A stretch of DNA of 64,000 nt from Candidatus Parcubacteria bacterium (GTDB lineage Bacteria; Patescibacteriota; Minisyncoccia; Phycocordibacterales; PALSA-1337), in the NCBI GenBank assembly GCA_039799225.1, contig JBDLTF010000001.1, positions 42,488 to 106,487 of the forward strand, read 5' to 3'. The notes below the pieces were generated by a model, which was not told the origin of the DNA, did no database searches, and worked only from the letters and a program-made list of their open reading frames with translations. Both the position numbers and the translations under genes were made by a program. Positions 1 to 64,000 of this stretch are shown here, piece after piece (positions within the stretch are counted from its first letter, which is position 1; every line of letters begins with the position of its first letter).

Positions 1-253
1 GAGCGATCTCCTGCTCAGATAAACCATTAATAAAGGTTATCTTCTGTTCATCGATGACATACGTACCATTCAGAGGATCTGAAAAGGTTCCTTCATTCCC
101 TGCAATCACCGGTGCTTTCGCTTCATTCAAGAAAGTCTTTACTTCACGATACTGCACATTGATGTAGTACATGAGTACTGGCAAAATAATCAAGAAGAAG
201 ATAGCCGCCGCAAGCTTCGAATACCAAGTTACTTCATTAAATTTTATGGTCAT
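1..253 (-). CDS. N-terminal part of a hypothetical membrane-anchored protein; the gene runs off the window start. Translation begins MTIKFNEVTWYSKLAAAIFFLIILPVLMYY...
   Basis: Open minus-strand frame with an ATG at 251-253 and a hydrophobic N-terminal helix. No family recognised. Confidence 0.4.
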   Translation of the reverse strand, partial: MTIKFNEVTWYSKLAAAIFFLIILPVLMYYINVQYREVKTFLNEAKAPVIAGNEGTFSDPLNGTYVIDEQKITFINGLSEQEIA

Positions 254-268
254 AGATTTTATATATTA

Positions 269-432
269 GGATGGGAGATCGCCCGCGACTCTCACTCGGC
301 TACCCGCCTCGTTCGGTCTGGGCACCGCCTCGCGGTTGCTCGTTGCTACTCGCAACATCGCTCCGGCGTTCGATTCTCCTCTCGCATGACACTCAAGTGT
401 CATGCTTACCTCAGTTAGTATACTAGATTTTG
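269..432 (-). repeat. tRNA-Gly-associated GC-rich element, copy 1. It contains a 118-nt core identical to copy 2, is preceded by the 10-nt mimic ggatgggaga of the tRNA 3' end, and ends in a 9-bp hairpin at 385-406.
   Basis: Direct sequence comparison with 1963-2128. The core at 273-390 equals 1972-2089 at 118/118. GC is about 62% against about 45% in the flanks. The segment GTTCGATTCTCC matches the tRNA T-arm. Confidence 0.6.
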
Positions 433-503
433 TGCGGGATGGGAGAATCGAACTCCCGACCACAGTTTGGAAAACTGTTATTATACCATTTAACTAATCC
501 CGC
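433..503 (-). tRNA. tRNA-Gly (anticodon UCC)
   Basis: Manual cloverleaf: acceptor GCGGGAT/ATCCCGC, anticodon stem ACAGT/ACTGT with loop TTTCCAA, T-arm GGGAGTTCGATTCTCCC. No encoded CCA. Confidence 0.7.
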
Positions 504-558
504 TTGGTTCCGCCATAGTAGCAGATTAACGGGAATTTGGAAATATTTTCACTAAGTG

Positions 559-1014
559 CTATTTCCCTGTATCCTCGTGGTGATGTATCGCGTGTTCCTT
601 CTCAACAACCTCCTTGATGATATCAACTTCTTTTTTCATCTCCCGTATAGCGTCTCTGATCTGTCCTATCTCCTTTTCTTCCTCCTCGATCTCCTTCCCT
701 GTCTTATCAGCAGCTTTCTTCTGATGCTTGAGACCACTCATGAGTATTGTATCTCCAATGAAATAAGATACGAAGAGGCCTGTTGCAAGAAGAATTGCCA
801 CCATCAAGATTAGATTGACTGGCTCATAGAATATAAAACCGAGTACTCCCCCTTTTTTCTGGAGCAAATCTGCTGTGTGCCAAACGCCGCGCCAGAAGAG
901 TACTATCGATGTGGCGCCGATGATTGTATAGATGATTGGATAACGGCTCAAATGGCCACGGACCTTATCCTCGAACCTATCAAAAAATAAAATCACTTTG
1001 CGTATCATGGCCAT
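559..1014 (-). CDS. Small membrane protein with two to three TM helices and a C-terminal charged coiled-coil tail (His-rich end)
   Basis: Minus-strand ORF of 151 aa with hydrophobic segments followed by an EEEEKE-rich tail. Confidence 0.45.
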   Translation of the reverse strand: MAMIRKVILFFDRFEDKVRGHLSRYPIIYTIIGATSIVLFWRGVWHTADLLQKKGGVLGFIFYEPVNLILMVAILLATGLFVSYFIGDTILMSGLKHQKKAADKTGKEIEEEEKEIGQIRDAIREMKKEVDIIKEVVEKEHAIHHHEDTGK

Positions 1015-1101
1015 GATTATATCATGTCGACATGCATCTCTCGAACAAGACAGCGTGCGAACTCGTAGAATTTTCGTCTTTATGCTAGGATGTTCTCACA
1101 A

Positions 1102-1175
1102 CGGAGCGTGGTGTAACGGCTAACATACCTGTTTTGGGAACAGGTGACTCCGGGTTCGAGTCCCGGCGCTCCGAC
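1102..1175 (+). tRNA. tRNA-Pro (anticodon UGG)
   Basis: Acceptor CGGAGCG/CGCTCCG, anticodon stem CCTGT/ACAGG with loop TTTGGGA, T-loop GTTCGAGTC. Confidence 0.7.
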
Positions 1176-1182
1176 ACGAAGT

Positions 1183-1207
1183 GACGACGCAAAAACCTCC
1201 ATTTATG
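1183..1207. terminator. Bidirectional rho-independent terminator aaaaacctcca-ttt-atggaggttttt
   Basis: Perfect hairpin flanked by A-run and T-run, between tRNA-Pro (+) and the yraN-like gene (-). Confidence 0.6.
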
Positions 1208-1228
1208 GAGGTTTTTAGGGACTCGAAC

Positions 1229-1606
1229 CTACAATACAACGTTTTTAAGCCATTTCACGCGAGCTCGCCGTACCGAGATGTCCATGTATACGCATAGGAC
1301 GTGAAACTGGAATTCAGAACCTAGTCCCCTATTCGTATCCTCAAGATAACATTCAATTGTACGTCTAAGCCGTTTCAGCTTGAGCGCATGAACATTATCC
1401 TCAGGACGATGACCGTCAACCGAGTATTCATTTCGGACAACAATGCTCTTTACCTCAAAAAAGTGTGTAATCCCTTCCTTGGTAGCTACAATATCCAATT
1501 CACCCCATTTCTTGAGATAGTTCCGGGTGACGATCGAAAACCCCTGTTTCCGGAGAAATACACAGGCTATATCCTCCCCTTTGTCTCCTTTTGTCCTTGT
1601 ATCCAT
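1229..1606 (-). CDS. yraN: YraN/UPF0102 family putative endonuclease
   Basis: 125 aa. Motifs GEDIA..FL..G and DIVA...HFFEVK are typical of UPF0102. Confidence 0.65.
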   Translation of the reverse strand: MDTRTKGDKGEDIACVFLRKQGFSIVTRNYLKKWGELDIVATKEGITHFFEVKSIVVRNEYSVDGHRPEDNVHALKLKRLRRTIECYLEDTNRGLGSEFQFHVLCVYMDISVRRARVKWLKNVVL

Positions 1607-1962
1607 GTTTTTGCTATTATATGGCTATAAATATAGTGTTTCACGTGAAAGTTTCAACATATTTGTCCTGACTTTTAAAATCGAGGGTATTAAAAATGGC
1701 TCTAAATATAGGTTTTACGACAAAATACCGCATCTGTGGACAAAAAATGGGTCAAAACCACGATAATAAGCCATTATTTGTGTCTTTTATACCCACTACC
1801 CACAGAGTTATCCCCAGTTTGTCTCTATAATTGACGATGTTGAGCCATTTTTTAAGGAAATCCCCAAAAAGGACAGTGGACAATCCTTTAAGTACAGAAA
1901 AAGGCGTAAATGATCAATCTTTCTGATTATTCACGCCTTTCCCTTGGTATCTACGGTCTTGG

Positions 1963-2128
1963 TGCGGGTAGGGAGATCGCCCGCGACTCTCACTCGGCTA
2001 CCCGCCTCGTTCGGTCTGGGCACCGCCTCGCGGTTGCTCGTTGCTACTCGCAACATCGCTCCGGCGTTCGATTCTCCTCTCGCATGACGCGTAGGCGTCA
2101 TGCTTACTTACTCGTAATATTGAGCCTG
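1963..2128 (-). repeat. tRNA-Gly-associated GC-rich element, copy 2. It is preceded by the 14-nt mimic tgcgggtagggaga of the tRNA-Gly(GCC) 3' end, and its hairpin at 2082-2103 carries compensatory changes relative to copy 1.
   Basis: 118/118 identity with copy 1 over 1972-2089. The hairpin gcatgacgc-gtag-gcgtcatgc in copy 2 corresponds to gcatgacac-tcaa-gtgtcatgc in copy 1. Confidence 0.6.
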
Positions 2129-2199
2129 TGCGGGTAGGGAGAATCGAACTCCCATCTCGTCCTTGGCAAGGACGCATTTTACCACTAAACTATACCCGC
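2129..2199 (-). tRNA. tRNA-Gly (anticodon GCC)
   Basis: Acceptor GCGGGTA/TACCCGC, anticodon stem CGTCC/GGACG with loop TTGCCAA, T-arm GGGAGTTCGATTCTCCC. Confidence 0.7.
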
Positions 2200-2324
2200 T
2201 TATATCGACGAACATCCACGAGTATATACTATTCTCAAAATATTTCAAAGGGTTTGGGCTTCTGATTTCGGGCAAGCAGTGCTACTATAGCGATGTTACA
2301 CGTGTAACACACCGATCGAAATTT

Positions 2325-2396
2325 GCCCTCGTGGTGAAATGGATATCACAACTGTCTTCGGAACAGTCGTTGGGGGTTCGAGTCCCTCCGAGGGCA
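2325..2396 (+). tRNA. tRNA-Arg (anticodon UCG)
   Basis: Acceptor GCCCTCG/CGAGGGC, anticodon stem ACTGT/ACAGT with loop CTTCGGA, T-loop TTCGAGT. A perfect 14-bp palindrome gttacacgtgtaac lies upstream at 2296-2309. Confidence 0.65.
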
Positions 2397-2439
2397 CACA
2401 ACATCGTAACGGCTAGAACTATAGCCAAAACTACCTAAT

Positions 2440-3933
2440 ATGGCCTCAAAAATAGCAGGAAACAGCGCTATACCACAGGAAATCACAGCTATTATCGAAA
2501 CTCTCGAAAAAGCTGGTTTTCAGGCATACCTCGTCGGAGGATGCGCACGAGATCTCTTCCTTGGACGTGTTCCAAAGGACTGGGATGTCACAACCAACGC
2601 AAAACCTGAACAAATACAGGCGCTTTTCACGAAAACCGTCTATGAAAACACCTTCGGTACTGTCGCCGTCATAAATGAGGCTACCGAAGATCCTAAGCTC
2701 AGGAATGTTGAAGTAACACCGTATCGTCTCGAGTCAGGGTATTCAGATCGACGCCATCCAGACTCCGTGAAATTCAGCGATAAGATAGAGGATGACCTTC
2801 AGCGCCGTGACTTTACGGTCAACGCGATAGCATTGTCCTTGTCCGATGGGGCTATAAAGGACATAATTGACCTATACGGGGGTTTTGCTGATATAAAGGA
2901 CAAATCCATCAGGACCGTGGGAAAACCTCAGGATCGCTTCAATGAGGACGCTCTACGCATGATGCGTGCGATTCGATTTGCAGTGGAACTAGGTTTCACC
3001 ATAGAAGAGGATACATTCTCGGCTATAAAATCTCTCCATACTACAATTCAGCAGGTATCAACCGAGCGTATTCGCGATGAGTTCGTGAAAATACTCATGT
3101 CACCGAGCCCTAAGAGGGGAATCGAACTCCTTCAGGAGGTTGGTATATTGAAGTACTTTATACCTGAGCTGGAGAAGAGTATTGGTGTTACACAGAATCA
3201 GGCTCACGCTTTCACGGTCTGGGAGCACCTTCTACGTAGTCTCCAGCATGCCGCAGACGAGAACTGGAGTCTGGATATACGAATTTCAGCCCTTTTCCAC
3301 GATATCTCAAAGCCTGAGACGAGGCGTGTTTCACGTGGAACATCTCAACCGACGTTTTACGGCCACGAGGTAGTTGGTTCACGTGAAACACGCAAGATAC
3401 TCGAAAGATTGAAGTTTTCACGTGTAATCATCGAGAAAGCGACGAAAATGGTCCGTTGGCACATGTTTTTCTCAGATACAGGCACAATTACACTCTCAGC
3501 TGTACGCCGTATGATAGTAAACGTAGGGAAAGAGAACATCTGGGACCTTATGAACCTCCGTATCTGTGATCGTATAGGTACTGGTAGGCCGAAAGCTGAT
3601 CCGTATCGTCTGAGGAAGTATAAATCAATGGTTGAAGAGGCTTTGCGTGATCCTATTTCGGTCACCATGCTCAATATTGATGGCAAGAGAATTATGGAGG
3701 TAGGGGACATTCCTGCTGGTCCAAAGATTGGTTTGGTGCTCAATGCGCTCATGGAAGAGGTGCTTGAAGATCCAAAACTTAACACTGCAGAATACCTAGA
3801 GAAAAAGACTCTGGCGCTTTTGGCTTTGCCTGAAAAAACGTTGAAGGAGCTTGCTGAAAAAGGAAAAGAGAAGAAAGGGGAGGCTGAAGAACAGGACCTC
3901 GAAACGATTCGTAAGAGACACCACGTCTCCTAG
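2440..3933 (+). CDS. cca: CCA-adding tRNA nucleotidyltransferase / poly(A) polymerase family protein with a C-terminal HD domain
   Basis: 497 aa. N-terminal GGCARDLFLGRVPKDWDVTT nucleotidyltransferase head motif, RFAVELGF, and an HD-domain-like middle region. Sits immediately downstream of a tRNA cluster in which no tRNA encodes CCA. Confidence 0.8.
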   Translation: MASKIAGNSAIPQEITAIIETLEKAGFQAYLVGGCARDLFLGRVPKDWDVTTNAKPEQIQALFTKTVYENTFGTVAVINEATEDPKLRNVEVTPYRLESGYSDRRHPDSVKFSDKIEDDLQRRDFTVNAIALSLSDGAIKDIIDLYGGFADIKDKSIRTVGKPQDRFNEDALRMMRAIRFAVELGFTIEEDTFSAIKSLHTTIQQVSTERIRDEFVKILMSPSPKRGIELLQEVGILKYFIPELEKSIGVTQNQAHAFTVWEHLLRSLQHAADENWSLDIRISALFHDISKPETRRVSRGTSQPTFYGHEVVGSRETRKILERLKFSRVIIEKATKMVRWHMFFSDTGTITLSAVRRMIVNVGKENIWDLMNLRICDRIGTGRPKADPYRLRKYKSMVEEALRDPISVTMLNIDGKRIMEVGDIPAGPKIGLVLNALMEEVLEDPKLNTAEYLEKKTLALLALPEKTLKELAEKGKEKKGEAEEQDLETIRKRHHVS

Positions 3934-3983
3934 GTTTTTGTCTTAAAAGGACACGAATTAAAGTTATCCCCAGATATGTCCTT

Positions 3984-4012
3984 TACAGACATTTCTATAA
4001 GACATATACTTA
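3984..4012 (+). promoter_or_regulatory. Sigma70-like promoter TTTACA-17nt-TATACT
   Basis: Near-consensus -35 and -10 elements with 17-nt spacing inside a 560-bp noncoding region. It would drive a plus-strand transcript that ends at the terminator at 4390-4437. Confidence 0.4.
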
Positions 4013-4019
4013 TCCCAGA

Positions 4020-4437
4020 TCAGTTTGTTATCCGAGGTGATCGCAGAAAAATAATACGGAAAAAATAATCACGGTTCGCGAGTAAGTTCGGTATTATTTT
4101 TCTGCGATCTAAACAAGCTACTGTTCTTTACACAAAGCATGGGTAGGCTTCCACTATTACGGAAGCGAAGAATATATTTTGATTCGACCTTCAATTGCTG
4201 AAGGGCTTGAATGGCGGTGCATTTTTCCTCAAACACAACTTAGCCTCCTTCGGGAGAGCAACTACACTTTAGGAATCCAATGCACACTGTCACCCCAGGA
4301 ATCGTCTGGTCTTGAATCCAAGGATCACCATTTGATCCCCGAGTCTGTGTGACTCACCAAAGTTCTTTCATTCTTCGCAACCAATCGTAGCCGCATCAAG
4401 CGCTTCCAACTGAACCGCAAGATGCGGCTTTTCTTTT
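4020..4437 (+). ncRNA. Candidate structured noncoding RNA of about 410 nt, identity unknown. Contains an 18-bp-arm inverted repeat at 4037-4110 and ends at a plus-strand intrinsic terminator.
   Basis: No ORF of 60 aa or more. Promoter upstream. Terminator gccgcatc...gatgcggc followed by ttttctttt at 4390-4437. RNase P P4 and tmRNA T-arm motifs were searched by eye and not found. Confidence 0.3.
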
Positions 4438-4440
4438 ACC

Positions 4441-4469
4441 AAAAAAGACCGAAAAAACGGTCTTTTTTA
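4441..4469. terminator. Bidirectional terminator aaaaaagaccg-aaaaaa-cggtctttttt, downstream of xth
   Basis: Perfect hairpin with flanking A-run and T-run. Confidence 0.6.
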
Positions 4470-4497
4470 CTATACAGATTGCTGTTGAGCGGTAGAA

Positions 4498-5292
4498 CTA
4501 TCCAATAGTGATTGAAACGGGGCAATGGTCAGAACCCATGACTTCAGGCAAAATCTCAGCCTTTTTGACCTTCTTTTCGAGAATTTTCGACACCAATACG
4601 TAGTCTATTCTCCAACCGACATTGCGTTCACGAGAATGACCGAAGTGGGACCACCAGGTATAGAATCCATTACCTTTGTTGAACAGACGGAAAGTATCAA
4701 CAAAACCGGCATCGACACAATTCTGGAATCCTTCACGCTCTTCATTAGTGAAACCTTTCAAGCCAACATTTTCCTTGGGACGAGCGAGATCATCAGGGGT
4801 ATGAGCTACATTGAGGTCACCACAGAAGATAACAGGCTTCTTCTGCTCCAATTCCTTACAGTAGGCGAGAAATGCAGGGTCCCAGTGCTTGTGGCGGAGG
4901 GGAACGCGGCTCAAATCATCCTTTGCATTGGGTGTATAGACAGTAACAACATAGAAATCCTCGAATTCTGCGGCTATAACACGGCCTTCCGTACGAGGAT
5001 CGCCATATTCATCAGCTTCAAGGCCAAATTTTGTGCATATATGGTCAGGAATATCGTTTATCACCGCGATTGGCTTGGTTTTGGTGAAGATAGCTGTGCC
5101 TGAATAACCCTTTTTGACCGCCGAGTTCCAATATTCCGTGTATTCGGGGAGATCGATGACTGCCTGGCCTTGCTGAGCCTTGGTTTCCTGCAAACAGAAA
5201 ATATCCGGCTTGTGCTCGTTTATAAAAGGGAGGAGGGCGTCCTTCTTGATGACGGCACGAATGCCATTCACATTCCAGGAGATGATTCTCAT
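4498..5292 (-). CDS. xth: Exodeoxyribonuclease III / AP endonuclease
   Basis: 264 aa. MRIISWNVNGIRA...FCLQETK...GDLNVAH...SDHCPV are hallmark Xth/APE motifs. Confidence 0.85.
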   Translation of the reverse strand: MRIISWNVNGIRAVIKKDALLPFINEHKPDIFCLQETKAQQGQAVIDLPEYTEYWNSAVKKGYSGTAIFTKTKPIAVINDIPDHICTKFGLEADEYGDPRTEGRVIAAEFEDFYVVTVYTPNAKDDLSRVPLRHKHWDPAFLAYCKELEQKKPVIFCGDLNVAHTPDDLARPKENVGLKGFTNEEREGFQNCVDAGFVDTFRLFNKGNGFYTWWSHFGHSRERNVGWRIDYVLVSKILEKKVKKAEILPEVMGSDHCPVSITIG

Positions 5293-5348
5293 GGATGAAA
5301 TATAACATAAAAAGAGTCCTGGGGAGGACTCTTGTGAAAATAGTGAGC

Positions 5349-5918
5349 TTATCTAAAACTATTCAACGCCTCACTTGCAGAAAGTAGCTCTCCCACTCCA
5401 TCTTCCTCAGTGAAATGCCCTTTCGCATGTTCAATAATAATTTTTGGATTCAAAGCTTTTTCGAACGCTTCCTTATTCGCTTCTAACGGCACAGACTTGT
5501 CATTATCAGAGAAAATAGCTACGAACTTATCTGACATCTTGCGTATATTCATAAAATCGATCGGCCTTTCTATCCATGGACGAGCAATGTCTTGTTCTTC
5601 TTGAGTTTCGAGATTGGCGACCTGAAGCCACGGGGCGATCAAGATAAGTCCGCCAAGCTTTGATCCTTTATTCATCTCCAAATACCTGAGGATTGCCTGA
5701 CACCCAATACTGTGACCTATGAAATAGGTATCCTGATCGACATAATATACATTCTCCTCCAAGTGCTTGGTCCACGCGTCGATAGTCGGCACACCGGGGT
5801 TCGGCATATCAAGAACAGTTACCTCAAACCCTGCTTCTGTGCCAACTTTCCCCAGCCAAGAAATAAGAGGTTCTTTTGAACTACCATCCCAACCATGAAC
5901 AATTATAAGTCTTTTCAT
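5349..5918 (-). CDS. Alpha/beta hydrolase of the YdeN/RBBP9-like serine hydrolase family
   Basis: 189 aa. N-terminal IIVHGWDGS, nucleophile elbow GHSIGC, and a C-terminal His. Confidence 0.55.
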   Translation of the reverse strand: MKRLIIVHGWDGSSKEPLISWLGKVGTEAGFEVTVLDMPNPGVPTIDAWTKHLEENVYYVDQDTYFIGHSIGCQAILRYLEMNKGSKLGGLILIAPWLQVANLETQEEQDIARPWIERPIDFMNIRKMSDKFVAIFSDNDKSVPLEANKEAFEKALNPKIIIEHAKGHFTEEDGVGELLSASEALNSFR

Positions 5919-5960
5919 GGGCGTATTATATACTTTTAAAATAAAGTCTGCTTCGAACCC

Positions 5961-6926
5961 CTATCTCTTCTTCCCGTGAAACTGTTTGTGTATCCTCTTG
6001 AGCTCACTATCCGTCACGTGAGTATAGACCTGTGTAGTACTTATATCTGCATGGCCGAGAAGCATCTGCACAGAGCGTATGTCAGCACCATTCCCGAGGA
6101 GGTCAGTGGCGAAGCAGTGTCTGATGACGTGCGGCGTAACGCGCTTGGAAATTCCTGCTTTGATAGCGTATTTCTTAACAATACGTTCGATAGAGCGAGT
6201 CGTGAGGGGAGTATCACCTGGATCGAGTTCATCTTTTTTGCCTTTGCCTGACTTTTTTCCATTGGATTTGAGGGTGCGCTCACTGATTTCAACAAAAAGT
6301 GCTTCGCCCATGTCTTGGCGTGCATCGAGATACTTCTTGAGAGCGGCCTTAGCATCAGAGGAGAGGAAGACAGGGCGAACCTTGTCTCCTTTACCGCGAA
6401 TAGGGAATTCATCAGCAGTGAGGTCTATATCGCGGGTGAGGGAACAGAGCTCAGCTACACGAAGGCCCGTAGAGAAGAGGAGTTCGAGAATAGCAGCATC
6501 GCGCAGAGAAGCAGGGGAATCACCGTCAGGAGCATTGAGCAGGCGACGCAATTCATCGGAGGTAATAAGGTCAATCTGACGATGACCTACCTTGGCGAGC
6601 TCGATCATCTCAGGGGAGAGTGACTTCACGCCTCTACGAGCAAGGTATTTCAAGAATACACGCAGAGCAATGAGGTGATAATTCTGAGTGTTCTTCTTGA
6701 GGGTACGGACCTCGGTACGAGTCTTCCAGCCTGGTTGACGATTGAGCCAGAGGCGGAATTCACGCACTTTCTCTGCAGTAATGTCCTCGGGACCCTTAAT
6801 TTTGGCGAAATTCAAGAACTTAGTGATGAAGAAGTCGTAGTTTCGCACTGTTTTCACAGATCGACCCTTCTCGATCTCTATATATTCAAGGAATTGCTGT
6901 TTAAGGTCTCGGATATTATGCGACAT
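5961..6926 (-). CDS. xerD: Tyrosine site-specific recombinase XerC/XerD
   Basis: 321 aa. C-terminal catalytic motifs R..HCFATDLL, GHADISTTQVYTHV, and a conserved ARG-containing box. Confidence 0.8.
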   Translation of the reverse strand: MSHNIRDLKQQFLEYIEIEKGRSVKTVRNYDFFITKFLNFAKIKGPEDITAEKVREFRLWLNRQPGWKTRTEVRTLKKNTQNYHLIALRVFLKYLARRGVKSLSPEMIELAKVGHRQIDLITSDELRRLLNAPDGDSPASLRDAAILELLFSTGLRVAELCSLTRDIDLTADEFPIRGKGDKVRPVFLSSDAKAALKKYLDARQDMGEALFVEISERTLKSNGKKSGKGKKDELDPGDTPLTTRSIERIVKKYAIKAGISKRVTPHVIRHCFATDLLGNGADIRSVQMLLGHADISTTQVYTHVTDSELKRIHKQFHGKKR

Positions 6927-6978
6927 GGCTCTAGTATAGCTTATTTATACGCATTTCGATGTGGAGAATAGAGAATGC

Positions 6979-7012
6979 TTGACAAAAAATGTGGGTGTGC
7001 TATACTTATAGA
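6979..7012 (+). promoter_or_regulatory. Strong sigma70 promoter TTGACA-16nt-TGcTATACT (extended -10)
   Basis: Consensus -35, an extended -10 TG, and TATACT. Confidence 0.55.
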
Positions 7013-7014
7013 CG

Positions 7015-7171
7015 GTTAGTTATGTTGCACCTGCCAAGACGCGCCAAATCAGGCTCTAATAAAGCCGGAAAGGATCACATACTCACTCGGAACCTTCTGT
7101 CGTATTGAAGGCTAGTCGATAAACACCATGTTACCGCGCCACCTCTTCTAAGACTGTGGCGCGGTTTTTTA
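7015..7171 (+). ncRNA. Candidate small RNA or cis-regulatory leader of about 155 nt upstream of rpsO, ending in a strong intrinsic terminator (ccgcgccac...gtggcgcgg + TTTTTT, 7134-7171)
   Basis: Consensus promoter, no ORF, and a GC-rich terminator about 50 bp before the rpsO start. Possible SRP/4.5S-like motif GCCGGAAAGGA, but not confirmed. Confidence 0.35.
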
Positions 7172-7222
7172 TTTACCGAAATCCTTGCATTCCGACCCCA
7201 TTCATGCTACTATGTATAGGCA

Positions 7223-7492
7223 ATGTTAACTACACGACAAAAGACCAAGATTATCAAGGACATCGCCGTCCACGATAAGGATACTGGCTCAGCAGAGGTC
7301 CAGGTTGCTCTCTTGAGCAAGAGGATCGCTGAACTCACCGATCACCTCAAGAAGCACAAGAAGGACAACCACTCACGCCGCGGACTCCTCGGTATGGTTG
7401 CTGATCGCCAGACACATCTCGTCTATCTCAAGAAGAACCACCCTCGCCGCTACTCGGCAGTCCTCAAGAAGTTGGATCTCAAGAAGAAATAA
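7223..7492 (+). CDS. rpsO: 30S ribosomal protein S15
   Basis: 89 aa. LTDHLKKHKKDNHSRRGLL..MV..R..LL.YL is the canonical S15 signature. Confidence 0.9.
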   Translation: MLTTRQKTKIIKDIAVHDKDTGSAEVQVALLSKRIAELTDHLKKHKKDNHSRRGLLGMVADRQTHLVYLKKNHPRRYSAVLKKLDLKKK

Positions 7493-7617
7493 ACTAGACA
7501 AGGCGCCGCAAGGCGTTTCTTGTTATACTAGTCTCTAGTTACGCATTTTAATATTTAGTTAATCCTGTTTAAGGTTTATTTGTGCACTTTTGCATTTTTA
7601 GCTTTGAACTTTTACAT

Positions 7618-8136
7618 ATGTCAGTTATAAAACACAAAGAACAACGCGTCGGTATATTTATCGATGCACAAAACCTCTATCACAGCGGTCGCAATCTCTA
7701 TCATTCAAAGGTAAATTTCGGCGCTATCGTCAAAGAAGCACTCGATGGGCGCAAGCTTGTCCGTGCGGTCGCCTACGTTATTGCCACCGAATCAGGTGAA
7801 GAAACAAGCTTTTTCGAAGCTCTCGAGAAGATGGGTATTGAAACCAAGGTCAAAGACCTTCAAATCTTCAGCTCAGGCGCCAAAAAGGCGGACTGGGACG
7901 TCGGTATGGCTATCGACGCAGTGAAGCTCTCACCAAAGCTCGATGCAGTTATCCTCGTTACCGGTGACGGCGACTTCTGTCCGCTCGTCGAGTATCTTCA
8001 GATGAATCAGGGTTGCCAAGTCGAGGTTGTCTCGTTCGGCAAGTCTACTTCTGCGAAGCTCATCGAGGTATCAGATCACTTCATGGACCTCGACCAGGGT
8101 TCAGGAAAGTATCTCCTCAGAATGGGGAAGAGGTAG
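7618..8136 (+). CDS. NYN-domain (LabA/DUF88-like) protein, a putative RNase, inserted between rpsO and pnp
   Basis: Motifs VGIFIDAQNLYHS, AVILVTGDGDFCPLV. The start is probably the internal ATG at 7618 (MSVIKHK...) rather than 7582. Confidence 0.65.
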   Translation: MSVIKHKEQRVGIFIDAQNLYHSGRNLYHSKVNFGAIVKEALDGRKLVRAVAYVIATESGEETSFFEALEKMGIETKVKDLQIFSSGAKKADWDVGMAIDAVKLSPKLDAVILVTGDGDFCPLVEYLQMNQGCQVEVVSFGKSTSAKLIEVSDHFMDLDQGSGKYLLRMGKR

Positions 8137-8167
8137 TCGTAGCAATCAAAAATCATTTTTGCTACAG

Positions 8168-8194
8168 TAAAGGTGCTTCGCAGCACCTTTTTAC
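8168..8194 (+). terminator. Intrinsic terminator aaaggtgc-ttcg-cagcaccttttt after the NYN gene
   Basis: Hairpin plus T-run. A pnp leader with RBS GGAGG follows. Confidence 0.5.
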
Positions 8195-8272
8195 TAATCT
8201 TAATCGCCTCTAGATAGGCAGATTTGAAGAGTGAACCTCATTCAAACCTGAAATCTGGAGGCGCCCTCATAC

Positions 8273-10483
8273 ATGAATAAGAAAGAATACTCGATCGAGC
8301 TCGGCGGCAAGACGCTCACAGCGGAATTCAATGATCTCGCGGAGAATGCTGATGGATCCGTCATGGTCCGCTATGGCAACACCGTTGTGCTCGCTACTGC
8401 AGTCATGGGCAAACTGAAGGAAGGTGACTTCTTCCCGCTCACTGTCGACTATGAGGAGCGCTTCTACGCAACTGGAAAAATTCTCGGCTCACGATTTGTT
8501 CGCAGGGAAGGGAGGCCATCGACCGAAGCGATTCTTTCTGGTCGCATTGTTGACCGCACTATCCGTCCTCTTTTCAATCAGCACATGCGCAATGAGGTGC
8601 AGGTCATCATTACAACGCTCTCAATAGATCAGGATGATCCTGATGTAGTCTCCGTTATCGCCACATCACTTGCACTGGGAACTTCAAATATTCCTTGGAA
8701 TGGTCCTGTCTCTGCAGTTCGCGTCGCACGTGATGGTAAATGGCTCATCAATCCTGATTTCAAGGCGCGCGAAGAAGCAGGAGTCGTACTCGAGATGGTC
8801 GCGTGTGGAAAAGATGGCACAATCAACATGATTGAGGTCGCTTCGAAAGAAGTCGACGAAGAATCTATGAATGAAGGTCTTGCCAAAGCTTCAGCTGAGA
8901 TCGAGAAGATTCAAGCATGGCAAAAGAAGATCATTGCGGAAATCGGCAAACCCAAGACTGAAGTACAGCTTCCTGAAGCTACACCAGGCACAAAAGAGTT
9001 GTTTCACGCTGAGATTGAGCCAAAATTGGCACAGTATGTCATGAGCTCGACGCCAGGACACAAGAAGATCAATGAGATTAACAAGATGTGGACCGACCTC
9101 TTCACTGAAAAAATCCCTGCGGGCAACCATGCAATGGCACAAGAGGTATTCGAGGAAGCTGTTAATGATCTTCTACATACTGAAGCAATAGAGAACGGAA
9201 AACGCGCCGATGGTCGTGGTATGGATGATGTTCGCTCACTCTTCGCACAGGCAGGTGGTGTTTCACCAATTCTTCACGGATCCGGTATCTTCTACCGTGG
9301 AGGTACTCACATTCTCTCAACACTCACACTCGGTAGTCCCGGAGATGCACAAGTCATCGATGCACTCATCGAGCACGAAGATAAGCGCTTCATGCACCAC
9401 TACAATTTCCCGCCATTCTCTACCGGCGAGACAGGTAGAGTTGGTGGGACCAATCGTCGCATGATCGGACATGGAGCTCTCGCTGAGAAAGCGCTCTTGC
9501 CAATTATTCCTGCAAAAGATGTCTTCCCGTATACCATTCGTCTCGTCTCAGAAGCGATGTCATCGAATGGATCAACTTCGATGGGTTCAGTCTGCGGATC
9601 GACGCTCGCGCTCATGGATGGGGGAGTTCCTATCAAAGCTCCGGTTGCAGGAATTGCGAGCGGCCTTATGATGCGCCCGAAAAAAGGCGGGCAATCATTC
9701 TTGAAGGGTTTACTCGGTGGTGCAGATTATGAATACAAAGTCCTCACTGATATTCAGGGACCAGAAGATCACCACGGCGACATGGATTTCAAAGTCGCAG
9801 GAACTCGCGAGGGAATTACGGCCGTGCAGATGGATGTGAAGGTTGGCGGCATTCCGCTCAAAGTTATTTCTGAAGCATTTGAAAAGGCCAAGGTTGCACG
9901 CTTCAAGATTCTCGATGTTATCGAGAAGGCCATAGCCACACCACGCACGAAGATATCTCCGAATGCGCCCGAAATTATTGTCATGAAGGTGAAGCCTGAC
10001 CAAATCGGCCTTGTTATTGGTTCAGGAGGAAAAACTATCAATGAGATTCGCGACGTCACACATGTCGAAGACATCACTATTGAAGACGATGGATCTATCT
10101 TCATTACTGGCAAGAATGAGACCGCTGCAAAAGCAAAAGAGATTATCTACAACATGACCCGCGAATATATGCCGGGGGAGAAATTCGAAGGGGAAGTGAC
10201 GCGTCTCATGGAATTTGGCGCATTCGTGAAAATCGGCCCGAATGCAGAAGGACTTGTACATGTATCGGAAATGGCTCCATTCCGCGTCGAGAATGTCGAA
10301 ACATACGTGAAAGAAGGTGACAAAGTTCCTGTCGTCGTCAAAGAAGTCGACGAGAAAGGACGTCTCAACCTCTCAATCAAGGCGGCAAATCCTGATTTCT
10401 TCACCAAGAAAGAAGAAGTCCCCAAGCCACCTCGACCACCGCATGCCGCAGGAGGACACCGTGGACCACATAAGAGATTCTAA
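8273..10483 (+). CDS. pnp: Polynucleotide phosphorylase (PNPase)
   Basis: 736 aa. Two RNase PH-like domains, then KH (GKTINEI) and S1 (GEVTRLMEFGAFV) domains. Confidence 0.9.
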   Translation: MNKKEYSIELGGKTLTAEFNDLAENADGSVMVRYGNTVVLATAVMGKLKEGDFFPLTVDYEERFYATGKILGSRFVRREGRPSTEAILSGRIVDRTIRPLFNQHMRNEVQVIITTLSIDQDDPDVVSVIATSLALGTSNIPWNGPVSAVRVARDGKWLINPDFKAREEAGVVLEMVACGKDGTINMIEVASKEVDEESMNEGLAKASAEIEKIQAWQKKIIAEIGKPKTEVQLPEATPGTKELFHAEIEPKLAQYVMSSTPGHKKINEINKMWTDLFTEKIPAGNHAMAQEVFEEAVNDLLHTEAIENGKRADGRGMDDVRSLFAQAGGVSPILHGSGIFYRGGTHILSTLTLGSPGDAQVIDALIEHEDKRFMHHYNFPPFSTGETGRVGGTNRRMIGHGALAEKALLPIIPAKDVFPYTIRLVSEAMSSNGSTSMGSVCGSTLALMDGGVPIKAPVAGIASGLMMRPKKGGQSFLKGLLGGADYEYKVLTDIQGPEDHHGDMDFKVAGTREGITAVQMDVKVGGIPLKVISEAFEKAKVARFKILDVIEKAIATPRTKISPNAPEIIVMKVKPDQIGLVIGSGGKTINEIRDVTHVEDITIEDDGSIFITGKNETAAKAKEIIYNMTREYMPGEKFEGEVTRLMEFGAFVKIGPNAEGLVHVSEMAPFRVENVETYVKEGDKVPVVVKEVDEKGRLNLSIKAANPDFFTKKEEVPKPPRPPHAAGGHRGPHKRF

Positions 10484-10564
10484 ATACCCTATAAATAATC
10501 CTCCGGCAACGGGGGATTATTTATACCTGTCACTAATCTGCAAACTCCTGTTATAATATGAGTA

Positions 10565-12688
10565 ATGAACGACGATCTTCTCACGCCGAAGCCGCAACCG
10601 ACTCCTGCAGAGCCTGACGCCGCACCTGCACCAAATGATACCGAGGAACAAGACACGGTAAGTGACCGAGTTTTCGATTTTACCGATGGAGACATCAAGC
10701 CAGTAAGTGAACTCGATGGCCCAGTCACTCATAAGGTTAACCTCGAAATTGCTGAGGCTCTAAGGAATCCGTCTGCGATTATGAACAGTATGAAGACGGG
10801 CATATCCGTACCAGCCCCTCGACCTGCGACTATTCCTGTCCGCGATCCAATCAACAAACTTGAAGCAGTACTACCACCACCTGTACCTGCAGTTCCAAAA
10901 CCAATTCCTCATCCGCCGATAGATCTTACTATGCAAGCTCCTGCAGTGAAGGTGTACTCACAGATTCCACATGCTCCAACAACGCCACCTCCGGCACCAA
11001 TATCTGCTGTACCTCAACCTGTTTCGAAATTTGTAACCGAAGCTTCTTCTTTCCCAAAAATGCCTGTCGAACCTGCAATTCCTTCGACCCAAAAGACTTC
11101 TGACAACCCTGCTTCAGCCGCAGAATTACAAGAGATCCTCAAGAAGGTACATAGTCAGACCCAAGCAGCTCCGCCGACTATCAGAGAAAACTTGCTCGAC
11201 AAAAATATAGGAAGTCTCGATGCGACCCCGTTTGCCGCACCAACAACTCAACCATCACCTATACCTTCAGCAAATCTGTCTTCTCCGATGAATGCACCAT
11301 CACCGGTCAGTATTCCTGTTTCACAGAAGATACCTGCAATAGATCGCATACAGAGTTCTATACCAAACCCAATAACCAGTGGACCTCAACTCGTACAGAA
11401 TGCACCTGTTCCAATACCTCTCAAAGATATACCCGAATCAATCAACAAAGCACGAACTTCTCCATACAATGCTCCATCGAAGGTAATCGGGGCACGATTG
11501 TCAGACTACACCGCAGATCCTGTCGCTCCAGCTAAGTCACAGAGCTTGCAAGACGCTATCAGTGGTGTACTTCCTGGCGACAAACCTGCTGCGCCGAAGC
11601 CATTCCAAAACCAAGATAGTCCTTTCAAACCTATACGCACATACGAAGGTGACGTCGCTGAAGTCATGTCGCATCGCAGACCATCGACCGCATCAATAGC
11701 AATCGCCGAGGCCAAGAAGGTAGAGGGGGAAGAGCGTATATCGAATGACACTGGACCAAAAAAGGATTCTCAGCTCGTACTCAAGCTCGTCATGGCTTTA
11801 CTCATACTCATACTCTTGGGTGGAGGAGCGTTCGCGGGATATTATTTGTATAGCAAGAGTCCTCTAGCTACTAGTGTTTCAAAAACCCCTGTTCAAGCAT
11901 CTGGCAGGCCTGGAATTGTCCGTGCAGATAGTTATGCAGTGATTCCTATCGACAACCAGCTTCCAACAACTCTACTCTCGCGTATCCGCACTGAAGCGGC
12001 AAAAGAACAAACTCCGGGAACAATCAAGGAGATTATTCTTGCGCGTAAGACAGCTTCTTCGAATGCAGCCACCTTCACACAGATAAGCGCTCCTGAAGCT
12101 ATCTCCGGATTGGATATATCCGTCCCTGACATATTGAAGCGCACCATCACCAATGATTGGATGCTCGGTGTCTATACGAGCCCCACAAATGAAAAGGGAG
12201 CTTTCGCAATTGTCACCACGAACTTCTTCCAGAACGCCTTCGCTGGAATGCTTCAGTGGGAAGCAACTATAGCTGACGACCTCAAACAATTTATATATCC
12301 TTCGAACGTCGCAGGTATAGCAAACTCACGAGATACGAACGTTGCAAGCCCAACCATTGATCTTGAATCGTTGCTACCATCTATCGTACCCGCATCCACA
12401 AGCGCAATTTCCTTGGGCTCAACAACTATTTCACGCTCATCTGCCACATCGACTGCAACTTCAACAATCATCGAGGTTGTAGCTCCACTCAGACCTTACT
12501 TCACACTCCGGGGAACCTTCGAAGACCGTATTATCAAGAACAAGGATGTCCGCGCTTTCCGAACAGAAAATGGATCCATCCTCTTCCTTTATTCATTTAT
12601 AGACAATGCACACCTCGCTTTGGCAAGTGATGAAGCGACTCTTATTGAAGTCTTGACCCGCCTTGAAAGACAGTCTTTGATACGGTAG
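10565..12688 (+). CDS. Single-pass membrane protein with a roughly 400-aa proline/alanine/serine-rich N-terminal region and a roughly 280-aa C-terminal domain
   Basis: 707 aa. One TM helix LVLKLVMALLILILLGGGAFAGYYLY near residue 400. Low-complexity PxP repeats. No family recognised. Confidence 0.5.
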   Translation: MNDDLLTPKPQPTPAEPDAAPAPNDTEEQDTVSDRVFDFTDGDIKPVSELDGPVTHKVNLEIAEALRNPSAIMNSMKTGISVPAPRPATIPVRDPINKLEAVLPPPVPAVPKPIPHPPIDLTMQAPAVKVYSQIPHAPTTPPPAPISAVPQPVSKFVTEASSFPKMPVEPAIPSTQKTSDNPASAAELQEILKKVHSQTQAAPPTIRENLLDKNIGSLDATPFAAPTTQPSPIPSANLSSPMNAPSPVSIPVSQKIPAIDRIQSSIPNPITSGPQLVQNAPVPIPLKDIPESINKARTSPYNAPSKVIGARLSDYTADPVAPAKSQSLQDAISGVLPGDKPAAPKPFQNQDSPFKPIRTYEGDVAEVMSHRRPSTASIAIAEAKKVEGEERISNDTGPKKDSQLVLKLVMALLILILLGGGAFAGYYLYSKSPLATSVSKTPVQASGRPGIVRADSYAVIPIDNQLPTTLLSRIRTEAAKEQTPGTIKEIILARKTASSNAATFTQISAPEAISGLDISVPDILKRTITNDWMLGVYTSPTNEKGAFAIVTTNFFQNAFAGMLQWEATIADDLKQFIYPSNVAGIANSRDTNVASPTIDLESLLPSIVPASTSAISLGSTTISRSSATSTATSTIIEVVAPLRPYFTLRGTFEDRIIKNKDVRAFRTENGSILFLYSFIDNAHLALASDEATLIEVLTRLERQSLIR

Positions 12689-12697
12689 TATAGTGTC

Positions 12698-13057
12698 ATG
12701 AACAAGAAAGATACTGAGCAATTCAAGAAGAAACTTCTCGCCGAAAAGGCGGAGCTCGAAAGTGAGCTTGGGAGCATCGGACGTAAATCACCTGGTACAG
12801 GAGGGTGGGAAGCTACCCCTGGAGACATGCAGGTTGATCCGGCTGATGAGAACGAGGTCGCTGATAAGCTCGAGGAACTCGAGGAGAATACCGGCATCGT
12901 TAGCCAGCTCGATAAGCAGCTGAGCGAAATAGAAGCCGCTCTCGATCGTATTGAGAAGGGGACATACGGAACTTGTGAGACTTGCGGTAAGCCTATAGAA
13001 ATTGAGCGCTTGGAAGCAAACCCTTCCGCACGAGCCTCGATCAAACACTCCCACTAG
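12698..13057 (+). CDS. DksA/TraR-family protein
   Basis: 119 aa. N-terminal coiled coil and a C-terminal CETCGKPI..RL motif. Confidence 0.6.
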   Translation: MNKKDTEQFKKKLLAEKAELESELGSIGRKSPGTGGWEATPGDMQVDPADENEVADKLEELEENTGIVSQLDKQLSEIEAALDRIEKGTYGTCETCGKPIEIERLEANPSARASIKHSH

Positions 13058-13135
13058 GGAGTGTTTTCGCATCTCATCACAATTTCTCTATCGTTTCCTC
13101 ATTATTTCTTCATTTGAGATTGCTATGCTCAAGGG

Positions 13136-14665
13136 ATGAGTATAGCAAGATCATATAGCGCGCAACTTTCTGGTTTGCGCACCGAGATAGTCACGATAGA
13201 GGTCGATATATCGAACGGCCTGCACAATTTTTCCGTGGTCGGACTCGGCGATCGAGCAGTGGAAGAATCCAAAGATCGTATATCAGCCGCGATAAAAAAT
13301 ATCGGCTTCGTATCTCCGAAACAGAAAAATCAAAAAGTAGTGATATCTCTCGCACCTGCCCATGTGCGCAAAGAAGGTCCTTCGTTTGATCTCGCCATGG
13401 CGCTCGCGTATCTTCACGCCTCAGGGGACATCGAGCTTGATGCAGACAACAAGCTCTTCTTGGGAGAGTTATCGCTTGATGGAAAGATCAGGAAAATTGG
13501 CGGGGTACTACCGATACTCTGCCAAGCACCAGCTCATGGGTATACATCTGCATTCATACCCAAAGAAGACGAGGTTGAGGCTTCTCTCGCGCAAAACATA
13601 ACCATCTATGCGGTATCTCACATCAAAGAGATCATAGATCATATGACAGGAACTATACATCTCACGCCAATAGGCACTTCTTCGGTGAATGTTGATACAA
13701 CGGAGTCCAACCATGACATACCTGATATGCACTCCATACGCGGCAATGAAGCTGCGAAAAGAGGTCTCGAGATTGCTGCCGCAGGAGCTCACAATATTAT
13801 TCTATATGGACCTCCTGGCACAGGGAAGACAATGCTCGCTAACGGATTCAGATCCATCATGCCACCACTTTCGTATGAGCAATCTCTCGAGGTTACTAGT
13901 ATATATTCAGCAGCAGGTGAACTGAAGGATGGTAGACTGGTCACCAATCCTCCATTTCGTGCTCCACATCATACAGCCTCATATCCAGCCGTCGTTGGAG
14001 GAGGAAGTTTTCCTCGGCCAGGCGAAGTCACTTTGGCTCATCGTGGCATACTTTTCCTTGATGAATTCCCAGAATTTGACCGAAGCGTCATAGAAGCACT
14101 TCGCCAACCACTCGAGGACCGTTCAATAACTATTTCTCGTGCCCGAGGTATCGTCACATTCCCCGCACAGTGCATACTTATCGCATCAATGAATCCCTGT
14201 CCGTGTGGACTCGGTAAGGAACGAGGGTGTACTTGTCCCGAACATATATTCCGATCATATCGCCGGAGACTGTCGGGACCAATCATGGATCGTATAGATA
14301 TATGGTCGACTGTCGATAAGATTGATTATGATAAGTTGGCTGCTCGAGAATCAGAGTCGGAAGATTCTACAACGATAAGAAAACGGGTTATTGCCGCTCG
14401 TATGCGACAGAAGGCTAGATTTGAGAAAAGTGGACTGACGATTCACTATAACAGCGAAATGGGAGCTGATGATATAGAAAAATGCATAAACATAACTGAT
14501 GATGCCCGAGAATCATTGAAGAATTCTGCAGAGAGGCTCGGAATATCCGGCAGGGCATTCCACCGGACAATCAAAGTTGCTCAAACTATAGCGGATCTCA
14601 CCGGCTCAGATACTATCGAGCGGACACATATCCTTGAGGCACTACAGTATAGAGAAAAATCCTGA
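13136..14665 (+). CDS. comM: YifB/ComM-family Mg-chelatase-like AAA+ ATPase
   Basis: 509 aa. Lon-like N-terminal domain, Walker A GPPGTGKT, Walker B LFLDEFPEF. Confidence 0.8.
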   Translation: MSIARSYSAQLSGLRTEIVTIEVDISNGLHNFSVVGLGDRAVEESKDRISAAIKNIGFVSPKQKNQKVVISLAPAHVRKEGPSFDLAMALAYLHASGDIELDADNKLFLGELSLDGKIRKIGGVLPILCQAPAHGYTSAFIPKEDEVEASLAQNITIYAVSHIKEIIDHMTGTIHLTPIGTSSVNVDTTESNHDIPDMHSIRGNEAAKRGLEIAAAGAHNIILYGPPGTGKTMLANGFRSIMPPLSYEQSLEVTSIYSAAGELKDGRLVTNPPFRAPHHTASYPAVVGGGSFPRPGEVTLAHRGILFLDEFPEFDRSVIEALRQPLEDRSITISRARGIVTFPAQCILIASMNPCPCGLGKERGCTCPEHIFRSYRRRLSGPIMDRIDIWSTVDKIDYDKLAARESESEDSTTIRKRVIAARMRQKARFEKSGLTIHYNSEMGADDIEKCINITDDARESLKNSAERLGISGRAFHRTIKVAQTIADLTGSDTIERTHILEALQYREKS

Positions 14666-14690
14666 GAGGGTAGCTCTCAGGATTTTTGGT
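14662..14690. terminator. Bidirectional terminator cctgagag-ggtag-ctctcagg + ttttt, between the convergent comM and M23 peptidase genes
   Basis: Perfect 8-bp stem plus T-run. Confidence 0.55.
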
Positions 14691-14701
14691 CAAAATATAT
14701 A

Positions 14702-15772
14702 TTAGAAAGGATTTTTCGCGCCGCGAATCTCGAAATGGAGGTGGACACCGGTGACTCCTTGAACTTTTCCTGTCGCACCCATAAGACCGATCTTCTGGCC
14801 TTGCTCGACATTCTGTCCTGCAAGAACGAGGTTCTTAGAAAGGTGTCCGTACACGGTCTGTGTACCGTTATCATGAGAAATAATGATGAGATTTCCATAA
14901 CCGCCATTCCATCCTCCGCTTGAGCTCAAAATTACCTTGCCAGCGGCAGCTGCATATATCGGTGCGCCCATATATGAGGCGAGGTCGACACCGTTATATC
15001 CATGAAGACCTTGTGTCTTGGTACCACCAGATATCGGACGAGTATAGTATCCTGCATAACTTGGACCATTAGTATCGTGCGCGGTATTTCCAGTCGCGAC
15101 ATACTTGGTCTGCACCAATGGTTGTTCTGCATCAGGAATGATGATGACCTGTCCTACAGAAAGCGTTGAACCGAGGGTGAGGTCGTTGTACTGCAACATT
15201 TCACCAACATCAGCCTTGTATTTGAGTGCGATTCCTTTGATAGTATCCCCCTTCTTCACTGCATAGTTGATACCAGTGACTGGCAAGATAACGAGTGTCT
15301 GTCCAGCACGGAGGGAAGTCGATCGAGTGATATCATTGGCCCACATAATTGTATTAACAGAAACATTGAACATGCCAGCAATACCTGAGAGGGTATCGCC
15401 CTCGCGGACGGTATAAAGACTAATCTGAGTATTTGCAGTACTACTCATAAACGAATCGGCAATTGCGACATCAGCGACAAGTGCATTACCTACGACAGGG
15501 ACCACTCCGACGGGCTTCTCTGGGTTCGGATCGATTGCATTGGCGGCCTGTAAGAGGGCAATTGTCTGGGAAGTCCTTCCTGTGGAGCTCTCAACTTTCG
15601 CCGAAACCTTCTCACTTCCGAAGAGAGAACTCATATACGAAACGAGACCCGCATGAGCGGTCTCAGAGAATGTGAATATGGATATGACCGAGATGCTAGC
15701 GATGACCGACCACAAGGTGGCGCGCTTTGCAAAAGATATATTTTGTGTCCTATTTTGTAAGTTATATTTCAT
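14702..15772 (-). CDS. Secreted LysM-domain M23 family metallopeptidase (peptidoglycan hydrolase)
   Basis: 356 aa. Signal peptide, two LysM-like repeats (GDTLSGIA..., GDTIKGIA...), and an M23 HLHFEIR motif. Confidence 0.8.
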   Translation of the reverse strand: MKYNLQNRTQNISFAKRATLWSVIASISVISIFTFSETAHAGLVSYMSSLFGSEKVSAKVESSTGRTSQTIALLQAANAIDPNPEKPVGVVPVVGNALVADVAIADSFMSSTANTQISLYTVREGDTLSGIAGMFNVSVNTIMWANDITRSTSLRAGQTLVILPVTGINYAVKKGDTIKGIALKYKADVGEMLQYNDLTLGSTLSVGQVIIIPDAEQPLVQTKYVATGNTAHDTNGPSYAGYYTRPISGGTKTQGLHGYNGVDLASYMGAPIYAAAAGKVILSSSGGWNGGYGNLIIISHDNGTQTVYGHLSKNLVLAGQNVEQGQKIGLMGATGKVQGVTGVHLHFEIRGAKNPF

Positions 15773-16070
15773 AACATTTGTATCATTTCCGCAAGATGTC
15801 CGCGTGACGGGGATTCAGATTATGATACAGACTCCTCAATAAATAAATGGCCTTGTTAAGCCATATTATTCCCTCTATAGAGAAAGGTACTTATCTAGGG
15901 TATCAGGTGCGGAAGTATTGTCAATGCAAGATATAAACAGTCATTTTATTGGACAAAATGTCAATTAATAGCGTGTGGTAATATTAGAAAAGTGCTCACG
16001 ACTTGGTCGAGGATGGTCACCGATTCGCATACCTCATCGAGGTTCATCTTTTGTATGGTAAACTTCCCCC

Positions 16071-18047
16071 ATGTCCACTCTCAATGACGCTCAACAACGC
16101 GCCGTCGACACCTTCGACGGCCCCGTCCTCATCATCGCTGGAGCTGGGGCAGGTAAGACACGGGTGATCACCCAACGCATCCTCAATCTGATCAAAAAAG
16201 GGGTTGCTCCGCACAATATTCTTGCTATCACCTTCACCAACAAGGCTGCAAAAGAGATGCGTGAACGTGTAAATCACCTTATTGAACAGGATGCGACCCT
16301 GAATGTACCTATTTCATTTCATGAACGACCATTTTTGAGCACATTTCATGCGCTTGGCGTCCATATCATCAGAGAAAACGCTGTTTTGCTCGGTTTAACT
16401 CGCCATTTCACCATCTGTGATCGTGGGGATTCCAAGCGCGCAGTAAAGGATGCCATGGAACAGTGTTCTATCGATCCGAAGAGATTCGACCCAGGAACCA
16501 TGCTCAATATGATATCTCGTGCAAAAGGGGATGGTATGAGTCGTCTAGAGTATGCAGACGCAGCCAATGATCATATGCAAGAAATGGTCGCTCAGGTCTG
16601 GGAGAAGTACGATGCAACCCTGCTCAAAGATAAATCTCTCGACTTTGATGACCTCCTGCTCAAAACCATGCAACTTCTTGCGAACAATCCTCAGGTACGC
16701 GCAAAATATCAGTCTATCTGGAAATATATTCATATCGATGAGTATCAAGACACAAATAAGGTGCAATACAGGATTGCAAAATACCTCGCCGAAAGGCACC
16801 ACAATATTTGCGTAGTGGGTGATGCGGACCAGAATATCTATAGCTGGAGAGGTGCGACCATCGAAAACATCTTGAATTTCGAGAAGGATTACCCAGAAAC
16901 GACCGTTATCGCACTCGAGAAGAATTATCGCTCAACCAAGACCATTCTCGCAGCTGCCAACAGTGTCATCGAGAAAAATCGTTTACGAAAGAAGAAAACT
17001 CTGTACACAGACAATGACGCGGGCGAGAAAATATCACTGAATGCCTCATATACTGAAGTCGATGAAGCGCGCAATATTGCAGACTCTGCGCGAAATATTA
17101 TTGAGAAGGGAACTTCCGCACGAGATATTGCCGTACTCTATCGCGCAAATTTCCAGTCACGAGCCATAGAAGAGGCATTCATCAAGAAAAATATCCCGTA
17201 CCAACTCCTCGGTGTGCGCTTCTTCGAAAGAAAAGAGGTTAAAGACGTGTTGTCATATATTCGCGCAGCGCTTAACAAGGAATCATGGGCTGATATAGGT
17301 AGAGTCATCAATACTCCCGCACGCGGAATAGGGAAGGTTTCCATCGTAAAAATCATGTCAGGAAGATCGGATTTGTTGCCGAGTGCTATGCGAGAAAAGT
17401 TGAGCTCGTTCTGGAAACTCTTGGAGGATATACGTCACGAAATCTATGAGAAGAAGCCTTCTGAGGCGGTGCGTTTCGTCATTCAAGAGACTGGTCTCGA
17501 GCGCATGCTCCGTGCAGGGGACGCAGAAGATGAAGAACGGTTGCTCAACATCCAAGAATTGGTATCTGTCGCGGCTCAATACGATGAATATGTCGCACCG
17601 GAACAACCTGCGGACGCAGTTACGGAAGAGAAGATACCTGCAGGCATCGAGGCTTTCCTTACAAATGCCGCGCTCGCGAGCGACCAAGATGATCTCGAGA
17701 AAGACCATGACGCCGTACGTCTCATGACTGTTCACGCCTCGAAAGGTCTCGAGTTTGACCACGTATTCATCGCCGGCCTTGAGCAGGACCTTTTCCCATT
17801 CAAGCATATGGACGATGAAGGTATGAGCGAATCAGAAAGCGAAGAGGAGCGCCGTCTCTTCTATGTCGCATTGACGCGCGCCCGCAAAAAGGTACATTTG
17901 AGTCATACGCTCATCCGCACCGTCTATGGTGCTCAGCGTGTGAATACCGCATCGGAATTTATCGGGGATATAGAGACATCTCTCATCGAAGACCAAGCTC
18001 CACCTGAGAAACCTTCAGGAGCAAAGGCACTCTTCATTGATTTTTAA
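16071..18047 (+). CDS. UvrD/PcrA-type ATP-dependent DNA helicase
   Basis: 658 aa. Walker A AGAGAGKTRV and the standard SF1 helicase motifs. Confidence 0.85.
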   Translation: MSTLNDAQQRAVDTFDGPVLIIAGAGAGKTRVITQRILNLIKKGVAPHNILAITFTNKAAKEMRERVNHLIEQDATLNVPISFHERPFLSTFHALGVHIIRENAVLLGLTRHFTICDRGDSKRAVKDAMEQCSIDPKRFDPGTMLNMISRAKGDGMSRLEYADAANDHMQEMVAQVWEKYDATLLKDKSLDFDDLLLKTMQLLANNPQVRAKYQSIWKYIHIDEYQDTNKVQYRIAKYLAERHHNICVVGDADQNIYSWRGATIENILNFEKDYPETTVIALEKNYRSTKTILAAANSVIEKNRLRKKKTLYTDNDAGEKISLNASYTEVDEARNIADSARNIIEKGTSARDIAVLYRANFQSRAIEEAFIKKNIPYQLLGVRFFERKEVKDVLSYIRAALNKESWADIGRVINTPARGIGKVSIVKIMSGRSDLLPSAMREKLSSFWKLLEDIRHEIYEKKPSEAVRFVIQETGLERMLRAGDAEDEERLLNIQELVSVAAQYDEYVAPEQPADAVTEEKIPAGIEAFLTNAALASDQDDLEKDHDAVRLMTVHASKGLEFDHVFIAGLEQDLFPFKHMDDEGMSESESEEERRLFYVALTRARKKVHLSHTLIRTVYGAQRVNTASEFIGDIETSLIEDQAPPEKPSGAKALFIDF

Positions 18048-18049
18048 AC

Positions 18050-18847
18050 ATGAAACTATTCGCAAAAAAATCTCTCGGTCAACATTTCTTGAACTCAACA
18101 CATGTGCTTGAGCAAATTATCGCTGCCGCACAACTCGAAAAAGGGAAGCTGGTACTTGAGATAGGACCGGGAACCGGTGTTTTGACACGTGCTCTGTTGG
18201 CAGCAGGCATGAATGTCATCGCAGTCGAAAAGGATACACGCGCCATCGATGTACTCAAAGAAACATTCAAGGAAGAAATGTCTGTTGGAAAATTACATCT
18301 CATTGAAGGAGATATTCTTGAAATGACACCCGAGAAGCTGTCTGAAAATTCTTTGTTACCTTCTTCATACTCCCTTATAGCCAATATCCCTTACTACATA
18401 ACCGGAGCCATCCTCGAAAAATTCCTCGAACATGGTCCACGACCAGACAAGATGGTGCTCCTCGTGCAAAAAGAAGTTGCAGAGCGCATCGTCACGCGTG
18501 ATGGCAAAGAAAGTATCCTTTCAATATCGGTCAAAGCATTTGGTACACCGAAGCTTGTCGCAAAAGTTCCTCCAGGTGCATTCACACCTCCACCAACTGT
18601 CGATTCAGCAATACTCTCTATCACTGACATATCGGACAGACTCTTCACTGAGAAGAATGTTGATATATCGAAATTTTTCTCAATCGTAAAAGCGGGATTT
18701 GCTCACAAAAGAAAATTTGCTATTCGAAATGTTGAGACTGTTCTCGAGAGGGAAGTTGCCGAAGCTGTTTGGAAAAAAACGAATCTCGACCCGAAGATAC
18801 GCGCCGAGGATATCACCATATCAGACTGGCTCAATATCGCTTCGTGA
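18050..18847 (+). CDS. rsmA: 16S rRNA (adenine1518/1519-N6)-dimethyltransferase RsmA/KsgA
   Basis: 265 aa. LGQHFL, SAM-binding motif EIGPGTGVLT, NIPY. Confidence 0.85.
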   Translation: MKLFAKKSLGQHFLNSTHVLEQIIAAAQLEKGKLVLEIGPGTGVLTRALLAAGMNVIAVEKDTRAIDVLKETFKEEMSVGKLHLIEGDILEMTPEKLSENSLLPSSYSLIANIPYYITGAILEKFLEHGPRPDKMVLLVQKEVAERIVTRDGKESILSISVKAFGTPKLVAKVPPGAFTPPPTVDSAILSITDISDRLFTEKNVDISKFFSIVKAGFAHKRKFAIRNVETVLEREVAEAVWKKTNLDPKIRAEDITISDWLNIAS

Positions 18848-18861
18848 TAGAATAGTGGTGC

Positions 18862-19851
18862 ATGAATCAAGAAGGTGGACACAAAAAACTCATACTAACG
18901 ATACTCGTACTCATTCTGCTTCTCATCGTTGCTGGCCTACTGATTCCTTGGAACAAACCTGAGGAAGTCGCCGTAGATACCACTGGAAATGGGACTGTCT
19001 TTTCTCCATTCGAACGTCCTGTAGATCGTGTAGTTGATACTCGATCGCCCGAAACTCCGTATACTTATGTACCTACACTCGAAACTCCAGAGGAGATTCC
19101 TGAGGAGCCGGCTATCGTAAACTCTGCACCAAGAACTCAGTCTTCATTCTATTCCGGAACTCAATCAAGCCAATCTTTCAATATACCCGTCTCGACGAGG
19201 CAAACTGGCGAAGTTGCATACATGGATACTTCTGGGGGAATATATTATGTTCCAACATACTCTCCGAGCCCTTACTATCGACCAACGTATACCTACTCGA
19301 CGAGCACTCGACCAGTAAGTCAGCCAGCAGCGCAAGATGATGGTATGACATTCAAAGAGCTGGACAAAGAAGTCTTCGGTTATATAAGCGGTCTTGGTTG
19401 GACTCAATTGCTTGGTGATACTGGCCAGAAAGTGTATGACATCCTCTATGGAATGTCTCCAAACGGCGGTACTGGAGGTACTATCGGTACATTCTTGCCT
19501 GGAGCAGGGGGTGCTGGAGGAGGAATTGGAGCTCTCGGAGGAGGCGGTATAGGGGGTCTCGGTGGCGGAGGTACTGCTATGGCATTTGGAGGACAAGTAA
19601 CTAGAGTAACCCAGTGTACCTGTGGAAATTCGAGCATGCTCGATATCACTGAAGCGACCGGACAGAATATATCACTCGTTTTCCAGCCAGGAGTGAGCAT
19701 TCTCTACAGGGAAGCGAACATCAACGGCATAGGCCAGAATGTTCTCGGAAATTACACTGCTGGCGGCGCCTGTCTTGTATATCACGGCGAAGATTGCACC
19801 GCTGAAGGTAGTCCTGGAGGCACCATTACCGAGGTTGGGACTTCGAAATAA
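18862..19851 (+). CDS. T4SS-like operon gene 1: membrane-anchored protein with a Pro/Thr/Tyr-rich linker and a Gly-rich repeat (GGTGGTIGTFLPGAGGAGGGIGALGGGGIGG)
   Basis: 329 aa. N-terminal TM, then low-complexity region. Begins 14 nt after rsmA. Confidence 0.5.
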   Translation: MNQEGGHKKLILTILVLILLLIVAGLLIPWNKPEEVAVDTTGNGTVFSPFERPVDRVVDTRSPETPYTYVPTLETPEEIPEEPAIVNSAPRTQSSFYSGTQSSQSFNIPVSTRQTGEVAYMDTSGGIYYVPTYSPSPYYRPTYTYSTSTRPVSQPAAQDDGMTFKELDKEVFGYISGLGWTQLLGDTGQKVYDILYGMSPNGGTGGTIGTFLPGAGGAGGGIGALGGGGIGGLGGGGTAMAFGGQVTRVTQCTCGNSSMLDITEATGQNISLVFQPGVSILYREANINGIGQNVLGNYTAGGACLVYHGEDCTAEGSPGGTITEVGTSK

Positions 19852-19902
19852 AGTCAGAAACAAAAACAGTGATACCTGTCCACAGATACGGCCGAGAATC
19901 TA

Positions 19903-20802
19903 TTGATTTTCTGCTATACTTGTAGTGACATGGCGAGCTATTACCCTCACAAACAGACGGTCTTGATCACGATCGCATGCGTCATAGCCGTAGGCGGCGT
20001 ATTTGTATACGCAAAGCAAGGTTCTAGCCCGAAAAAATCAGACTCAAAACCCTCTGTTTCGACTGATATCAAGGTGGTCTCTTCTGAGAAAATATCCTCC
20101 ACAACGGATTGGCGTCTGAGCTTCATCGACAAGCAGACTCCTTCGACACCAAAACCTATTTCTACTACTCAAGAATCGAAAGACCTTACTCTGACGGATC
20201 AATTCGGCAGAGATTTCTTCGCACGCTACATACAACTCAAGCAAAGCAACCTCATCGAGAATGAATCGTTCGTCGCTGATACGCTCAATCAGTCTATATA
20301 CTCCGCTGCTCAATCAGCTGAACAACCAAAAGCATATACTCTCGCGGATGTTTCCATTCTCGCAAATGCCACTACGGCTCAGATAAAAGCGTATGGTAAT
20401 TCTATCGGTCTAATATTTTCCACTCATGGAGTCGATGGAGATCCTGCAGTCGTTGCAAACGAGGCATTTGAAAAAGGGGATATGAGCTTACTCAAACAGA
20501 TAGACCCTATCATATCTTCATATGAAACTATCACCACCATGCTCAAAAATCTTTCTGTGCCTCAACCGCTCGCTGCATATCATGTAGATCTATTGAATGC
20601 TGTATCGAGCATGGCGAAGACATCTCGTGATATCCGCAATGTTGAAAGCGATCCTATGCAGACGATGGTGTCCGTAAGCGCGTATACCACCGTACAAAAC
20701 TCGCTCACTGTGTCACTCAAGAGTATGAAGTCTTATTTCTCCATCGTTGGTATCTCGTACGTTTCGACGGAGCCTGGTTCGATCTTTTCCCAACTATTAT
20801 AA
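19903..20802 (+). CDS. T4SS-like operon gene 2: membrane-anchored or secreted hypothetical protein
   Basis: 299 aa with an N-terminal TM/signal anchor. Confidence 0.5.
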   Translation: MIFCYTCSDMASYYPHKQTVLITIACVIAVGGVFVYAKQGSSPKKSDSKPSVSTDIKVVSSEKISSTTDWRLSFIDKQTPSTPKPISTTQESKDLTLTDQFGRDFFARYIQLKQSNLIENESFVADTLNQSIYSAAQSAEQPKAYTLADVSILANATTAQIKAYGNSIGLIFSTHGVDGDPAVVANEAFEKGDMSLLKQIDPIISSYETITTMLKNLSVPQPLAAYHVDLLNAVSSMAKTSRDIRNVESDPMQTMVSVSAYTTVQNSLTVSLKSMKSYFSIVGISYVSTEPGSIFSQLL

Positions 20803-20811
20803 AACACACTT

Positions 20812-22416
20812 ATGAATATCATTAACAAAAAAATCGCTTCGGTCCTCATACTCATCGCTTTCGTCATCTCTGGCACTCTCGCAACGCCAGCAACGACCTA
20901 TGCACTTGGAGCGGTTCCCGTCGACACAACATTCAACTTCCATAGCATCCAGCAACAAACGAAGGATTTCGTGCTGAACTCACTCGCATGGAATGTGGCT
21001 AAGATGACGTTGCAGCAGCTCACGACGAGTATCGTGAACTGGATCAACACTGGATTCGAGGGAAGTCCTGCATTCATCGACAACCCTGAGGCATTCTTCC
21101 TTGACCTTGGCGACCAAGTCACTGGAAACTTCATTGCAAACGTCGGACCACTCCAAAGCCTCTGTTCTCCATGGAATATCGACCTCCGTCTCTCACTCGC
21201 ACTCGGACAAACACGTTCAATGAGCGAACGCTATCGCTGTACCTTGAGTACACTCATCGGTAACGCGCAGAATGCGACTATCAATGGCTACAGTATCGAA
21301 GGATTCACTTCTGGCGACTTCGCTCAAGGAGGATGGCCAGCATTCATGATCATGACGAGCGAACCTCGCAACAATCCATACGGATCATATCTTCAGGCGA
21401 AGAGTGACCTCGATCAGCAGATAGCCGCTAAACAAAACTCCGTCAACAGTGACCTCGACAGGGGACAGGGCTTCCTCTCGTGGCAAAAGTGCGTTCCTAC
21501 CAACGTGAACAGCAATACAGGAAATGCATCTTCTCTTGGTCTCAATCAGAACGACCTCGCTCAATTGAATGCAAATGGTTCAGTAAATGCGAACGGTACA
21601 AGCTACAAAACGAGTACTGATCCTGAAACAGGATATACCGTATACGAAACATGCTCCGTACAAACTCCTGGATCGGTCATCAGTGCAGGTCTCAATAAGA
21701 GCCTTGGATCAAGTGTGGACCAGCTCAACCTTGCTGACTCGATCAACGAAATTACGAGTGCACTCTTCGCTCAGCTCATATCTCAAGTCTTCACTAAGGG
21801 TCTCGGTGGAAGCAGTCAAAGGTCAGGTGGTCAGACACAGTCATACATCGAACAACTCAATGCACAGTCGAGAGGTGCTGGTGCATATTCAAACTCGACG
21901 CAGAATATCCAGGCAAGCTACGCAATATATCTCACTGATGCCCAGTCAATCGTCAGCACGTATCAGCAAGCTGTAGGTGCATTCGACACTACCCGCAGTA
22001 GCTTCTCGATTGCACAGGGTTGCTTCCAAGATATCGCTCTCGTAGCAACGAAGCAAACCATCAAGAATGAGGCTCAGCGCAATGCAGATGCAATACAGTC
22101 ACTACTCATCAACCAGTTCGGCCCAGCAGCGCTCATATATTCAGACAAGCTCTCTACAGCAAACAGAATAGTCAGTACGATCAATTCTCGCGTCAATTCG
22201 GCACAGAATATCACCGATGCTCAGAGTGCACAGACTGCTTCGAACCAGTTGCAGGAATTCATCGCCACCCAAGTCCCCGCTATCCAGCAAGGCAAAGATC
22301 TTGGCGCGGCAGATCTTACCGCAGCACGAGCTCAAGCAGCACAATTCAAGACGAATGCTGATCAATATATGAATATGTGTACTTCACTCAAAAGCCAATC
22401 AGGTTCCTCACGATAA
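20812..22416 (+). CDS. T4SS-like operon gene 3: secreted Gln/Ser/Asn-rich hypothetical protein
   Basis: 534 aa with signal peptide ending ...GTLATPATTYA. Confidence 0.5.
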   Translation: MNIINKKIASVLILIAFVISGTLATPATTYALGAVPVDTTFNFHSIQQQTKDFVLNSLAWNVAKMTLQQLTTSIVNWINTGFEGSPAFIDNPEAFFLDLGDQVTGNFIANVGPLQSLCSPWNIDLRLSLALGQTRSMSERYRCTLSTLIGNAQNATINGYSIEGFTSGDFAQGGWPAFMIMTSEPRNNPYGSYLQAKSDLDQQIAAKQNSVNSDLDRGQGFLSWQKCVPTNVNSNTGNASSLGLNQNDLAQLNANGSVNANGTSYKTSTDPETGYTVYETCSVQTPGSVISAGLNKSLGSSVDQLNLADSINEITSALFAQLISQVFTKGLGGSSQRSGGQTQSYIEQLNAQSRGAGAYSNSTQNIQASYAIYLTDAQSIVSTYQQAVGAFDTTRSSFSIAQGCFQDIALVATKQTIKNEAQRNADAIQSLLINQFGPAALIYSDKLSTANRIVSTINSRVNSAQNITDAQSAQTASNQLQEFIATQVPAIQQGKDLGAADLTAARAQAAQFKTNADQYMNMCTSLKSQSGSSR

Positions 22417-22434
22417 TCTACTATCACAGACTCC

Positions 22435-24354
22435 ATGAAACGCTACCTGCCACATCTATCAGCAATTCTCATCCTTATCGCCATCATAGTAGGCGGATTT
22501 GGACATGTGGCAAATGCGGGATCATGTCTACCTATTCCAGGCCAGTGGAATACAAATGATTGTGTCATCGACCTCTTCGGATCTGCTATAGATATATTGC
22601 TTGGAGCAGCATCATGGATACTCGCTCTCTCAGGATATGTGCTCAACTTCTCAATGAAGCTGACACTCAATATCAAGACATTCGTGGATAATACTGGCGC
22701 AATCTATCTCGTCTGGAAATCAATCCGCGATATATCGGGTATGTTCATCATCTTCACCTTGATCTTCGCTGCCATCAAGATGATACTCGCTCCTATAGGA
22801 GTACCTGGTCCGAGTGTCGGAAAACTAATTACGACTGTGGTAACAGCCGGCATATTGATCAACTTCAGCTTCTTCATTGCTGGCCTCGGTATAGATATCT
22901 CCAACGTAATATCTGCACAGCTCTACAAGGTCATAGCGCCTGAAAGTAATATTTCTGGAGACATGAAAGTGAATCCTTCGTCATTGCGTGCGGGTCTCGA
23001 TGGGGGAATATCAGACATATTCATGAGCTCGCTCAAAATACAGAAGCTCTACGAAAGTGGACTTGCCGCTGATCCAGGTCGACAGGATCAAAATCCTGCA
23101 GAGACCACTATTCGAGTCATTTGGTCTGGAATCATCGGTATCGTCATCATGATCACCTCTGCACTCAGCTTCTTCCTCGCTGCGTTAGCATTCATCGTAC
23201 GCTTCGTTATTCTTATATTCCTGCTTGGATTCTCTCCTATCTGGCTTGCCGCGTACGCCATACCAGATCTCAAAAAATATGCCGACATGTGGACGAACAC
23301 ATACAAGAGTCAGCTCATCTTCATGCCGGTATATCTTCTCTTGCTCTATTTCGGCTTGAGTGTGCTTACAAGTGCTGACCTCTTCTGGGCTGGAAGCTTC
23401 GATGGGGCAGGGTGGCAAGAAAAGTTGCTCGTCTTCGGTATTAATGCGGCCTTCGTCATCATCATGCTCAATGCACCACTTCTTGCAGCTCTCAGTATTG
23501 GAGCAATGATGCCTAAGTGGGCGAATAATGTAGGTGCAGGAGCAATATGGAAGAGTGTTGGTGGATGGGCAGGTGGTATAGCTGGCAGAGGTACGATGCG
23601 AGTAACTGGTGCCTCGAAAGTTGATGGTTATCTTGCAAATACCAAGGTCGGTAACACTCAGTGGATGCGTGATCTAAGATCAGTAACAACAGGACCTATT
23701 ACCAAGGCAAAATTTGGTAGTTCAAGGTCTATTGAAGATGTCGACAAACTAGGTAAGGACGTACAATCAAAAGCAAAAGAAATACAGAGGGTCAAAGACA
23801 TTAAAGCTCTTATTGCGAATGGTTCAGCGACACGAGATGAATATGCGAATGTATTCAAATCCGTTAAACCTGCTGACCGCGTAGAGCTGATTGGAAAGGA
23901 TAATCTCAAGAATCCAAGTGTCTGGAAGAACCTTGGAAAGGCTGAGCTCGACGCAATAGAGAAATCAGACAAATTTAGCCCTGATGACATCAGCAGTATA
24001 AAGAATGCCCGCAACGCAGCACTCACCTCAGCAGTAGCTGACGGAAGAAAAGACGACACTAGTCATGTCTTGAAAAATACAAATACGGAGGATTTGGCTG
24101 AAATTATTTCAAGTAACACTGCTATGCTCGCTAATCCAAACTTTATTGGTGAGCTGACATCGGAAAATCTAACAAAGTTGAAAGGTGGCCTCACTGAGCC
24201 TCAGCAACATGAAATAGCAAAAACTATTCTGACATGGCGCAGTGGCCCATCAGATCCAGCGCATCCTGCGGAAGGTTGGATGAAACGCGAAGCGAAAAAG
24301 TGGGTTACTTCGGACGTGACCGCACACGGAAAAACATACGCTCCAGAAGCCTAA
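22435..24354 (+). CDS. T4SS-like operon gene 4: polytopic membrane protein of the VirB6/TrbL type with a hydrophilic C-terminal extension
   Basis: 639 aa. Signal/anchor, then six or more TM helices over about 380 aa, then a Lys-rich soluble tail. This topology is typical of VirB6/TrbL. Confidence 0.5.
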   Translation: MKRYLPHLSAILILIAIIVGGFGHVANAGSCLPIPGQWNTNDCVIDLFGSAIDILLGAASWILALSGYVLNFSMKLTLNIKTFVDNTGAIYLVWKSIRDISGMFIIFTLIFAAIKMILAPIGVPGPSVGKLITTVVTAGILINFSFFIAGLGIDISNVISAQLYKVIAPESNISGDMKVNPSSLRAGLDGGISDIFMSSLKIQKLYESGLAADPGRQDQNPAETTIRVIWSGIIGIVIMITSALSFFLAALAFIVRFVILIFLLGFSPIWLAAYAIPDLKKYADMWTNTYKSQLIFMPVYLLLLYFGLSVLTSADLFWAGSFDGAGWQEKLLVFGINAAFVIIMLNAPLLAALSIGAMMPKWANNVGAGAIWKSVGGWAGGIAGRGTMRVTGASKVDGYLANTKVGNTQWMRDLRSVTTGPITKAKFGSSRSIEDVDKLGKDVQSKAKEIQRVKDIKALIANGSATRDEYANVFKSVKPADRVELIGKDNLKNPSVWKNLGKAELDAIEKSDKFSPDDISSIKNARNAALTSAVADGRKDDTSHVLKNTNTEDLAEIISSNTAMLANPNFIGELTSENLTKLKGGLTEPQQHEIAKTILTWRSGPSDPAHPAEGWMKREAKKWVTSDVTAHGKTYAPEA

Positions 24355-24363
24355 TATCATTAT

Positions 24364-25098
24364 ATGAAGCAAACACCTCAACAATTTAGAGACCTCGCTG
24401 ACTCAGCTGAACTCTACGACCGATCCGAAGCGATTGGCGCGAAATTTGGTCTGCTCATCGACCAAATAGGGGAGTTGGATGCAGAAATTCGCGACATTCT
24501 CAATGGTGTCAGTGATTCGGAAGACTTCATCAAGCACATCATCCAGCGTCTTGAGATAGACCGCGGACTCGCCGAAAAAATAGTAACGGAGGTCAATGTG
24601 GCCGTATTCCAAACACTCAAAGACCAGATGCAGGCACGAACGGATGCTCAGGATATACAAGACTCAATCTCGAGCGTAGAGAAAGTGGGTGATTTCAGGA
24701 TAGAGAAGGATAGAGTGCCTGCAGATCCGAAAGTTACTGCTGCGGATAGGAGCAAGATACTCGATAGTCTCGAAAATCCACCGGCTCAAGGAGGTGCGTA
24801 CCCAAAATCAGTCTCTACAGACCATACTGAACCTCTTGTCGACCATCTTCTTCAAAATTCAGTAGGACAGCTTGCGCCGAAGCCTCACCACGAAGCTCCA
24901 GCTCCAAGCAATCTCCCTGTAGTAGAAGAGATTCCTCTGAAAACACCTGCGCCAACTCCAATAAAAGCTCCAGCACCTACCGCCCCAAAGCCTGTTCAAG
25001 CACCAACACAACCGACAACTACTCCAGAAGTACCGAAAACTCCAGCACCTCAACCAAAAAGGTCTGGACCTGACCCTTATAGGGAACTAGCGAACTAG
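24364..25098 (+). CDS. T4SS-like operon gene 5: soluble protein with a Pro/Ala-rich C-terminus
   Basis: 244 aa. Confidence 0.45.
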   Translation: MKQTPQQFRDLADSAELYDRSEAIGAKFGLLIDQIGELDAEIRDILNGVSDSEDFIKHIIQRLEIDRGLAEKIVTEVNVAVFQTLKDQMQARTDAQDIQDSISSVEKVGDFRIEKDRVPADPKVTAADRSKILDSLENPPAQGGAYPKSVSTDHTEPLVDHLLQNSVGQLAPKPHHEAPAPSNLPVVEEIPLKTPAPTPIKAPAPTAPKPVQAPTQPTTTPEVPKTPAPQPKRSGPDPYRELAN

Positions 25099-25132
25099 CA
25101 CACATTCTCACTTGCCGGTATAATAAAGAGCA

Positions 25133-25564
25133 ATGCGCTATCAAGTCCCCCAATTTATCGAGGTTGAGGACAAGATCTTCGGCCCACTTACCTTGAAACA
25201 GTTCATATATCTCGCCGGCGGGGGAGGTCTCTCATTTTTGGCCTATGTATTTGTCGGTAGTCTCACTATCGCCATAGTACCTATCATTGTCATCATGGCA
25301 ATATCCTCTGCTCTGGCATTCTATCGAATCAATAACAAACCATTCGTTAACATCGTCGAATCTGCATTCAAATACTGGCTCGGTAGCAAGCTCTACATCT
25401 GGAAAAAAGAAGACAGGGCATCACAAACCGCGAAATCAGTTGATGCAGACATCAAGAACTACGCCTCAATCATGGTTCCGAAAATTTCTGATAGTAAGCT
25501 GAAGGATTTGAGTTGGAGCTTGGACATCAAAGAAAGTATGTACTCTGACAAGAAACAAAAATAA
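25133..25564 (+). CDS. T4SS-like operon gene 6: small two-TM protein of the VirB3/PrgI type
   Basis: 143 aa. Two adjacent TM helices, positioned immediately upstream of the VirB4 ORFs as in Gram-positive T4SS loci. Confidence 0.5.
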   Translation: MRYQVPQFIEVEDKIFGPLTLKQFIYLAGGGGLSFLAYVFVGSLTIAIVPIIVIMAISSALAFYRINNKPFVNIVESAFKYWLGSKLYIWKKEDRASQTAKSVDADIKNYASIMVPKISDSKLKDLSWSLDIKESMYSDKKQK

Positions 25565-26205
25565 TGGCTCCCAAACAATCAACAACTCAAGGATTTATAC
25601 CGATACAGGAGATTCGCGACGGCGTAGTCATCCTCAAGAACGGCGGTATGCGCGCAGTCGTCTTGGCGTCGTCTCTCAACTTCGCTCTCAAGTCACAGGA
25701 TGAGCAGAGCTCAATCCTTATGCAGTTCCAGAATTTTGTGAACTCACTCGATTTTTCCATACAAATATTCGTCCAGTCTAAGAAACTCGATATCAGACCA
25801 TACATCGCGCTTCTCGAAGACCGCTACAAAGAACAGGTGAGTGAGCTCATGAAGATTCAGGTTCGTGAATACATCGAATTCATCAAAACATTCGTCGAGA
25901 GTACCAACATCATGTCCAAGAGCTTCTTCGTGGTCATACCCTATGATCCACCTATTATGAGTGGTAGCAAAAATCCTCTCGCCAGCATGTTCCCAGGGAA
26001 GAGTGGTGACAAAACTGCAGCAGAGAGCTCAAATGCAAAATTCCAAGAATATCGCAGCCAACTCGAACAGCGTGTCGGCGTGGTAGAGCAGGGCCTCGTG
26101 CGTTGCGGTGTCCGTGCGGCTGAGCTTGGTACAGAAGAAGTAGTTGAGCTCTTCTACAAACTCTTCAACCCTGGCGAGACGGAGAAGCCAATTCAGATAA
26201 CTTAA
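25564..26205 (+). CDS. VirB4/TrsE-family ATPase, N-terminal segment (split gene)
   Basis: 213 aa. The N-terminus resembles the VirB4 N-terminal domain. It ends with TAA 5 nt before the next ORF, which is in a different frame. Confidence 0.55.
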   Translation: MAPKQSTTQGFIPIQEIRDGVVILKNGGMRAVVLASSLNFALKSQDEQSSILMQFQNFVNSLDFSIQIFVQSKKLDIRPYIALLEDRYKEQVSELMKIQVREYIEFIKTFVESTNIMSKSFFVVIPYDPPIMSGSKNPLASMFPGKSGDKTAAESSNAKFQEYRSQLEQRVGVVEQGLVRCGVRAAELGTEEVVELFYKLFNPGETEKPIQIT

Positions 26206-26210
26206 AAGAT

Positions 26211-28022
26211 ATGTCATTCCTCAACAAACTATTCGGAAAAAAAGAAGCTTCTCCTATCGTCTCAATCCTGCCCGAGGAGATCTATCAGGCTGGCGTCCTC
26301 GAACTCAAGGATGTTATTTCGCCATCAGCGCTCAAGGTGAGTCCGAAGGATATAAATCTCGGAGAAAAAGTTGGTCGCACACTCTTCGTCATCTCATACC
26401 CACGCTTCCTCGATGAGAGCTGGTTCGCGCCAATCATAAACCTCGACAAGATATTCAATATCTCCATATTCATACATCCTGTCGATACTGCGAAGATTTT
26501 GAGGCATTTCCAGAAGAAGGTTGCTGAAGTTCAGAGCCAGATCTCCCATAGGGAAGAGAAGGGTCTCGTTCGTGATCCAGCGCTCGATACCGCATACCAA
26601 GATCTCGAGCAGCTTCGCGATCAGCTCATGCAAGCACAGGAGCACCTCTTCGATGTTGGTGTGTATATTACTCTCTTCGCTGATAATGAGGGTGAGCTCG
26701 ACAAGCTTGAATCAGAGATCAAGTCTATCCTCGAGTCCAAGCTTATCTATGTGAAGCCAGCTCTCTTCCAACAGGAACAGGGATTCAAGTCTGTTATTCC
26801 GATCGCTGACGATCAGCTCGCCGTTCATTCCAAGCTCAACTCGTCACCGCTCTCATCTCTTTTTCCATTCGTCTCATTCGACCTCACCTCAGACAAGGGA
26901 ATCCTCTACGGTATCAACCGTCACAACTCATCACTCGTACTCTTCGATCGCTACTCACTCGAGAACTACAACTCGGTGACTTTCGCCGTTGCCGGTGCTG
27001 GAAAATCCTACAACACCAAGCTTGAGATCCTCCGAACACTCATGTTTGATGTCGACGTCATAGTCATCGACCCTGAGAAGGAATATGAATACATGGCGGA
27101 AGCAACAGGAGGGAAGTACTTCAATATCTCACTCAACTCAGAGCACCACATAAACCCATTCGATCTTCCGATACCACGCGAGGATGAGTCTGGTGCAGAT
27201 GTGCTCCGCTCAAACATCATCAACCTTGTCGGTCTCTTCCGCATCATGTTGGGAGGTCTCACACAAGAAGAAGATGCAATCATAGATCGTGCCATCACTG
27301 AAACTTACGCCCTCAAAGATATCACTCCTGAGGCTGATTTCCGCACCGTCGAACCACCACTTCTCTCCGACTTTGAGCTCGTGCTTGCCGGCATGGAAGG
27401 GGGAGAATCTCTTGTGCAGAGGCTCTCGAAATATACCAAAGGAACTTGGTCAGGCTTCATCAATAGGCCGTCAAACATCGATATCAATAAGAAATTCGCT
27501 GTGTTTTCACTCCGCGACATGGAAGATGAGCTCAAGCCAGTGGCCATGTACATCGTCACACACTACATCTGGAATGCTATCCGCAAGAACCTCAAGAAGC
27601 GCCTTCTTGTTATCGATGAGGCGTGGTGGATGATGAAATCAGAGGACACGGCTTCATTCTTGTTCAGCCTCGCCAAGCGTGGTCGTAAATACTTCCTCGG
27701 TCTCGCCACAATCACTCAGGACGTGGATGACTTCTTGAATTCACCGTATGGACTGCCGATTGTGACCAACTCCTCAATCCAGATTCTTTTGAAACAGTCA
27801 CCAACTGTTATTGATCACGTCCAGAAGACTTTCAACCTCACTGATGAAGAGAAATACCTCTTGCTCGAGTCAGACGTAGGGGAGGGTATATTCTTCGTGG
27901 GTCTCAAGCACGTCGCCATCAAAATCGTCGCCTCATATACTGAAGACCAAATCATCACCACCAACCCTGCTCAGGTTTTGAGCATACAGCAATCAAAGAA
28001 GGATCTTGAGCAGGCTGGGTAA
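26211..28022 (+). CDS. VirB4/TrsE/CagE-family T4SS ATPase (ATPase domain)
   Basis: 603 aa. Walker A FAVAGAGKSY, Walker B RLLVIDEAWWMM, and motif ATITQDVDDF. Confidence 0.75.
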   Translation: MSFLNKLFGKKEASPIVSILPEEIYQAGVLELKDVISPSALKVSPKDINLGEKVGRTLFVISYPRFLDESWFAPIINLDKIFNISIFIHPVDTAKILRHFQKKVAEVQSQISHREEKGLVRDPALDTAYQDLEQLRDQLMQAQEHLFDVGVYITLFADNEGELDKLESEIKSILESKLIYVKPALFQQEQGFKSVIPIADDQLAVHSKLNSSPLSSLFPFVSFDLTSDKGILYGINRHNSSLVLFDRYSLENYNSVTFAVAGAGKSYNTKLEILRTLMFDVDVIVIDPEKEYEYMAEATGGKYFNISLNSEHHINPFDLPIPREDESGADVLRSNIINLVGLFRIMLGGLTQEEDAIIDRAITETYALKDITPEADFRTVEPPLLSDFELVLAGMEGGESLVQRLSKYTKGTWSGFINRPSNIDINKKFAVFSLRDMEDELKPVAMYIVTHYIWNAIRKNLKKRLLVIDEAWWMMKSEDTASFLFSLAKRGRKYFLGLATITQDVDDFLNSPYGLPIVTNSSIQILLKQSPTVIDHVQKTFNLTDEEKYLLLESDVGEGIFFVGLKHVAIKIVASYTEDQIITTNPAQVLSIQQSKKDLEQAG

Positions 28023-28509
28023 CATCATTATGGATACAAATCCCAAAAAGAGAACTCTTGCAAAGATAGTCCTTTTCGGATTTTCTGCAATCGTAGACTT
28101 CGCTCAGGTACTCATAACCTTCACTGGTGTCGGTATAGTGGTGAGTGAAGCGATTGAGATTGCTATGCCATTTGCCTTATTCGCACTATTCACTATATTC
28201 AAGATATCTATCATCAATAAACCGAGAAGAGTGGCATCTATGCTTGCTGTCGGATTTGGAGATGCTTTGACGGGTGGTGTAGCGCCATTTTGGGTATTCG
28301 ATGTCTACTATATATTCCGAGATGTGGCCAGAGAAGACGCCCTTATAAATTCAGAACGAGAACAATCTGAAGCCTTGGCAAACACCACAATGCAGCCTTT
28401 ATACCAAAATGGTGTCAGACAGCCACAATCTCAGCCTAATGAAAGACCACAGAACAAACTCAACAAAAATGGTATCCGAGCACCTGGAGGAGGACTGGTC
28501 AAAAGCTAG
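28006..28509 (+). CDS. T4SS-like operon gene 9: small membrane protein with three TM helices
   Basis: 167 aa. Confidence 0.45.
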   Translation: MSRLGNIIMDTNPKKRTLAKIVLFGFSAIVDFAQVLITFTGVGIVVSEAIEIAMPFALFALFTIFKISIINKPRRVASMLAVGFGDALTGGVAPFWVFDVYYIFRDVAREDALINSEREQSEALANTTMQPLYQNGVRQPQSQPNERPQNKLNKNGIRAPGGGLVKS

Positions 28510-28562
28510 CCTATACACATTTTTCATCGCATATAGAGCGTAATATTGCTAAAATAGAGTCA

Positions 28563-29597
28563 ATGAACTCTCGTTTTCTCTCATTTTTGATTGTATGCAT
28601 TTGCATCTCTTTCTTGTGGGTATCTACTGTTTCAGCCCAGACCATACCTACAGGAATTAGTGGCCTCGTCATCGAGACGTCGTCTTCCAATCCGTACCCA
28701 GGACAGGAGGTAACGGTAACACTCAAAAGCTACTCTATAGACATAGACTCTTCGACTATATCTTGGTCCATAAACGGGAAAGCTGTCCAGAGCGGTATAG
28801 GTACAAAAACCGTCAAAGTAATCGCCCCTGACCTTGGAAAATCATTGGTGGTATCTGTAAGCGCTCGTGCAAGCTCTGGAGCGACAATGTCTGATTCAAT
28901 AACAATAAGCCCAAGCTCCGTCGACATGATAGTGGAATCAGATGGCTATGTGCACCCACTCTTCTCAGGAAAAGTATCTCCACGATATCAGAACGTGGTC
29001 AAAATAATTGCTGTACCACATCTCAGCGCAGCCAACGGAACAGAATACGACCCGAAGACACTCATATATACTTGGAAAAAGGGAAGTACTGTACTCCAAG
29101 ACCAGTCCGGTTATGGTAAACAGTCTATCTATCTCGCAGGAGACATCGTTCCACGACCATACGAGGTGACTGTGTCGATCGCTACGCGTGATGGTGGTGC
29201 ACAAGGACAAGGAACTTTGTCCATCGGCGCAACAAACCCATCAATAGGATTCTATGTCACCGATCCGCTCTACGGAACTTTCTTCAATAAGGCTGTGACT
29301 AACACTGTACGCATAGGTTCAGAGAAGGAGACTTCTGTTCTCGCTGTACCATTCGGATTTAACAAGCCTATAGATGGTATCGGGAATCTTTCATTGACCT
29401 GGCTCATCAACAGTATCAAACACTCTGAACTAGCTTCTAGCCAATCTGTCATTTTGCGCGCACCTGAAGGATCTGCAGGAACATCCAACATACGCCTCGA
29501 TATCAGGAATAGCGATAAGATTCTACAGAGCGCAAGTACTGGATTCTCAGCGAGCTTCACTGGGAATACTGAAAGCGAGGAAGATGTCTCATTCTAA
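28563..29597 (+). CDS. T4SS-like operon gene 10: secreted beta-rich hypothetical protein
   Basis: 344 aa with a signal peptide. Confidence 0.5.
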   Translation: MNSRFLSFLIVCICISFLWVSTVSAQTIPTGISGLVIETSSSNPYPGQEVTVTLKSYSIDIDSSTISWSINGKAVQSGIGTKTVKVIAPDLGKSLVVSVSARASSGATMSDSITISPSSVDMIVESDGYVHPLFSGKVSPRYQNVVKIIAVPHLSAANGTEYDPKTLIYTWKKGSTVLQDQSGYGKQSIYLAGDIVPRPYEVTVSIATRDGGAQGQGTLSIGATNPSIGFYVTDPLYGTFFNKAVTNTVRIGSEKETSVLAVPFGFNKPIDGIGNLSLTWLINSIKHSELASSQSVILRAPEGSAGTSNIRLDIRNSDKILQSASTGFSASFTGNTESEEDVSF

Positions 29598-29606
29598 TCA
29601 TTTCTC

Positions 29607-30764
29607 ATGAATACACTTATGAAAAAAACATGCACACTAGCCTTAGCGACATATATCATCGCCGTATCCATCGCACCGATAACTATATATGCAGATACTG
29701 GATCAAATACCACCTCTGGAAATTCTGTCGCGACCTATACATTGCTTGAACCATTACCTTGTCTCAATGACGGAACACAAAAATGTACGGATGGGGGGAT
29801 AGTTACACAGGTAAACTTCGCCGACTATGTTCGTTATATGTTCAATTTGATTATTGCACTCTCAGCCGTTGCGGCAGTGCTCGTCATTGTCGCTGGAGGA
29901 TTCAAATATGTCACCACCGACTCATTCCAAGGCAAGAATGACGGAAAGAAGATGATACTTGAGGCACTCAAAGGACTTCTGCTGGTACTCTGTTCTTACC
30001 TTATCCTCAGAACAATCGACCCTCGTCTTGTGGATATACCTTCGACAATAGTGAAGCCTCTTCCGATCAGTTATCAAAAAGGAGTGACTTACGGTTATTT
30101 CGACCAGCTCGCATCAGAAGCTAGCAAGTATAATGCGAATGATCGAGCAGCCGTACTCGCTCGAGAAGTAGCGAAGAAACAGACTCAGGATCTCAAAAAT
30201 CAGCTGGATATAATTGACGAGAAGCTAGGAAAAATATACAGCGGTGATGCAGAAGCGACTCAGGAAGAAATAAATTCACTGAGTAAACAACGTGCGCTTA
30301 TTTCTGATCAGATAAATGGAACTATTTCTGAGGCAACAATACAAAATGCTATTGCTATATACAACGCACAAATGCGAAATGTGGTTGACCCTAAGGATGA
30401 AGTCACTCTCGACACGATAGAAGCCTACCTGAATAACATTCAGAAAGTGAATGCTTCAACACAAGAACAACTCAACAAGAATTTGAATGAAGAGACACCT
30501 GAGCAGAAAGAAAAGCTCGCAAATGAAAAATCCTATTCGGAAGCTAGAATACTCATAGTGAAATACGAACATTTCACCACTTCGCTCGATCCAAAAGCAG
30601 TTGATGCTGCAATAGCAAAACTGAATTCACTAAAGACAACCACTATCGCATCGATTACTGACAAAACACGAAGAGATGAATTGACCAGCGCTGCAGATAA
30701 AGCGATCGAGAGCTTGAAGGCAAGCATTAGCACTGACGCTTATGATGGTGGTGTAATGTATTAA
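29607..30764 (+). CDS. T4SS-like operon gene 11: signal peptide plus two hydrophobic helices separated by a short loop (VirB2/TrbC-pilin-like topology), then a roughly 230-aa coiled-coil extension
   Basis: 385 aa. Confidence 0.4.
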   Translation: MNTLMKKTCTLALATYIIAVSIAPITIYADTGSNTTSGNSVATYTLLEPLPCLNDGTQKCTDGGIVTQVNFADYVRYMFNLIIALSAVAAVLVIVAGGFKYVTTDSFQGKNDGKKMILEALKGLLLVLCSYLILRTIDPRLVDIPSTIVKPLPISYQKGVTYGYFDQLASEASKYNANDRAAVLAREVAKKQTQDLKNQLDIIDEKLGKIYSGDAEATQEEINSLSKQRALISDQINGTISEATIQNAIAIYNAQMRNVVDPKDEVTLDTIEAYLNNIQKVNASTQEQLNKNLNEETPEQKEKLANEKSYSEARILIVKYEHFTTSLDPKAVDAAIAKLNSLKTTTIASITDKTRRDELTSAADKAIESLKASISTDAYDGGVMY

Positions 30765-30777
30765 TCGATAGATTTCT

Positions 30778-32100
30778 ATGAAAAAAATCCTCCCCGTACT
30801 CCTCATATTCCTCATCCTCGCAGCCACGGGGTATTGGTATTTCTTCATGCGCACATCAACAACTGGTACAACACCTGATACGACTGGAACTGATCAGCAG
30901 GGAGGATTCCAGCCATTTGGAAGACCTTCAACAGGAGGTCAGCAAGGAACAGAGACCGGGAGCATTCCTGTAGTTTCAACAAGCACTGATGTATCAACTC
31001 CAGTCAAAATACCCACCCTCCGCCTCTTGAGTGCTACGCCTGTCGGAGGATACGGCGCCAGCACGACCGCTAGCACGACCGTTATACGTTGGGTAGATCG
31101 CGGAAGGGGCAACATATACGAGGCACGTGGTAACACTCTCGATACCATCACTATATCCAATACCATCGTTCCAAGGATATACCAAAGTATATGGAATAAG
31201 GCCGCAAATGCATTTATCGCTTCAACACTCGACGAGGATGGAGCATCTATAGGCTCAGTCTACGCCGACATCAAAGCCCGCATCATTCCCAAGGCTGCTA
31301 CAAGCACCTCGGCCACAAGCACACCTAGACTCGGACTTGGAGTAGGGGCGGATGGGCAGACTATCACTCCTTATGAGCTTAAGGGTAAAAACCTTCCTGA
31401 GAATATCGTTGCATACGCCGCATCTCCGAAGAGAGACAAACTTTTCATGCTTGTCGATGATAATGGTACTGGCATAGGCTATGTATCCACATTCGATGGA
31501 AAGTCCGTGACTCAGATCTTCAGCACTCCACTCACCCAACTCAATGTAGAATGGCCTGAGGAGAATACGATTGCTCTAACAACAAAGGGTACAGCTAGCG
31601 AAGGGGGGTACCTCTACTTTGTTAACGCAAAGACAGGTATCTGGAGTAAAATTCTCGGTCCACTCGCGGGTATAAGTACTCGTGTGAGTACTGATGCCAA
31701 GCGTGTACTTGTATCTACCACCGGTAGCAACAAGAATGTTCTTGCGAGTATTTATACCGTTGCCGACAAGAAGGGTATAGATGCAATCGTCAGAACACTC
31801 GCCGACAAATGTATTTGGGGTAATTTCTATAAAGAAATGGTGTACTGTGCGACACCATCACAACCAACAGCAGGAATATATCCTGATGACTGGTACACAG
31901 GAACTATTTCGACCGTAGACAAGATATGGCAGATCAACGGAGCAACGGGGGAGATTCAACTCGTCTCTTCTATAATCGATACTTCCGACCGTGTCATCAA
32001 TGCATTCAATCTCGGTCTAGATCAGAAGGACAACTTCCTCTTCTTCATGAATAAAGATGACTTATCTCTCTGGTCACTCGACTTGGTTTCAAGCAACTAG
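30778..32100 (+). CDS. T4SS-like operon gene 12: membrane-anchored or secreted hypothetical protein
   Basis: 440 aa with an N-terminal TM. Confidence 0.5.
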   Translation: MKKILPVLLIFLILAATGYWYFFMRTSTTGTTPDTTGTDQQGGFQPFGRPSTGGQQGTETGSIPVVSTSTDVSTPVKIPTLRLLSATPVGGYGASTTASTTVIRWVDRGRGNIYEARGNTLDTITISNTIVPRIYQSIWNKAANAFIASTLDEDGASIGSVYADIKARIIPKAATSTSATSTPRLGLGVGADGQTITPYELKGKNLPENIVAYAASPKRDKLFMLVDDNGTGIGYVSTFDGKSVTQIFSTPLTQLNVEWPEENTIALTTKGTASEGGYLYFVNAKTGIWSKILGPLAGISTRVSTDAKRVLVSTTGSNKNVLASIYTVADKKGIDAIVRTLADKCIWGNFYKEMVYCATPSQPTAGIYPDDWYTGTISTVDKIWQINGATGEIQLVSSIIDTSDRVINAFNLGLDQKDNFLFFMNKDDLSLWSLDLVSSN

Positions 32101-32114
32101 AATAGCTTGGTAAC

Positions 32115-32145
32115 AAAAAAGCACATCTCTCAATGTGCTTTTTTG
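32115..32145. terminator. Bidirectional terminator aaaaaagcacat-ctctca-atgtgctttttt between the convergent operon and yidC
   Basis: Perfect hairpin with A/T runs. Confidence 0.6.
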
Positions 32146-32154
32146 TTACTGGAA

Positions 32155-32895
32155 CTATTTATTTATATGTTTCTTACGAATATAGAGTTCTTGAGCGAGA
32201 GTGAAGAGAGTGCTTGTTGACCAATAGATAGCGATGATAGCTGCTGCTTGAGGGAATCTGGACGGAATAAGCCAATACGTCGAAGCGAATGCGAGGATAG
32301 GGAGCAAATACTTCATCTGCTTGTTCATCGAGTTCGATATCTGACTTGCGGCATCATTGGTATTCGAAGGAGCTGTAGGCTTTGATGCAAGTGAGTATTT
32401 AAGCTGAAAATACTGTATACCTGCGGTTATAAGCGACAATATAAGACTTTTTTGTGTAAGATCCACGAGACCAAGGAAATGTGTCTTGATTATAGGTACC
32501 GATATGAAGCTATAGAGATATTCAGGATGAATATCTGGAATAATCTTATAGAAGACCGAGATGATAGCGAAGAGAACGGGAAGTTGTATGAAGACAAGGA
32601 GGACACCAGAGAATGGTTTAACACCTTTGGACTTGTAGAGCTCCATAATCTTAAGAGCTTGAGTCTGCTTATCCTTCCCATACTGAGCTCTGATCTGAGC
32701 GGCCTCAGGCTCGATATCCTTCATTTTGACCTGAGTAAGCAAAGAAGCCTTCGAGAGGGGGTAGAGAACGAGCTTCACGAGCACAGTAAACACGATGACA
32801 GCAATACCGACATCAATCCATGGAACAAGGTCCATAATACCGATAAGGCCGTTATAGAGCGGGCGGAATATAATTTCATTGTACATGCCGTACAT
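32155..32895 (-). CDS. yidC: Membrane protein insertase YidC (short Gram-positive-type form)
   Basis: 246 aa. Five TM helices and conserved position downstream of rnpA. Confidence 0.8.
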   Translation of the reverse strand: MYGMYNEIIFRPLYNGLIGIMDLVPWIDVGIAVIVFTVLVKLVLYPLSKASLLTQVKMKDIEPEAAQIRAQYGKDKQTQALKIMELYKSKGVKPFSGVLLVFIQLPVLFAIISVFYKIIPDIHPEYLYSFISVPIIKTHFLGLVDLTQKSLILSLITAGIQYFQLKYSLASKPTAPSNTNDAASQISNSMNKQMKYLLPILAFASTYWLIPSRFPQAAAIIAIYWSTSTLFTLAQELYIRKKHINK

Positions 32896-32896
32896 A

Positions 32897-33232
32897 CTAC
32901 CTCAAAAGACCTGCTTTCACAAAGAGATCCTTGATGTCTGCAGCGATATCAACTTGTTTTGCATTCAACACAGTCTGCTTGGCAAATACTGCAGCATGAA
33001 CACCTGGCTTGATCGATGCTTTGATTGTACGCACAGCTTCATAAGCCTTTCTACGGATCTTATTGCGCATCGTCGCTGTCTTCGATACTTTCTGTGGAGT
33101 TACTGCAGCTACTCGGATATCTGGCATTCCCGATACTGCACGTATGAGAAAAAGGGAAGAGTGGAATACTCTTCCTTTTTCCATAACGGAGTCGAATTGT
33201 TCAACAGAGAGCCTCTGTGAACGTGAAAGCAT
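32897..33232 (-). CDS. rnpA: RNase P protein component
   Basis: 111 aa, basic. Conserved position in the rpmH-rnpA-yidC operon. Confidence 0.8.
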   Translation of the reverse strand: MLSRSQRLSVEQFDSVMEKGRVFHSSLFLIRAVSGMPDIRVAAVTPQKVSKTATMRNKIRRKAYEAVRTIKASIKPGVHAAVFAKQTVLNAKQVDIAADIKDLFVKAGLLR

Positions 33233-33235
33233 GGC

Positions 33236-33370
33236 TTAAACAGCGACGCGAGTGCGTCCCTTTGCGCGGCGGCGAGCAAGAACCTTGCGGCCTGGGGCAG
33301 TCTTCATACGGACACGGAATCCGTGTGACTTTGCGCGCTTGCGCTTGTTCGGGTTATAGGTGAATGACAT
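33236..33370 (-). CDS. rpmH: 50S ribosomal protein L34
   Basis: 44 aa, below the ORF-track cutoff. Manual translation gives [44 protein letters not shown]. Confidence 0.85.
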
Positions 33371-33423
33371 AGGTGCATACTATAAATCAAAACTGATAAT
33401 TTCGCAAGTATTTAGAGTTTCTA

Positions 33424-33541
33424 CTAGAACACAAGGAAAGATGTGTGCAAACTGCCATGTAGGCACAGTGAATTACATATAATGTCCTCCAAGAAACTTT
33501 GCCGGTATGGCAGTTTGCACACATCTTTCCTTGTGTTCTAG
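33424..33541. promoter_or_regulatory. Perfect 35-bp inverted repeat (ctagaacacaaggaaagatgtgtgcaaactgccat, arms at 33424-33458 and 33507-33541) in the rpmH-dnaA intergenic region. Putative oriC or dnaA-promoter element, flanked by DnaA-box-like TTATCAACA.
   Basis: Exact reverse-complement match of 35 nt around a 48-nt spacer. Confidence 0.5.
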
Positions 33542-33628
33542 TTGTCCCCAACTTATCAACATAAATTTTATCTCTCCACAAGTTTGCAAATCTATAAACA
33601 GGTATATACTTACTGGGCATCAAATCCT

Positions 33629-34975
33629 ATGAATGACTTCACGAAAATGTGGCAAACTGCGCTCATAGAGATAGAGACTGCCGTCTCCCAAGCTAATTTT
33701 TCAACCTGGTTCAAAGATATCAAGATACTGCGCGAGGATGAGGGGGTAGTCTATCTCGGGGTTCCGAACTCATTTACTCATGAGTGGCTCCAAAAGAAGT
33801 TCCATAACTCGATTTTGCGTATTTTGCGCCAAATGAATGAGCGTGTTCGTGCTCTTGAGTACGTGATCGTCAAAGAAGAGGGTAAGGGGGGACACCAAGC
33901 CAAGAAGGATGCCTTGAATATGCCTACAATCGCGATGCCTTTGCAGGATTTCTATATAAACAGGGAGGACAACCTCAATCCTCGCTATACATTCGAGTCT
34001 CTGGTCGTTGGACCATTCAATGAAGTCGCTCATGCTGCTTCCCAGAGCGTTGTGAAGGCTCCAGGACAGTCATATAACCCACTCTTCATATACGGACAGA
34101 CTGGTCGTGGTAAGACTCATATGATTCAGGCTGTCGGAAATCAGATAAAGAGCCTATTCCCAGACAAGAAAGTCTTCTATCTAACCTCGGAAAGGTTCGG
34201 TTCTGAGCTTTTTGCAGCAATTCAAGAGGCGAAGGTTCAAGCATTCAAGGATAGATACAGGAAGTATGACGTTATTATTATGGACGACGTTCAATTCTTC
34301 GCAGGAAAGGAGAAATTCCAAGAGGAACTATTCCATTTCTTCAATACATTCTATGATTCTGCTCGTCAGCTCGTATTCTCGTCAGATAAGCACCCAAATG
34401 TCATCCCTGGCCTTGAAGATCGTCTCAAGGGTAGATTCAACGCAGGAATGATTATAGATATACCTGAGCCTGATCAGGAATCCCGTATGATGATTGTGCG
34501 TACGAAGTGTACTCCACACAATATAACCCTCTCTGATGACGTAATCGACTATATAGCATCATCTATAGAGGACAATATCCGCGAGATAGAAGGTATCATC
34601 AATGTGATTGCCTGCCAGACTCAGCTCAAGAACAGGGAACTAAGTCTCAATGAGATTAAGAATATCCTCAAAAACAACGTAAAACCTAAGAAGATGATGT
34701 CTGTAAAGGATGTTGTGAAGATCGTATCTGAGTTCTATAACATCGATGAGGATAGTATATACAACAAAACTCGTCGAAAGGAGGTTGTAAGGCCTCGTCA
34801 GGTAGTCATGTACATCTTAAGAGAGGATTTCGGCATATCATTCCCTTCTATAGGAGAGAAACTTGGAGGAAGAGATCATACGACTGTTATCCACTCATAT
34901 GAGAAGATGCGAGAGGAGATAAAAACTGATCAATTACTCTCTCAGGAGATTACCCAAGTCCGTACGATGCTGTAG
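33629..34975 (+). CDS. dnaA: Chromosomal replication initiator DnaA
   Basis: AAA+ Walker A GQTGRGKTH, box VII, and a C-terminal HTH. The real start is probably MNDFTKMWQ at 33629, not the upstream 33542. Confidence 0.9.
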   Translation: MNDFTKMWQTALIEIETAVSQANFSTWFKDIKILREDEGVVYLGVPNSFTHEWLQKKFHNSILRILRQMNERVRALEYVIVKEEGKGGHQAKKDALNMPTIAMPLQDFYINREDNLNPRYTFESLVVGPFNEVAHAASQSVVKAPGQSYNPLFIYGQTGRGKTHMIQAVGNQIKSLFPDKKVFYLTSERFGSELFAAIQEAKVQAFKDRYRKYDVIIMDDVQFFAGKEKFQEELFHFFNTFYDSARQLVFSSDKHPNVIPGLEDRLKGRFNAGMIIDIPEPDQESRMMIVRTKCTPHNITLSDDVIDYIASSIEDNIREIEGIINVIACQTQLKNRELSLNEIKNILKNNVKPKKMMSVKDVVKIVSEFYNIDEDSIYNKTRRKEVVRPRQVVMYILREDFGISFPSIGEKLGGRDHTTVIHSYEKMREEIKTDQLLSQEITQVRTML

Positions 34976-35200
34976 TTGGGGAAAAGTCTGTGAATAAGTT
35001 GTATATAGAGTAGGAAAAGTCTGTGGGTAAACCGATAAGTAATACACATAAACATCTCAGGAAAAAACCAGATAAAAACTTTCAACAAGATGTTTAAAAT
35101 AAAAAACCTATAGCACTCATATCTGAAGCCATTAAATTAATTTATACACATACCCACAGGACTAATAACGAATGTGTGATTAAATAAATAAAAAACTACT
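34976..35200. promoter_or_regulatory. Putative oriC: AT-rich dnaA-dnaN spacer with DnaA-box-like 9-mers TGTGAATAA, TGTGGGTAA, and CCACAGG on the opposite strand
   Basis: Boxes one mismatch from TTATCCACA, AT-rich runs (the DNA unwinding element), and a position typical of Firmicutes-type origins. Confidence 0.5.
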
Positions 35201-36307
35201 ATGAAGATAGATATTGGATTCAAAAAACTGAAAGACACGATCCAACTCATAGAAAGAGTTGCAGGGAAGCATCAGACATTGCCTGTGCTCTCATGTATTC
35301 TCATAGAAGTAGATAAGAATACTGCCACATTCAAGGCGACCAATCTGGATGTTGGGGTAGAGGTTGTTGTTCCTGTTAAATCAGATGGTTCAGGTACTAT
35401 AGCTGTTCCAGCCCACACTATATCTTCATTCATCTCTCAGGCGAGTGATCAGAATCAAATCATATCTATTGAAGTTATATCAGGAAATGCTCATATCAAG
35501 ACTAATAAGTCGAAAGGAGTTATAAAAACACTTCCAGTAGATGATTTTCCTTCTATACCAAAAGTCTCTGATGGTCAGGAATATTCAATCTCCCCAGAAG
35601 TATTCATTCAGGGATTGAGCTCAGTTTCATACAGCGCATCAATATCGAGTGTAAAGCCAGAACTTTCGAGTATATATGTGTACAAAGATGGGGAATACCT
35701 CACATTTGTGGCGACTGACTCATTCCGTCTTGCTGAGAAAAAGATCAAGAATGGAAGCGGATCGAAGGTTGTTGATACATTGATACCATTTAAGAATACT
35801 CAAGATATTATACGCATACTCCAGAGTATGGGTTCTTCGGTGACAGTTAGAGCGAATAAGAATCTTATCTCATTTGAGAATGATGGGGTATATATAGTAT
35901 CGCGTGTTATTGATGGAGTATTTCCTGATTATAGACAAATTATCCCTAAGGCATTCACTACTGAAGTTGTAGCTCTTAAACAAGATATTCTCAACTCATT
36001 GAAGATATCGAATATTTTCTCTGATAAATTCAATCAAGTTCATCTTACTATAGATCCAAAAGGTAAAATGTTTGAGATACAGACCAAGAATAGTGATATT
36101 GGAGAAAATCAAACACTTGTAGATGCTGCTCTGACAGGGGATAGAATGGAGATTAACTTCAACTATAGATATCTCATAGATGGATTCCAGTCGATAGATG
36201 CCGACAGTGTATCTCTACAACTCAATGGTTTGAATCGTCCTGTGGTCATTAAACCAGTGTCAGGTGACCAAACATTCCTCTACCTAGTGATGCCGATGAA
36301 CAGATAG
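35201..36307 (+). CDS. dnaN: DNA polymerase III beta sliding clamp
   Basis: 368 aa with a three-domain clamp pattern, downstream of dnaA. Confidence 0.85.
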   Translation: MKIDIGFKKLKDTIQLIERVAGKHQTLPVLSCILIEVDKNTATFKATNLDVGVEVVVPVKSDGSGTIAVPAHTISSFISQASDQNQIISIEVISGNAHIKTNKSKGVIKTLPVDDFPSIPKVSDGQEYSISPEVFIQGLSSVSYSASISSVKPELSSIYVYKDGEYLTFVATDSFRLAEKKIKNGSGSKVVDTLIPFKNTQDIIRILQSMGSSVTVRANKNLISFENDGVYIVSRVIDGVFPDYRQIIPKAFTTEVVALKQDILNSLKISNIFSDKFNQVHLTIDPKGKMFEIQTKNSDIGENQTLVDAALTGDRMEINFNYRYLIDGFQSIDADSVSLQLNGLNRPVVIKPVSGDQTFLYLVMPMNR

Positions 36308-36568
36308 ATGCTTAATATATCTGAATTCTTCAAGAGGGTGCAGGGAAAGCATGCGAAAGAAGTCGTCGTAAGGACTTCTGTATGTGATGCTATACGTAAG
36401 TATGCAGGATTTGATATCCCTATGGAGAAGGTTAATTTCAATTCAGATACAGTAGTTCTTGAAGGACTTACTGCAATGCAAAAATCTCAGATCTATATCA
36501 AGAAGCAAGCTATTCTCGACGAAGCCAATTCTCAGCAGTCTATTCGTGTGATAGGGGATATTAGGTAG
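36308..36568 (+). CDS. Small protein after dnaN, possibly DUF721/DciA-like
   Basis: 86 aa. Only the position and size suggest this. Confidence 0.3.
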   Translation: MLNISEFFKRVQGKHAKEVVVRTSVCDAIRKYAGFDIPMEKVNFNSDTVVLEGLTAMQKSQIYIKKQAILDEANSQQSIRVIGDIR

Positions 36569-36570
36569 CT

Positions 36571-36684
36571 TCACAGAGCAGCGCGCATGTGTGCGGCAAC
36601 GCTGCATGCGCAGCTTCTTGAAATCATTTACATTTGTTCACTTCGCATGCAGCGTTGCCGCACACATGCGCGCTGCTCTGTGAT
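36571..36684. repeat. Giant perfect palindrome, element A: 40-bp arms tcacagagcagcgcgcatgtgtgcggcaacgctgcatgcg around a 34-nt AT-rich loop
   Basis: Exact reverse-complement arms. GC-rich. Shares the core GCGCATGTGTGCG(G)CAAC with the element at 51292-51410. Confidence 0.7.
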
Positions 36685-36696
36685 GATACTTATTTA

Positions 36697-39270
36697 CTAA
36701 CGGATAGAGAAGGTAGTCGAAGCAGTGGTCTTGTTGAAGATATTATCGTAGAGGGTCACAGAGAGTGTATTATCACCAGACAAGTTTCCTATATCTGAAG
36801 GGAAGAATGAGATGTTGAGAGGATCCTTCTCTGAAGTGAGAATATATTTACCATTGATGTATACCTCTGTCTTTCGTGCTGGGTAAGCGCCAGATACATT
36901 GAGTTTTATATTCAAGCTCTCACCTGACCCTATAGATACTCCTTGTGTTGGAGATATAAATGATACATGTGGGGATTTGTCAGGGAGGTGTATATCATCG
37001 GTGGCGGTAGGTATATCTATAGATGTGGCTTCTTTGAAGTCGGGATGCTCCTTCTGATAGTTTTCGAACCATTTCCTGACGCCGTATTCCCAGTATTCAT
37101 ACTGAGAATCATTGTTTGGATCCTTAGGAGCTTCACCACGAGGATCAATCTTGTTGATCCAATGGAGGATACTGTGAACATTGTTGAAAGCAACTTCTTT
37201 TCTAGTCTCAACCGGTGTGTATTCCGTTGCGATCTTTCCAGAAACAGAGTCTTTCCAGTATGATATGCCACCTTGCCATATACCACGCAATACAGGTTTA
37301 TTATCAGAGAGTGGGGGAGGAGGAGTCTGAAAATTCTCCGGAGGGAATGTATCGGCAACTTGAGACATGAATGCTCCCCAAACTGGTGCAATGATGAGAC
37401 CAGCTATATTTTGCTTCCTCGGAGTGGTGTCATTCTTTCCTGCCCAGGCTCCAACGACGAGGTTTGGTGTATAACCGACAGCCCACACGTCACGATAATC
37501 GTTGGTAGTACCAGTCTTGATGGCGACTTGGCGACCAACACTTTCACCGATAGGTTTGAGACTCTCCATGCGTACATTGGTGTCTGACAATATATCTGAT
37601 ATCTGGCGAGCAATCTCAGGCTTGAGTGCTTCTGTTGGGGTAGGAGATTCTGCGCTCTCAAGGATGGTTCCTTTGCTATCTTCTACGCGCAAAACTGACC
37701 TATATGGGTTGCGCATACCATCGTTGGCAAATACACCGTATGCACTCGTAAGCTCGAGAAGAGATACTTCACCACCTCCAAGCACGAGAGTGAGACCGTA
37801 TCGATCGGGCTCAGTAAGACTGGTGATACCCATATCTTCGGCGGTCTGAATCGATCTGTTGATTCCGGCGAGATAGAGAGCTTTCACCGCTGGTATGTTT
37901 CTAGAATGGGCCAGAGCCTCTCTGATAGTCATAGGACCTGGGAATGTATGATCGTATTCATCAGGTGAGTAACATACCTTTTTTGGATCTTCACCGTCCT
38001 TTTTAGGTTTACTTTCAACAGTACACTCAGTCGAGAATTCTGTTTCAACATCGAAGAGTACAGTCTCAGGCGTATATCCTCTCTCGAATGCTGTCGCGTA
38101 GACGAATGGCTTGAATGTGGATCCAGGCTGACGCTTAGCAAGAGCAATATTGAAATTTCCATCTATTTTTGGATCGAAGTAGTCTCGTGATCCAACCATA
38201 GTGAGTATGTCACCAGTTTTGGGATCGATAGCAACCATTGCAGTGTTACTTGCATTGAAGTTACTTTCGAGAGATGGTGTGAATTTTACGATCACATCCT
38301 CAGCCTTTTCTTGCATACCATAGTCGAGAGTGGTTATGATGCGCAAACCACCACTACTCACCATTTCTTCTCCGTATTTTTGAGTGACATAATCTTTTAC
38401 GAACATAACGAAGTGAGGTGCGCGGAGGCTTGAGTCATTCTTGGAGAGGAAAGTCACCTCTTCTGCAACAGCTGAATCACGTTCTTCTTCTGATATAAGC
38501 TTAAGATCAAGCATGCGCTTCAATACAAGCCTCTGTCTGCCGGTAAGGTCATCTCGATGTGTACCATACGGAGAATAATATGTTGGTGCCTGAGGTATCG
38601 CGGCGAGATAGGCAGCTTGAGCCAAAGTTACATCTTTTGCGGCTCTACCGAAGAATGCACGGCTCGCTTCTTCAACACCGAAGATAGTACCTCCATATGA
38701 GGTGTCATTGAGGTATGTTTCAAGGATTTGATCCTTGCTCATGACGCGGGTGAGCTTCACTGCGATAACCCACTCCTTGATCTTACGGGTGATAGTTTTG
38801 TCTTTGGTGAGAAGGGAGTTCTTCACGACCTGTTGAGTGATCGTAGACGCTCCTTGACCGTATCCACCAGTCGCGAGGTTCGCGAGCACGGCGCGGATGA
38901 TAGATGTCGGTTCGATGCCGATGTTGGTATAGAAATCAGAATCCTCAATAGCGATGGTTGCTTGCTGGATGAGTGGCGAGATTCCAGCAAGGGGAAGGGC
39001 AGTGCGCTTCGCATCTCTGCCAGTATCATAGAGGAGTATGGTGCCGGTTCGGTCATATATCTTGGTCGACTCGATGATCTTCCTATTCTGGAATGAATCG
39101 AGGTCTGGCATCTCAAGAGTTGCTACCCAGAGAGCTACTAAACCGGTCACTATGAATGCGCCAGAAATAGCCAAAATGATGGCTGATTTTGCGTGAGGAT
39201 GGAGATGTTTCTTTTTGTGGTGGGACATATTGCTAATAGTAGCAAATACCCCCACATGGCGAAAGGACAA
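36697..39270 (-). CDS. Class A penicillin-binding protein (bifunctional glycosyltransferase/transpeptidase, PBP1A-like)
   Basis: 857 aa. GT51 motifs EDSDFY and GASTITQQ, transpeptidase motifs STFKP, SRN and KTGT. Confidence 0.85.
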   Translation of the reverse strand: MSFRHVGVFATISNMSHHKKKHLHPHAKSAIILAISGAFIVTGLVALWVATLEMPDLDSFQNRKIIESTKIYDRTGTILLYDTGRDAKRTALPLAGISPLIQQATIAIEDSDFYTNIGIEPTSIIRAVLANLATGGYGQGASTITQQVVKNSLLTKDKTITRKIKEWVIAVKLTRVMSKDQILETYLNDTSYGGTIFGVEEASRAFFGRAAKDVTLAQAAYLAAIPQAPTYYSPYGTHRDDLTGRQRLVLKRMLDLKLISEEERDSAVAEEVTFLSKNDSSLRAPHFVMFVKDYVTQKYGEEMVSSGGLRIITTLDYGMQEKAEDVIVKFTPSLESNFNASNTAMVAIDPKTGDILTMVGSRDYFDPKIDGNFNIALAKRQPGSTFKPFVYATAFERGYTPETVLFDVETEFSTECTVESKPKKDGEDPKKVCYSPDEYDHTFPGPMTIREALAHSRNIPAVKALYLAGINRSIQTAEDMGITSLTEPDRYGLTLVLGGGEVSLLELTSAYGVFANDGMRNPYRSVLRVEDSKGTILESAESPTPTEALKPEIARQISDILSDTNVRMESLKPIGESVGRQVAIKTGTTNDYRDVWAVGYTPNLVVGAWAGKNDTTPRKQNIAGLIIAPVWGAFMSQVADTFPPENFQTPPPPLSDNKPVLRGIWQGGISYWKDSVSGKIATEYTPVETRKEVAFNNVHSILHWINKIDPRGEAPKDPNNDSQYEYWEYGVRKWFENYQKEHPDFKEATSIDIPTATDDIHLPDKSPHVSFISPTQGVSIGSGESLNIKLNVSGAYPARKTEVYINGKYILTSEKDPLNISFFPSDIGNLSGDNTLSVTLYDNIFNKTTASTTFSIR

Positions 39271-39332
39271 TAGGAGCTAGATTATCTCAGTTCTGATTCT
39301 TACAAAAAAGAGGCTCAAGGCCTCCTTACTTG

Positions 39333-39596
39333 TTATTCTTCCCAGCGATCTCCGAAAGGATTGAGTTCCTCTCCATCGAGTGAAAGCTCTTCTCCCGCAA
39401 GCTCGTCATCTTCAGCTGGAGCCGCGAGAGGATCTTCTTCAACCTTCTCGTCTGTTCCTCCGAGAATAGGTTCGTGCTCTTCTATCTCGATAGGTTTCTT
39501 CGCTTTGGCAGCAGGAGCATCTTCACGATGTTCCTCAGCCTCATCGTGTTCCTCGACGATAGGATCGACTTTCTTTGTTTTTTTGGCCGTTGGCAT
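39333..39596 (-). CDS. Small highly acidic hypothetical protein
   Basis: 87 aa, E/D-rich, lying between ruvC and the PBP gene. Confidence 0.3.
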   Translation of the reverse strand: MPTAKKTKKVDPIVEEHDEAEEHREDAPAAKAKKPIEIEEHEPILGGTDEKVEEDPLAAPAEDDELAGEELSLDGEELNPFGDRWEE

Positions 39597-39740
39597 ACCT
39601 ATAAATTAACCTTATAACTTCTTGTTGGATAGTTGTAACAAAGTCTTTTTATTTTGGCAATCAGAGGGAGCTGTGGATATCCGGGAGTGCGTCACTCCCG
39701 AGCAATCCCCGAAGGGGACAACCGGGAGGTTTTTGTGACT

Positions 39741-40214
39741 TTAGCGACTACACGCCGCATGTGTCAGCGCCACCGCTATAGCGTCATATTCGTCATCTAC
39801 AGTCTTTTTTGCAGGAATATCTATGAGGAGATGAACCATCTTGATGATGCGTTCTTTGTCACTTTTTCCATCACTCGTGATAGCCGACTTGATCTCCATA
39901 GGACCATACTCGTGAACAGGGATTCCTGCGCGTACTGCCTCGTAAATGATGATGCCACGCGCTTCAGAGACTCGCATAGCAGTCTTCTGGTTCTTGGTTA
40001 TGAAAAGAGTTTCCAGAGCCATGGCGTCAGGCTTGTATTCAGCAATGATACGTGCAACTTCTGCGCCAACTGCATGGAAACGGTTGTAAATAGAATCTTT
40101 GGCTGAAGTCTGTAAACAACCAGAGTAGAGAAGGTTCTCGCGACCCTTTGAAGGTTTTTCGATGACGGCAATGCCGAGGCGATCGTATCCAGGATCTATA
40201 CCGAGAATTATCAT
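39741..40214 (-). CDS. ruvC: Holliday junction resolvase RuvC
   Basis: 157 aa. MIILGIDPGYDRLGIAV. Confidence 0.85.
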   Translation of the reverse strand: MIILGIDPGYDRLGIAVIEKPSKGRENLLYSGCLQTSAKDSIYNRFHAVGAEVARIIAEYKPDAMALETLFITKNQKTAMRVSEARGIIIYEAVRAGIPVHEYGPMEIKSAITSDGKSDKERIIKMVHLLIDIPAKKTVDDEYDAIAVALTHAACSR

Positions 40215-40253
40215 GGGTTAAGTATAGCGCACACATTTCTGTGTGCGCTCGAA

Positions 40254-40784
40254 TTACTCCGCGTTTGTGAAGACTTCCTGCACCTCATCGTTCTCTTCAA
40301 GTTCTTCAGCGAGCTTGGTGAGGAGTTCAATATCAGCATCTTCGAGTGGCATGGTGGTGGTTGCATTCCAGACGTTACCTTCTTTCTTGAATGCCCATGA
40401 GGCACTCCCTGGGGAGGCGAGCTCGTATCCATTCTTGGAGAGAATATGTTTAACCTCTTGAGCAGCCTTGTTCCTGTTATCAGTGAGGGCCTCTATGAGG
40501 ATTGCGACGCCACCAGGACCATATGCCTCGTAGACGATTGATTCCATATCGGCGGAATTGTCAGTGGTCGCCTTCTTGATGGCGCGATCAATAGTGTCGT
40601 TGGGCATATTCTCAGCACGTGCTTTTTCAATAGCAGCTGCAAGGCCAGGGGAAGAGAGAACACCCTTAGCCTTCTTGGCCTCTACAGTGACGAGGCGTAC
40701 GAGCTTACCGAATGACTTACTCTTCTGAGCGTCATTCTTAGCTTTTATGTGCTTTATCTTGGAATATTTATTATGGCCGGACAT
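40254..40784 (-). CDS. yebC: YebC/PmpR-family transcriptional regulator (short form)
   Basis: 176 aa. N-terminal HNKYSKIKH... Confidence 0.75.
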   Translation of the reverse strand: MSGHNKYSKIKHIKAKNDAQKSKSFGKLVRLVTVEAKKAKGVLSSPGLAAAIEKARAENMPNDTIDRAIKKATTDNSADMESIVYEAYGPGGVAILIEALTDNRNKAAQEVKHILSKNGYELASPGSASWAFKKEGNVWNATTTMPLEDADIELLTKLAEELEENDEVQEVFTNAE

Positions 40785-40789
40785 GGTTT

Positions 40790-41053
40790 TTATTTAAGAG
40801 TAGAAACTATTATGGATACAAGAAAAAGTATTATTAATATCACACCAGCATATTTTGCCCAAATCCTCTCCTTTCTAATTTGTACCGAAGACACAAGACC
40901 GAACAAAGATAATACAAAAGCAAAAATCTCAGCATAATTAGGTCCACCAAATGATCCCTCTATATTAATTACTATAAAGAAAAAAATAGTAGATACCAAG
41001 GATACACAGAAAAGTGTAGTCGAAAAAATATTCCAGTATTTTTTTTTGTTCAT
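40790..41053 (-). CDS. Small three-TM membrane protein
   Basis: 87 aa, hydrophobic. Confidence 0.35.
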   Translation of the reverse strand: MNKKKYWNIFSTTLFCVSLVSTIFFFIVINIEGSFGGPNYAEIFAFVLSLFGLVSSVQIRKERIWAKYAGVILIILFLVSIIVSTLK

Positions 41054-41078
41054 ATATTTGTTTGTTAATTATAAGTAA

Positions 41079-42089
41079 TCATAACAACTTCATCGCACCC
41101 TTTTCTCCAAGATGCGCATATGCCTTATCTGTTGCGGTGCGTCCTCTCGGTGTTCTTTCGAGCAAACCAAGTTGAATCAGATACGGTTCGTACACTTCTT
41201 CGACAGTCGCTTGTTCCTCAGAGAGTGCTGCGGCAATAGTGCCAAGACCGACTGGTCCGCCGCCAAATTTATTTATAATCACTTTCAATATCTCACGATC
41301 AGCCGCGGTAAGGCCGAGTGTGTCGACGCCGAGCATGGTGAGAGCCTTCTCGACCACCTCTTTCGTAAGGGAAGTCTTGTGGATCTGCGCATAGTCGCGA
41401 CACCTCTTGAGATGGTAGTTGGCTGTACGGGGAGTGAAGCGTGAGCGGATAGCAATTTCGGTCACTGCATCGTCATGAATCTCAATGTCGAGAATTTTCG
41501 CAGACCTCTTGATGATCTTGGCGATTTCATCATCAGTGTAAAATTCAAGCTTGAACACTCCTCCAGAGAAGCGGGAGCGCAAAGGTGCGGAAATCATAGC
41601 TATCCTTGTGGTTGCGGCGATGAGGGTAAATGGTGGGAGGTCGAGCTGGATAGTCCTTGCTGATGGCCCTTTGCCTATGATAATATCGAGCGTCCCGGAC
41701 TCCATGGCAGGGTAGAGGACTTCTTCGATAGCTTTGTTCAATCGATGAATCTCATCGATGAAGAGAATGTCGCCTGAAGAGAGGTTTGTGACGATAGAGG
41801 CAAGGTCACCAACTTTCAAGATCGCAGGACCCGAAGTCACCTTCATTTGAGAGCCCGTTTCCTTGGCTATAAGGTGCGCCAGAGTCGTTTTACCAAGACC
41901 TGGTGGGCCATAGAAGAGAATGTGTTCAGGAGGATGTTTACGCTCTTGGGCAGCAGTCAGGAGGATATGGAGGTTATCCTTGATGTTCTTCTGGCCTATA
42001 TACTCATCCCAACGTCCAGGACGGAGAGTTTGATCGAGGAATCCAGCATCTTTCTCGACTTCAGGGGTATTTGGAGGGGGTATTGACAT
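41079..42089 (-). CDS. ruvB: Holliday junction branch-migration ATPase RuvB
   Basis: 336 aa. Walker A GPPGLGKTTLA. Confidence 0.9.
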   Translation of the reverse strand: MSIPPPNTPEVEKDAGFLDQTLRPGRWDEYIGQKNIKDNLHILLTAAQERKHPPEHILFYGPPGLGKTTLAHLIAKETGSQMKVTSGPAILKVGDLASIVTNLSSGDILFIDEIHRLNKAIEEVLYPAMESGTLDIIIGKGPSARTIQLDLPPFTLIAATTRIAMISAPLRSRFSGGVFKLEFYTDDEIAKIIKRSAKILDIEIHDDAVTEIAIRSRFTPRTANYHLKRCRDYAQIHKTSLTKEVVEKALTMLGVDTLGLTAADREILKVIINKFGGGPVGLGTIAAALSEEQATVEEVYEPYLIQLGLLERTPRGRTATDKAYAHLGEKGAMKLL

Positions 42090-42126
42090 TTTTGATAGGG
42101 TATGCTAAGATACTCTTGAAGTCATA

Positions 42127-42470
42127 TAGGTAGTGTATAATATACATATCAGGAATGCGAACGACAGGTGTCGCATTTTTCTATGTCCACACTAGCGATA
42201 GACATGCCCATTTCGAACTCGTGAACCTCTAAGCAATGGCCTTCCCAGGTTTGGGTATAGTGCTAAGGACATTTTGGTTGCAATGCTTGCATTGCGTACT
42301 GAAATTATCCTCGGGACTCTACCTCGCTTGGCGCATCATGCGCCGAGATATTGCTTAGAGATTCTCTAGTTTGAAGAGATTGTTCTACTGAACATCCTAC
42401 TCCTCGACCCGTCTAGAAATCAATGGGGAAAAGTTCCAGCGCACGCCTTTGACAGGGAAGTCAAAGGCGT
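42127..42470 (+). ncRNA. Candidate plus-strand noncoding RNA of about 340 nt, located between two minus-strand genes
   Basis: Extended -10 promoter gtgTATAAT at about 42128-42140. No ORF above 20 aa. Ends in a plus-strand intrinsic terminator cgcctttgac-aggga-agtcaaaggcg + tttt at about 42434-42465. Confidence 0.3.
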
Positions 42471-42485
42471 TTTCGCTACATGAGA

Positions 42486-42809
42486 CTAACGAAGTTTGGT
42501 TCCAGACTTACGGAGACCTTCTTGGAACGAATGTTGTGCATTAGTGAGATCGGATTGAGCTTTGAGTTTTGCACGCTGAATTTCAGCAATCTTTGCTTTG
42601 AGCTTCGGTATATCTGATTCGGTGGCGTAGAGTTCATGTCTATCAATTTCAACCTTCTTCTGCAATTGAGGAATTTCTTGTTTCAACTGCGCCGCTTTTG
42701 CTTCATGCGCACGGAGCTCTTCTTGGATTGAAGTCAATTCATGAATCTCTTCTTTTATCTGGTTTTGAAGCTGCTGAACCATTTCTGTAACATTCTTTGG
42801 ATTATTCAT
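42486..42809 (-). CDS. Coiled-coil protein immediately downstream of pilB
   Basis: 107 aa, heptad-rich, 12-nt gap from the PilB stop. Confidence 0.45.
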   Translation of the reverse strand: MNNPKNVTEMVQQLQNQIKEEIHELTSIQEELRAHEAKAAQLKQEIPQLQKKVEIDRHELYATESDIPKLKAKIAEIQRAKLKAQSDLTNAQHSFQEGLRKSGTKLR

Positions 42810-42821
42810 GGGTAGATATTA

Positions 42822-44495
42822 TTAGTCTGTCAGCGCAATCACTCTTTCAAGCTCACTCATCGATGTAACACCCTGCAATATCTTGAGTGTACCATCTTGC
42901 TTCATAGTGAGAATACCTTGGCCTGCAGCAGCAGTCCAAATCTCACGCTCGCTCGGGTTTAGTTCCACAGCGTCCTCAATCTTCTTATTGGTGAGGATGG
43001 CTTCATAGATACCGATACGGCCCTTGTAGCCAGTTTTGTTACACTTCTCGCACCCGACAGAGATCCACATCTTAGAACGATCAGCAGGGACGAGAGATCT
43101 ATCTTCGATAGTTTGGACGGTTGTCTCGATATTCTGCTGGATGTCACCCTCGACAGGAACTTCTTTCTTACAATTTTCACAGAGCTTACGAACAAGGCGC
43201 TGGGCCATTGCAACGCGAATGGCGGATGTGAGCACCTTTGAGTTCACACCGAGGTCGATGAGGCGAGGATAGGTTCCTGCAGCGTCGTTGGTATGGAGGG
43301 TAGAGAACACAAGGTGACCGGTCAAAGCGGAATTCACTGCGATATCAGCCGTCTCGTTGTCGCGGATTTCACCGACCATGATGATGTCAGGGTCTTGGCG
43401 AACGGCGGCACGGAGTCCTTCAAGGAAGTTATATCCCTTGTCGTTGACCTGTGTCTGAACGATACCAGGGAGGTGGTATTCGATAGGGTCTTCGATGGTG
43501 ACAATCTTGATTTGAGGATTGTGCACCTTTTTCAAGAATGAATAGAGCGTGGTCGTCTTTCCAGAACCGGTCGGACCAGTAGTGAGAATCATACCGTCAG
43601 GTCGCTCGATCTCTTTGAGCAATATATCGAGAAGTTTTTTATTGATACCTAGAGACTCGAGAGGGACATCAATAGATTTCGGATTGAGGAGACGCATCAC
43701 GACTGATTCATTGTATGCGCCTGGCAATATAGAGACACGGACTTCGATGTCGCCGATAGGGAGGCGGATACTGAAGCGTCCATCCTGAGAATCTTTCTTG
43801 ATATTGAGCTTCATTCCCGAAATGAGCTTGATGCGAGAAAGGATGAGGCCATATGTTTCGTTGTCGAAACGAGTCACTTCTTGCAAGACACCGTCGAGAC
43901 GGTAGCGGAGCTGAACATATTTCTCCTCAGGTTCAAGGTGGATGTCTGATGCGTCGATGGCGAGTGCTCCAGCGACGGCAGTCTCAAGAATGCGGGACAC
44001 GCGATAACTCTTCTTTCCAGACAGAGTGTTCTCAAGAATGGAGACAATAACAGGAAGACTCTTAGCCTCCTTCACAATTGCGGCGATGTCGTCATTTGAG
44101 ATTTCAAGTGATCCAGCCTTGCTCTCATAAGCGAATGAGAGGTCTTTGTACATCTTCCATGCTTTTTCGAGACTCTGGGTGGAGGCTATGTAGAGTTCAG
44201 GATTGTATCCTTTGGTCTTAAGGTCGGCGATGACAGCGGCAACCTTCTCGTCTTGTGGATTGCGCGCGGCAACCTTGATTCTTTTGTCTATGAGCGCAAA
44301 TCCAGCCGTCTGAGTCTTGCGTGCGTCATCTTCCTTGATGAGGCGTAGAGCGTCAGAGTTCACGGGTGTACCGAGGAGATTTACATATTCAACACCATAT
44401 TTACCAGAAAGGATCTGGACGAGGTCTTCCTCCTCCTTGTGGAGGAGTTGATCGAGCCTCCTCTTCTGCTTATCTTCGTCGAAAGTGATGGTCAT
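42822..44495 (-). CDS. pilB: Type IV pilus assembly / type II secretion ATPase of the GspE/PilB family
   Basis: Walker A TGPTGSGKTTT, Asp and His boxes, C-terminal tetracysteine zinc motif. The start is probably MTITFDEDK at 44495. Confidence 0.85.
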   Translation of the reverse strand: MTITFDEDKQKRRLDQLLHKEEEDLVQILSGKYGVEYVNLLGTPVNSDALRLIKEDDARKTQTAGFALIDKRIKVAARNPQDEKVAAVIADLKTKGYNPELYIASTQSLEKAWKMYKDLSFAYESKAGSLEISNDDIAAIVKEAKSLPVIVSILENTLSGKKSYRVSRILETAVAGALAIDASDIHLEPEEKYVQLRYRLDGVLQEVTRFDNETYGLILSRIKLISGMKLNIKKDSQDGRFSIRLPIGDIEVRVSILPGAYNESVVMRLLNPKSIDVPLESLGINKKLLDILLKEIERPDGMILTTGPTGSGKTTTLYSFLKKVHNPQIKIVTIEDPIEYHLPGIVQTQVNDKGYNFLEGLRAAVRQDPDIIMVGEIRDNETADIAVNSALTGHLVFSTLHTNDAAGTYPRLIDLGVNSKVLTSAIRVAMAQRLVRKLCENCKKEVPVEGDIQQNIETTVQTIEDRSLVPADRSKMWISVGCEKCNKTGYKGRIGIYEAILTNKKIEDAVELNPSEREIWTAAAGQGILTMKQDGTLKILQGVTSMSELERVIALTD

Positions 44496-44645
44496 TGATG
44501 TACAGTATAGCGACAAGTGAGGACTTGTGGAAGCTCGCTTACACAAAGTCCGAGCGCGGATGATATATGAGCGGAGCGAATATTTCGCAAAAAAGGGAGC
44601 TGTGTCGTGCGGATAAGAGCTCTCAACTAAGCCATGGGAAGCCTA

Positions 44646-44675
44646 TTGACTTTCATCATATAAATGTGATATAAT
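44646..44675 (+). promoter_or_regulatory. Sigma70-like promoter TTGACT-18nt-TGaTATAAT for the secreted-protein gene
   Basis: Near-consensus -35 and extended -10 elements. Confidence 0.45.
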
Positions 44676-44730
44676 ATACTATAGAAAAGCATATGCGACG
44701 CAATTCCGCGTCACATGAACAAAAGGTTTT

Positions 44731-45315
44731 ATGAAGAAGATCCTTGTCATCATTATCGCGACGATCGTCGCAATCGTTCCTGTTGCCAACGCGCAACAAG
44801 GGAGTCAGAAAAGTCCGGGCGTCACCATCTACAGTGCTGATGGCACGAAGAGTGACATTGGCATTGGAGGCTCACCGAGTAAGACGTGTGTGCGTTTGTG
44901 TAAATGTTCCCGCCATACCGTCACCGTCAAGAAAGTGGTTGGCCCGACATACACATGGACGTCGCCTCAAGGTACTCCGTGTGCTCCCGCCAATACAGTG
45001 GTCGTGGTGCAACAAGTAGTTTCGCAGCCGACCTATGTGGTTCAGCCAAGATGTACAGAGACTCCAGGGCGAGTATGGGGCATGACGTTCCCGTTTGTCG
45101 CTTCCGCAGGAATTGGCATCAGCACGTACCCGAGCTCGTATTATTCGGAAACGTACTGGCAGCATGATTCTCGGTATCAGGAACGCTACAACATGGCGGC
45201 GACCAGATATGGATATGATAGTCGTCGTTCTGGTGGTCAGAGCTTCAACAATAATCCGTACGGTTCACGTCCTTCTGTTGGAGATATGTATGGCCACAGT
45301 GGCCGTCGTCGATAA
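44731..45315 (+). CDS. Secreted Cys-, Tyr- and Arg-containing hypothetical protein
   Basis: 194 aa with signal peptide MKKILVIIIATIVAIVPVANA. Confidence 0.5.
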   Translation: MKKILVIIIATIVAIVPVANAQQGSQKSPGVTIYSADGTKSDIGIGGSPSKTCVRLCKCSRHTVTVKKVVGPTYTWTSPQGTPCAPANTVVVVQQVVSQPTYVVQPRCTETPGRVWGMTFPFVASAGIGISTYPSSYYSETYWQHDSRYQERYNMAATRYGYDSRRSGGQSFNNNPYGSRPSVGDMYGHSGRRR

Positions 45316-45318
45316 TCA

Positions 45319-45882
45319 GTGGTAATCGCAAGTAGTGCCCGCGCTTTCTCTTTCGAGAGAAGGCGCGGTTTTTATTTACCCGGGAAGCTTGCTGATTATC
45401 TTCTGCCTGCTAGTATTAGCGCACTGATGAAACACACCTCTCATTCTCTGGAAGAGACAGCGCAGATCGCCCATGGATGGCTTGCGTCTATTTCGAAGAA
45501 GAAACTTACGAACGAGGCAACAGTCGTCGGTCTTTCTGGTCATCTCGGCGCAGGGAAGACTGCTTTTACGAAATGTATAGCCAAAGAATTTGGTATTGCT
45601 GAAGATGTGACGAGTCCAACGTTTGTCATCATGAAGATATATCCGGTAGATTCTGCCAAGAATTTCCCCTGGAAGAAATTGGTGCACATCGATGCATATC
45701 GTTTCGAGCGCGCCCAAGAATTGGAATCAATCGATTTTGAGAAATATGCGGCAGATCCAGACAACCTTATTTTGATTGAGTGGCCGGAGAATGTGAAGGA
45801 GATGGTGGAGAATCTGGAGGGATATTCACAGATACATTTCAGCGCCGGAGACGGGGATACAGAGAGAGTGGTCGAATTCTAG
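45319..45882 (+). CDS. tsaE: tRNA threonylcarbamoyladenosine biosynthesis protein TsaE (YjeE)
   Basis: 187 aa. P-loop GHLGAGKT and SPTF motif. Confidence 0.75.
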   Translation: MVIASSARAFSFERRRGFYLPGKLADYLLPASISALMKHTSHSLEETAQIAHGWLASISKKKLTNEATVVGLSGHLGAGKTAFTKCIAKEFGIAEDVTSPTFVIMKIYPVDSAKNFPWKKLVHIDAYRFERAQELESIDFEKYAADPDNLILIEWPENVKEMVENLEGYSQIHFSAGDGDTERVVEF

Positions 45883-45923
45883 ACATCGTTCATTCTAGCC
45901 CTATTCTGGTGTACAATGCCCCT

Positions 45924-48464
45924 ATGTCACCAGCCAAGAAAAAGTCCTCACAGAAGGGCGCACAGGAGACCAAGAGGCTGGTCTTGCTGGATTCTCACGC
46001 CATACTCCATCGTGCCTATCACGCCCTACCTGATTTCTCGACAGCGCGTGGTGAACCTACCGGAGCACTCTATGGCCTCTCAGCCATGCTTATTAGTATC
46101 ATCGAGCAGCTCAAGCCTGACTATGTGGTCGCGTGTTATGACCTCAAAGGCCCTACATTCCGCCATGAGGCGTACAAGGCGTACAAAGCTCAGCGTAAGG
46201 ATATAGATGATGACCTCATCACGCAGATCAATAGGTCGCCCGACATATTCAAGTCATTGGATGTGCCGATTTATAGTAAAGAAGGATTTGAAGCGGACGA
46301 TATGCTCGGTACTATTGTCGAACAAGTGAAGGCACAGAATGCTTCCAAGAAAAGTGGGCCGAAGATCGAAATTGTTATCGCATCGGGAGATATGGATACC
46401 CTTCAGCTTGTACGCGGCAAAGACGTGCAGGTGTACACACTCAAGAAGGGTATCAAGGATACGATTATTTATGATGAGGATATGGTTCGTGAACGATTTG
46501 GATTTGGCCCTGAACTCATTCCTGACTATAAGGGTCTTCGTGGTGATCCGTCAGATAATATTATTGGTGTGAAAGGTATTGGTGAGAAGACAGCGACGAT
46601 TCTCATCACGACATTTGGAACGATGGAGAAGATGTATAAGGAATTGGAAGCTGGTCATGAGAAAAAGTTCTTGGATGCAGGAATCACGCCGCGCATTGTT
46701 CAGCTTTTGAAAGATAACAAAGAAGAGGCGGAATTTAGCAAGATGCTCGCGACTATCAATAGGAAGGCGCCAGTGGAATTTGTTGTGCCAGAAAAAACAT
46801 TTAAGGAAGGTCTTGATATCAAGAAGGTAACGGCGTTGTGGACTCAGCTTGAATTTAGAATGTTGATACAGAGGTTGCAGAAGGTCGTCGGCGGTGGGGG
46901 TTCAGGAGCAGCAACAGAGGAAAGTAGATTCGCTCAGGGTACGCCGTCTGCGTCTGCTGACGCAGCGGCTCGTTCTCCTTCGCCTACGCTCAGTCCGAAA
47001 CGTCCTTCAGAACCTCTCCCTCCAGGCGAAACGCCAGTGGTGACTTCGCTCTTTAATAGCAATATAGATCAGAAACTGCTTAAGGAGACGTTGCTTGCGT
47101 TGTGGCTAGTGAATTCGAATCTGACCAATCCGACATTGGAGGATCTGCTCAATTTTGGTAACACGGATGAATTTGAGAAGGCGAGAGAGGTGGTGTATAT
47201 AGAGTTGGATAAGAGAAATCTCCGCAAGGTGTATGAGGATATTGAACTTCCACTTATTCCGATTACGGATAAGATGGAGGAACGCGGTATCAAAGTAGAT
47301 AAGATTCTCTTGGAAGATCTCGGTAAGAAGTATCATGCGAAGGCGAATCAGTTGCAGAAGGAGATTTGGAAACTCGCGGATATGGAATTTAACATCAGCT
47401 CGCCCAAGCAACTTGGTGAAGTGCTTTTCGATAAGCTTGGATTGACGGCAAAAGGCATGAAGAAAACTGCTGGTGGCGCACGCTCTACCAAAGAATCCGA
47501 GTTGGAGAAGCTTGTTGATTTGCATCCTATCGTGAAGCTCATCTTCGAATACCGTGAACTCACCAAGCTTCTCTCTACATATATAGACGCTATTCCGCCG
47601 CTGCTCGATAAGGGTAATCGTCTTCATTCACATCTGGTTTCTGCTGGATCTGCGACAGGTCGTATGGCTTCGATCAATCCGAATCTTCAGAATATTCCGA
47701 TCAAGACAGAACTTGGTAAGGCGATCAGGTATGCGTTCGTCGCTGAGAAAGGGTACAAGCTCTGCAGTTTCGACTATTCGCAGATAGAGCTTCGTATTGC
47801 GGCATTTATTTCTGGTGATCAGAAAATGATTGAAATCTTCAAGGGTGGAGAGGATGTGCATGCGTCAGTGGCTTCGTTTGTCTTCAAGGTGCCGCAGGAT
47901 AAGGTCAATCATGAGATGCGTCGTCAGGCCAAGGCGATCAACTTCGGCATGCTCTATGGTATGGGCGTCACCTCTCTCCAGAAGAGCATCGGTACAGATC
48001 GTCCGACAGCTCAGAAATTCTATGACGACTATTTCCAGACATTCTCGACGCTGGCGGACTATTTGAATGGAGTGAAGGCGGAGACTGCTCGTCGCGGATA
48101 TACAGAGACATTCTTCGGTCGTCGTAGGTATTTCGAGGGGATCAAGTCCAAGATTCCGTACATTCGTGCACAAGCTGAGCGTATGGCTATCAACGCGCCA
48201 ATTCAAGGTACTGAAGCGGATGTGATCAAGATCGCGATGATCAGGGTGGATGAATATATCAAGAAGGAGGGGCTTGAGAATGATGTGCATGCGTTGCTTC
48301 AGGTGCATGATGAACTTGTGTATGAGATCAAGAATGAGAAAGCTGAAACGGTTTCCAAAGAGATTGAGAAAATCATGGAAGGAGTGATGAGTCTCGAAGA
48401 TACGAAGGGTATTAGGCTTCGTGCTGATGGGGCGATAGGGGAGACTTGGGGTGAGTTGAAGTAA
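45924..48464 (+). CDS. polA: DNA polymerase I
   Basis: 5'-3' exonuclease domain followed by the polymerase domain (motif A DYSQIELR, motif B RRQAKAINFGMLYG, motif C VHDE). The start is probably MSPAKKK at 45924; the 45780 ORF start overlaps tsaE. Confidence 0.85.
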   Translation: MSPAKKKSSQKGAQETKRLVLLDSHAILHRAYHALPDFSTARGEPTGALYGLSAMLISIIEQLKPDYVVACYDLKGPTFRHEAYKAYKAQRKDIDDDLITQINRSPDIFKSLDVPIYSKEGFEADDMLGTIVEQVKAQNASKKSGPKIEIVIASGDMDTLQLVRGKDVQVYTLKKGIKDTIIYDEDMVRERFGFGPELIPDYKGLRGDPSDNIIGVKGIGEKTATILITTFGTMEKMYKELEAGHEKKFLDAGITPRIVQLLKDNKEEAEFSKMLATINRKAPVEFVVPEKTFKEGLDIKKVTALWTQLEFRMLIQRLQKVVGGGGSGAATEESRFAQGTPSASADAAARSPSPTLSPKRPSEPLPPGETPVVTSLFNSNIDQKLLKETLLALWLVNSNLTNPTLEDLLNFGNTDEFEKAREVVYIELDKRNLRKVYEDIELPLIPITDKMEERGIKVDKILLEDLGKKYHAKANQLQKEIWKLADMEFNISSPKQLGEVLFDKLGLTAKGMKKTAGGARSTKESELEKLVDLHPIVKLIFEYRELTKLLSTYIDAIPPLLDKGNRLHSHLVSAGSATGRMASINPNLQNIPIKTELGKAIRYAFVAEKGYKLCSFDYSQIELRIAAFISGDQKMIEIFKGGEDVHASVASFVFKVPQDKVNHEMRRQAKAINFGMLYGMGVTSLQKSIGTDRPTAQKFYDDYFQTFSTLADYLNGVKAETARRGYTETFFGRRRYFEGIKSKIPYIRAQAERMAINAPIQGTEADVIKIAMIRVDEYIKKEGLENDVHALLQVHDELVYEIKNEKAETVSKEIEKIMEGVMSLEDTKGIRLRADGAIGETWGELK

Positions 48465-48468
48465 TCAT

Positions 48469-49206
48469 ATGCTCTACGTATTTCACGGCACAGATATAGC
48501 CTCCGCAGTGACCAAAGCAACCTCTCTGGTGGATTCACTGCGTACCAAGCGTCCTGATGCATCATATGTACGCGTTGAGGCGTCTCAGTGGAGTCCTTCT
48601 ATCATCGAGGAACATATTGGCGGACAGGGACTCTTCTCAAATAAATACATCATCTACCTTGATCGTGTGACAGAGAATGCAGAAGCAAAAGAATCATTCG
48701 CTGAATTTGTATCAGTCATGGCTGAGTCGACGAACATATTCATCGTCTTGGAAGGGAAGCTCAATGCGGAATTGAAAAAAGCATTTGAGAAGCATGCTGA
48801 GAAAATGGTTGAGTGTGAGAAAAAAGAAGCTGTTAAAAGTTTCGGTGCTGCTTCAGGAGAGTTCAACATCTTCGCGCTTGCCGATGCGGTCGGAGCTCGA
48901 GATCCATTCAAGGCTTGGTCGGTCTATCGTCAGGCAGTCGACGAAGGGAATGAACCGGAGAGTATTATCGGTACACTTTTCTGGCAGGTGAAGTCTATGA
49001 AGCTTGCGGCGGATGCGAAGAGTGCAGGCGAATCTGGCTTGAGTCCGTTCGTGTTTACGAAGGCAAAAAAGGCAGCAGGAAATTATTCAGGAGATGAACT
49101 TGGTAGGCTTACGGACAAGTTGATCTCGATATATCACGATGCACATCGAGGTATGTGTGATGCGGAGTTGGCGGTGGAGAGAGTGATGCTCGACTTGAAG
49201 AAGTAG
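48469..49206 (+). CDS. Possible DNA polymerase III delta subunit-like protein
   Basis: 245 aa. MLYVFHG start, short helical domains, and a position after polA. Confidence 0.35.
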   Translation: MLYVFHGTDIASAVTKATSLVDSLRTKRPDASYVRVEASQWSPSIIEEHIGGQGLFSNKYIIYLDRVTENAEAKESFAEFVSVMAESTNIFIVLEGKLNAELKKAFEKHAEKMVECEKKEAVKSFGAASGEFNIFALADAVGARDPFKAWSVYRQAVDEGNEPESIIGTLFWQVKSMKLAADAKSAGESGLSPFVFTKAKKAAGNYSGDELGRLTDKLISIYHDAHRGMCDAELAVERVMLDLKK

Positions 49207-49320
49207 GTTTTTGTGGTAATGTATGCTCTGAGGCAAGTATCGCTGAAATTCTGGTCGAAAATATTTCGTCGCTCACGCGACAAAATATCTTTCGATCCGA
49301 ATTTCGCAAAACCGAAATTC

Positions 49321-49393
49321 GCGCCCATAGCTCAGTCGGTAGAGCAACTCCCTTTTAAGGAGTGGGTCGTTGGTTCGATTCCAACTGGGCGCA
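49321..49393 (+). tRNA. tRNA-Lys (anticodon UUU)
   Basis: Acceptor GCGCCCA/TGGGCGC, anticodon loop CTTTTAA, T-loop GGTTCGATTCC. Preceded by the palindrome cgaatttcg-caaaac-cgaaattcg. Confidence 0.8.
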
Positions 49394-49401
49394 CAAAAAT
49401 A

Positions 49402-49770
49402 CTAGAGAGGCATGTCGAACGCAAATCGACCAGCACCAAGGAACATAAGAGCAACTGCCATGGCGAGAAGAAGGACATAATAATTCACACCACTGGTGAG
49501 AAACTCCTTGTGGCGAATCTTGAGAGCAAGCTTGATTACAAGGATGACTGCATTGATGAGTGCGGCCACTTGAGTCCAAAGACCGATGATGAGAAATACT
49601 GAGACGAGTATTTCTATACCACCATATACCTTGGTATTACTACCAGAACTGTTACCTCTACCAAGAACCTTCTGGTAACCGAAATAGGCGAGTGTGAGGC
49701 CAAGTACAACGCGCAAGATGAATGGCGCGAGCTGTTCATATGAGAGGAGAGCGGGGAATACTGAAAGCAT
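49402..49770 (-). CDS. DoxX-family membrane protein
   Basis: 122 aa with four TM helices; N-terminus is DoxX-like. Confidence 0.65.
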   Translation of the reverse strand: MLSVFPALLSYEQLAPFILRVVLGLTLAYFGYQKVLGRGNSSGSNTKVYGGIEILVSVFLIIGLWTQVAALINAVILVIKLALKIRHKEFLTSGVNYYVLLLAMAVALMFLGAGRFAFDMPL

Positions 49771-49839
49771 GGTAATGAGTGTTTATTGCGTAATATGCGT
49801 AGTATAGTAGATTTGAGAGACAATTACTAATTATCCGAG

Positions 49840-50340
49840 ATGACCAATAACCAAGATACAACGACCAAGAATGTCCTGGAGATCAGGGTTATTTTGGATA
49901 ACATACGCAGTGTCCATAACGTGGGCTCCATATTCCGCACAGCTGACGCGGCGGGAGTATCGAAGCTATACCTTGTTGAAACTACACCTACGCCAGTCGA
50001 CCGCTTTGGCAGAAAAAGGAAAGATGTGGCGAAGGTCTCATTGGGGGCGGAAGATTCTATTCCTTGGGAGCATGTGGTGGATATAACGAAGACGATACAA
50101 GCACTCAAAAAAGAAGGATTCACTATTGTTGCGCTCGAGCAAGATGAGAAGTCTGTTGATTATCAATCTGTAAATTCAAAGAATAAGATTGCGCTCATTC
50201 TTGGAAATGAAGTTGGAGGTATTTCGAAAGAGATTCTTAAACTAGTCGATGTAATCATCGAGATACCTATGGCAGGGAAGAAAGAGTCCTTGAATGTATC
50301 GGTGGCTGCGGGGATCGCACTGTTTCAACTCAATCGCTGA
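49840..50340 (+). CDS. SpoU/TrmH-family RNA 2'-O-methyltransferase
   Basis: 166 aa. LDNIRSVHNVGSIFRTADAAGV, and a C-terminal SLNVSVAAGIALF. Confidence 0.75.
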   Translation: MTNNQDTTTKNVLEIRVILDNIRSVHNVGSIFRTADAAGVSKLYLVETTPTPVDRFGRKRKDVAKVSLGAEDSIPWEHVVDITKTIQALKKEGFTIVALEQDEKSVDYQSVNSKNKIALILGNEVGGISKEILKLVDVIIEIPMAGKKESLNVSVAAGIALFQLNR

Positions 50341-51245
50341 TGTGTATCGCAGAAGTGAGTACCTCTACCGCCAAGAACAATTCTGACAATCTTTCCGCCA
50401 CATCCTCTCTTCTCACATATCGATCCTGTTCTCTGGTACGCGCGATGTTTTTCGTGGAATTCTCCTTTGTTTCCATGAATGTTTCTATAATCTGACGTCG
50501 AGTCTCCGCCGAAGTTAATTCCTTTTGAAAGTGTTTGTTTCACTGCTGTGTAGAGTGATTTCATCTCTTTCACAGGTATGTTCGATACTTTCTGTACCGG
50601 ATGTATGCCTGCGCGCCAGAGTGATTCGTCCGCATATATATTTCCGATGCCTGCGATGATGCCCTGATCCATCAAGACTTGTTTGATCTTGCCATTCGGT
50701 TTGAGTTTCAATCTCGAAGCGAACTTCTCGAAGGTGAAGGTGTCATGCAATGGTTCGGGGCCAATAGTATTCAGATGATCTGAATCATGCAGCGTCTTCG
50801 AATCAATCAGTGTCACCTTGGCGAATTTCCTCACATCAGAAAGAGCGAGATGTTTTTTGTTCGAGAATGAAAGCATGAAATGAACATGTTTGTTGAACGG
50901 ATCTTTTAGCGACTCAGGTTCAATCGCTTCCCAAGGATCTTTTTTCATATCTTTGTTGAAATGATATCGACCATACAGAAGGTGACCGGTCATCTTGAGA
51001 TGCACGAGTAGGGTAGAACCATTCGAGAGACCTATCAATATATTCTTCGCACGTCGCTCGGCCGAAATGATTTTCGTATCAATAATCTGTTTTCTCATCT
51101 GCGCAAAATACGAACGATCTTTGATTGTTTCAGAACCTTTGAAATGCACGCTGTCATAATCAGACCATGCATCCACTATATGAAGACCGATCACGTTCTC
51201 ACGTAATCCATTTACTGTTGTCTGTACTTCGGGGAGTTCGGGCAT
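50325..51245 (-). CDS. mutM: Formamidopyrimidine-DNA glycosylase
   Basis: 306 aa. N-terminal MPELPEV, C-terminal zinc finger CxxC...CxxC. Confidence 0.85.
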   Translation of the reverse strand: MPELPEVQTTVNGLRENVIGLHIVDAWSDYDSVHFKGSETIKDRSYFAQMRKQIIDTKIISAERRAKNILIGLSNGSTLLVHLKMTGHLLYGRYHFNKDMKKDPWEAIEPESLKDPFNKHVHFMLSFSNKKHLALSDVRKFAKVTLIDSKTLHDSDHLNTIGPEPLHDTFTFEKFASRLKLKPNGKIKQVLMDQGIIAGIGNIYADESLWRAGIHPVQKVSNIPVKEMKSLYTAVKQTLSKGINFGGDSTSDYRNIHGNKGEFHEKHRAYQRTGSICEKRGCGGKIVRIVLGGRGTHFCDTHQRLS

Positions 51246-51291
51246 ATCTCAAGTTAAGAGCAAACGAGCGCAAAGCGCAAGTTAGTGTTAT

Positions 51292-51410
51292 AGACACCCC
51301 GCAGGCGGCGCATGTGTGCGCAACATGGTACACGTAGTTTCTTAATATAATCTATACCTGTTCACTGCGTGTACCATGTTGCGCACACATGCGCCGCCTG
51401 CGGGGTGTCT
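51292..51410. repeat. Giant perfect palindrome, element B: 43-bp arms agacaccccgcaggcggcgcatgtgtgcgcaacatggtacacg around a 33-nt AT-rich loop, lying between divergent genes
   Basis: Exact reverse-complement arms. Shares the GCGCATGTGTGCG...CAAC core with 36571-36684. Confidence 0.7.
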
Positions 51411-51430
51411 GCTATACTATGTGCAATATT

Positions 51431-52687
51431 ATGCGCCACTATATAGCCCTCGCTATCCTCATAAGCTTATTCCTGACGCCCTGGATGGCGACTCATTTTC
51501 CTGAACAAGCTGCTCGCCTCGCGGGATATATTGAGAATGTAGGAAGTCAGATTGCCGCAATAGTGACTCACAACCCACGTACCATTGCAGGGCTCCAGAA
51601 GAAGTATTCCGTGGACGCGGAGAGGGGAAGAGCGAAGATTCGAGTGGTCCTCATTCCTGGTCATGAGCCTGGATATGGTGGTGCGGAGTACGGCGATCTC
51701 AAAGAGCGCGATCTCACTGTGCAGCTTGCTGGTGAACTCGCGAATTTCCTTCGTATGAACAGTAAATATGAAGTTGTTATTGCACGCGACGATAAGGCGT
51801 GGAATCCTATTTTCCAGAACTATTTCGATAATTCATGGGACAGCATTATTGAATGGCAGAAGGCTCACAAAGCTGAGTCTCTCCGCCAGGTCACAGAGGT
51901 GGATACAGATTTTGTACCCAAGGTGCACCATAACAGTGCACCCAATGATGTTGCATATCGTCTCTACGGTATTACCAAGTGGTCCAATGAGAACGCAGTC
52001 GACATAGCCGTACATATTCACTTCAATGATTACCCAGGTCACGGATGGAAAATTCCTGGAGAGTACAGCGGGTTCTCTATATATGTTCCAGAAGCCCAGT
52101 ATTTGAACAGCACCACGACGCGTGCTATCGCGGAGACAGTCTTCAAGCGTCTGGCGAAATACAATGCAGTTTCTGATTTTCAGGGAGAATCAGCCGGCAT
52201 CGTCGACGAACGAGAGCTTATAGCTATCGGTGCAAATAATACTGCTGACGCGGCAAGCTTACTTGTCGAGTATGCATATCTCTATGAACAGCAGATCGCA
52301 AATCCAGAGACACGTACGCTCGCGCTCAAGGACCTAGCTTACCAAACATACCTTGGTCTCGAGGATTTCTTCAATCAAGGCAAGGCAACAGTCGCCTCGA
52401 CAGCATATGATACGTTGACCCTTCCTCATACATGGAGTAGTCCACTCTCAGAGACAGTTGCATCTATGGGTGATGTGTATGCGCTTCAGACCGCACTTCT
52501 TCTCGATGGTGTGTATCCTCCAGGAAACAGAAGCAAGAATGATTGTCCACGCACGGGGAAGATAGGTCCATGCACGAAGGAGGCTATCAAGGAGTTTCAA
52601 AATAAATATGGTTTGGAGGTAACAGGTACAATAGGCCCTAAGACATTGGAGAAGCTCAACGGCCTCTATTCAGTGAAGCCTATTTAA
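51431..52687 (+). CDS. N-acetylmuramoyl-L-alanine amidase (Amidase_3) with a C-terminal peptidoglycan-binding domain
   Basis: MurNAc-LAA motifs (IPGHEPG, GAEY.., HFN), C-terminal PG_binding_1-like LQTALLLDG...TGTIGPKT. The start is set at 51431 because the 51389 start lies inside the palindrome arm. Confidence 0.7.
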   Translation: MRHYIALAILISLFLTPWMATHFPEQAARLAGYIENVGSQIAAIVTHNPRTIAGLQKKYSVDAERGRAKIRVVLIPGHEPGYGGAEYGDLKERDLTVQLAGELANFLRMNSKYEVVIARDDKAWNPIFQNYFDNSWDSIIEWQKAHKAESLRQVTEVDTDFVPKVHHNSAPNDVAYRLYGITKWSNENAVDIAVHIHFNDYPGHGWKIPGEYSGFSIYVPEAQYLNSTTTRAIAETVFKRLAKYNAVSDFQGESAGIVDERELIAIGANNTADAASLLVEYAYLYEQQIANPETRTLALKDLAYQTYLGLEDFFNQGKATVASTAYDTLTLPHTWSSPLSETVASMGDVYALQTALLLDGVYPPGNRSKNDCPRTGKIGPCTKEAIKEFQNKYGLEVTGTIGPKTLEKLNGLYSVKPI

Positions 52688-53966
52688 CAGACAGCATTTT
52701 CTGGAGCTCTTCTTTTGCAATCTTTGCATCACTCCACGAAGTCTTCGTTCCTTTTGGTCCCATGATGTAGGGGTCAGTTCCTTTTCCGGTGATGAGTACA
52801 GCGTCTCCTGTCTTCGCTCGCTTCACGGCTTCATGTATAGCTTCACGGCGATCCATGATGATCGTTGGTCGCTGAGTTGATACTCCTTTCGCTACATCGT
52901 CGACTATTTTCTTCGGATCTTCATCGTACGGATCTTCATCAGTGAGAATGATTTCTGCGCAATAGGTGTCTGCTATCTTGCCCATGATTTCGCGCTTGCT
53001 CGTGTCACGTCCGCCGCCAGTTCCACCGAGAACACAGATGTTTCTTGAGGATTGAAATACTTGATAGAGCTTCTCGAGAGAGTCAGCAGTGTGAGCGTAG
53101 TCGACAATGACAGTGAAGTCCTGTCCTGCTTCTATTTTCTGTACGCGACCAGGTATGCCGTTGAATCCTTCGATTGCACGAATTATTTCTTGAGTACCAA
53201 CACCTTGGCTTTTGGCTGCAGTGATGGCCGCAGTAATGTTGTAGAGATTGAAGAGGCCAGAGAGGTGGGAACGTACGCGTCTGCCATCGAGAGTGAATTC
53301 CAACCCTTCCTTTTTGATTTCATACGGCTCGACATCGTGGATACTGAAGCTCATCTTCTTATCTGCGCCACACTCCATGAAGCGGTCACTTTCTGTATCG
53401 TCAGCATTAACTATGAGTGTGCGATTTTCTTTCTTGGACTTACCGAGCTGGCGTGCGATAGAAAGCTTGGACTGTGCATAGTTCTCATACGAACCATGTG
53501 CCTCAATATGTTCAGGAGAGAGGTTGGTGAAAACGAACGCATCCATCTGGATGAAGCGGTGACGATGAAGGAGTGCACCCTGTGATGTCATCTCCATAAT
53601 CATGTACTGACAATCGTTGTTGACCGCTTTCCTAATAATTTTCTGTATGAAGAATCGTCCCGGCATACTCATCTTGTAGAGATTGTCAGAAGAGATGTCG
53701 CCGACCTTGAAGCGGATAGTGTTCGAGACAGCAGTTTTGTACCCAGCTTCTTCGAGAATTGAGTTCAAGATTTCGACAGTCGAGCTCTTACCCTTGGTGC
53801 CGGTAATGGCAATGACTTTGATGTCGCGCGAAGGGAAGCGGTACCAGAGCGCCGCTGCAAATGACAGAGTCCAGTGGTATGCCGGCTGGAGGAAGCTAAA
53901 TAGCTTGGTAGGGATGTGTCTGCGAACCTTGTCGAGAGTAGCGTCGAGCATATGTTTGGTGTTCAC
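52680..53966 (-). CDS. murE: Mur ligase family protein, probably UDP-MurNAc-tripeptide synthetase MurE
   Basis: 428 aa. P-loop ITGTKGKSST, with Mur ligase middle and C-terminal domains. Confidence 0.65.
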   Translation of the reverse strand: MNTKHMLDATLDKVRRHIPTKLFSFLQPAYHWTLSFAAALWYRFPSRDIKVIAITGTKGKSSTVEILNSILEEAGYKTAVSNTIRFKVGDISSDNLYKMSMPGRFFIQKIIRKAVNNDCQYMIMEMTSQGALLHRHRFIQMDAFVFTNLSPEHIEAHGSYENYAQSKLSIARQLGKSKKENRTLIVNADDTESDRFMECGADKKMSFSIHDVEPYEIKKEGLEFTLDGRRVRSHLSGLFNLYNITAAITAAKSQGVGTQEIIRAIEGFNGIPGRVQKIEAGQDFTVIVDYAHTADSLEKLYQVFQSSRNICVLGGTGGGRDTSKREIMGKIADTYCAEIILTDEDPYDEDPKKIVDDVAKGVSTQRPTIIMDRREAIHEAVKRAKTGDAVLITGKGTDPYIMGPKGTKTSWSDAKIAKEELQKMLSVK

Positions 53967-53974
53967 AGTATGTA

Positions 53975-54559
53975 TTATCTCCCGAGTTCTTTCAATGCCG
54001 CTTTAACTTTCTTTCCTGTATCAGAAATGTCAGGAGAAATCTTCTTGAGCGCGTCTCTCGCCTCGTCGGTCTCGTAGCCGAGCGCGCGAAGAGCTTCGAG
54101 TGCGTCCATATCGCTCGACATGCCAGCTGAGAGGGTAGGGTCGTCAGAGTGGAATGATGCACCAGCAATCTTGTCTTTCAATTCAAGAACAATCTTCTCT
54201 GCAGTTTTCTTGCCGATACCAGAAACTTTCACAAGATGTGCGACCGATCCACTTCTGATTGAGCTTGCGAGTGTATCTACGGACACGAGTGACAGAATAT
54301 TCAAAGCACTCTTCGGACCTATTCCGGAAATCCCTATGAGGAGCTCGAAGAATGAACGTTCCTTCTGAGTAGTGAATCCATAGAGATCGAGTGCATCCTC
54401 ACGAACGATGAGGTGTGCCCAAAAGGTTACTTCCTGGCCAGTTTTCAGGGTGTGGATGGTGTCATCGGTCGTATAGACCTTATAGCCAAGGCCATTCATG
54501 TCGAGGACGGCATATCGGGAGCCAAGCTCAAGTATGGGGCCACGAAGGTAGGAGATCAT
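53975..54559 (-). CDS. ruvA: Holliday junction DNA helicase subunit RuvA
   Basis: 194 aa. MISYLRG N-terminal OB domain and HhH motifs. Confidence 0.85.
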   Translation of the reverse strand: MISYLRGPILELGSRYAVLDMNGLGYKVYTTDDTIHTLKTGQEVTFWAHLIVREDALDLYGFTTQKERSFFELLIGISGIGPKSALNILSLVSVDTLASSIRSGSVAHLVKVSGIGKKTAEKIVLELKDKIAGASFHSDDPTLSAGMSSDMDALEALRALGYETDEARDALKKISPDISDTGKKVKAALKELGR

Positions 54560-54658
54560 GGGGAAAGTATAGCAGATTTACTGTAGAGGGCATCTTGTAG
54601 GGTGAATGGTGCTTTACTTCTTCATTCTAATATGGTACCTTTCTCTCACACACAAACA

Positions 54659-54923
54659 TATGCCTATTACCTCATCAGCTCACAAAGCACTCCGCGCCTC
54701 AAAGAAGAAGCGCGTCTTCAATCTTCGCCGCAAGTCAGCTATAGAGAAGAACATGAAGGAGTTCCGCAAGCTCGTATCCGCAAAGGATAAGAAAGCTGCA
54801 GAGAAGCTCGTCCCGACTATCTACCAGACTCTCGATAAGGCTGCAAAGACCGGTTACATCAAGGCTAACACCGCTAGCCGTACCAAGTCCCGCGTCATGG
54901 CGGCTTTGAAGAAGCTCGCATAA
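54659..54923 (+). CDS. rpsT: 30S ribosomal protein S20
   Basis: MPITSSAHKALRASKKKR... is the S20 signature. The start is probably the ATG at 54659, not 54606. Confidence 0.85.
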
Positions 54924-54934
54924 TACGGGCCCGC

Positions 54935-55006
54935 GCCCTCATCGTTCAATGGATAGGACGCAAGATTGCGGATCTTGCAATGTAGGTTCGATTCCTACTG
55001 AGGGCA
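54935..55006 (+). tRNA. tRNA-Arg (anticodon GCG, unusual)
   Basis: Acceptor GCCCTCA/TGAGGGC, anticodon stem CAAGA/TCTTG with loop TTGCGGA, T-arm GTAGGTTCGATTCCTAC. Confidence 0.55.
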
Positions 55007-55015
55007 CCTGAGAGA

Positions 55016-55041
55016 AAAATCCAACCTACGTTGGATTTTTT
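55016..55041 (+). terminator. Intrinsic terminator aaaatccaac-ctac-gttggatttttt
   Basis: Perfect hairpin plus T-run. Nearly identical to the terminator at 63466-63500. Confidence 0.6.
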
Positions 55042-55123
55042 GATTCCTACGGTTTTTTCATGCAATATCATGTCATATTTGGCAATGTAAGACGCCCGCA
55101 ACTCCAACCGTCAGTAGAGAGAC

Positions 55124-55306
55124 ATGAAGAAATACCGGAGACACATCAAACTAACGATTTACGTATTGGTGGCGATAAATATCGCCTTTTTGTTGGGTGC
55201 GTTATATCGCCTGTATTCGGAGAATAAGATATTGAAGAGCCTAATTGAGAGTAGGGCAGATAACAAAATAGGCAGTGAATATACTGCCTATAATGCGAGT
55301 GTATAA
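55124..55306 (+). CDS. Small single-TM hypothetical protein
   Basis: 60 aa. Weak call. Confidence 0.25.
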   Translation: MKKYRRHIKLTIYVLVAINIAFLLGALYRLYSENKILKSLIESRADNKIGSEYTAYNASV

Positions 55307-55318
55307 TCTATTCCTGTA

Positions 55319-56308
55319 CTAGAGAGCGTCTGAAGATTCTTCGGCGAGATCTAGAGCATCTTTTGCGAGGTCCAGAGCTTCACTATAGTCCTCATCATCA
55401 AATGCTGTACGCGCCTTGTCGTACTTCGCGCGTGCATCGTCATAGAGGTCGCGGGCATCGTCGACATTGTCTTCATCTTCATCAGCATCAGAGATATCCT
55501 CACGGGCTTGGCTGATCGCTTTCTTAGCGTCACTAATCGCTTCTTCAGCATCTTGTTTATCTTCGTCTGCATCAAGATCTTCTACGGAGTTCTCGACGTA
55601 GTTCTTTGCCTTATTGGCGAGACTGGTTGCCTGAGTGAAATCGTTGTCGAAATAGGCTATGACAGCGTCTATAAATCTCTCCTTAGCCTTCTCAAGCTTA
55701 TCTCTCATATCAGAAACTTCATCGGCCGTTGCGTCACCATCATCTTCTGCATCGTCAATCTTCTCGTCAGCATCCTTGATGGAATCAGAGACGCTCTTCA
55801 AAAGTTTCTTTGCGCCTGAGTCAGATGAAGAAGATGCTGGTATAGCGGTTGCAGTGCTAGAGACGCTTCCTACAGGGGAGATGACAGTCGTTGAGCCTGA
55901 GGTTGTCGTATTCGAGCCGACCAAGCTTGCGCTCGCGGTGATAGTAGTCGAGGTAGGCTTCTTGACCTTGGTTTCATATGTTGCGCGGGAAAGAGGTCCG
56001 AAAGTACCTGTTGCTGGATATATTCCCATAGCAATTTGCCACTTCTTCACAGCCTCAGCAGTCTTCTCTCGGAAAAGAGTAGTCTCGCCTCCTATAGATC
56101 CAGGACCTGAGCTGGCGATGATATATCCATTTGCATTCAAGTATCTCTGGAGACAGCGAACTTCTTCGCTGGTTGATCCTATTGAGAGGTCAAATATGAA
56201 TGAACAAGATTCTTCAGCTGCTGCGGAAGACGGAATGATAAAAAGTGACAGAGCAACAATCGTCGAGCTGATAATGCTAAATTTTGTATATGGCGTTTTC
56301 ATGCCCAT
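55319..56308 (-). CDS. Secreted protein with a putative peptidoglycan-binding domain, a Ser/Thr-rich linker and a long acidic helical-repeat region
   Basis: 329 aa. Signal peptide; the RYLNANGY...GPLSRATYE region resembles PG_binding_1; D/E-rich repeats. Lies downstream of the pilin gene. Confidence 0.5.
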   Translation of the reverse strand: MGMKTPYTKFSIISSTIVALSLFIIPSSAAAEESCSFIFDLSIGSTSEEVRCLQRYLNANGYIIASSGPGSIGGETTLFREKTAEAVKKWQIAMGIYPATGTFGPLSRATYETKVKKPTSTTITASASLVGSNTTTSGSTTVISPVGSVSSTATAIPASSSSDSGAKKLLKSVSDSIKDADEKIDDAEDDGDATADEVSDMRDKLEKAKERFIDAVIAYFDNDFTQATSLANKAKNYVENSVEDLDADEDKQDAEEAISDAKKAISQAREDISDADEDEDNVDDARDLYDDARAKYDKARTAFDDEDYSEALDLAKDALDLAEESSDAL

Positions 56309-56340
56309 AAGTATAGCGCATGGAGTGAAAGGGGCAACGC

Positions 56341-57216
56341 CTATTGAATTCCTGCCAATTCTCGGGCACGACTCTCTTCAGCATAGAGCCTATCTACTTC
56401 CACCGCTGTCAGTGAAGCGGGGTATACGGCGGCATTGGCGATGAGTCCGGTGTACTTATGTCCTAAACCTGATGATCCCCACCTTTTTGCGCCGATGGAG
56501 AGCTCTCCTATATCCGTGTAATATCCAAAGGAGTCATAAGGTCCAAGGTCTTCCAATTTGCCCTTAGCAACAATCTTCCCGTCGACATATAGTGTTGTAC
56601 CATTAGTAACTCCAATCTGGGTCGTCATGGTGACTTGGTGCCACTTGTCATCATTGACTGGTAGAGAACTCTTCAAGACAGGAGGGCACGATCCTTGCAA
56701 TGTTCCCCAATATGCATAACCAGTACCGCCGCCATATGCTGCAAGGTAGCCTCCTGGACAAAGTGCCATTCCATAGTAGCTATAGAATGAGAGGATAGTT
56801 TGGTAGTCGCCCACTACATCTGTACTTGTTTTTATCCAAGCTGATAGAGTGACGTTTTTTGTGTACAAGGATGTCGAAGTGCCATTTGTAAATGTTGCAT
56901 ACTGAGTATTGCCATTGAGTGACAATGATTTTCCGGACCCGAGATAATAGCGATCTGAAACGTATGGAGGATTTCCAACAAGGACTGCTGTCATAGTAGT
57001 TCCCGAATCATTAGCTGTAGTGTTATTGAAACTCCAGAAGCCCAATGCTTGGTCGCCATATCCCTGATGCACATGAGTAGCAAAGATGACTCCACCAGCG
57101 ATACGTCCACGGTCGCGAGCATCTCTCGTCGAGGCGATGACTATAGAAGCAAGCATGCCGATGATAGAGATCACCACAAGAAGCTCGATGAGCGTGAAGC
57201 CGCGCGCATATTTCAT
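56341..57216 (-). CDS. Type IV pilin / pseudopilin with a large C-terminal globular (lectin-like) domain
   Basis: N-terminal prepilin motif KYARGFTLIELLVVISIIGMLASIV (processing site G|FTLIE). Confidence 0.75.
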   Translation of the reverse strand: MKYARGFTLIELLVVISIIGMLASIVIASTRDARDRGRIAGGVIFATHVHQGYGDQALGFWSFNNTTANDSGTTMTAVLVGNPPYVSDRYYLGSGKSLSLNGNTQYATFTNGTSTSLYTKNVTLSAWIKTSTDVVGDYQTILSFYSYYGMALCPGGYLAAYGGGTGYAYWGTLQGSCPPVLKSSLPVNDDKWHQVTMTTQIGVTNGTTLYVDGKIVAKGKLEDLGPYDSFGYYTDIGELSIGAKRWGSSGLGHKYTGLIANAAVYPASLTAVEVDRLYAEESRARELAGIQ

Positions 57217-57256
57217 GCACGTATTATACCTTTTTTAAAAGGTATAGTCCTGTGAT

Positions 57257-58555
<1,299 letters not shown>

Positions 58556-58660
58556 TTAAGTGGAATAATAGGCGCATTATATAGATTAAATAACCAAGAT
58601 ACAAGAAACAAAACCTCAAGCTGAAATCTTGGTTATTGTATCTTGGTTATTGGTGATTCA

Positions 58661-59167
58661 TCAGAATCCCAATCTCTCCAATATATGCTTTATCACAGAC
58701 TCTCGATGTTCAGTCTCCGCGATGTAGGAGAGCATGATTTCGCGAACTTTCTCAGGGTCAATCTCGTCGAGATATATGACGATGAGTGACATGAATGTCT
58801 TGCGCGACTTTATGATGAGCTTGTGAGGAAATTCATCATGAGGTATCCAGAACGATTCGAGAGATAGGAATGGATAGAGGACATCATCAGCGACGATACC
58901 ACGGTCTGTGATGCCATAGGTGATGAAGCGGGGAGGACGCGAAGCGTGCAAGACGAGTGCAACGGCCGCTGTGATCACGAAGATTCCTGTAATGGTATTT
59001 CCGAAAATAAACGCGACTGCTGCCATTGCAAGAGTGACGACACCGACTGCCCAATACCAGTCAGGCTTCTTCTCTATGTAGAAGTGTTCGGGTGCGGTCC
59101 AAGAGATGAGAGGATCTGTTGCCATGCGAAGAATTATAGCGTCAAACGAGGACATGTGGAAGTGCAC
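58661..59167 (-). CDS. Hypothetical two-TM membrane protein
   Basis: 168 aa. Confidence 0.4.
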   Translation of the reverse strand: MHFHMSSFDAIILRMATDPLISWTAPEHFYIEKKPDWYWAVGVVTLAMAAVAFIFGNTITGIFVITAAVALVLHASRPPRFITYGITDRGIVADDVLYPFLSLESFWIPHDEFPHKLIIKSRKTFMSLIVIYLDEIDPEKVREIMLSYIAETEHRESVIKHILERLGF

Positions 59168-59221
59168 GACACTTACACAGTGTCCGAGTGGAGATGATAT
59201 ATGAAGCGAAGCGAATATAAC

Positions 59222-59258
59222 ATAACGAGCGCAGACGATATATTCGCTGCGCTCGTTA
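59222..59258 (-). terminator. Hairpin taacgagcgcag...ctgcgctcgtta downstream of tRNA-Ser
   Basis: 12-bp inverted repeat just past the tRNA 3' end. Confidence 0.4.
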
Positions 59259-59264
59259 ACTGTG

Positions 59265-59351
59265 CGGATGGGGTGAGATTCGAACTCACGGCCCCCTTAC
59301 GAGGGCGACGGTTTTCAAGACCGTTGCCTTAGACCACTCAGCCACCCATCC
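59265..59351 (-). tRNA. tRNA-Ser (anticodon UGA) with a long variable arm
   Basis: Acceptor GGATGGG/CCCATCC, anticodon loop CTTGAAA, extra arm GCCCTCGTAAGGGGGC, T-loop GTTCGAATC. Confidence 0.7.
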
Positions 59352-59415
59352 GTGTCACGCCATCATAAAGGAAAAACTGTTGTTTCGCAATGGTTTTGTG
59401 ATACTGTTGTGAGTA

Positions 59416-59802
59416 ATGGAAAAACGTATCCTCGGAATCGATTTCGGCACGAAAAGGATAGGTGTGGCGGTCTCGGACCAGTCACGCCAGTTTGCGCTAC
59501 CTCTCGTGGTGGTGAAGAACAGTGAATTGGCAGTAAAAGAAGTGTATGAGATTGCTCGCCAACATGAGACTGTCGAAGTTGTAATGGGGGAGTCTCGTAA
59601 CTACAAACAAGAACCGAATGCGATCTTCGAAGAGGCTGACGCATTTAAAAAACAACTAGAAAGTCTTGGGCTCATCGTATATCTCGAGCTCGAATTCATG
59701 ACGAGCATGCAAGCGGAACGATTCCAAGGTAAGACTGACATGACGGATGCGAGTGCTGCCGCACTTATTTTGCAAAGTTATTTGGATAGGACAAAAATCT
59801 GA
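59416..59802 (+). CDS. ruvX: YqgF/RuvX putative pre-16S rRNA nuclease
   Basis: 128 aa. ILGIDFGTKRIGVAVSD. Confidence 0.8.
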   Translation: MEKRILGIDFGTKRIGVAVSDQSRQFALPLVVVKNSELAVKEVYEIARQHETVEVVMGESRNYKQEPNAIFEEADAFKKQLESLGLIVYLELEFMTSMQAERFQGKTDMTDASAAALILQSYLDRTKI

Positions 59803-59814
59803 TATACTCAGCCC

Positions 59815-60222
59815 ATGATTACCTACGATGATTTCAAAAAGGTAGAGATTCGTGCAGGGAAGATACTTTCTGCCGAGAAGATTCCTGATACTGACAAGCT
59901 CCTCAAGTTGTCAGTCGATTTCGGTATGAAGACCCAGCCAGTGAAGGTCACTACTCCAGTAGAACCTGTGCCAGGAGTCGAAGTTCCGCCTGCAGTCGAG
60001 ACAATTCCTGATATCCGTCAAATTGTTTCAGGTATATCCATGTATTTCCCCGATGCAGCGACGCTCGTCGGTAAGACTTGCATGTTTGTCACCAACCTCG
60101 AGCCACGAAATATCAAAGGACATGAAAGTAACGGTATGCTTTTTGCAGTGTCTGATGCTAGTGGAAATTTTTCTCTTCTCGAACCGAACGCATCTATTCA
60201 GCCGGGTACCAAGGCAGCCTAA
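59815..60222 (+). CDS. tRNA-binding (Trbp111/CsaA/EMAP-like OB-fold) domain protein
   Basis: 135 aa. FKKVEIRAGKILSAEKIPDTDKLLKLSVDFG with an unusual Pro/Val-rich insert. Confidence 0.55.
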   Translation: MITYDDFKKVEIRAGKILSAEKIPDTDKLLKLSVDFGMKTQPVKVTTPVEPVPGVEVPPAVETIPDIRQIVSGISMYFPDAATLVGKTCMFVTNLEPRNIKGHESNGMLFAVSDASGNFSLLEPNASIQPGTKAA

Positions 60223-60252
60223 ATAGTTGTACAGATTCCCGCCTGCGCGGGA

Positions 60253-60885
60253 ATGACACAAACAATGTTTCAACTTCTCCACAACCTCTTTGACCCCCAA
60301 TCCCTCATTGCTACATTGGGTACTCTTGGAGTTATTGTAATCATATTTGTCGAGACAGGTCTTTTCTTCGGATTCTTTTTCCCTGGGGATTCGCTGTTGT
60401 TCACTGCGGGTTTTCTCGCCTCACAAGGATACGTGTCATTCGCAGGGCTTCTGGTAGGAACATTCATTGCAGCAGTTGTAGGGGATAGTCTCGGATATGC
60501 ATTTGGTAAGAAGATTGGTCCCGCACTCTTTTCAAAAGAAAATTCCGCTATATTCAACAAACAACATATCGCCCGAGCGCAGCAATTTTATGAGAAGCAT
60601 GGCAAGAAGACGATCATTCTGGCGCGCTTCATGCCGATCATACGCACGTTCGCTCCGATCGTGGCAGGAATCGGCACTATGCCATATCGAACATTCATTA
60701 CATTTAATATTATCGGTGCATTCATTTGGACATGGGGCATGCTCTGGCTCGGATATGGCCTCGGAGCACTTATACCCAACCCTGATAGATATGTCATACC
60801 GGTTGTCATAGTTATAATCCTCGTTTCTTCAGCACCTGCAGTGAAAGAAATAGTGAAAGAGGGGATAAAGCGCTGGAAATCATAA
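60253..60885 (+). CDS. dedA: DedA/SNARE-associated family membrane protein
   Basis: 210 aa. FFPGDSLLFTAGFLA motif. Confidence 0.75.
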   Translation: MTQTMFQLLHNLFDPQSLIATLGTLGVIVIIFVETGLFFGFFFPGDSLLFTAGFLASQGYVSFAGLLVGTFIAAVVGDSLGYAFGKKIGPALFSKENSAIFNKQHIARAQQFYEKHGKKTIILARFMPIIRTFAPIVAGIGTMPYRTFITFNIIGAFIWTWGMLWLGYGLGALIPNPDRYVIPVVIVIILVSSAPAVKEIVKEGIKRWKS

Positions 60886-60938
60886 GCACAGTTGTCCAAC
60901 CGCTTCATTCGTCATTCTAGATACGGTATACTTATGGC

Positions 60939-61919
60939 ATGAATACGCGTTCGCTCCTCTTCAAGCTCTTTCCTCCTCCTACATTCCTCGTCATGCCGCA
61001 TGCGGGACTCGATATCTCCGATGACGCTATTCGTTGTATCGAATATCGTAGATCTGGTGGCAGACTTGTTATATCAAAACATGCAGTGAAGGAATTGCCT
61101 GCTGGCCTTATCGATGGGGGAGATATCAAAGATGAGAAGGCGTTCGTTACTATACTCAAGAAGTTCGCGCAGGATAATGAACTTTCATACGTGAAGGTTT
61201 CTCTGCCAGAAGAGAAAGCGTATCTATTCCAGACTGATGTACCAAGTTCTGATTTCCGTTCGATTGCCCAGAATATAGAGTTCAAGCTTGATCAGAATGT
61301 TCCGTTGTCTGCTGCTGACGCAATCTTCCAGTTTGATCTCATGCCCAAAGTAGTTACTGGAGATACATTGCGCGCAAGTGTGTCCGTCGTGCCTCGTACC
61401 TATGTTGAACATCATGTCTCTCTACTACGCGAGGCAGGAATTTCTATTGTTGCGTACGAAGTTGCTCCAAAAGCAATCGTCACTGCATACGAGCCGGCCG
61501 ATTCCCAAGGAACTCATCTCATCGTCCATATCATGCGTAAGAAGAGTGGTCTCTATATAGTCTCCGAAGGAGTAGTCTGCTTCACTTCCACGATTGTATG
61601 GGGTAGTGACAATCTCGATGATACAACGTCCGACCAAGGGAAGGCTCTCATCGCAGAAATCGCACGTGTACATGCATATTGGATGACTCATGCCGATGTT
61701 CACGCGGCTATATCTGAAGTTGTCGTTGTTGGTTCGAAGGCAGAAGCCTGTGAATCCATCATCCGCAACCAGAGCGAAGATGTGGTCGCTCACACTGTTC
61801 TGCCGGATGTATGGCACAATGCCTTCAATACGAATTCGTATGTACCTCCAATCACTAAATCAGAATCATTCGAGTACGCCATCGCTGCAGGACTTGCTCT
61901 ATCATCACCTATACTATGA
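60939..61919 (+). CDS. pilM: Type IV pilus assembly protein PilM (actin-like)
   Basis: 326 aa. GLDISDDAIRCIEY start, with size and operon context next to the single-TM pilN/pilO-like genes. The true start may be the internal Met (MPHAGLDI). Confidence 0.6.
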   Translation: MNTRSLLFKLFPPPTFLVMPHAGLDISDDAIRCIEYRRSGGRLVISKHAVKELPAGLIDGGDIKDEKAFVTILKKFAQDNELSYVKVSLPEEKAYLFQTDVPSSDFRSIAQNIEFKLDQNVPLSAADAIFQFDLMPKVVTGDTLRASVSVVPRTYVEHHVSLLREAGISIVAYEVAPKAIVTAYEPADSQGTHLIVHIMRKKSGLYIVSEGVVCFTSTIVWGSDNLDDTTSDQGKALIAEIARVHAYWMTHADVHAAISEVVVVGSKAEACESIIRNQSEDVVAHTVLPDVWHNAFNTNSYVPPITKSESFEYAIAAGLALSSPIL

Positions 61920-62458
61920 GACACAGTTTCCTCCCATCTCAAGATCAGAAGGCTCTCAAGAAGAGGTATCGCCTCCACGCGACCGTTGTAGCCCTCTTCC
62001 TGTTGTCAGTCGTCGGTATTATAGGTATCGGATCACTTTTCCCCGCATATGTTGAAGTTTCTTTTGAAGAGAGAGATCAGAATGCATCACTGAAAGACGG
62101 TGCTGATAAGGAGGGAGTACAGAGTATCGCGGATATAATCAGTGAATTGCAGAGTGATGCAATCCTTACTCGTGAACTTTCGAATACTCTTACAGAAGAA
62201 CGATCATCCGATTTCATCAAAGAAGTCATATCGGCACGAGCATCAGTGAAGGTGCACTCTATTAGTATTCCTGAAGTTTCTACGACGAGTGCAGTAATCG
62301 TTATTCAAGGCATCGCTCCTACACGTGAGTCGCTCGTCTCATTCAAGACTCGTCTCGAGGGACTCGCCAATGGCAACAAGGTCGAGCTCCCTATATCCGA
62401 ACTCGCTAAGAGCAAAGATATTCCATTCTCATTCAAGTTTACACGCTTACTACCATGA
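61916..62458 (+). CDS. pilN: PilN-like single-TM pilus assembly protein
   Basis: 180 aa. N-terminal TM and a 4-nt overlap with pilM. Confidence 0.45.
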   Translation: MRHSFLPSQDQKALKKRYRLHATVVALFLLSVVGIIGIGSLFPAYVEVSFEERDQNASLKDGADKEGVQSIADIISELQSDAILTRELSNTLTEERSSDFIKEVISARASVKVHSISIPEVSTTSAVIVIQGIAPTRESLVSFKTRLEGLANGNKVELPISELAKSKDIPFSFKFTRLLP

Positions 62459-63018
62459 AGCATCATCATAGCCATACAGCTTTGCTCGTGATTGCCTGCT
62501 CGACGATGATTTTCGTCTATGCTGTTTACGGATATATGCGCCATCGTATCTCGGTATCTCTCAATCGAGTGATAGAAAGCAGACAGCTCGTGGCTGAACG
62601 AGACCTTTCTTTGCAGAAACAAGATAGCTTGGCTGCTCTCTATTCCGAATCAACCCCTGATCGATCAGAAGCGAGAGGTCTCTTCGTTCCTGAGAATTCT
62701 ACAATCTCATTTATCGAATCAATCGAAGCGTTGGGATCGAGCTCAGGAAGTATTGTTCAATTATCCGCGATAGAAGCCGATCCTCCAGTTGTAGGTTCCA
62801 CCATAGGTCGTATCCGCGTCCACGTTGAGGCTCAAGGATCGTGGTGGGCCGTTATGAAGACAGTCATGCTTGCCGAAGATCTTCCGTATGGAGTATCAAT
62901 CAAAAATCTCCGCATCGACTCTTCCTCAGGACAGGGGAGTAAAGATGAGGCTGCTTGGAAAGCATCATTTGCTATCGAGGCACTTATGATGAAACCGGTA
63001 ACAAAAGCTCAGCCATAA
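62455..63018 (+). CDS. pilO: PilO-like single-TM pilus assembly protein
   Basis: 187 aa. N-terminal TM and a 4-nt overlap with the previous gene. Confidence 0.4.
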   Translation: MKHHHSHTALLVIACSTMIFVYAVYGYMRHRISVSLNRVIESRQLVAERDLSLQKQDSLAALYSESTPDRSEARGLFVPENSTISFIESIEALGSSSGSIVQLSAIEADPPVVGSTIGRIRVHVEAQGSWWAVMKTVMLAEDLPYGVSIKNLRIDSSSGQGSKDEAAWKASFAIEALMMKPVTKAQP

Positions 63019-63023
63019 AAGTC

Positions 63024-63350
63024 ATGAATATACTCAATCATCGTCATATATCATCGCGCCAACAGCAGGACCCACTATTTCGTCGTATTTGGGGTGACCC
63101 ATATCTTGATTGGTCTATCATGCTTGCGTGTGTGGCAATTCTTATCGTTACGATGACCTTTCTTGGATATAGGGTCTACGTTCATACATATGATGCGTTG
63201 CGAGCTCCGCTCACTCCTACGAGTGGTAGTAACAAAGCAGTGTTCGATGAAGAGACACTTTCGAAAGTTCTAGGTAATTTCAGGGCTCGTTCATCAGCTC
63301 GAGCAGAGATCATTCGTGGTACGGGTATACCGGGTGATCCGTCGATATAG
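63024..63350 (+). CDS. Small single-TM protein at the end of the pilMNO operon
   Basis: Start is probably MNILNHRH at 63024. Confidence 0.35.
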   Translation: MNILNHRHISSRQQQDPLFRRIWGDPYLDWSIMLACVAILIVTMTFLGYRVYVHTYDALRAPLTPTSGSNKAVFDEETLSKVLGNFRARSSARAEIIRGTGIPGDPSI

Positions 63351-63389
63351 TGTTCAATAGCGTCTAAATGTGCTAATTTTTGTGCATAC

Positions 63390-63461
63390 GCCCTTGTAGT
63401 TCAATGGATAGAACAGCGGACTTCTAAGCCGTTGATCGTGGTTCGATTCCACGCAAGGGCA
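63390..63461 (+). tRNA. tRNA-Arg (anticodon UCU)
   Basis: Acceptor GCCCTTG/CAAGGGC, anticodon loop CTTCTAA, T-arm CGTGGTTCGATTCCACG. Confidence 0.6.
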
Positions 63462-63465
63462 CATG

Positions 63466-63500
63466 AGAGAAAAAACCAACCTACGTTGGTTTTTTCGATT
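63466..63500. terminator. Bidirectional terminator aaaaaaccaac-ctac-gttggtttttt between convergent tRNAs
   Basis: Perfect hairpin. Paralogous to 55016-55041. Confidence 0.6.
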
Positions 63501-63505
63501 ATATG

Positions 63506-63579
63506 TGGGCGATACAGGACTTGAACCTGTGACCTTCATGGTGTAAACATGTTGCTCTACCAACTGAGCTAATCGCCCA
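63506..63579 (-). tRNA. tRNA-Val (anticodon UAC)
   Basis: Acceptor TGGGCGA/TCGCCCA, anticodon loop TTTACAC, T-loop GGTTCAAGTCC. Confidence 0.6.
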
Positions 63580-63620
63580 TAATGCTTGCTACAAACCATA
63601 CATTACCGTATATTCATCAC

Positions 63621-64000
63621 ATGAGCAATGAACTCCCTGATATTAAGGTCCTTTATGAGGATGCTGGTTGTGTCGTGATCGACAAGCCTGCAGGTCTCAT
63701 GGTGCACCCAGATGGTCGCGATAAGGGCCCTTTTCTTACTGATTGGGTGATGTTGAAGTATCCTGATGCAGTCAATGTGGGAGAACATACGCGTACTCCT
63801 GATGGGGAACCGATATTGCGCCCAGGTATCGTGCATCGTCTCGATCGTGAGACGTCTGGCGCGTTGATCGTCGCAAAGACTGCCGAGGCGCACGCATCTC
63901 TCAAAGCTCAATTTCAGGCTCGTACGGTTACCAAGAAATATCTCGCATTCGTGTGGGGAGAGGTCGTAGAGGAGTTTGGTACCATCTCACGCCCAATCGG
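63621..64000 (+). CDS. RluA-family pseudouridine synthase; the gene runs off the window end
   Basis: Manual translation gives MSNELPDIKVLYEDAGCVVIDKPAGLMVHP...GIVHRLDRETSGALIVAKT, the catalytic HRLD motif. Not in the ORF track. Confidence 0.7.
   Translation, partial: MSNELPDIKVLYEDAGCVVIDKPAGLMVHPDGRDKGPFLTDWVMLKYPDAVNVGEHTRTPDGEPILRPGIVHRLDRETSGALIVAKTAEAHASLKAQFQARTVTKKYLAFVWGEVVEEFGTISRPI

Follow-up and report, generated by a model that had tools for sequence, protein, structure and literature searches.

A probably non-conjugative type IV secretion locus near the chromosomal origin, likely a vertically inherited copy of the known Patescibacteria system

A survey of 3,035 Patescibacteria genomes found VirB4 in 2,417 of them (Quinonero-Coronel et al. 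2025, Microb Genom, PMC12102498). Near virB4, the same survey located TrsD, PrgI, VirB6 and VirB2-like pilins but almost no relaxases, and homologues of the coupling protein (T4CP) were usually encoded far away; in Paceibacteria the virB4 neighbourhood consists of dnaA/dnaN/rnpA/ksgA/rpmH, and the remaining neighbour genes are left unnamed (‘grey’) (PMC12102498). Epibiotic growth of Southlakia requires its T4SS genes (Wang et al. 2023, Cell, PMC10633639; for Patescibacteria T4SS, see also the review PMC12857230). Essentiality is known for Southlakia alone, a single Saccharimonadia species whose accessory genes are unlike those described below.

The locus analyzed here lies in a 64-kb stretch of DNA (the window). 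It is very probably a vertically inherited copy of the Patescibacteria chromosomal T4SS in its origin-adjacent Paceibacteria arrangement, probably non-conjugative and more likely involved in host contact. Since the Patescibacteria T4SS has already been described, we regard the locus as a sound observation of a known system and not as a new kind of T4SS. It comprises twelve + strand ORFs (O1 to O12, 18862-32100) with a spacing of -17 to +53 nt, followed by a hairpin:

18862-19851, + strand: O1, TM-anchored protein in a variable slot, not a core component
19903-20802, + strand: O2, bitopic membrane protein, TM segment at residues 19-37
20812-22416, + strand: O3, secreted protein with a signal peptide
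22435-24354, + strand: O4, VirB6-like polytopic membrane protein by predicted fold
24364-25098, + strand: O5, cytoplasmic protein, no TM segment or signal peptide
25133-25564, + strand: O6, PrgI/VirB3-like two-TM protein (PF12666)
25564-26205, + strand: O7, TrsD-like protein, VirB4 N-terminal domain as its own ORF (NCBIfam matches)
26211-28022, + strand: O8, VirB4 ATPase of the MPF_FATA / CD1110 type (NF045971)
28030-28509, + strand: O9, small membrane protein by TM profile
28563-29597, + strand: O10, secreted beta-rich repeat protein with a signal peptide
29607-30764, + strand: O11, VirB2-like pilin domain with a long tail (PF18895)
30778-32100, + strand: O12, membrane-anchored protein with a beta-rich domain
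32107-32152, no strand assigned: bidirectional terminator-like hairpin, 20-bp stem, 6-nt loop, T-runs on both sides

A preliminary description of this DNA had reported twelve co-directional ORFs between rsmA and the yidC operon. All twelve were present at the same coordinates, and the position was borne out: pcrA and rsmA are the same-strand neighbours directly 5’ of the cluster, and the hairpin, the sole strong + strand terminator-like one found, closes it in the gap that separates the O12 stop from the facing yidC stop. A LysM/M23 peptidase is encoded 3 kb 5’ of the cluster (14702-15772).

The order pcrA-rsmA-(O2 to O12)-yidC-dnaA-dnaN is kept in 41 related species-level Paceibacteria genomes, and the synteny of the locus spans an order-level group. 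O2-O4, O6-O8 and O10-O12 occur in the same order in 33 to 41 of the 41 full-length related loci, and the O5 and O9 slots are occupied by divergent positional homologues in nearly all of them. By this order and the homologues kept in relatives, the cluster ORFs are real genes. O1 is a variable neighbour outside the core, since BLAST detected it in just 3 of the 41 full loci. This protein (16% Gly), which matched nothing in Pfam or NCBIfam, has one TM segment (residues 10-28), a Gly/Thr-rich region and a 90-aa Cys-containing C-terminal domain that is also encoded, on one strand or the other, in the rsmA-O2 interval of 8 loci. The T4SS proteins diverge in correlation with DnaA, DnaN and YidC (rho 0.5-0.78), which marks the locus as core-chromosomal; together with a GC content equal to that of the flanks, this correlation argues for vertical inheritance. 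The earlier placement of the locus in the core chromosome, near the origin and not on a mobile island, fits both the synteny and the co-divergence. Median identity across the 41 related loci was 81% for VirB4, compared with 57% for DnaA and 49% for DnaN, whereas the exposed cluster proteins had median identities of 27-39%; such is the pattern of an indispensable motor and a fast-evolving interface. The preliminary description had named orphan ORFs in genomes without the ATPase as an observation that would speak against it, but orphans and ATPase occur together in all related loci examined.

The ATPase and its partners are the most readily assigned part of the cluster. O6, previously called VirB3/PrgI, matches PF12666 above the curated cut-off (E 5e-12; 46.6 bits, cut-off 27) and is found in 41 of 41 loci with a median identity of 54%; the refuting case of a two-TM protein unrelated to VirB3 is thus not borne out. 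O8, for which the lack of any VirB4 HMM match had been considered as a refutation, instead matches NF045971 strongly (E 8e-109; 365 bits, cut-off 325; model positions 180-733 of 752), with further matches to PF19044 (E 1e-24), PDB 4ag5 (E 1.3e-38) and TrwK (E 5e-4). In the translation of O8, Walker A (AGAGKS) and Walker B (LLVIDEAW) are both intact, and its VirB4 lineage appears nested in the monoderm MPF_FATA class. O7 (213 aa) matches NF045975 positions 100-233 (E 9e-10), also aligns to NF045971 positions 2-110, and shows a weak match to NF041427 TrsD (E 2.8e-5; 24 bits compared with a cut-off of 200). A frameshift origin of the two ORFs was rejected, because O7 matches the TrsD family and a separate O7-type ORF of ~211-216 aa is present in 39 of the 41 loci. 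Of the earlier phrase ‘split VirB4 ATPase’, the VirB4 identity stands, but the split is ancestral and corresponds to the known, conserved TrsD + VirB4 arrangement.

O4 (639 aa) has a signal peptide, ~6-7 TM helices in residues 1-400 and a long hydrophilic coiled-coil tail. The window protein has no Pfam match, and its orthologues give weak TrbL matches. The predicted model superposes best on TrwI/VirB6 of R388 (PDB 7o3v / 8rtd), and O4 is VirB6-like by this predicted fold; both lines agree with its first assignment as VirB6/TrbL-like. O11 contains a signal peptide, a two-helix hairpin (residues 78-135, TM segments 81-99 and 116-134) and a coiled-coil C-terminal tail of ~250 aa, which is predicted to be extracellular from the inferred topology. 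The match of the window protein to PF18895 is under the Pfam cut-off (E 4.4e-4), but 40 of 42 O11 orthologues match this family (best E 4.7e-10), in support of the original VirB2-like call. A profile search by sequence with O11 found no solved pilin.

The other proteins O2, O3, O5, O9, O10 and O12 are conserved positional components of the locus, for which partial fold or motif descriptions can be given. O2, detected in 33 of 41 loci with a median identity of 27%, likely starts at the ATG at 19930 (the gene caller product has 290 aa) and has a Ser-rich linker that joins the N-terminal TM segment to a ~200-aa domain; its profile matched no PDB chain, VirB8-like chains included, and neither PrgL nor PrgD of pCF10. 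O3, present in 40 of 41 loci, has an N-terminal domain (residues ~40-330) that is conserved and contains cysteines, and ends in a three-helix bundle (345-531), with invariant residues including W77, G81, F82, C143, C227, C281, C404 and C523. The AF2 model of O3 has a pLDDT of ~97 over residues 360-530 and low values in the N-domain, and Foldseek found no match in the PDB at E<=1e-3. DUF4141 matches in O3 orthologues cover the signal-peptide region alone. In O9, which has ~3 TM segments, an Asp in TM1 is invariant (positional homologues aligned from 25 loci); the protein was unrelated to the pilin family by hhalign and did not match PrgF or PrgG of pCF10. O10 (41 of 41 loci) contains ~three beta-rich module repeats, each with a W-x-x-N-G ... 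G-x-G-K motif visible in the consensus; the repeats are probably Ig-like, given weak profile matches (E 0.0065) to Ig-like chains, phage Hoc among them. O12, likewise in 41 of 41 loci, combines a linker rich in Thr and Gly with a ~340-aa beta-rich domain. This domain is possibly a TolB-like beta-propeller, as all 12 of its PDB profile matches were to TolB, though weak (best E 0.035), and PD40 and DPPIV_N each match two orthologues.

O5 differs from these proteins in its location. The preliminary description had called all eight proteins outside the recognized T4SS components secreted or membrane-bound; this holds for O1-O3, O9, O10 and O12, which have a signal peptide or TM segments, but O5 has neither and is thus cytoplasmic. 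Its helical N-domain (~110 aa) is followed by a disordered, Pro-rich linker, and the protein ends with the motif D-P-Y-R-E. All loci have a positional homologue of O5. Of 80 loci, 63 have a single copy of the C-terminal motif, confined to the O5 slot. At E<=1e-3 the O5 family counts 7,181 representatives; it has no relative in Pfam or the PDB, and D-x-Y-[RK]-E lies within the last 12 residues in 178 of 185 sampled members.

Compared with the Paceibacteria T4SS of the survey, the locus shows no difference of substance: it shares the MPF_FATA VirB4, the separate TrsD-like ORF, PrgI/VirB3, VirB6 and the PF18895 pilin, lacks a nearby relaxase or T4CP, and adjoins dnaA, dnaN, rnpA, rpmH and ksgA (=rsmA) (PMC12102498). 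The T4SS of Southlakia epibionticum ML1 (SEML1_0006-0019) has the same VirB6-like, PrgI, TrsD-like, VirB4 order and PF18895 pilins inside the cluster, no recognizable relaxase or coupling protein, and a position at the start of chromosome numbering. However, Southlakia has six short pilins in an array instead of one long-tailed pilin, two VirB6-like proteins (999 and 1,089 aa) instead of one, a 301-aa PrgI with an extension, and an NTF2-like (VirB8-like) protein, and its virB4 adjoins peptidase/lysozyme genes; the window has O3, O5, O10 and O12 instead. The MPF_FATA prototype, Enterococcus pCF10 Prg/Pcf, shares the CD1110-type VirB4, PrgI and the VirB6-VirB3-VirB4 order (prgH-prgI-prgJ), but has an unsplit 796-aa VirB4, the PrgK hydrolase, VirB8-like PrgL, the PcfC coupling protein, a relaxase, LPXTG adhesins and no pilin; none of PrgC-G, PrgK-M and PcfA-C matched any profile from the locus. 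Staphylococcal pGO1/pSK41 Trs also encodes the VirB4 N-terminal domain separately (TrsD), preceding the ATPase, but serves plasmid-borne conjugation with a relaxase and coupling protein and lacks a pilin. The R388 Trw system resembles the locus in TrwI/VirB6 and TrwK/VirB4, but it is diderm, and its outer-membrane core VirB7/9/10, VirB5, VirB8, VirB11 and VirD4 were not detected at the locus.

R388 supplies the mechanistic template, in which VirB4 hexamers lie beneath a stalk of VirB6/VirB5 feeding VirB2 into the pilus. From solved T4SS structures and Gram-positive systems, we infer that VirB4/TrsD hexamers would dock on PrgI and O4 to form a membrane translocon and pilin-extraction platform. 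The candidate pilin O11 would leave the membrane to build a short fibre or conduit whose outer face carries the tail. The exposed, lineage-specific O2, O3, O10 and O12 and the small membrane protein O9 may build or decorate the segment that crosses the wall and make contact with the host cell, while O5, with its almost invariant C-terminal D-x-Y-R-E, might dock at the ATPase side as an adaptor or else be a substrate. The roles of O2, O3, O5, O9, O10 and O12 are guesses from location and topology. By analogy with Southlakia, the machine more likely serves host-contact-dependent transfer or attachment needed for life. The earlier suggestion of a stripped-down, non-conjugative core T4SS, perhaps for host interaction, is supported by these results and matches the T4SS published for Patescibacteria (PMC12102498, PMC10633639).

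A scan of the larger ORFs in the 64-kb window turned up neither VirD4 nor a relaxase, as first noted. With neither linked to the locus, the machine is probably no conjugation apparatus, although the missing VirD4 says little, because Patescibacteria T4CPs are usually far from virB4. The same absence would suit a machine that imports DNA or nucleotides from the host or environment, since Helicobacter ComB and archaeal Ced work without a relaxase or VirD4-type coupling protein. Such an uptake machine is unlikely. O8 partly matches CedB (NF041017, E 1.6e-8), but over the P-loop region alone and at 33.6 bits compared with a 700-bit cut-off. Patescibacteria lack de novo nucleotide synthesis (PMC10633639) and T4SS loci adjoin comF, recG and radA in the ABY1 class (PMC12102498), yet neither this locus nor its immediate surroundings contain a DNA-binding or competence gene, and in Southlakia natural transformation needs type IV pili and ComEC, comEC being dispensable while the T4SS is essential (PMC10633639, PMC12857230).

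A true conjugation system, with coupling protein and relaxase elsewhere in the genome or too divergent to recognize, is still less probable and would be surprising. The CD1110 conjugative type of O8, the pCF10-like core order and the count of 5,713 VirD4-like T4CP homologues across 2,918 Patescibacteria genomes, the majority encoded at a distance from virB4, could be read in its favour, but relaxases occur in just 103 of 3,035 genomes and the Southlakia T4CP homologue is non-essential, unlike the T4SS (PMC12102498, citing Wang 2023). Moreover, the locus is fixed among housekeeping genes in 41 species and co-diverges with them, and the analysis revealed neither an integrase nor an oriT-like element or mobile-element boundary. 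The missing canonical VirB1, VirB8, VirD4 and relaxase and an ATPase in two ORFs of different reading frames might also recall a decaying, non-working remnant of an integrated conjugative element that has lost its DNA-processing genes. That reading is effectively refuted by the conservation data: all cluster ORFs are intact, 39 of 41 species share the two-ORF form of the ATPase, which corresponds to the known TrsD family, constraint on VirB4 exceeds that on DnaA with intact Walker motifs, and synteny is retained over the order-level group.

The twelve co-directional ORFs noted in the preliminary description (O1 to O12, numbered in order) were confirmed behind rsmA and before yidC, with the following layout.

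16071-18047, same strand as the cluster: pcrA, upstream neighbour
18050-18847, same strand as the cluster: rsmA, directly upstream of the twelve ORFs
18862-32100, + strand: twelve-ORF cluster, with spacers between -17 and +53 nt
32107-32152, + strand: terminator-like hairpin with a 20-bp stem, directly 3' of the last ORF
Directly downstream of the cluster: yidC, rnpA and rpmH (opposite strand), then dnaA and dnaN

The hairpin is the sole strong + strand terminator-like hairpin found for the cluster; a sigma-70 promoter scan of the cluster gave nothing beyond chance level, and an Rfam scan of the window returned tRNAs only. The cumulative GC skew of the window has its minimum and turn at about 32 kb, and four DnaA-box-like sites with one mismatch each lie in and beside the dnaA-dnaN spacer (34887-35150), indicating that the cluster adjoins the likely origin, towards which its transcription runs. 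On the same evidence, the 14-gene block from pcrA to O12 lies on the lagging strand and runs head-on towards the origin, and its orientation with respect to dnaA and yidC is unchanged in 41 of 41 relatives. The rpmH-dnaA spacer carries a 47-nt inverted repeat (33423-33469 and 33496-33542, 91% complementary, 26-nt spacer), and the listed TTG start of dnaA (33542) sits within its right arm. Because the DnaA N-terminal domain starts near residue 35, translation probably begins in fact at an ATG located at roughly 33629.

Five of the products are core parts of a type IV secretion system (T4SS), and their order is conserved. O8 scored 365 bits with NF045971, whose cut-off is 325 bits (E 8e-109, model positions 180-733), and its closest solved relative was the C-terminal domain of Thermoanaerobacter VirB4 (PDB 4ag5, E 1.3e-38). 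Its Walker A and Walker B motifs are intact in the translation, and by sequence it is assigned to VirB4 of the monoderm/Gram-positive MPF_FATA / CD1110 type. O7 matched full-length VirB4 models at positions 2-110 and 100-233, as well as TrsD, and provides the N-terminal part of VirB4 that is absent from O8. VirB4 had been described as split; the two ORFs are real and differ in reading frame, and since they are separate in 39 of 41 related loci, the split corresponds to the TrsD + VirB4 layout already known rather than to a frameshift. A frameshifted pseudogene was ruled out by this conserved two-ORF form and the TrsD match. O6 matched PF12666 (PrgI/VirB3) above its cut-off (E 5e-12), and a VirB6/TrbL-like polytopic protein, O4, is present close to virB4. 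In O11 a signal peptide is combined with a two-helix hairpin that matches the T4SS pilin family PF18895; the window protein itself fell under the cut-off (E 4.4e-4), yet 40 of its 42 orthologues match the family (best E 4.7e-10). The O11 profile had no match among solved pilins by sequence. The original naming of VirB4, VirB3/PrgI, VirB6/TrbL and a VirB2-like pilin thus held. In O11 orthologues the pilin hairpin is joined to widely differing C-terminal extensions (140-615 aa in total), single ones bear NlpC/P60, CHAP or Peptidase_M15_4 cell-wall hydrolase domains, and some genomes have two or three O11-type genes (e.g. the related loci L029, L050 and L074).

The window proteins have identical counterparts among the hypothetical proteins of a Candidatus Parcubacteria MAG, entered at NCBI under locus tags RLY66_64-66. 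A scan in which each species was represented by a single genome gave 505 VirB4 relatives. Among the best 80 of these 505 (77-98% identical), every record title naming a taxon gives Patescibacteria, Paceibacteria or Parcubacteria, including Taylor-, Zambryski-, Campbell-, Nomurabacteria and similar Paceibacteria-type genomes; about a dozen titles read only 'bacterium'. Of the related loci, 41 have complete flanks; these retain the order pcrA-rsmA-[O2, O3, O4, O5, O6, O7, O8, O9, O10, O11, O12]-yidC-dnaA-dnaN, and the position of the locus between housekeeping genes is fixed in these 41 species. Each T4SS protein diverges in step with DnaA, DnaN and YidC (correlation, rho 0.5-0.78), and the cluster does not differ from its flanks in GC content. 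Synteny, concordant divergence and composition bear out the earlier view of a core-chromosomal locus near the origin.

Median identity to the window protein in 41 related loci
VirB4 (O8): 81%
TrsD (O7): 62%
DnaA: 57%
PrgI (O6): 54%
DnaN: 49%
Exposed proteins: 27-39%

The 41-species comparison thereby sets a motor under strong constraint (VirB4, TrsD and PrgI) apart from exposed surface parts that evolve fast. Across species VirB4 (median 81%) is more conserved than DnaA (57%) or DnaN (49%).

Systems of this kind have been described before. In Patescibacteria, VirB4 occurs in 2,417 of 3,035 genomes as a single clade within MPF_FATA, TrsD is its commonest partner, and PrgI/VirB3, VirB6 and PF18895 pilins are encoded close by (Quinonero-Coronel et al. 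2025, PMC12102498); in Paceibacteria, dnaA, dnaN, rnpA, ksgA and rpmH adjoin virB4 (PMC12102498), a position that we found in the window and in the 41 related loci. In gene content and chromosomal position the window fits the features listed there for the Patescibacteria T4SS. A 2025 review counts such systems as an established new branch within the superfamily (PMC12857230). Southlakia epibionticum has an unusual T4SS with pilins that resembles Gram-positive conjugation systems and is without coupling protein and relaxase (Wang et al. 2023, PMC10633639); the tables of that study give the same core order as the window, namely VirB6-like protein, PrgI, unnamed protein and VirB4. The reading of the cluster as a stripped-down T4SS was therefore right, supported by our tests and by the published system, though not new. 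The locus represents no new type of system; it shows the Paceibacteria arrangement in clean and complete form.

The role of the machine is most likely non-conjugative and one of host contact; in Southlakia, and so far only there, the T4SS genes were shown by Tn-seq to be essential for epibiotic growth (PMC10633639). DNA import by the machine is the main rival to this role. Conjugation with the help of unlinked partners is unlikely. T4CP homologues of Patescibacteria are mostly encoded far off, and relaxases are nearly absent (PMC12102498). Neither a relaxase nor a coupling protein was found among the 12 cluster ORFs or 10 other large ORFs of the window, in agreement with the initial observation that none is linked. 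No VirD4/TcpA-type coupling protein was found within the 64 kb, where the other ORFs of at least 180 aa do not have a VirD4-like size or a P-loop, and the ORFs scanned gave no relaxase family match. The context is also not that of a mobile element, which would show an integrase, patchy spread, or discordant composition or phylogeny. Conservation and the pattern of divergence indicate a core, vertically inherited locus, neither a mobile island nor a decaying remnant; for practical purposes a dead remnant can be ruled out.

No VirB8-like protein (PrgL/TraM/TcpC) or VirB1-like hydrolase (PrgK) was found in the operon: the locus profiles matched neither PrgL nor PrgK of the conjugation system pCF10, nor the VirB8-like chains in PDB. 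Upstream, at a distance of some 3 kb from the cluster, a LysM + Peptidase_M23 protein is encoded (14702-15772, - strand), divergent from pcrA; it is a candidate stand-in for the absent VirB1-type wall hydrolase. The related loci used for comparison run from pcrA onwards.

The unnamed neighbours O2, O3, O5, O9, O10 and O12 are fixed components of the locus. None of the unnamed products matched pCF10 PrgC-G, PrgK-M or PcfA-C, and when pCF10 PrgC to PcfC were compared with the profiles the sole signal was a weak one between O4 and PrgH. No relatives were detected for O2, a bitopic membrane protein; a VirB8-like identity was tried by a PDB profile search and by comparison with pCF10 PrgL and PrgD, which gave nothing. 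O3 is secreted and has a conserved Cys-containing N-domain, modelled with low confidence, and a C-terminal three-helix bundle that is very confident in the predicted model; no informative profile or structural match was obtained. Structure prediction covered O3 and O4. Kinship of O3 with Bacteroidetes DUF4141 and conjugative transposons was rejected because PF13605 matched 5 of 72 homologues, below the cut-off and over residues 15-53 only (the signal-peptide region). Two O3 homologues matched TrbJ (E 0.017); a VirB5/TrbJ-like identity was unsupported, as Foldseek against PDB returned only helical proteins of a generic kind, with VirB5, TraC and TrwJ not among them. O9 is small, with about three TM segments and an invariant Asp, and is not related to the pilin; the idea that it is another pilin, or PrgF/PrgG, received an hhalign probability of about 1%. 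O10 is secreted, with about three beta-rich repeats and weak Ig-like matches, and O12 is membrane-anchored; its similarities are weak but point in one direction, to TolB-type beta-propellers. O1 was detected by BLAST in 3 of 41 loci and is a variable neighbour. The slot between rsmA and O2 holds O1-like genes on either strand in L010, L029, L040, L054, L055, L057 and L058, which share with the window O1 (18862-19851) only a 90-aa C-terminal Cys-containing domain; in L008, L063 and L069 its occupant is instead a protein of 535-550 aa that has 12-13 TM segments.

O5 (24364-25098), first listed among the 'secreted or membrane' proteins, has no hydrophobic segment and is predicted to be cytoplasmic, not secreted. 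Its positional homologues in all loci have in common a helical domain at the N-terminus, a Pro-rich linker and a near-invariant C-terminal D-P-Y-R-E, a motif found once per locus in 63 of 80 related loci and always in the ORF directly upstream of PrgI. The C-terminal peptide of O5 itself reads GPDPYRELAN. Run against 1.84 billion proteins at E<=1e-3, the family profile retrieved 7,181 representative clusters. D-x-Y-[RK]-E lies within the last 12 residues in 178 of 185 sampled members; the members are cytoplasmic proteins, and the fuller form of their terminal peptide, G-P-D-x-Y-[RK]-E, is almost invariant. The family has no relative in Pfam or PDB. The D-P-Y-R-E tail was considered as a secretion signal common to the neighbouring genes and rejected, as no other ORF of the window or the 80 loci ends in this way. 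Some relatives have extra small genes between the O5 homologue and PrgI, at about 8425-8890 in L039, L041, L046, L058, L064 and L070 and at 8349-8882 in L051. One inserted protein of 120-125 aa may resemble the four-helix-bundle '23S rRNA intervening sequence' proteins, and the ORF pair of L051 looks like a toxin-antitoxin module.

Each product has a predicted cytoplasmic or exposed location, the locus is inherited vertically and no linked DNA-processing genes were found. By analogy with the structure of the R388 conjugation system and with Gram-positive systems, VirB4 with TrsD would be positioned beneath PrgI and the VirB6-like protein; VirB4/TrsD would pull the O11 pilin out of the membrane and polymerise it, with the O11 tail on the outside according to the predicted topology. 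O2, O3, O9, O10 and O12 may form or decorate the wall-crossing, host-facing part, and O5 may act on the cytoplasmic side as adaptor or cargo. A joint reading, which we put forward tentatively and consider rather improbable as a whole, is that the six unnamed syntenic proteins are Paceibacteria-specific parts. O5, whose family counts at least 7,000 sequence clusters and is always encoded between VirB6 and PrgI, would then be either a dedicated adaptor on VirB4/TrsD that replaces the absent coupling protein or a conserved translocated substrate, and O3, O10 and O12 with the long-tailed pilin would build a wall-spanning, host-contacting structure unlike any characterised T4SS.

A considerable part of bacterial diversity belongs to Patescibacteria, whose cells live fixed to other microbes. 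No T4SS before theirs had been shown to be essential for the bacterium that bears it. The main by-products of our analysis are the status of the unnamed neighbours as fixed components and the O5 D-x-Y-R-E family as a concrete, testable lead.

Elsewhere in the window, a 707-aa ORF with a Pro-rich N-terminus (10565-12688, + strand) matches no Pfam family at E<=1e-5. Type IV pilus genes, including one for a PilB-like T2SSE ATPase (Pfam E 1.7e-115), lie at 42822-44546 (- strand), 56341-57216 (- strand) and 60939-63018 (+ strand). One ORF of the type IV pilus region begins MKYARGFTLIELLVV, which reads as a prepilin-type N-terminus, and is followed by three small ORFs downstream.

Follow-up and report, generated by a model that had tools for sequence, protein, structure and literature searches.

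Two adjacent open reading frames of a Candidatus Parcubacteria genome, ORF1 and ORF2, very probably encode a genuine two-subunit VirB4 motor belonging to a chromosomal, origin-proximal type IV secretion system (T4SS) of Patescibacteria, of the Paceibacteria type. They lie in a stretch of 64,000 nt that was analysed as a whole and is called the window here. ORF1 is a predicted TrsD-like protein, corresponding by sequence profile and modelled fold to the first alpha/beta module (~200 residues) of the VirB4 N-terminal domain, carried as a gene of its own. ORF2 is predicted to hold the second N-terminal-domain module of VirB4 together with the P-loop ATPase C-terminal domain. The two are complementary, non-redundant pieces of one VirB4. 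A split trsD-like/virB4 arrangement has already been published and is normal and conserved in Patescibacteria; the additions made here to the published record are minor, namely the strict complementarity of the halves and a fused clade, mostly named Colwellbacteria.

The locus and its VirB4 core

The genes prgI, trsD-like (ORF1) and virB4 (ORF2) are tightly packed on the plus strand. Immediately upstream of the pair, prgI (25133..25564) encodes a VirB3-like small membrane protein of 143 aa (Pfam PF12666 PrgI, E 5e-12), a co-encoded T4SS membrane component. Its stop codon is overlapped by 1 nt by the ATG start of ORF1 (TAATG; junction sequence CAAAAATAATGGCTC). ORF1 (25564..26205, 213 aa) ends with TAA at 26203-26205 and is followed by the 5-nt intergenic spacer AAGAT (26206..26210), in which no Shine-Dalgarno-like sequence is visible, and then by the ATG start of ORF2 (26211..28022, 603 aa). 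Relative to ORF1, ORF2 is read in frame +2 (equivalently -1), and the two combined amount to 816 aa. The initial annotation had described two adjacent VirB4 ORFs in different frames with exactly these lengths and this spacing, and the homopolymer inspection it proposed for 26195-26215 turned up just one short run at the junction, an A4 beginning at 26204.

Both nucleotide-binding motifs that had been attributed to the 603-aa ORF were located in it, Walker A as AVAGAGKS (ORF2 aa 259-266, nt 26985-27008, plus strand) and Walker B as LLVIDEAW (aa 465-472, nt 27603-27626, plus strand). The NCBIfam model of CD1110-family VirB4, NF045971, matches ORF2 over profile positions 180-733 of 752 with 365 bits (E 8e-109), above its cutoff of 325, and the score rises to 381 bits for ORF1+ORF2. 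The TIGR00929 score stays under its cutoff (124 vs 643), as do those of the Gram-negative VirB4 models. Pfam matches of ORF2 are P-loop_TraG (E 1.2e-24), AAA_10, DUF87 and TraC_F_IV, and the crystallised VirB4 C-terminal domain (PDB 4AG5) matches residues 228-583 (E 1.3e-38). Judged by such profile matches, the assignment of ORF2 to VirB4 lies far beyond chance. ORF2 does not contain the first ~180 VirB4 profile positions, which ORF1 encodes separately, so that the ATPase does not share its chain with a complete N-terminal domain of ~400 aa, and VirB4 function is therefore attributed to the pair and not to ORF2 alone. The initial annotation, which had divided the locus into an N-terminal domain and an ATPase-containing remainder, was right as to the VirB4 content of both ORFs and can be refined as to the place of the break: ORF2 retains ~225 aa of the N-terminal domain before the region aligned to 4AG5, and the break falls inside that domain.

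Further downstream, 4-8 kb from the pair, are yidC (32155-32895, minus strand; Pfam 60KD_IMP), dnaA (33542..34975, plus strand; Bac_DnaA, DnaA_N and DnaA_C) and dnaN (35201-36307; DNA_pol3_beta), indicating that the T4SS cluster adjoins the replication origin region. A chromosomal context near the origin has been reported for Paceibacteria T4SS (PMC12102498), and the present locus agrees with it. There is a weak T4SS_pilin match at 29607-30764; a 639-aa protein at 22435-24354, a VirB6-like candidate, has no Pfam match, and no relaxase or VirD4 was found among the window ORFs that were scanned, a part of the total.

ORF1 as the missing start of VirB4

Searches with the ORF1 sequence give remote matches, all pointing in one direction. 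N-terminal positions of several VirB4 profiles are matched (NF045971 2-110, NF045975 100-233, PRK13891 53-203), and the NCBIfam TrsD/TraD model NF041427 aligns at positions 13-142 of 201 with 24 bits (E 2.8e-5), far under its cutoff of 200. Against the local Pfam copy ORF1 had no family match even at E<=1, and a PDB sequence search gave no meaningful match; only the fold search succeeded. The top 14 PDB matches of the AF2 model of ORF1 (pLDDT 73) are R388 TrwK/VirB4 chains, with E values of 1.6e-4 to 3e-3, and the first match to anything else comes at E 0.18; the predicted models used here are of moderate confidence (pLDDT 73-76), and their TM-scores to TrwK are ~0.45-0.49. ORF1 has more than 8000 homologues, of which the best 120 are all 210-235 aa long and all carry a precomputed PF26593 tag, with tagged proteins reaching 94% identity to ORF1. 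Its layout is also of the TrsD type, a standalone protein of ~200 aa placed 5 nt upstream of a VirB4-type ATPase. The TrsD assignment thus derives from the remote homology, from the PF26593 tag of the homologues and from a published CONJScan-based survey. TraD of the pELF plasmid was dropped as a comparison, being irrelevant since pELF TraD is VirD4.

The two ORFs divide the VirB4 profile between them, with NF045971 positions 2-110 covered by ORF1 and 180-733 by ORF2. When ORF1 and ORF2 are concatenated (816 aa), residues 3-766 form one alignment to positions 3-726 of 792 of TIGR00929 (VirB4_CagE), of which ORF2 alone covers only 274-726. The same complementarity is seen in naturally fused homologues, such as the 797-aa protein P0166, in which residues 5-215 are 45% identical to ORF1 and residues 225-796 are 56% identical to ORF2, colinearly and with no duplication. 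Taken together with the fold matches of ORF1, these observations indicate that ORF1 supplies the missing start of VirB4, and the occurrence of a fused form in nature is evidence of the "Rosetta-stone" kind that the products of ORF1 and ORF2 associate physically.

Fused proteins of 775-807 aa form at least 116 clusters, which where named are Colwellbacteria or Patescibacteria. The search with the ORF1 family gave 2344 clusters at E<=1e-3, and among the best 150 of the 50%-identity cluster representatives 149 were standalone and 1 was fused. The fused clade, mostly named Colwellbacteria, appears to be derived, as judged from a crude neighbour-joining tree that carries no support values. A model of a fused homologue aligns to full-length R388 TrwK/VirB4 over ~830 columns (E 8.6e-28), and its pLDDT is 64-65 at residues 211-230, the junction region, low as is typical of a linker. 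The two halves of the fused model look alike in how their secondary-structure elements are ordered. An internal duplication within this domain was considered and rejected, the hhalign comparison of the ORF1 family with the ORF2 N-terminal region having given a probability of 0.2%. Recent fission inside the fused clade was likewise rejected: the ~600-aa proteins P0289 and P0385 are scaffold breaks at N runs.

Conservation of the split and alternative explanations

The closest homologues of the two proteins are from Paceibacteria/Patescibacteria MAGs, with identities of up to 94% and 98%. From 360 related loci that were confirmed, we compared the best 80, all from MAGs and labelled mostly as Patescibacteria-group, Paceibacteria/Paceibacterota, Parcubacteria, Taylorbacteria, Nomurabacteria or Saccharibacteria (about a dozen bear no label but "uncultured bacterium" or "bacterium"). 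In 79 of the 80, the gene immediately before the ORF1 homologue is a prgI homologue, with a spacer of <=9 nt in 62. Both genes are present in 78 GTDB species-representative loci, and in every one of these 78 they are separate. Protein lengths are constant, at 210-222 and 602-614 aa, leaving aside one locus with an in-frame stop (L073) and one with an assembly gap (L058); an apparent "824-aa ORF2" in the latter is a scaffold-gap artefact. The distance between the genes ranges from -4 (a 4-nt overlap) to 194 nt; 12 loci have the -4 arrangement, as an ATGA overlap, 13 loci have 1 nt and 9 loci have 4 nt. Spacers of 17-194 nt occur in about a quarter of the relatives, and tight translational coupling is accordingly not universal.

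These comparisons bear on two explanations in which ORF1 and ORF2 would be, or would become, a single chain. The initial annotation had allowed for a frameshift or pseudogenising sequencing error. A single virB4 of 816 codons would then have been broken by a fault of sequencing or assembly, or by a mutation that inactivated it recently, and ORFs lying just 5 nt apart in different frames with an A4 run between them invite this view, as do the single-chain homologues of ~790 aa in other Patescibacteria. However, such an accident would have had to recur in 78 independent species-level genomes, with differing spacers, in all three relative frames (31/27/20) and with all three stop codons (TAA 39, TGA 24, TAG 15), and yet leave conserved termini at the junction (…PIQIT* for ORF1, MS… for ORF2) and more than 8000 homologues of a standalone size of ~213 aa; the apparent exceptions found were scaffold-gap artefacts only. 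Moreover, both ORFs are under strong purifying selection: for ORF1, dN is 0.05-0.11 and dS >=1.8 or saturated, giving an omega of at most ~0.04, which is meaningful as an upper bound only since dS is saturated for most pairs. The comparisons refute a broken gene, which we consider extremely improbable, and the genuine and possibly functional split that the same annotation had proposed, and wished to see compared across orthologues, is what the relatives bear out. Equally far-fetched is a translational joining of ORF1 to ORF2, by programmed ribosomal frameshifting or by bypass of the stop codon. A gap of 5 nt and a shift of -1/+2 between the frames would permit recoding in principle, but the relatives share no conserved slippery site, use frame relations 0, +1 and +2 about equally often, and may have spacers of 46-194 nt that hold palindromic repeat elements. 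Variable frames and long, repeat-bearing spacers are incompatible with a conserved recoding signal.

A different question is whether ORF1 might be an independent accessory protein, either of an unrelated family, as had also been contemplated for 25564-26205, or an extra paralogue of the VirB4 N-terminus beside a complete VirB4. ORF1 homologues of other lineages have long disordered C-terminal tails of 100-230 aa, as an autonomous protein might, and the failure of ORF1 to match local Pfam-A families or PDB sequences would also fit. Yet ORF1 matches exactly the ~180 VirB4 profile positions that ORF2 lacks, its fold matches go to VirB4 only, and the fused homologues are colinear without duplication. 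Since the profile-profile comparison of ORF1 with the N-terminal part of ORF2 was negative, ORF1 is no copy of what ORF2 already holds. An accessory role is therefore unlikely.

Relation to known systems and a model for the split motor

In a recent survey, the TrsD-like protein outnumbered every other T4SS component in Patescibacteria, with 2,272 homologues, of which 1,664 adjoin virB4 (Quinonero-Coronel et al. 2025, Microb Genom, PMC12102498). The present locus differs in nothing substantive from the chromosomal T4SS of this group and is another instance of it, with trsD-like immediately upstream of virB4, prgI/VirB3 adjoining, and a chromosomal position beside dnaA/dnaN. A remote homology of TrsD to the VirB4 N-terminus is mentioned in PMC12102498 with a citation of Guglielmini 2014, in the main text of which (PMC4027160) the word TrsD is absent; in the literature consulted TrsD is labelled "function unassigned". 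We found in PMC12102498 no explicit statement that VirB4 misses the part that TrsD supplies, and no mention of a fused clade.

A standalone protein of ~200 aa with homology to the VirB4 N-terminus, just upstream of a shortened VirB4-type ATPase, is also found as TrsD/TrsE of staphylococcal pGO1/pSK41 and TraD/TraE of pIP501 (the MPF_FATA pGO1 subclass), where the homology to ORF1, compared via the NF041427 profile, is only remote. The machines encoded there serve plasmid conjugation and include a relaxase and a coupling protein, in contrast to the present T4SS, which is chromosomal, origin-proximal and of a type that is usually relaxase-less according to the literature. Bacillota plasmids show the same order of prgI, small protein and ATPase with overlapping genes, as in Geobacillus subterraneus pGspE55-1 (318 and 636 aa), Clostridium botulinum pCBG (257 and 620 aa) and ~100 other PLSDB records. 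The small proteins share 24-32% identity with ORF1 across >90% of its length and correspond to VirB4 profile positions 2-174, with the ATPase starting from ~183; unlike ORF1 they are longer (257-318 aa), plasmid-borne and annotated as "hypothetical" or "TraC family". Single-chain VirB4 proteins (R388 TrwK, 7O41/8RTD; the CD1110 family; Mycoplasma ICE; the 775-807-aa Colwellbacteria proteins) share domain content and order with the pair, but are one polypeptide instead of two, and the identity to TrwK is only 12-16%.

With this in mind, a course of assembly may be proposed for the two-subunit motor. The 1-nt overlap and the 5-nt gap suggest that prgI, trsD-like and virB4 are translated in a coupled manner. 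The TrsD-like protein would then bind the ORF2 protein non-covalently, rebuilding a complete N-terminal domain, and the rebuilt complex may dock on PrgI/VirB3 at the membrane, by analogy with the VirB4 N-terminal domain in the R388 structure. Once docked, it would assemble into a hexameric motor powering the apparatus for secretion or for a pilus. One may speculate further that the motor is an obligate TrsD-like/VirB4 heteromer (e.g. 6:6), that the split is ancestral with re-fusion in Colwellbacteria, and that the N-terminal module serves as an exchangeable adaptor. In that case the split would be original to the pGO1-type/Patescibacteria T4SS lineage as a whole, the single chains of Colwellbacteria would be secondary, and the disordered tails of some homologues could adjust how the module docks on PrgI/VirB3 or on substrates. 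This combined proposal is tentative, with nearly as good a chance of being right as of being wrong.

For annotation, ORF1 is better named TrsD-like / VirB4 N-terminal module than "hypothetical protein", and the pair should be neither flagged as a pseudogene nor "repaired" into one gene. To our knowledge, the N-terminal domain of monoderm VirB4 is still poorly characterised, and the natural split and fused variants offer a handle for structural work on it. The finding of a two-gene VirB4 leaves current understanding unchanged. In Ca. Southlakia epibionticum, the one tractable species, the SEML1 T4SS is essential (Wang et al. 2023, PMC10633639), as is the trsD-like gene in strain ML1 (PMC12102498). 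The T4SS of Patescibacteria, needed in that species for the epibiotic lifestyle, would be driven by a motor made of two polypeptides.

Two genes for one VirB4

The split VirB4 lies exactly where the initial annotation had placed it, as judged from the ORF table and the raw sequence. On the plus strand, ORF1 (25564-26205, 213 aa), a TrsD-like gene, ends with a TAA at 26203-26205 and is followed, after a 5-nt spacer (AAGAT, between 26205 and 26211), by ORF2 (26211-28022, 603 aa, plus strand) in frame +2 relative to ORF1. The start of ORF1 shares one base (TAATG) with the end of the gene for a PrgI/VirB3-like protein (25133-25564, plus strand; Pfam PF12666, E 5e-12).

By its profile matches and motifs, ORF2 is unambiguously a VirB4-type ATPase: it scores 365 bits against the CD1110-family VirB4 model NCBIfam NF045971 (cutoff 325), matches P-loop_TraG, AAA_10 and DUF87 in Pfam, contains Walker A (AVAGAGKS) and Walker B (LLVIDEAW) motifs, and aligns over residues 228-583 with 4AG5, the crystallised VirB4 C-terminal domain (E 1.3e-38). 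Of the 752 positions of the VirB4 profile, it covers none before about position 180. ORF1, which also weakly matches the TrsD/TraD family NF041427, fills N-terminal profile positions missing from ORF2 (NF045971 2-110, NF045975 100-233, PRK13891 53-203). Because the concatenated ORFs give a single unbroken alignment (3-766) to positions 3-726 of the 792 in the general VirB4_CagE profile, of which ORF2 by itself covers only 274-726, their sequences identify them as complementary pieces of one VirB4 rather than a VirB4 accompanied by an extra copy. The break falls within the VirB4 N-terminal domain, about 225 residues of which remain in ORF2 before the ATPase domain. When an AlphaFold2 model of ORF1 (pLDDT 73) was searched against the PDB, the top 14 matches were exclusively R388 TrwK/VirB4 chains (E 1.6e-4 to 3e-3, ~220 aligned columns), with the 15th at E 0.18. 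These fold matches, together with the N-terminal VirB4 profile matches, run counter to the suggestion that ORF1 belongs to an unrelated, independent family.

Conservation of the gene boundary

The initial annotation offered either a genuine domain split or a frameshift or pseudogenising error. More than 8000 ORF1 homologues occur in a 90%-clustered protein collection, and the 120 best all measure 210-235 aa and show 79-94% identity, those with names coming from Patescibacteria MAGs. We analysed the junction in 80 species-representative genomes, the best 80 of 360 confirmed related loci. The trsD-like and virB4 genes are separate, in constant order and strand, in all 78 loci that hold both. At one extreme the two genes overlap by 4 nt (ATGA, 12 loci) and at the other they lie 194 nt apart; gaps of 1 nt (13 loci) and 4 nt (9) occur in between. 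Their relative frame is +1 in 31 loci, +2 in 27 and 0 in 20, and the stop codon is TAA in 39, TGA in 24 and TAG in 15. Protein lengths are constant (210-222 aa for ORF1 and 602-614 aa for ORF2, leaving out locus L073 with an in-frame stop and locus L058 with an assembly gap), and relatives conserve both the ORF1 C-terminus and the ORF2 N-terminus. Purifying selection is strong: against its closest relatives ORF1 has dN of 0.05-0.11, dS of at least 1.8 or saturated, and omega of ~0.04 or less, and the constraint on ORF2 is stronger still. The conservation pattern across related loci is incompatible with a sequencing error, a recent pseudogene and programmed frameshifting alike and bears out a genuine split, with both genes under selection.

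In L073, an otherwise well-conserved ORF1 homologue has an in-frame TAG at codon 31 (~6085-6087), giving MR*VIL against MRAVVL in the window; either the codon has truly mutated to a stop or the MAG was misassembled there. An apparent 824-aa VirB4 in L058 was caused by N runs in the scaffold and the resulting gene call. In relatives where the trsD-like gene and virB4 lie far apart, the spacer contains palindromic repeats (GNRA hairpins) that share the core TCCCGCGAAAGCGGGA, frequently embedded in GTCATTCCCGCGAAAGCGGGAATCCAG. They were found in L015 (6791-6806), L043 (5891-5906 and 6668-6683), L047 (five copies between 5951 and 8619) and L073 (9163-9178), and with 2 mismatches in the window (60237-60252). 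They look like small REP/MITE-like intergenic elements, recurrent in several Paceibacteria-type genomes.

Fused homologues and the direction of the split

When 1.84 billion cluster representatives were scanned exhaustively with HMMER, 2344 clusters reached E<=1e-3. The best 150 comprised 149 standalone proteins (146-443 aa) and one fusion, P0166 (797 aa), whose sequence is colinear with both window proteins (45% identity to ORF1, 56% to ORF2). With P0166 as query, at least 116 clusters of single-chain proteins of 775-807 aa were recovered, their named members being Candidatus Colwellbacteria or Patescibacteria. Two ~600-aa VirB4s inside this fused clade (P0289 in L081, P0385 in L082) proved to be artefacts of N runs in scaffolds, a caution when split and fused forms are counted from protein databases. 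Some standalone TrsD-like proteins of distant lineages (P0187, 443 aa; P0207, 432 aa; P0159, 356 aa) carry, after the conserved ~210-aa module, a low-complexity, P/A/T/Q-rich C-terminal tail of 100-230 aa that is absent from ORF1 of the window.

A crude NJ tree built on the TrsD-like domain puts the fused sequences in one clade, which is nested among standalone ones if a Bacillota plasmid sequence serves as root. Some Bacillota plasmids (Geobacillus pGspE55-1 and C. botulinum pCBG, for example) have the same arrangement as the window, prgI being followed by a standalone homologue and then a ~620-636-aa ATPase. The nesting and the plasmid arrangement tentatively suggest, by parsimony, an old split and a secondary fusion of the Colwellbacteria type.

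A model of the fused homologue built from a 64-sequence alignment (pLDDT 76) aligned with full-length TrwK over ~830 columns (E 8.6e-28), and model confidence drops (pLDDT 64-65) in a linker at residues 211-230, the stretch equivalent to the ORF1/ORF2 junction. In the P0166 model the VirB4 N-terminal domain has two halves, residues 14-207 and 239-393, with a similar order of secondary-structure elements (three strands, helix, strand, two helices, strand, helix, strand, helix). The modelled likeness may be the trace of an ancient duplication within the domain, in which case the gene split would fall between the copies; profile-profile comparison of the two halves found no sequence signal for it.

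Genomic setting and proposed function

In 79 of the 80 loci the gene immediately before the ORF1 homologue is prgI, mostly overlapping it or at most 9 nt away. Downstream of the T4SS cluster in the window come yidC (minus strand), dnaA and dnaN, which places the cluster at the replication origin. Nine plus-strand ORFs flank the core genes, five upstream of prgI (329, 299, 534, 639 and 244 aa; 18862-25098) and four downstream of virB4 (167, 344, 385 and 440 aa; 28006-32100). A Pfam search at E<=0.01 returned nothing for eight of them and, for the 385-aa protein (29607-30764), only a weak, below-cutoff T4SS_pilin match (PF18895, residues 78-135, E 4.4e-4); this protein may be one of the VirB2-like pilins known from Patescibacteria T4SS clusters. 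The nine presumably make up the rest of the T4SS, its rapidly evolving components (VirB6-like, VirB8-like, pilins, adhesins). A T2SSE-family ATPase on the minus strand (42822-44546; PF00437, E 1.7e-115) is unrelated to the VirB4 split and probably drives the type IV pilus or T2SS that Patescibacteria typically have.

A survey of Patescibacteria T4SSs (Quinonero-Coronel et al. 2025, PMC12102498) reported TrsD, found in the pGO1 subclass of MPF_FATA and without an assigned function, as their commonest T4SS component (2,272 homologues, 1,664 adjoining virB4), as essential in Ca. Southlakia epibionticum ML1, and Paceibacteria T4SS clusters as close to dnaA and dnaN. As TrsD next to virB4 and near dnaA/dnaN is already in that survey, the window locus is simply one more example of a known arrangement. 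We found neither an explicit statement that VirB4 lacks exactly the part supplied by TrsD nor mention of a fused clade in PMC12102498 or in Wang et al. 2023 (PMC10633639), where the T4SS was shown to be essential to epibiotic growth; the complementarity and the fused clade are small increments over the published pattern.

ORF1 and ORF2 are complementary VirB4 halves, both under selection and closely linked with prgI. The prgI, trsD-like and virB4 genes are probably translated in a coupled way, and the two polypeptides probably pair non-covalently, rebuilding the VirB4 N-terminal domain; the fused homologues are Rosetta-stone evidence for such an association. If the R388 inner-membrane complex (PDB 7O41/8RTB) is a guide, the pair would dock at the membrane on PrgI/VirB3 and form a hexameric ATPase powering the pilus or secretion apparatus. 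The split VirB4 is probably functional, appears to be ancient and is already described.

Follow-up and report, generated by a model that had tools for sequence, protein, structure and literature searches.

Few sequences in bacterial chromosomes are normally less stable than long perfect palindromes. The stretch of DNA analyzed here (64 kb, hereafter the window) belongs to a Parcubacterium (Patescibacteria/CPR), judging by the names of its DnaA and MutM homologs, with an extremely compact genome, and its intergenic spacers hold inverted repeats with perfect arms of around 40 bp. The locus raises the question of what kind of element these palindromes are, how they come to occupy their sites, and what keeps their arms complementary.

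Copy A occupies positions 36571 to 36683 of the window. The first-pass annotation had its 40-bp arms right and placed its end one base too far, at 36684. The left arm (36571-36610, plus strand; 40 nt, 65% GC) includes GCGCATGTGTGCGGCAAC, with ATGTGTGC at 36587-36594, and is the perfect reverse complement of the right arm (36644-36683, plus strand). The arms flank an asymmetric center of 33 nt (36611-36643, plus strand; 30% GC) that reads C-AG-CTTCTT...N17...TTC-ACT-T, with the loop motif matching at 36612-36641. A conserved 1x1 mismatch sits just beneath a short AG/CT helix, which is AGT/ACT in the other members described below. Outside the arms, an imperfect extension, assigned to neither strand (36562-36570, TAGGTAGCT), pairs at 6 of 9 positions with 36684-36692 (TGATACTTA).

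Copy B spans 51292 to 51410 and has the 43-bp exact arms and AT-rich loop previously reported for it. Its left arm (51292-51334, plus strand; 43 nt, 65% GC) carries ATGTGTGC at 51312-51319, the center (51335-51367, plus strand; 33 nt, 27% GC) reads T-AGT-TTCTT...N17...TTC-ACT-G, and the right arm (51368-51410, plus strand) is the reverse complement of the left. The motif that the first-pass annotation had noticed in both copies is present as GCGCATGTGTGCGGCAAC in A and as GCGCATGTGTGCGCAAC in B. Folding of A and B gave z-scores of −12.6 to −17.7 as RNA of either strand and −14 to −17 as DNA, with energies of −47 to −66 kcal/mol, and both strands of the palindromes fold equally well.

An inverted-repeat scan returned a third copy in the window, copy C (33423-33542), which the first-pass annotation had not listed. 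Its arms are perfect over 36 bp (47 nt at 91%), and its orientation is opposite to that of A and B. Its rpmH-proximal arm (33423-33458, minus strand; 36 nt perfect, 42% GC) has ATGTGTGC at 33441-33448. The center (33459-33506, minus strand) reads ACC-GGCA-A-AGT-TTCTT...TTC-ACT-G-TGCC-TAC on the minus strand and so has the same apical module as A and B, reversed. The dnaA-proximal arm (33507-33542, minus strand) adjoins a conserved block of dnaA promoter and DnaA boxes (TGTCCCCAACTTATCAACA...).

When aligned, A, B, and C share one architecture: a variable outer stem, ATGTGTGC, 16 to 18 variable stem positions, a 1x1 mismatch, and then an apex in the order AGT, loop TTCTT-N17/18-TTC, ACT, followed by the mirrored stem. 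What defines this family (family 1, three copies in the 64-kb window) is ATGTGTGC at a fixed distance from the asymmetric center AGYTTCTT-N17/18-TTCACT. Because the center is asymmetric, every copy has an orientation, which is plus for A and B and minus for C. The ATGTGTGC string occurs 9 times in the window versus 2.0 expected, a count reached in none of 100 shuffles. A pattern scan of metagenomes yielded one true additional member, D (positions 587-713 of metagenome contig L004, the same element as in L005), together with one chance match. D lies between tatD and rpsF and has the same ATGTGTGC, the center TTCTTGAAAT...TTCACT, and 43-bp perfect arms of a different sequence. The arms of A through D are only 53 to 66% identical to each other, yet every copy is 100% self-complementary over 36 to 43 bp, and double-sided changes affect 24 of 37 predicted pairs among the family copies. 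Conservation is concentrated in the midstem and apex, the outer ends being the least conserved part of elements that measure ∼113 to 127 bp. The core motif thus extends beyond A and B, to a third copy in the window and to other metagenomes, and the palindromes form a dispersed family rather than a set of chance hairpins.

Among 185,579 species-representative GTDB genomes, scanned with a strict pattern, there was no family 1 copy and a single nonpalindromic chance match, which means either that the family is very narrow or that the pattern was too strict. Two scans of viral collections gave only chance matches, and nhmmer found no degenerate copies in 240 kb of window and relatives' loci. We found no pair of near-identical copies of the kind that would prove recent transposition.

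The three copies in the window all lie between genes, in different arrangements. C separates dnaA from the divergently oriented rpmH-rnpA-yidC operon and has one of the two predicted promoters on either side. A is flanked by two genes that converge on it, an 86-amino-acid ORF (after dnaN) and PBP1A, and B by two that diverge from it, mutM and an Amidase_3 gene. The convergent setting of A and the divergent setting of B had been described in the same way before. The apparent overlap of B with the start of the amidase gene, in contrast, was an ORF-calling artifact: the protein's N terminus, MRHYIAL..., is conserved in four lineages and starts at the ATG at 51431, 20 nt past B, and the ATG at 51389 is not the real start. 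Similarly, the true start of dnaA is at 33629, and the TTG at 33542 is an ORF-calling artifact. An extended −10-like box, TGC-TATACT (51410-51418, plus strand), adjoins B and may represent a promoter, judging from its sequence; the string TCTGCTATACTAT at this box is kept in 4 of 4 lineages, including the one that has only a mini-hairpin at the site (see below). The centers themselves do not look like promoters, as the four family 1 centers had no consistent −35/−10 arrangement and a consensus scan found none. B and C, being between divergent promoters, are probably untranscribed. The dnaA-dnaN spacer, which C and A flank, is the likely oriC.

To place these copies among relatives, we compared the window with syntenic dnaA loci from seven related lineages (DnaA 81 to 94% identical) and mutM loci from three; the L numbers below refer to relatives' loci. 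These loci contain many other palindromes of 95 to 131 bp, with perfect arms of 22 to 42 bp and centers of 36 to 63 nt, and they fall into several families defined mainly by the center. In the regions seen, the density was roughly one palindrome per 7 to 20 kb. An arm signature recurs across them, with ACACA/TGTGT in 13 of 20 arms (1.0 expected), CATGTG in 8 of 20 (0.2 expected), and GCAGG in 7 of 20 (1.2 expected); the core described in the first-pass annotation is therefore part of a wider hallmark. Palindromic stretches, not of family 1, also occur in frame within polA of L031.

The arms are symmetric at the DNA level. Orthologs of B are present at the mutM/amidase site in L034/L036 (MutM 82% identical) and in L031 (79%), and although their arms are only 74 to 79% identical to those of B, with indels, they are perfect over 43 to 46 bp in every lineage. 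In the alignment, both sides had changed in 20 of 46 pairs, and the stem body had no one-sided change. The outer arm is conserved (AGAC..CGCAGG..GCGCATGTGT), including the outer left arm AGACACCCCGCAGGCGGCGCATGTGT in L034 and L031, whereas the inner arm and center are entirely different. In a set of 16 palindromes with 669 arm positions, 46 mismatches were counted, every one of them at the outer or inner edges, and the perfect blocks contained neither mismatches nor G-T pairs. In contrast, a conserved structured RNA candidate from the same genomes (window positions 42212-42375) has many G-U pairs. The mirrored indels and the missing wobble pairs argue for copying from arm to arm at the DNA level rather than for selection on an RNA hairpin. 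Of the two explanations offered earlier for such perfect arms, very recent origin or strong maintenance, the second holds for B, given mirrored changes at 79 to 82% MutM identity, and a very recent origin of B is excluded. The long residence of B at a single site, through species-level divergence and right beside a conserved −10 box, would also fit a host function.

Elements have nevertheless come and gone at orthologous sites. The first-pass annotation had proposed comparing insertion-site occupancy between strains, and among relatives this occupancy does differ. The site of A is only 0 to 31 nt long in L007/L008, L024, L027, L030, and L038 (six loci from five lineages) and is thus empty in five lineages, while L009 has an unrelated palindrome there. 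Between the window and L007, the closest relative with a dnaA locus (94% DnaA identity), none of the four palindromes in the syntenic block is common to both. The window counterpart of the L007 palindrome at 4336-4455 is a spacer of 7 nt. Particular junctions are reused by unrelated palindromes, namely, upstream of dnaA in 5 of 8 lineages, at the convergent T4SS/yidC junction in 3, and at the A site in 2. The palindrome upstream of dnaA is missing in the other 3 of the 8 lineages. The L007 and L027 spacers at this position have borderline similarity to the C arm, a score equaled in 24 to 25 of 500 shuffles. We also considered whether the arms were copied from the local flank by fold-back duplication and rejected this, as the empty A sites and the empty counterpart of the L007 palindrome at 4336 contain nothing resembling an arm.

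Several sites that lack a giant palindrome contain a small hairpin. In L032 (MutM 75%), the B site has only AGAGACCCCGCAGGCGGGGTCTCT, a 24-nt mini-hairpin that equals the outer 11 bp of B joined together. This is the exact product of slippage between GCGG repeats in the left and right arms of B, and the deletion fits that process. Three further junctions show homology between the outer part of a giant palindrome and the stem of a small hairpin that a relative without the palindrome has in its place: a terminator in the window (GTAACAAAAAAGCACAT...) against the arm of an L024 palindrome, AACACAAG..TTGTGT in L027 against C, and AGGTAAT-N17-ATTACCT in L038 against the imperfect outer extension of A. 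These small hairpins fit both with insertion of an element into the apex of an older hairpin and with deletion of an element down to a mini-hairpin.

Given these observations, we lean, with slightly better than even confidence, toward reading A, B, and C as nonautonomous, selfish-looking palindromic DNA repeats of the fold-back kind (∼113 to 127 bp), belonging to a narrow clade of Parcubacteria and representing one of several such families. Their life cycle might run as follows. An element would arrive at an operon boundary, one of the few tolerated places in a very compact genome, and often become nested in a preexisting small hairpin. Copying at the DNA level would then keep the arms complementary, most likely through intramolecular template switching ("quasi-palindrome correction") or arm-to-arm gene conversion; copying of this kind would leave substitutions, and even indels, mirrored in both arms. 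Turnover would be fastest in the center and inner stem. Eventually, slipped-strand deletion at short direct repeats would excise a copy and leave a mini-hairpin behind. For the host, the elements would mostly be neutral baggage, although a transcribed copy could, as a 40-bp hairpin, stop read-through or have it processed; between divergent promoters, an element would merely occupy an untranscribed spacer. We infer the insertion mechanism and its enzyme, the role of template switching as the homogenizer, and any effect on transcription from the patterns described above.

The main rival reading is that the host itself selects for the palindromes. As DNA, they could extrude a cruciform or bind a protein; as RNA hairpins, they could serve as insulators, RNase III sites, or bidirectional terminators. 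In such a role they would keep neighboring transcription units apart, and the apex and ATGTGTGC would be under selection for use by a host protein. Retention of B in the divergent promoter region of mutM and the amidase gene in three lineages, abutting the conserved TGC-TATACT, is in keeping with this, as are the fixed spacing of the apical and stem motifs in A through D and the recurrence of palindromes upstream of dnaA in 5 of 8 lineages. Further, T4SS/yidC junctions without a giant palindrome have canonical A-tract/T-tract terminators, and those with one have nothing else in the spacer. However, the center and inner stem of B are completely different in the orthologs, and the sites of close relatives are empty or reduced to a mini-hairpin with no visible compensation. 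Copies at the same junction in different lineages are unrelated in sequence, and the orientation of the asymmetric center is independent of gene direction. We reject a plain terminator, the role suggested earlier for A: no U-tract accompanies the 40-bp stems, which enclose loops of 33 nt, and B and C, each placed where genes diverge, are probably untranscribed. The missing G-T pairs also argue against selection at the RNA level alone. We consider a host-selected element unlikely.

A further reading, to which we give a little less credence than that, is that of a new class of mobile DNA, recognized by the apex and midstem motif rather than the termini, which homes to the tips of hairpins or cruciforms and so nests inside small host hairpins and terminators. 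The second arm would be made by hairpin-templated synthesis, and the mobilizer could be an unrecognized structure-specific enzyme or host replication and repair alone. Taken together, such a mode of spread would explain the perfect arms, the mirrored indels, the absence of target duplications, the variable outer arms, and the recolonization of junctions.

The first-pass annotation had put first mobilization by a known type of enzyme. The palindromes would then be REP- or PATE-like, and an HUH (Y1) transposase, either RAYT or IS200/IS605 in type, would move them in trans by acting on the single-stranded DNA hairpin at the replication fork. Some features fit. No target-site duplication was found at 14 elements, as expected for HUH/single-stranded DNA transposition, and the determinants (midstem motif, apex, and conserved 1x1 mismatch) are inside the hairpin rather than at its termini. 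Family 1 centers in the window also point in opposite directions on the two sides of the likely origin, C (left of dnaA-dnaN) being minus and both A and B (right) plus, with n = 3 only; a replication-strand bias in orientation is contradicted by family 2 in L007, whose copies have both orientations on one side of dnaA. The 64-kb window, in turn, encodes no transposase, HUH, Y1_Tnp, and RAYT kinds included, and no protelomerase (Pfam on ∼50 ORFs and NCBIfam on 10 unknowns), and its sole recombinase is a Xer-like tyrosine recombinase (5961-6926) distant from the palindromes. No insertion sequence was found in the window or the relatives' loci, nor any mobilizing enzyme in the window or in ∼200 kb of those loci. 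No flanking tag is common to the 14 elements, with GTAG confined to the vicinity of A and CGTC to that of D. In length they exceed REPs three- to fourfold, their arms are perfect over 36 to 49 bp, and they are without the separate left-end and right-end structures of IS200/IS605. All told, we find mobilization by an HUH enzyme improbable. A REP/RAYT element proper is contradicted by the lack of both a short imperfect palindrome and the GTAG/CGTC tag in these repeats of 113 to 127 bp, and a classical MITE by termini that are not conserved among A through D and by the absence of target-site duplications.

Two functional readings fare worse. The palindromes could be guide RNA precursors in a lineage that mostly lacks CRISPR, where the variable 40-bp stems would set specificity and the apex would direct processing, for example in a defense of the RNase III or Argonaute type. 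A perfect stem that varies among copies beneath a conserved apex is what such precursors would look like. However, three arm 20-mers had no exact match among 2.9 million viral contigs, no similarity of the palindromes to phages or plasmids was found, and the arm sequences had no second match in the window or the relatives' loci. Moreover, the arms of different copies are homologous (GCAGG, CATGTGT) rather than captured sequences, and B and C have no obvious promoter, so this reading is very improbable. Rfam scans, run both at the gathering threshold and by E value, identified only tRNAs in the window, the palindromes having only subthreshold matches to generic miRNA-precursor hairpins. Slightly less probable still is a target of a hairpin-telomere resolvase (protelomerase), also raised in the first-pass annotation, or an origin hairpin specific to oriC. 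The long perfect dyad symmetry and the position of C and A on either side of dnaA-dnaN would suit either one. Protelomerase sites, though, are uninterrupted palindromes cut at the dyad, whereas the palindromes here have an asymmetric spacer of 33 to 48 nt at the center and at least three internal chromosomal copies, with no such enzyme in the window, an anatomy that effectively refutes a resolvase site. An origin hairpin is at odds with the location of B 15 kb from the origin, of D next to tatD and rpsF, and with a position upstream of dnaA that is vacant in 3 of 8 lineages and occupied by unrelated sequences in the other 5.

An assembly artifact such as a fold-back chimera, the first-pass annotation's own caveat, has a negligible chance of being correct: short-read assemblers do break here (Logan k=31 raw-read contigs end exactly 30 nt into the arms), but one such contig, L030, spans a whole palindrome, independent assemblies (NCBI, ENA, and JGI-type metagenomes) contain orthologous or family palindromes and in some cases one palindrome with unchanged flanks (L004 and L005 are one loop base apart, and L034 and L036 are identical), and orthologs from different species have mirrored changes.

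Full-text literature searches returned no description of such elements in CPR/Patescibacteria. Palindromes of this kind are frequent here under extreme streamlining, and at least one has remained symmetric across species-level divergence, with mirrored indels. The clade thus offers a natural system for studying how palindromes are tolerated and symmetrized, how they are restricted to operon boundaries, and how hairpins spread without a visible transposase, the last being the same unsolved question as for Rickettsia palindromic elements (RPEs), ERIC, and organellar hairpin elements. There is also a practical side, as these elements break short-read assemblies of CPR genomes and create false N-terminal extensions of ORFs, such as those of dnaA and the amidase gene. 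The giant perfect arms, the mirrored indels, the determinants in the apex and midstem, and the recurrent use of junctions are unusual; the type of bacterial palindromic repeat is otherwise known.

One comparison with a known system concerns mechanism only. The inverted terminal repeat of the parvovirus AAV is, like the palindromes, a hairpin of ∼125 nt with a ∼40-bp perfect stem, a fixed protein-recognition motif, and an asymmetric apex in two orientations, and its arm identity is regenerated through hairpin-templated synthesis. AAV repeats, however, are the ends of a linear single-stranded DNA genome served by an HUH Rep protein, while the palindromes here are internal to a chromosome with no Rep in view. 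Integron attC sites were considered and rejected, as the stem body here is perfect without extrahelical bases, the neighbors are housekeeping genes, and the only recombinase is the distant Xer-like one. MITEs, ERIC/IRU, Correia (NEMIS), and RUP elements are similar in being small, noncoding, fold-back, and intergenic repeats of ∼100 to 150 bp with strain-variable occupancy, but in MITEs the terminal inverted repeats are conserved and match an autonomous insertion sequence, and there are target-site duplications; the palindromes have neither. REPs are 20 to 40 nt long, imperfect, tagged with GTAG/CGTC, often clustered, and accompanied by a RAYT gene (PMC3733652), and none of these traits was seen in the window. 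The palindromes resemble REPs and BIMEs as extragenic palindromes at operon boundaries with no target duplications and with their determinants within the hairpin.

On a wider scale, a survey restricted to repeats whose spacers do not exceed 8 bp found that CPR/Parcubacteria groups have the highest density of perfect inverted repeats of any phyla (PMC13155455). Quasi-palindrome template switching, a replication process known from Escherichia coli and yeast, turns imperfect inverted repeats into perfect ones (e.g., PMC3820800). It would give the mirrored substitutions and indels of the B orthologs; it is known as a mechanism of mutational hotspots rather than as a long-term maintainer of repeat families, a role that we propose for it here by inference. 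The hairpin elements of organelles (Volvox, the RHEs of sponges, and the coding palindromes of Nematomorpha) are likewise selfish-looking inhabitants of compact genomes, with strikingly perfect arms kept over time by an unknown copying process (PMC2670323, PMC2800124, PMC6649704). They differ in not being bacterial and in having no conserved asymmetric apex or midstem motif.

The palindromes also share much with RPEs, which are palindromic repeats of 100 to 150 bp found in several families in the reduced genome of a host-dependent bacterium, where they are intergenic and occasionally in frame within genes. RPEs have no known transposase. The elements in this clade are likewise dispersed palindromic repeats in the range of 100 to 150 bp whose occupancy varies at orthologous sites. 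In-frame palindromic stretches were seen in polA of L031 for palindromes outside family 1, and none of family 1 in the window. As they are described, RPEs differ in being imperfect and in having a consensus over their whole length, whereas the palindromes here are ∼55 to 65% alike and each is perfect over 36 to 49 bp. Sequence homology between the two is unlikely given the different phylum. In behavior, the palindromes come closest to RPEs and to the hairpin repeats of organelles.

Every relative shares with the window a strongly conserved structured element, ∼165 nt long, located between ruvB and an ORF of 107 aa. Its copies occupy window positions 42212-42375 and, in the loci of related lineages (L numbers), positions 19046-19209 of L007, 18382-18551 of L009, 18218-18383 of L024, 18153-18318 of L027, 18614-18781 of L029, and 20255-20418 of L031. 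RNAalifold predicts a fold of 64 pairs, with compensatory changes in 11 of these and many invariant G-U pairs. Rfam returned nothing matching, even at E values of ≤1, and we regard the element as a candidate unnamed ncRNA.

In the dnaA-dnaN spacer (window 34976-35200), three 9-mers resemble DnaA boxes and the motif GGAAAAGTCTGTG is repeated; the spacer also has an A-rich tract. Because of these features and a cumulative GC-skew minimum at ∼31 to 33 kb of the window, this spacer is the probable oriC. Two parS-consensus sites lie ∼30 kb from dnaA within the CCA-adding/poly(A) polymerase gene: the first (3327-3342, TGTTTCACGTGGAACA) is identical to the Bacillus-type parS, and the second (3375-3390, TGGTTCACGTGAAACA) has one mismatch to the consensus. 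Adjoining yidC-rnpA-rpmH-dnaA is a type IV secretion system (T4SS)-like gene cluster (window ∼16000-32100), syntenic in all relatives, for most of which Pfam and NCBIfam gave no match in the window; the relatives' gene calls there include PrgI, TraC-like, VirB4/TraG-like P-loop, and T4SS-pilin proteins.

A -10 box followed after ∼6 to 12 nt by ATG (for instance, TGCTATAAT-N6-ATG) recurs at window 51410-51433, window 40205-40226, and L007 4456-4474, and this recurring pattern suggests that mRNAs of the clade are leaderless or nearly so. Between yebC and ruvC, a small GC-rich hairpin, AGCGCACACA-TTTC-TGTGTGCGCT (window 40226-40249), is followed by TATACT-N6-ATG and has a 9-mer in common with the stem motif of family 1, the giant palindromes.

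Family-3 palindromes occur in the divergent spacer adjoining pilB (T2SSE) in L009 (∼20680-20790) and L029 (21055-21150), with their centers in opposite orientations; in the corresponding window spacer (44547-44730), the sequence CTGTGTCGTGCGGATA resembles one arm in degenerate form. A further palindromic repeat family shares the arm sequence AATAACCAAGATACAA between window 58589-58651 and L029 8379-8521, though the loci differ. The palindrome at window 4039-4109, with arms of 19 to 23 bp and a center of 25 to 33 nt, sits in the window's largest intergenic gap (3934-4497) and had no match in Rfam. Finally, polA of L031 contains two in-frame palindromic stretches (14733-14857 and 15410-15486). 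Compared with PolA of the window and of L032, one of them gives an insertion of 13 aa, and at the other the linker is remodeled and ∼13 aa longer; both stretches resemble in-frame insertions of the Rickettsia palindromic element type.

Follow-up and report, generated by a model that had tools for sequence, protein, structure and literature searches.

A self-complementary intergenic cassette upstream of an amidase gene in a CPR genome and its relation to the giant hairpins of related genomes

The closest known kind of element to the palindrome described here is the REPIN, in which REP doublets form hairpins that are mobilized by RAYT (PMC3116915, PMC3337134). Hallmarks of the REPIN/RAYT system are over-represented, near-identical short seeds, present in tens to hundreds of copies per genome, and a cognate single-copy RAYT gene for an IS200-like Y1 transposase, usually flanked by REP sequences (PMC3116915, PMC3337134). 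The long inverted repeat examined here (copy B) lies upstream of an amidase gene in a 64-kb stretch of DNA (the window) from the Paceibacterota/Taylorbacteria group (CPR). Like REPINs, it and its sister copies are intergenic, measure about 100–130 nt and carry inverted REP-like imperfect palindromes, one per arm, that form one long hairpin with a spacer. GCGCA-TGTG-TGCGC was found in each arm, the arms are inverted and the 47-bp hairpin has a z score of about -15. The likeness extends to genome-specific, vertically inherited families, to presence or absence and decayed singlets at orthologous sites, and to pairing that is kept despite sequence change. In contrast to the hundreds of near-identical 16-mers of REPINs, only three copies were found per 64 kb, sharing a 17-nt box. 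Here the center is most conserved and the arms are most variable, no RAYT gene was seen in the window, and the cassettes sit within older hairpins and are replaced as a whole between genomes that are nearly identical.

MITEs and other palindromic repeats (Correia/NEMIS, ERIC/IRU, RUP and the GTAG/CGTC-tagged REP superfamilies; PMC3733652) are likewise non-coding, hairpin-forming, intergenic and patchy across strains. Bacterial MITEs often lie beside promoters or terminators and are able to alter them (PMC3733652), and the giant hairpins occupy similar positions. In MITEs, however, the terminal inverted repeats are conserved, a target-site duplication is present and the interior varies, whereas here the termini are locus-specific and the center is conserved. 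The outer 13–17 bp differ among the three window copies A, B and C, and the outer stem of B matches the short hairpin of relatives.

Hairpin elements of organelles, namely the sponge mitochondrial RHEs (PMC2800124) and the palindromic repeats of Volvox (PMC2670323), are also lineage-specific, invade the intergenic spacers of compact genomes, turn over rapidly and have no known enzyme. They differ in their hosts, and they are usually shorter and very numerous. To our knowledge, nesting in terminator dyads with a conserved, oriented center has not been described for them.

Two further comparisons concern the arms and the center. Template switching at quasipalindromes is known from E. coli and yeast and is described (PMC7202029, PMC3820800, PMC10710096) as extending or perfecting inverted repeats or creating hairpins in one step. 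It would fit the perfect arms and the conversion of loop to stem reported below, but it is a mutational process rather than an element and does not by itself account for a box and a center found at unlinked loci. The stem-loop TIGR arrays of CPR bacteria (PMC12045711; bioRxiv 10.64898/2026.09.09.750476) combine variable palindromic stems with a center that has conserved edges. Their pattern consists of two units of box C (CNA), a 9-nt spacer and box D (YG), at most 15 nt apart within the stem, and the units are arrayed near a tas gene with a Nop domain (bioRxiv 10.64898/2026.09.09.750476). At the present site there is no array and no tas gene nearby, the center has 25 nt rather than ~37, the stems are far longer and the site is probably untranscribed.

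Intrinsic terminators are short G+C-rich hairpins (~5–15 bp) followed by a U-tract and located downstream of a gene. Copy B lies between divergent promoters and has a 47-bp stem and no flanking T-tract; copy A has a terminator position but no T-tracts. Two other classes of palindromic site were considered and rejected. The ParB binding site parS is a 16-bp palindrome (TGTTNCACGTGAAACA), of which the center motif TGTTCAC resembles half a site only, and the true parS sites lie at 1637–3390 of the window. Integron attC sites carry R''/L''–L'/R' boxes (RYYYAAC...GTTRRRY) and form cassette arrays beside intI. GCGCAAC/GTTGCGC departs from RYYYAAC, the element is flanked by housekeeping genes rather than cassettes, and the only tyrosine recombinase found in the window is of the Xer type and is encoded 45 kb away.

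Structure of copy B and its sister copies

The window spans the replication origin region, with the gene order yidC–rnpA–rpmH followed by dnaA–dnaN and a minimum of cumulative GC skew at ~32 kb. Its closest DnaA matches are those of L001 (97% identical) and L002 (93%); related loci are given by such labels throughout. DnaA boxes occur beside copy C and in the dnaA–dnaN spacer, and no DnaA-box cluster was found inside the hairpin.

Copy B comprises 137 bases (51283–51419) between fpg/nei (50325–51245, minus strand) and a gene for a protein with Amidase_3 and PG_binding_1 domains (Pfam). A repeat search returned two 56-nt arms that are 91% complementary and 25 nt apart (Table 1). In an ungapped scan, 46 of 47 positions of the core were paired, and the limits of this core are exactly those of the giant palindrome reported at 51292–51410 in the initial annotation. 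Folded as RNA, the plus strand gave -110.2 kcal/mol against -47.5 ± 4.0 for 200 shuffles (z = -15.8) and the minus strand gave z = -17.3; folded as DNA, the value was -67.1 kcal/mol (z = -15.2).

Table 1. Positions of the palindromes, related hairpins and inferred promoters, with the state of site B in relatives (coordinates refer to the window unless a related locus is named)
Feature	Position	Strand	Remarks
Copy B, left arm	51283–51338		near-perfect core 51292–51338
Copy B, unpaired center (apical module)	51339–51363	+	TTCTTAATATAATCTATACCTGTTC
Copy B, right arm	51364–51419		near-perfect core 51364–51410; includes the non-functional ATG at 51389
Conserved arm box GCGCATGTGTGCGCAAC	51308–51324	+	mirror at 51378–51394
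Copy A	36562–36692	+	same family and same orientation as B; arms 36562–36613 and 36641–36692
Copy C	33423–33542	-	same family, inverted orientation; arms 33423–33469 and 33496–33542
Inferred amidase promoter, extended -10 TGC-TATACT (TGCTATACT)	51410–51418	+	start codon ATG 51431–51433
Inferred fpg/nei promoter, leaderless type	51252–51280	-	-35 TTGCGC 51275–51280; -10 TTAACT 51252–51257
Short hairpin AGCGCACACA-TTTC-TGTGTGCGCT	40226–40249		yebC–ruvC spacer; family box only; loop TTTC corresponds to stem TTTTT/AAAAA in L013 (16524)
Ordinary bidirectional terminator-type palindrome GTAACAAAAAAGCACAT-CTCTCA-ATGTGCTTTTTTGTTAC	32110–32149		downstream of yidC; loop CTCTCA corresponds to stem CCTC/GAGG in L013 (8455)
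Site B in L081, L085 and L082 (amidase 76% identical to window)			only AGAGACCCCGC-AG-GCGGGGTCTCT, the outer stem of B; 11 bp, z = -5.3; loop AG corresponds to stem AG/CT in copy B
Site B in L083 (amidase 84%)			only GCACACATGCGCACACCTGCGGTGGTCTGC, the outer part of the right arm
Site B in L091 (80%), L095 and L151			no hairpin
Site B in L093 and L094 (75%)			different, bulged giant hairpin with homologous base and ATGTGTGT box

From the outside in, copy B is built of an outer stem, the arm box GCGCATGTGTGCGCAAC, an inner stem complementary to the box and the 25-nt oriented apical module. The outer ~13–17 nt of the left arm (AGACACCCCGCAGGCGG) are homologous to the entire short hairpin found at the same site in relatives. 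The arms are called REP-like because the box is itself the mini-palindrome GCGCA-TGTG-TGCGC and is complementary to the inner stem GTACACGT. The apical module is bounded by AGYTTCTT and TTCACT. Taken with its closing pairs, the center makes up the family junction AGTTTCTT (51336–51343) ... TTCACT (51361–51366), which defines the orientation of the copy.

An assembly artefact was ruled out by the unique flanks on both sides, by recurrence in many independent MAGs and by unitigs that enter the arms. Logan unitigs from an independent read set of this strain enter the left arms of B and A without a sequence difference and end there, the behavior expected when inverted repeats exceed k in length.

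Copy B had been assigned to one family with an element at 36571–36684, here copy A, and this assignment was confirmed by the arm sequence and central junction common to both. The arms of A and B each carry GCGCATGTGTGCG(G)CAAC and their centers share the junction AGYTTCTT-N15/16-TTCACT. A third member, copy C, was absent from the initial annotation. In 1.44 Mb of window and related loci, the junction occurred in the three window copies only. Copy A fills the gap between two convergent stop codons, those of an 86-aa ORF after dnaN (TAG 36566–36568) and of PBP1a (36697–36699). Copy C is found in the spacer of the divergently oriented genes rpmH and dnaA, where it separates the rpmH promoter from the block of DnaA boxes and dnaA promoter, ~88 nt upstream of the true dnaA ATG (33630).

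When the three copies were aligned, 16 of 40 pairs retained pairing despite changes on both sides. The box pairs with the inner stem as ATGTGTGC..GTACACGT in B and as GCGCATG..CATGCGC in A. There are nine occurrences of ATGTGTGC in the 64 kb against 2.0 expected, seven of them in hairpins; a search of the same 64 kb for the full 16-mer seed returned only the two arms of copy A. Of 24 occurrences of the box GCACACAT, 13 fall in non-coding DNA, which makes up 10.6% of the sequence, a five-fold enrichment; in the window, ordinary short hairpins also have stems made of this box.

The amidase start and the flanking promoters

The upstream ATG (51389–51391) was confirmed to lie within the right arm of the palindrome (CACATGCGC). 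The proposal that the amidase starts at 51431 instead was supported by its orthologues: of the 60 inspected, nearly all have the N-terminus MR(H/Y)Y, which in most cases reads MRHYIAL. No conserved N-terminal extension matching the translation of 51389–51430 was found, and the few longer orthologues have unrelated extensions. In every orthologous locus an extended -10 element (TGCTATACT/TGCTATAAT) is located 9–12 nt before the amidase ATG. The ATG at 51389 cannot be the start, since it is upstream of this conserved -10. Conservation and agreement with the consensus point to a putative amidase promoter made of the extended -10 followed by a very short leader. The annotated start of the amidase should move to 51431.

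On the other side, the putative fpg promoter has a 17-nt spacer between its hexamers, and its -10 is followed by 6 nt and the ATG (51243–51245). This architecture (TTGCRC, 17 nt, TTWACT, 6 nt, ATG) is kept in all orthologues, among them the loci L081, L083, L091, L093 and L095. Transcription is predicted to start at about 51245 for fpg and at about 51425 for the amidase. The -35 of fpg begins 2 nt to the left of the palindrome and the -10 of the amidase begins at its right base. If the hairpin itself holds no promoter, copy B would occupy the spacer upstream of both predicted core promoters and outside the 5' UTRs. A Sigma-70 promoter inside or overlapping copy B was also considered, and the consensus scan found none there.

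The initial annotation suggested that the hairpin may regulate both divergent genes in cis, as part of a 5' UTR or promoter; in this reading it would affect the amidase leader and the two promoters. Its place between the two genes and its replacement of the region of a would-be amidase -35 would agree with such a role. Nevertheless, the claim did not hold in that form: the hairpin lies outside both predicted transcription units, and both promoters are kept in close relatives in which the hairpin is absent, truncated or replaced. The sister copies, moreover, occupy unrelated contexts, including that between convergent genes. Because the promoters are conserved and the hairpin is not, copy B is no conserved regulatory device of fpg and the amidase, and regulation of this kind is scarcely credible as the reason for its presence. 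A local effect on a promoter may nonetheless occur, for example if cruciform extrusion replaces a -35 region.

Turnover and distribution of giant hairpins in relatives

The spacer between fpg and the amidase gene was compared among relatives (Table 1). In L083, the remnant of the right arm stops precisely where the box ends on its inner side and there meets the left flank, a state most simply accounted for as a deletion derivative. The empty site of L091 reads TATAAGTC directly followed by GTCTGCTATAAT, a tiny dyad where the base of B sits. The short hairpin of other relatives may have arisen by deletion between GCGG direct repeats instead of being an ancestral landing site. No target-site duplication was found when empty and filled sites were compared at B (L091 and L081 versus the window) and at C. 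Instead, the former loop was found duplicated in inverted orientation.

Replacement was seen at site C. The flanks of the window and L001 are 96–97% identical there, while an interior of ~100 nt shows no more identity than random sequence, and of the hairpin only the stem base CTACTnnAACACA is retained. Near-identical flanks around an interior of random-level identity indicate replacement and not point mutation. Each of the two interiors is similar to the other hairpin copies of its genome. Site A of L001 holds no more than a perfect terminator-type palindrome of 17 bp.

In three spacers, bases that form the loop of a short hairpin in one genome are part of the paired stem of a giant hairpin in another (Table 1). 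The yebC–ruvC spacer of the window has a short hairpin where L013 (16524–16639) has a giant hairpin with the same box. After yidC, giant hairpins were found in L002, L009, L013 and L019, and the GCACA(CA)T stem is kept in L002 and L013. Comparison of the genomes shows that cassettes appear, disappear, are cut short or are replaced much faster than the flanking sequence changes, and that they are nested in older short intergenic hairpins.

These sites also bear on the view that each palindrome was formed in place, by one or a few events of template-switch or fold-back copying of neighboring sequence in inverted orientation, as a mutational by-product that is neither mobile nor functional. Such an origin would fit the perfect arms, the loop bases duplicated in inverted form at three sites, the nested mini-palindromes of one GCGCATGTGTGC motif that make up the arms, and the right-arm sequence that is present in L083 as unique DNA. 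Hairpins arising de novo by single template switches are, moreover, documented (PMC10710096). The view leaves unexplained, however, why a 17-nt box and an oriented junction are common to three unlinked loci of one genome, and why genome-specific apical families recur at different loci. In addition, neither arm of the window's copy C is present at site C of L001, and the inner stem and center of B (~63 nt) have no source in the spacer of relatives. An origin purely as a by-product is therefore doubtful, and we consider it rather improbable.

A census of hairpins with at least 24 pairs was made in the window and ~95 related loci (1.46 Mb). It returned 42 hairpins, against none in shuffled sequence, and 33 giant hairpins were kept once unrelated repeat types had been set aside. 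Their stems measure 27–47 bp and their centers 25–70 nt. All 33 are intergenic, in divergent (12), tandem (11) or convergent (8) contexts. Many lie 1–20 nt from stop codons or adjoin TCTGCTATAAT promoter elements, and the same TCTGCTATAAT element as the amidase -10 comes after giant hairpins at other loci. The spacers in which they recur are rpmH–dnaA (12 of 33), those after dnaN, after yidC and after a TraG-like gene, and yebC–ruvC. Upstream of dnaA the stem length is bimodal, with seven loci at 26 pairs or more, two at 12–15 and 32 below 12, which sets the giant hairpins apart as a class. No giant hairpin was found in three further loci totaling ~57 kb. Copy B belongs to a lineage-specific family among the giant-hairpin repeats of Paceibacteria/Taylorbacteria (CPR) genomes. 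A literature search found no description of palindromic repeats of this sort in CPR bacteria.

The apical modules are more like other copies in their own genome than like the orthologous copy in a sister genome. Mean similarity was 15.6 within genomes and 8.0 between genomes; many within-genome pairs of centers scored 25–44 (top pairs 29–44), against a between-genome 95th percentile of 15. One family, F1 (ATTTTTCTGCTGAAAAATTCC...GCTCGCGCC), was found in eight genomes at five different intergenic sites, and its centers hold two small covarying hairpins. The spacer after yidC carries four different apical families in four genomes, each of which is found again at another site of the same genome or, in the case of F1, in other genomes. 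Arm sequences vary among copies and yet are ~96% paired, 12 of the 33 hairpins being perfect. Mismatches in the arms comprise 12 G–T, 8 A–C and 27 of transversion type, without an excess of wobble pairs. The lack of a G–T excess points to maintenance at the level of DNA and not of RNA.

A third of the giant hairpin copies sit at the replication origin region. If the origin is placed between C and A, the orientations of copies A and B (plus strand) and of C (minus strand) agree with the direction of replication. The four copies of L019 fit the replichore orientation; those of L041 and L002 and two F1 copies do not.

A phage origin was considered as well and rejected. When viral contigs were scanned with the arm box, the 50 matches obtained were all single and unpaired, as by chance, and a scan with the F1 center gave one match in a coding region and no palindrome.

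The centers raised the question of a structured non-coding RNA gene, either a long hairpin RNA that RNase III would process or a solitary stem-loop guide RNA of the TIGR-Tas type with the variable central 15 nt as the guide. A variable stem with conserved nucleotides by the center resembles the stem-loop tigRNAs, the stems of which diverge even within a single array (bioRxiv 10.64898/2026.09.09.750476). The conserved ends of the center around a variable middle of 15–16 nt and the two covarying hairpins in F1 centers would also be in line with an RNA. Against this, B and C are placed upstream of both flanking predicted promoters and so are probably untranscribed, the mismatches have no G–U bias and the small hairpins are perfectly Watson–Crick paired. 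The pattern of box C, spacer and box D is absent from A, B and C and was present in five of the 33 hairpins, with 5.7 expected from shuffles. No Nop/Tas gene is encoded in the window, the elements are single and scattered rather than arrayed, and the variable 15-mers have no in-window target at two mismatches or fewer. A search of the window against Rfam at the gathering threshold returned tRNAs only. Under permissive settings, copy B matched only generic miRNA-precursor models (at most 50 bits, against thresholds of 83–100) and seven related loci matched nothing. An RNA gene is accordingly very unlikely.

A function for the host deserves more weight. The giant hairpins might be exaggerated bidirectional terminators or insulators, or cruciforms that organize promoters or the origin, with the apical modules as protein-binding sites. 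Terminator positions are occupied by 19 of the 33, which follow a stop codon by 1–20 nt and directly precede the next promoter; copy A, as described, closes the gap between convergent stop codons; and ordinary terminators with A-tract, stem and T-tract occupy the same sites in relatives. At the orthologous site of L006 and L033, an 18-nt apical core is kept while the arms are totally different, which suggests functional constraint and possibly a host function over selfish spread. The hairpins are ~3.5-fold enriched in the rpmH–dnaA spacer, beside DnaA boxes, and this enrichment upstream of dnaA could reflect an origin-related role. However, B and C lie between divergent promoters, where a terminator is not needed, and B has no T-tract. 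The giant hairpin is absent upstream of dnaA in 32 of 41 loci and from most B sites, with the flanking promoters unchanged. Replacement of whole interiors between 96–97% identical genomes is atypical for a selected operator or terminator, and short ordinary terminators are plentiful in the window. Host function as the primary explanation is consequently judged unlikely.

Proposed origin of the cassette and its meaning for CPR genomes

The reading that we favor, at a probability of roughly 0.5, is that copy B is a non-coding, self-complementary DNA cassette of a REPIN/MITE-like palindromic family, mobile or gene-converted and perfected by template switching. The cassette would spread within the genome, or copies would be exchanged, either by an insertion resembling transposition or by gene conversion that starts from the shared box. 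Its entry would take place at the dyad or loop of hairpins already present. Intrastrand template switching during replication (quasipalindrome correction) would then copy one arm onto the other and extend the pairing outward up to constrained sequence, namely stop codons and the -35 and -10 elements. Template switching would thereby account for perfect arms and for loop bases turned into stem bases, and a halt of outward pairing at constrained sequence would account for arms that end at stop codons or promoter hexamers. At site B, the cassette would lie outside the coding sequence and leader of the amidase and would be dispensable for fpg and the amidase. Any effect, whether as a cruciform, as an insulator or, at copy A, as a strong bidirectional terminator, would be secondary.

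Several observations run counter to a mobile or converted cassette. Among the ~50 proteins of the window, Pfam searches found no transposase, RAYT/IS200-type (Y1_Tnp), HUH or Nop-domain protein, and thus no mobilizing enzyme. A target-site duplication is not definable. The three copies per 64 kb share the 17-nt box and the junction only, unlike recently transposed MITEs or REPINs, and the constraint on the apical core in L006 and L033 might reflect a host function.

More tentatively, copy B may represent an undescribed intragenomic replicator or converting element, in which a short, oriented apical module with a recognition box installs itself at the dyads of existing terminator or intergenic hairpins, becomes wrapped in lengthening, self-perfecting arms, undergoes concerted evolution within a genome and is swapped out between near-identical genomes, or else an origin-linked structure. 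If the replicator reading were true, it would imply a structure-specific enzyme, for example an HUH or hairpin-nicking activity on lagging-strand hairpins. The element might also act at the replication origin.

Few known genomes are as streamlined as those of CPR bacteria, which are regarded as repeat-poor. Some CPR lineages nevertheless tolerate perfect palindromes of 100–130 bp at terminators, between divergent promoters and beside DnaA boxes. Such long palindromes can create false upstream start codons and can break short-read assemblies of CPR genomes. As the cassettes change far faster than their flanks, they could serve as strain-level markers. The class is a natural system for the birth, perfection and loss of palindromes in organisms with reduced repair machinery, and if a dedicated enzyme or a function at origins or terminators were found, the hairpins would represent a novel class of mobile or regulatory DNA within a large radiation of uncultured bacteria.

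Giant hairpins and related repeats

The F1 centre, an apical module between the arms of one family of giant hairpins (long intergenic palindromic cassettes), was kept in eight genomes at five distinct intergenic sites (Table). Its ~50 nt consist of a pair of small perfect hairpins, one GC-rich and the other ATTTTTC-TGCT-GAAAAAT, which covary from genome to genome. F1 has no match in Rfam.

The related locus L019 contains five giant hairpins within 21 kb. Just 5' of its dnaA, giant hairpins of a single family (9651-9768 and 9857-9982) are placed in opposite orientations, separated by a spacer of ~90 nt. The orientation of giant hairpins was consistent with replication co-orientation in L019 and the window, and inconsistent in other genomes. 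No giant hairpins were found among the 42 kb examined of the genome to which L007 and L149 belong. In this genome a REP_ORF2-G2P (rolling-circle Rep-like) gene adjoins a large serine recombinase (L149 18568-21223), and both probably belong to an integrated element.

The window also carries two similar short hairpins, each immediately downstream of a minus-strand tRNA-Gly gene. Their GTCATGC motif was likewise observed adjoining giant-hairpin centres in the sister genome L001. A single unpaired copy of the family box, the conserved arm motif of the window's hairpins, reads TAGCACACATTCTC (25090-25130) and is placed directly 3' of the stop of the ORF at 24364-25098, with a TATAAT element following. 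This lone box may be what is left of a hairpin, or the seed from which one could form. Distinct from the giant hairpins is the repeat TTGTCATTCCCGCGAAAGCGGGAATC, an ATTCCC-N8-GGGAAT hairpin with a GAAA loop that occurs as inverted pairs in more distant relatives and resembles the neisserial dRS3-type motif.

Replication origin and its surroundings

The AT-rich dnaA-dnaN spacer (34976-35200) and a conserved block upstream of dnaA (33553-33600) are likely parts of oriC. The spacer contains the DnaA boxes TGTGAATAA, TGTGGGTAA and TTATACACA, and the highly conserved block comprises TTATCAACA, TCTCCACAA and TTGCAA...TATACT. The cumulative GC skew reaches its minimum at ~32 kb. As mechanically called from TTG 33542, the dnaA ORF is overlong: its start belongs at ATG 33630 (MNDFTKMW) according to both the orthologues and the conserved promoter, and 33542-33629 precedes that codon.

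Directly adjoining the origin, a long series of genes on one strand (~18860-32100) is nearly devoid of Pfam matches, PrgI and a TraG/VirB4-type P-loop ATPase being the exceptions. The run looks like a CPR-typical type IV secretion or conjugation-like cluster.

Scanning the window for the parS sequence TGTTNCACGTGAAACA with 0-2 mismatches gave nine strand-matches against 2.0 expected. Four parS sites form a cluster ~30 kb away from dnaA, and two of them fall within a CCA-adding/poly(A) polymerase-like gene (2440-3933).

Coordinates of repeats, promoter-like elements, genes and parS sites
Feature	Locus	Position	Remark
Short hairpins	window	384-405, 2082-2103	GCATGAC(A/G)C-loop-G(T/C)GTCATGC
F1 giant hairpin	L009	8366-8495	
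F1 giant hairpin	L013	16524-16639	
F1 giant hairpin	L017	19979-20109	
F1 giant hairpin	L019	16538-16652	
F1 giant hairpin	L064	4259-4388	
F1 giant hairpin	L073	4396-4511	
F1 giant hairpin	L076	9890-10001	
F1 giant hairpin	L079	20428-20556	
TTGTCATTCCCGCGAAAGCGGGAATC repeat	L053	2121-2197, 4042-4111, 8475-8562	
TTGTCATTCCCGCGAAAGCGGGAATC repeat	L055	1662-1734	
Promoter-like element	window	51410-51418	
Promoter-like element	window	40216-40226	minus strand
Promoter-like element	L001	~4240-4262	
Promoter-like element	L002	~4543-4565	
PrgI	window	25133-25564	Pfam match, same-strand run
TraG/VirB4-type P-loop ATPase	window	26211-28022	Pfam match, same-strand run
parS	window	1637-1652, 2294-2309, 3327-3342, 3375-3390	near-consensus, 0-2 mismatches

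Promoter-like elements close to start codons

A promoter-like element, (TC)TGCTATAAT/GCTATACT, recurs 6-12 nt 5' of start codons. Its recurrence at this short distance suggests widespread use, in the lineage of the window, of extended -10 promoters whose mRNAs are leaderless or have a very short leader.
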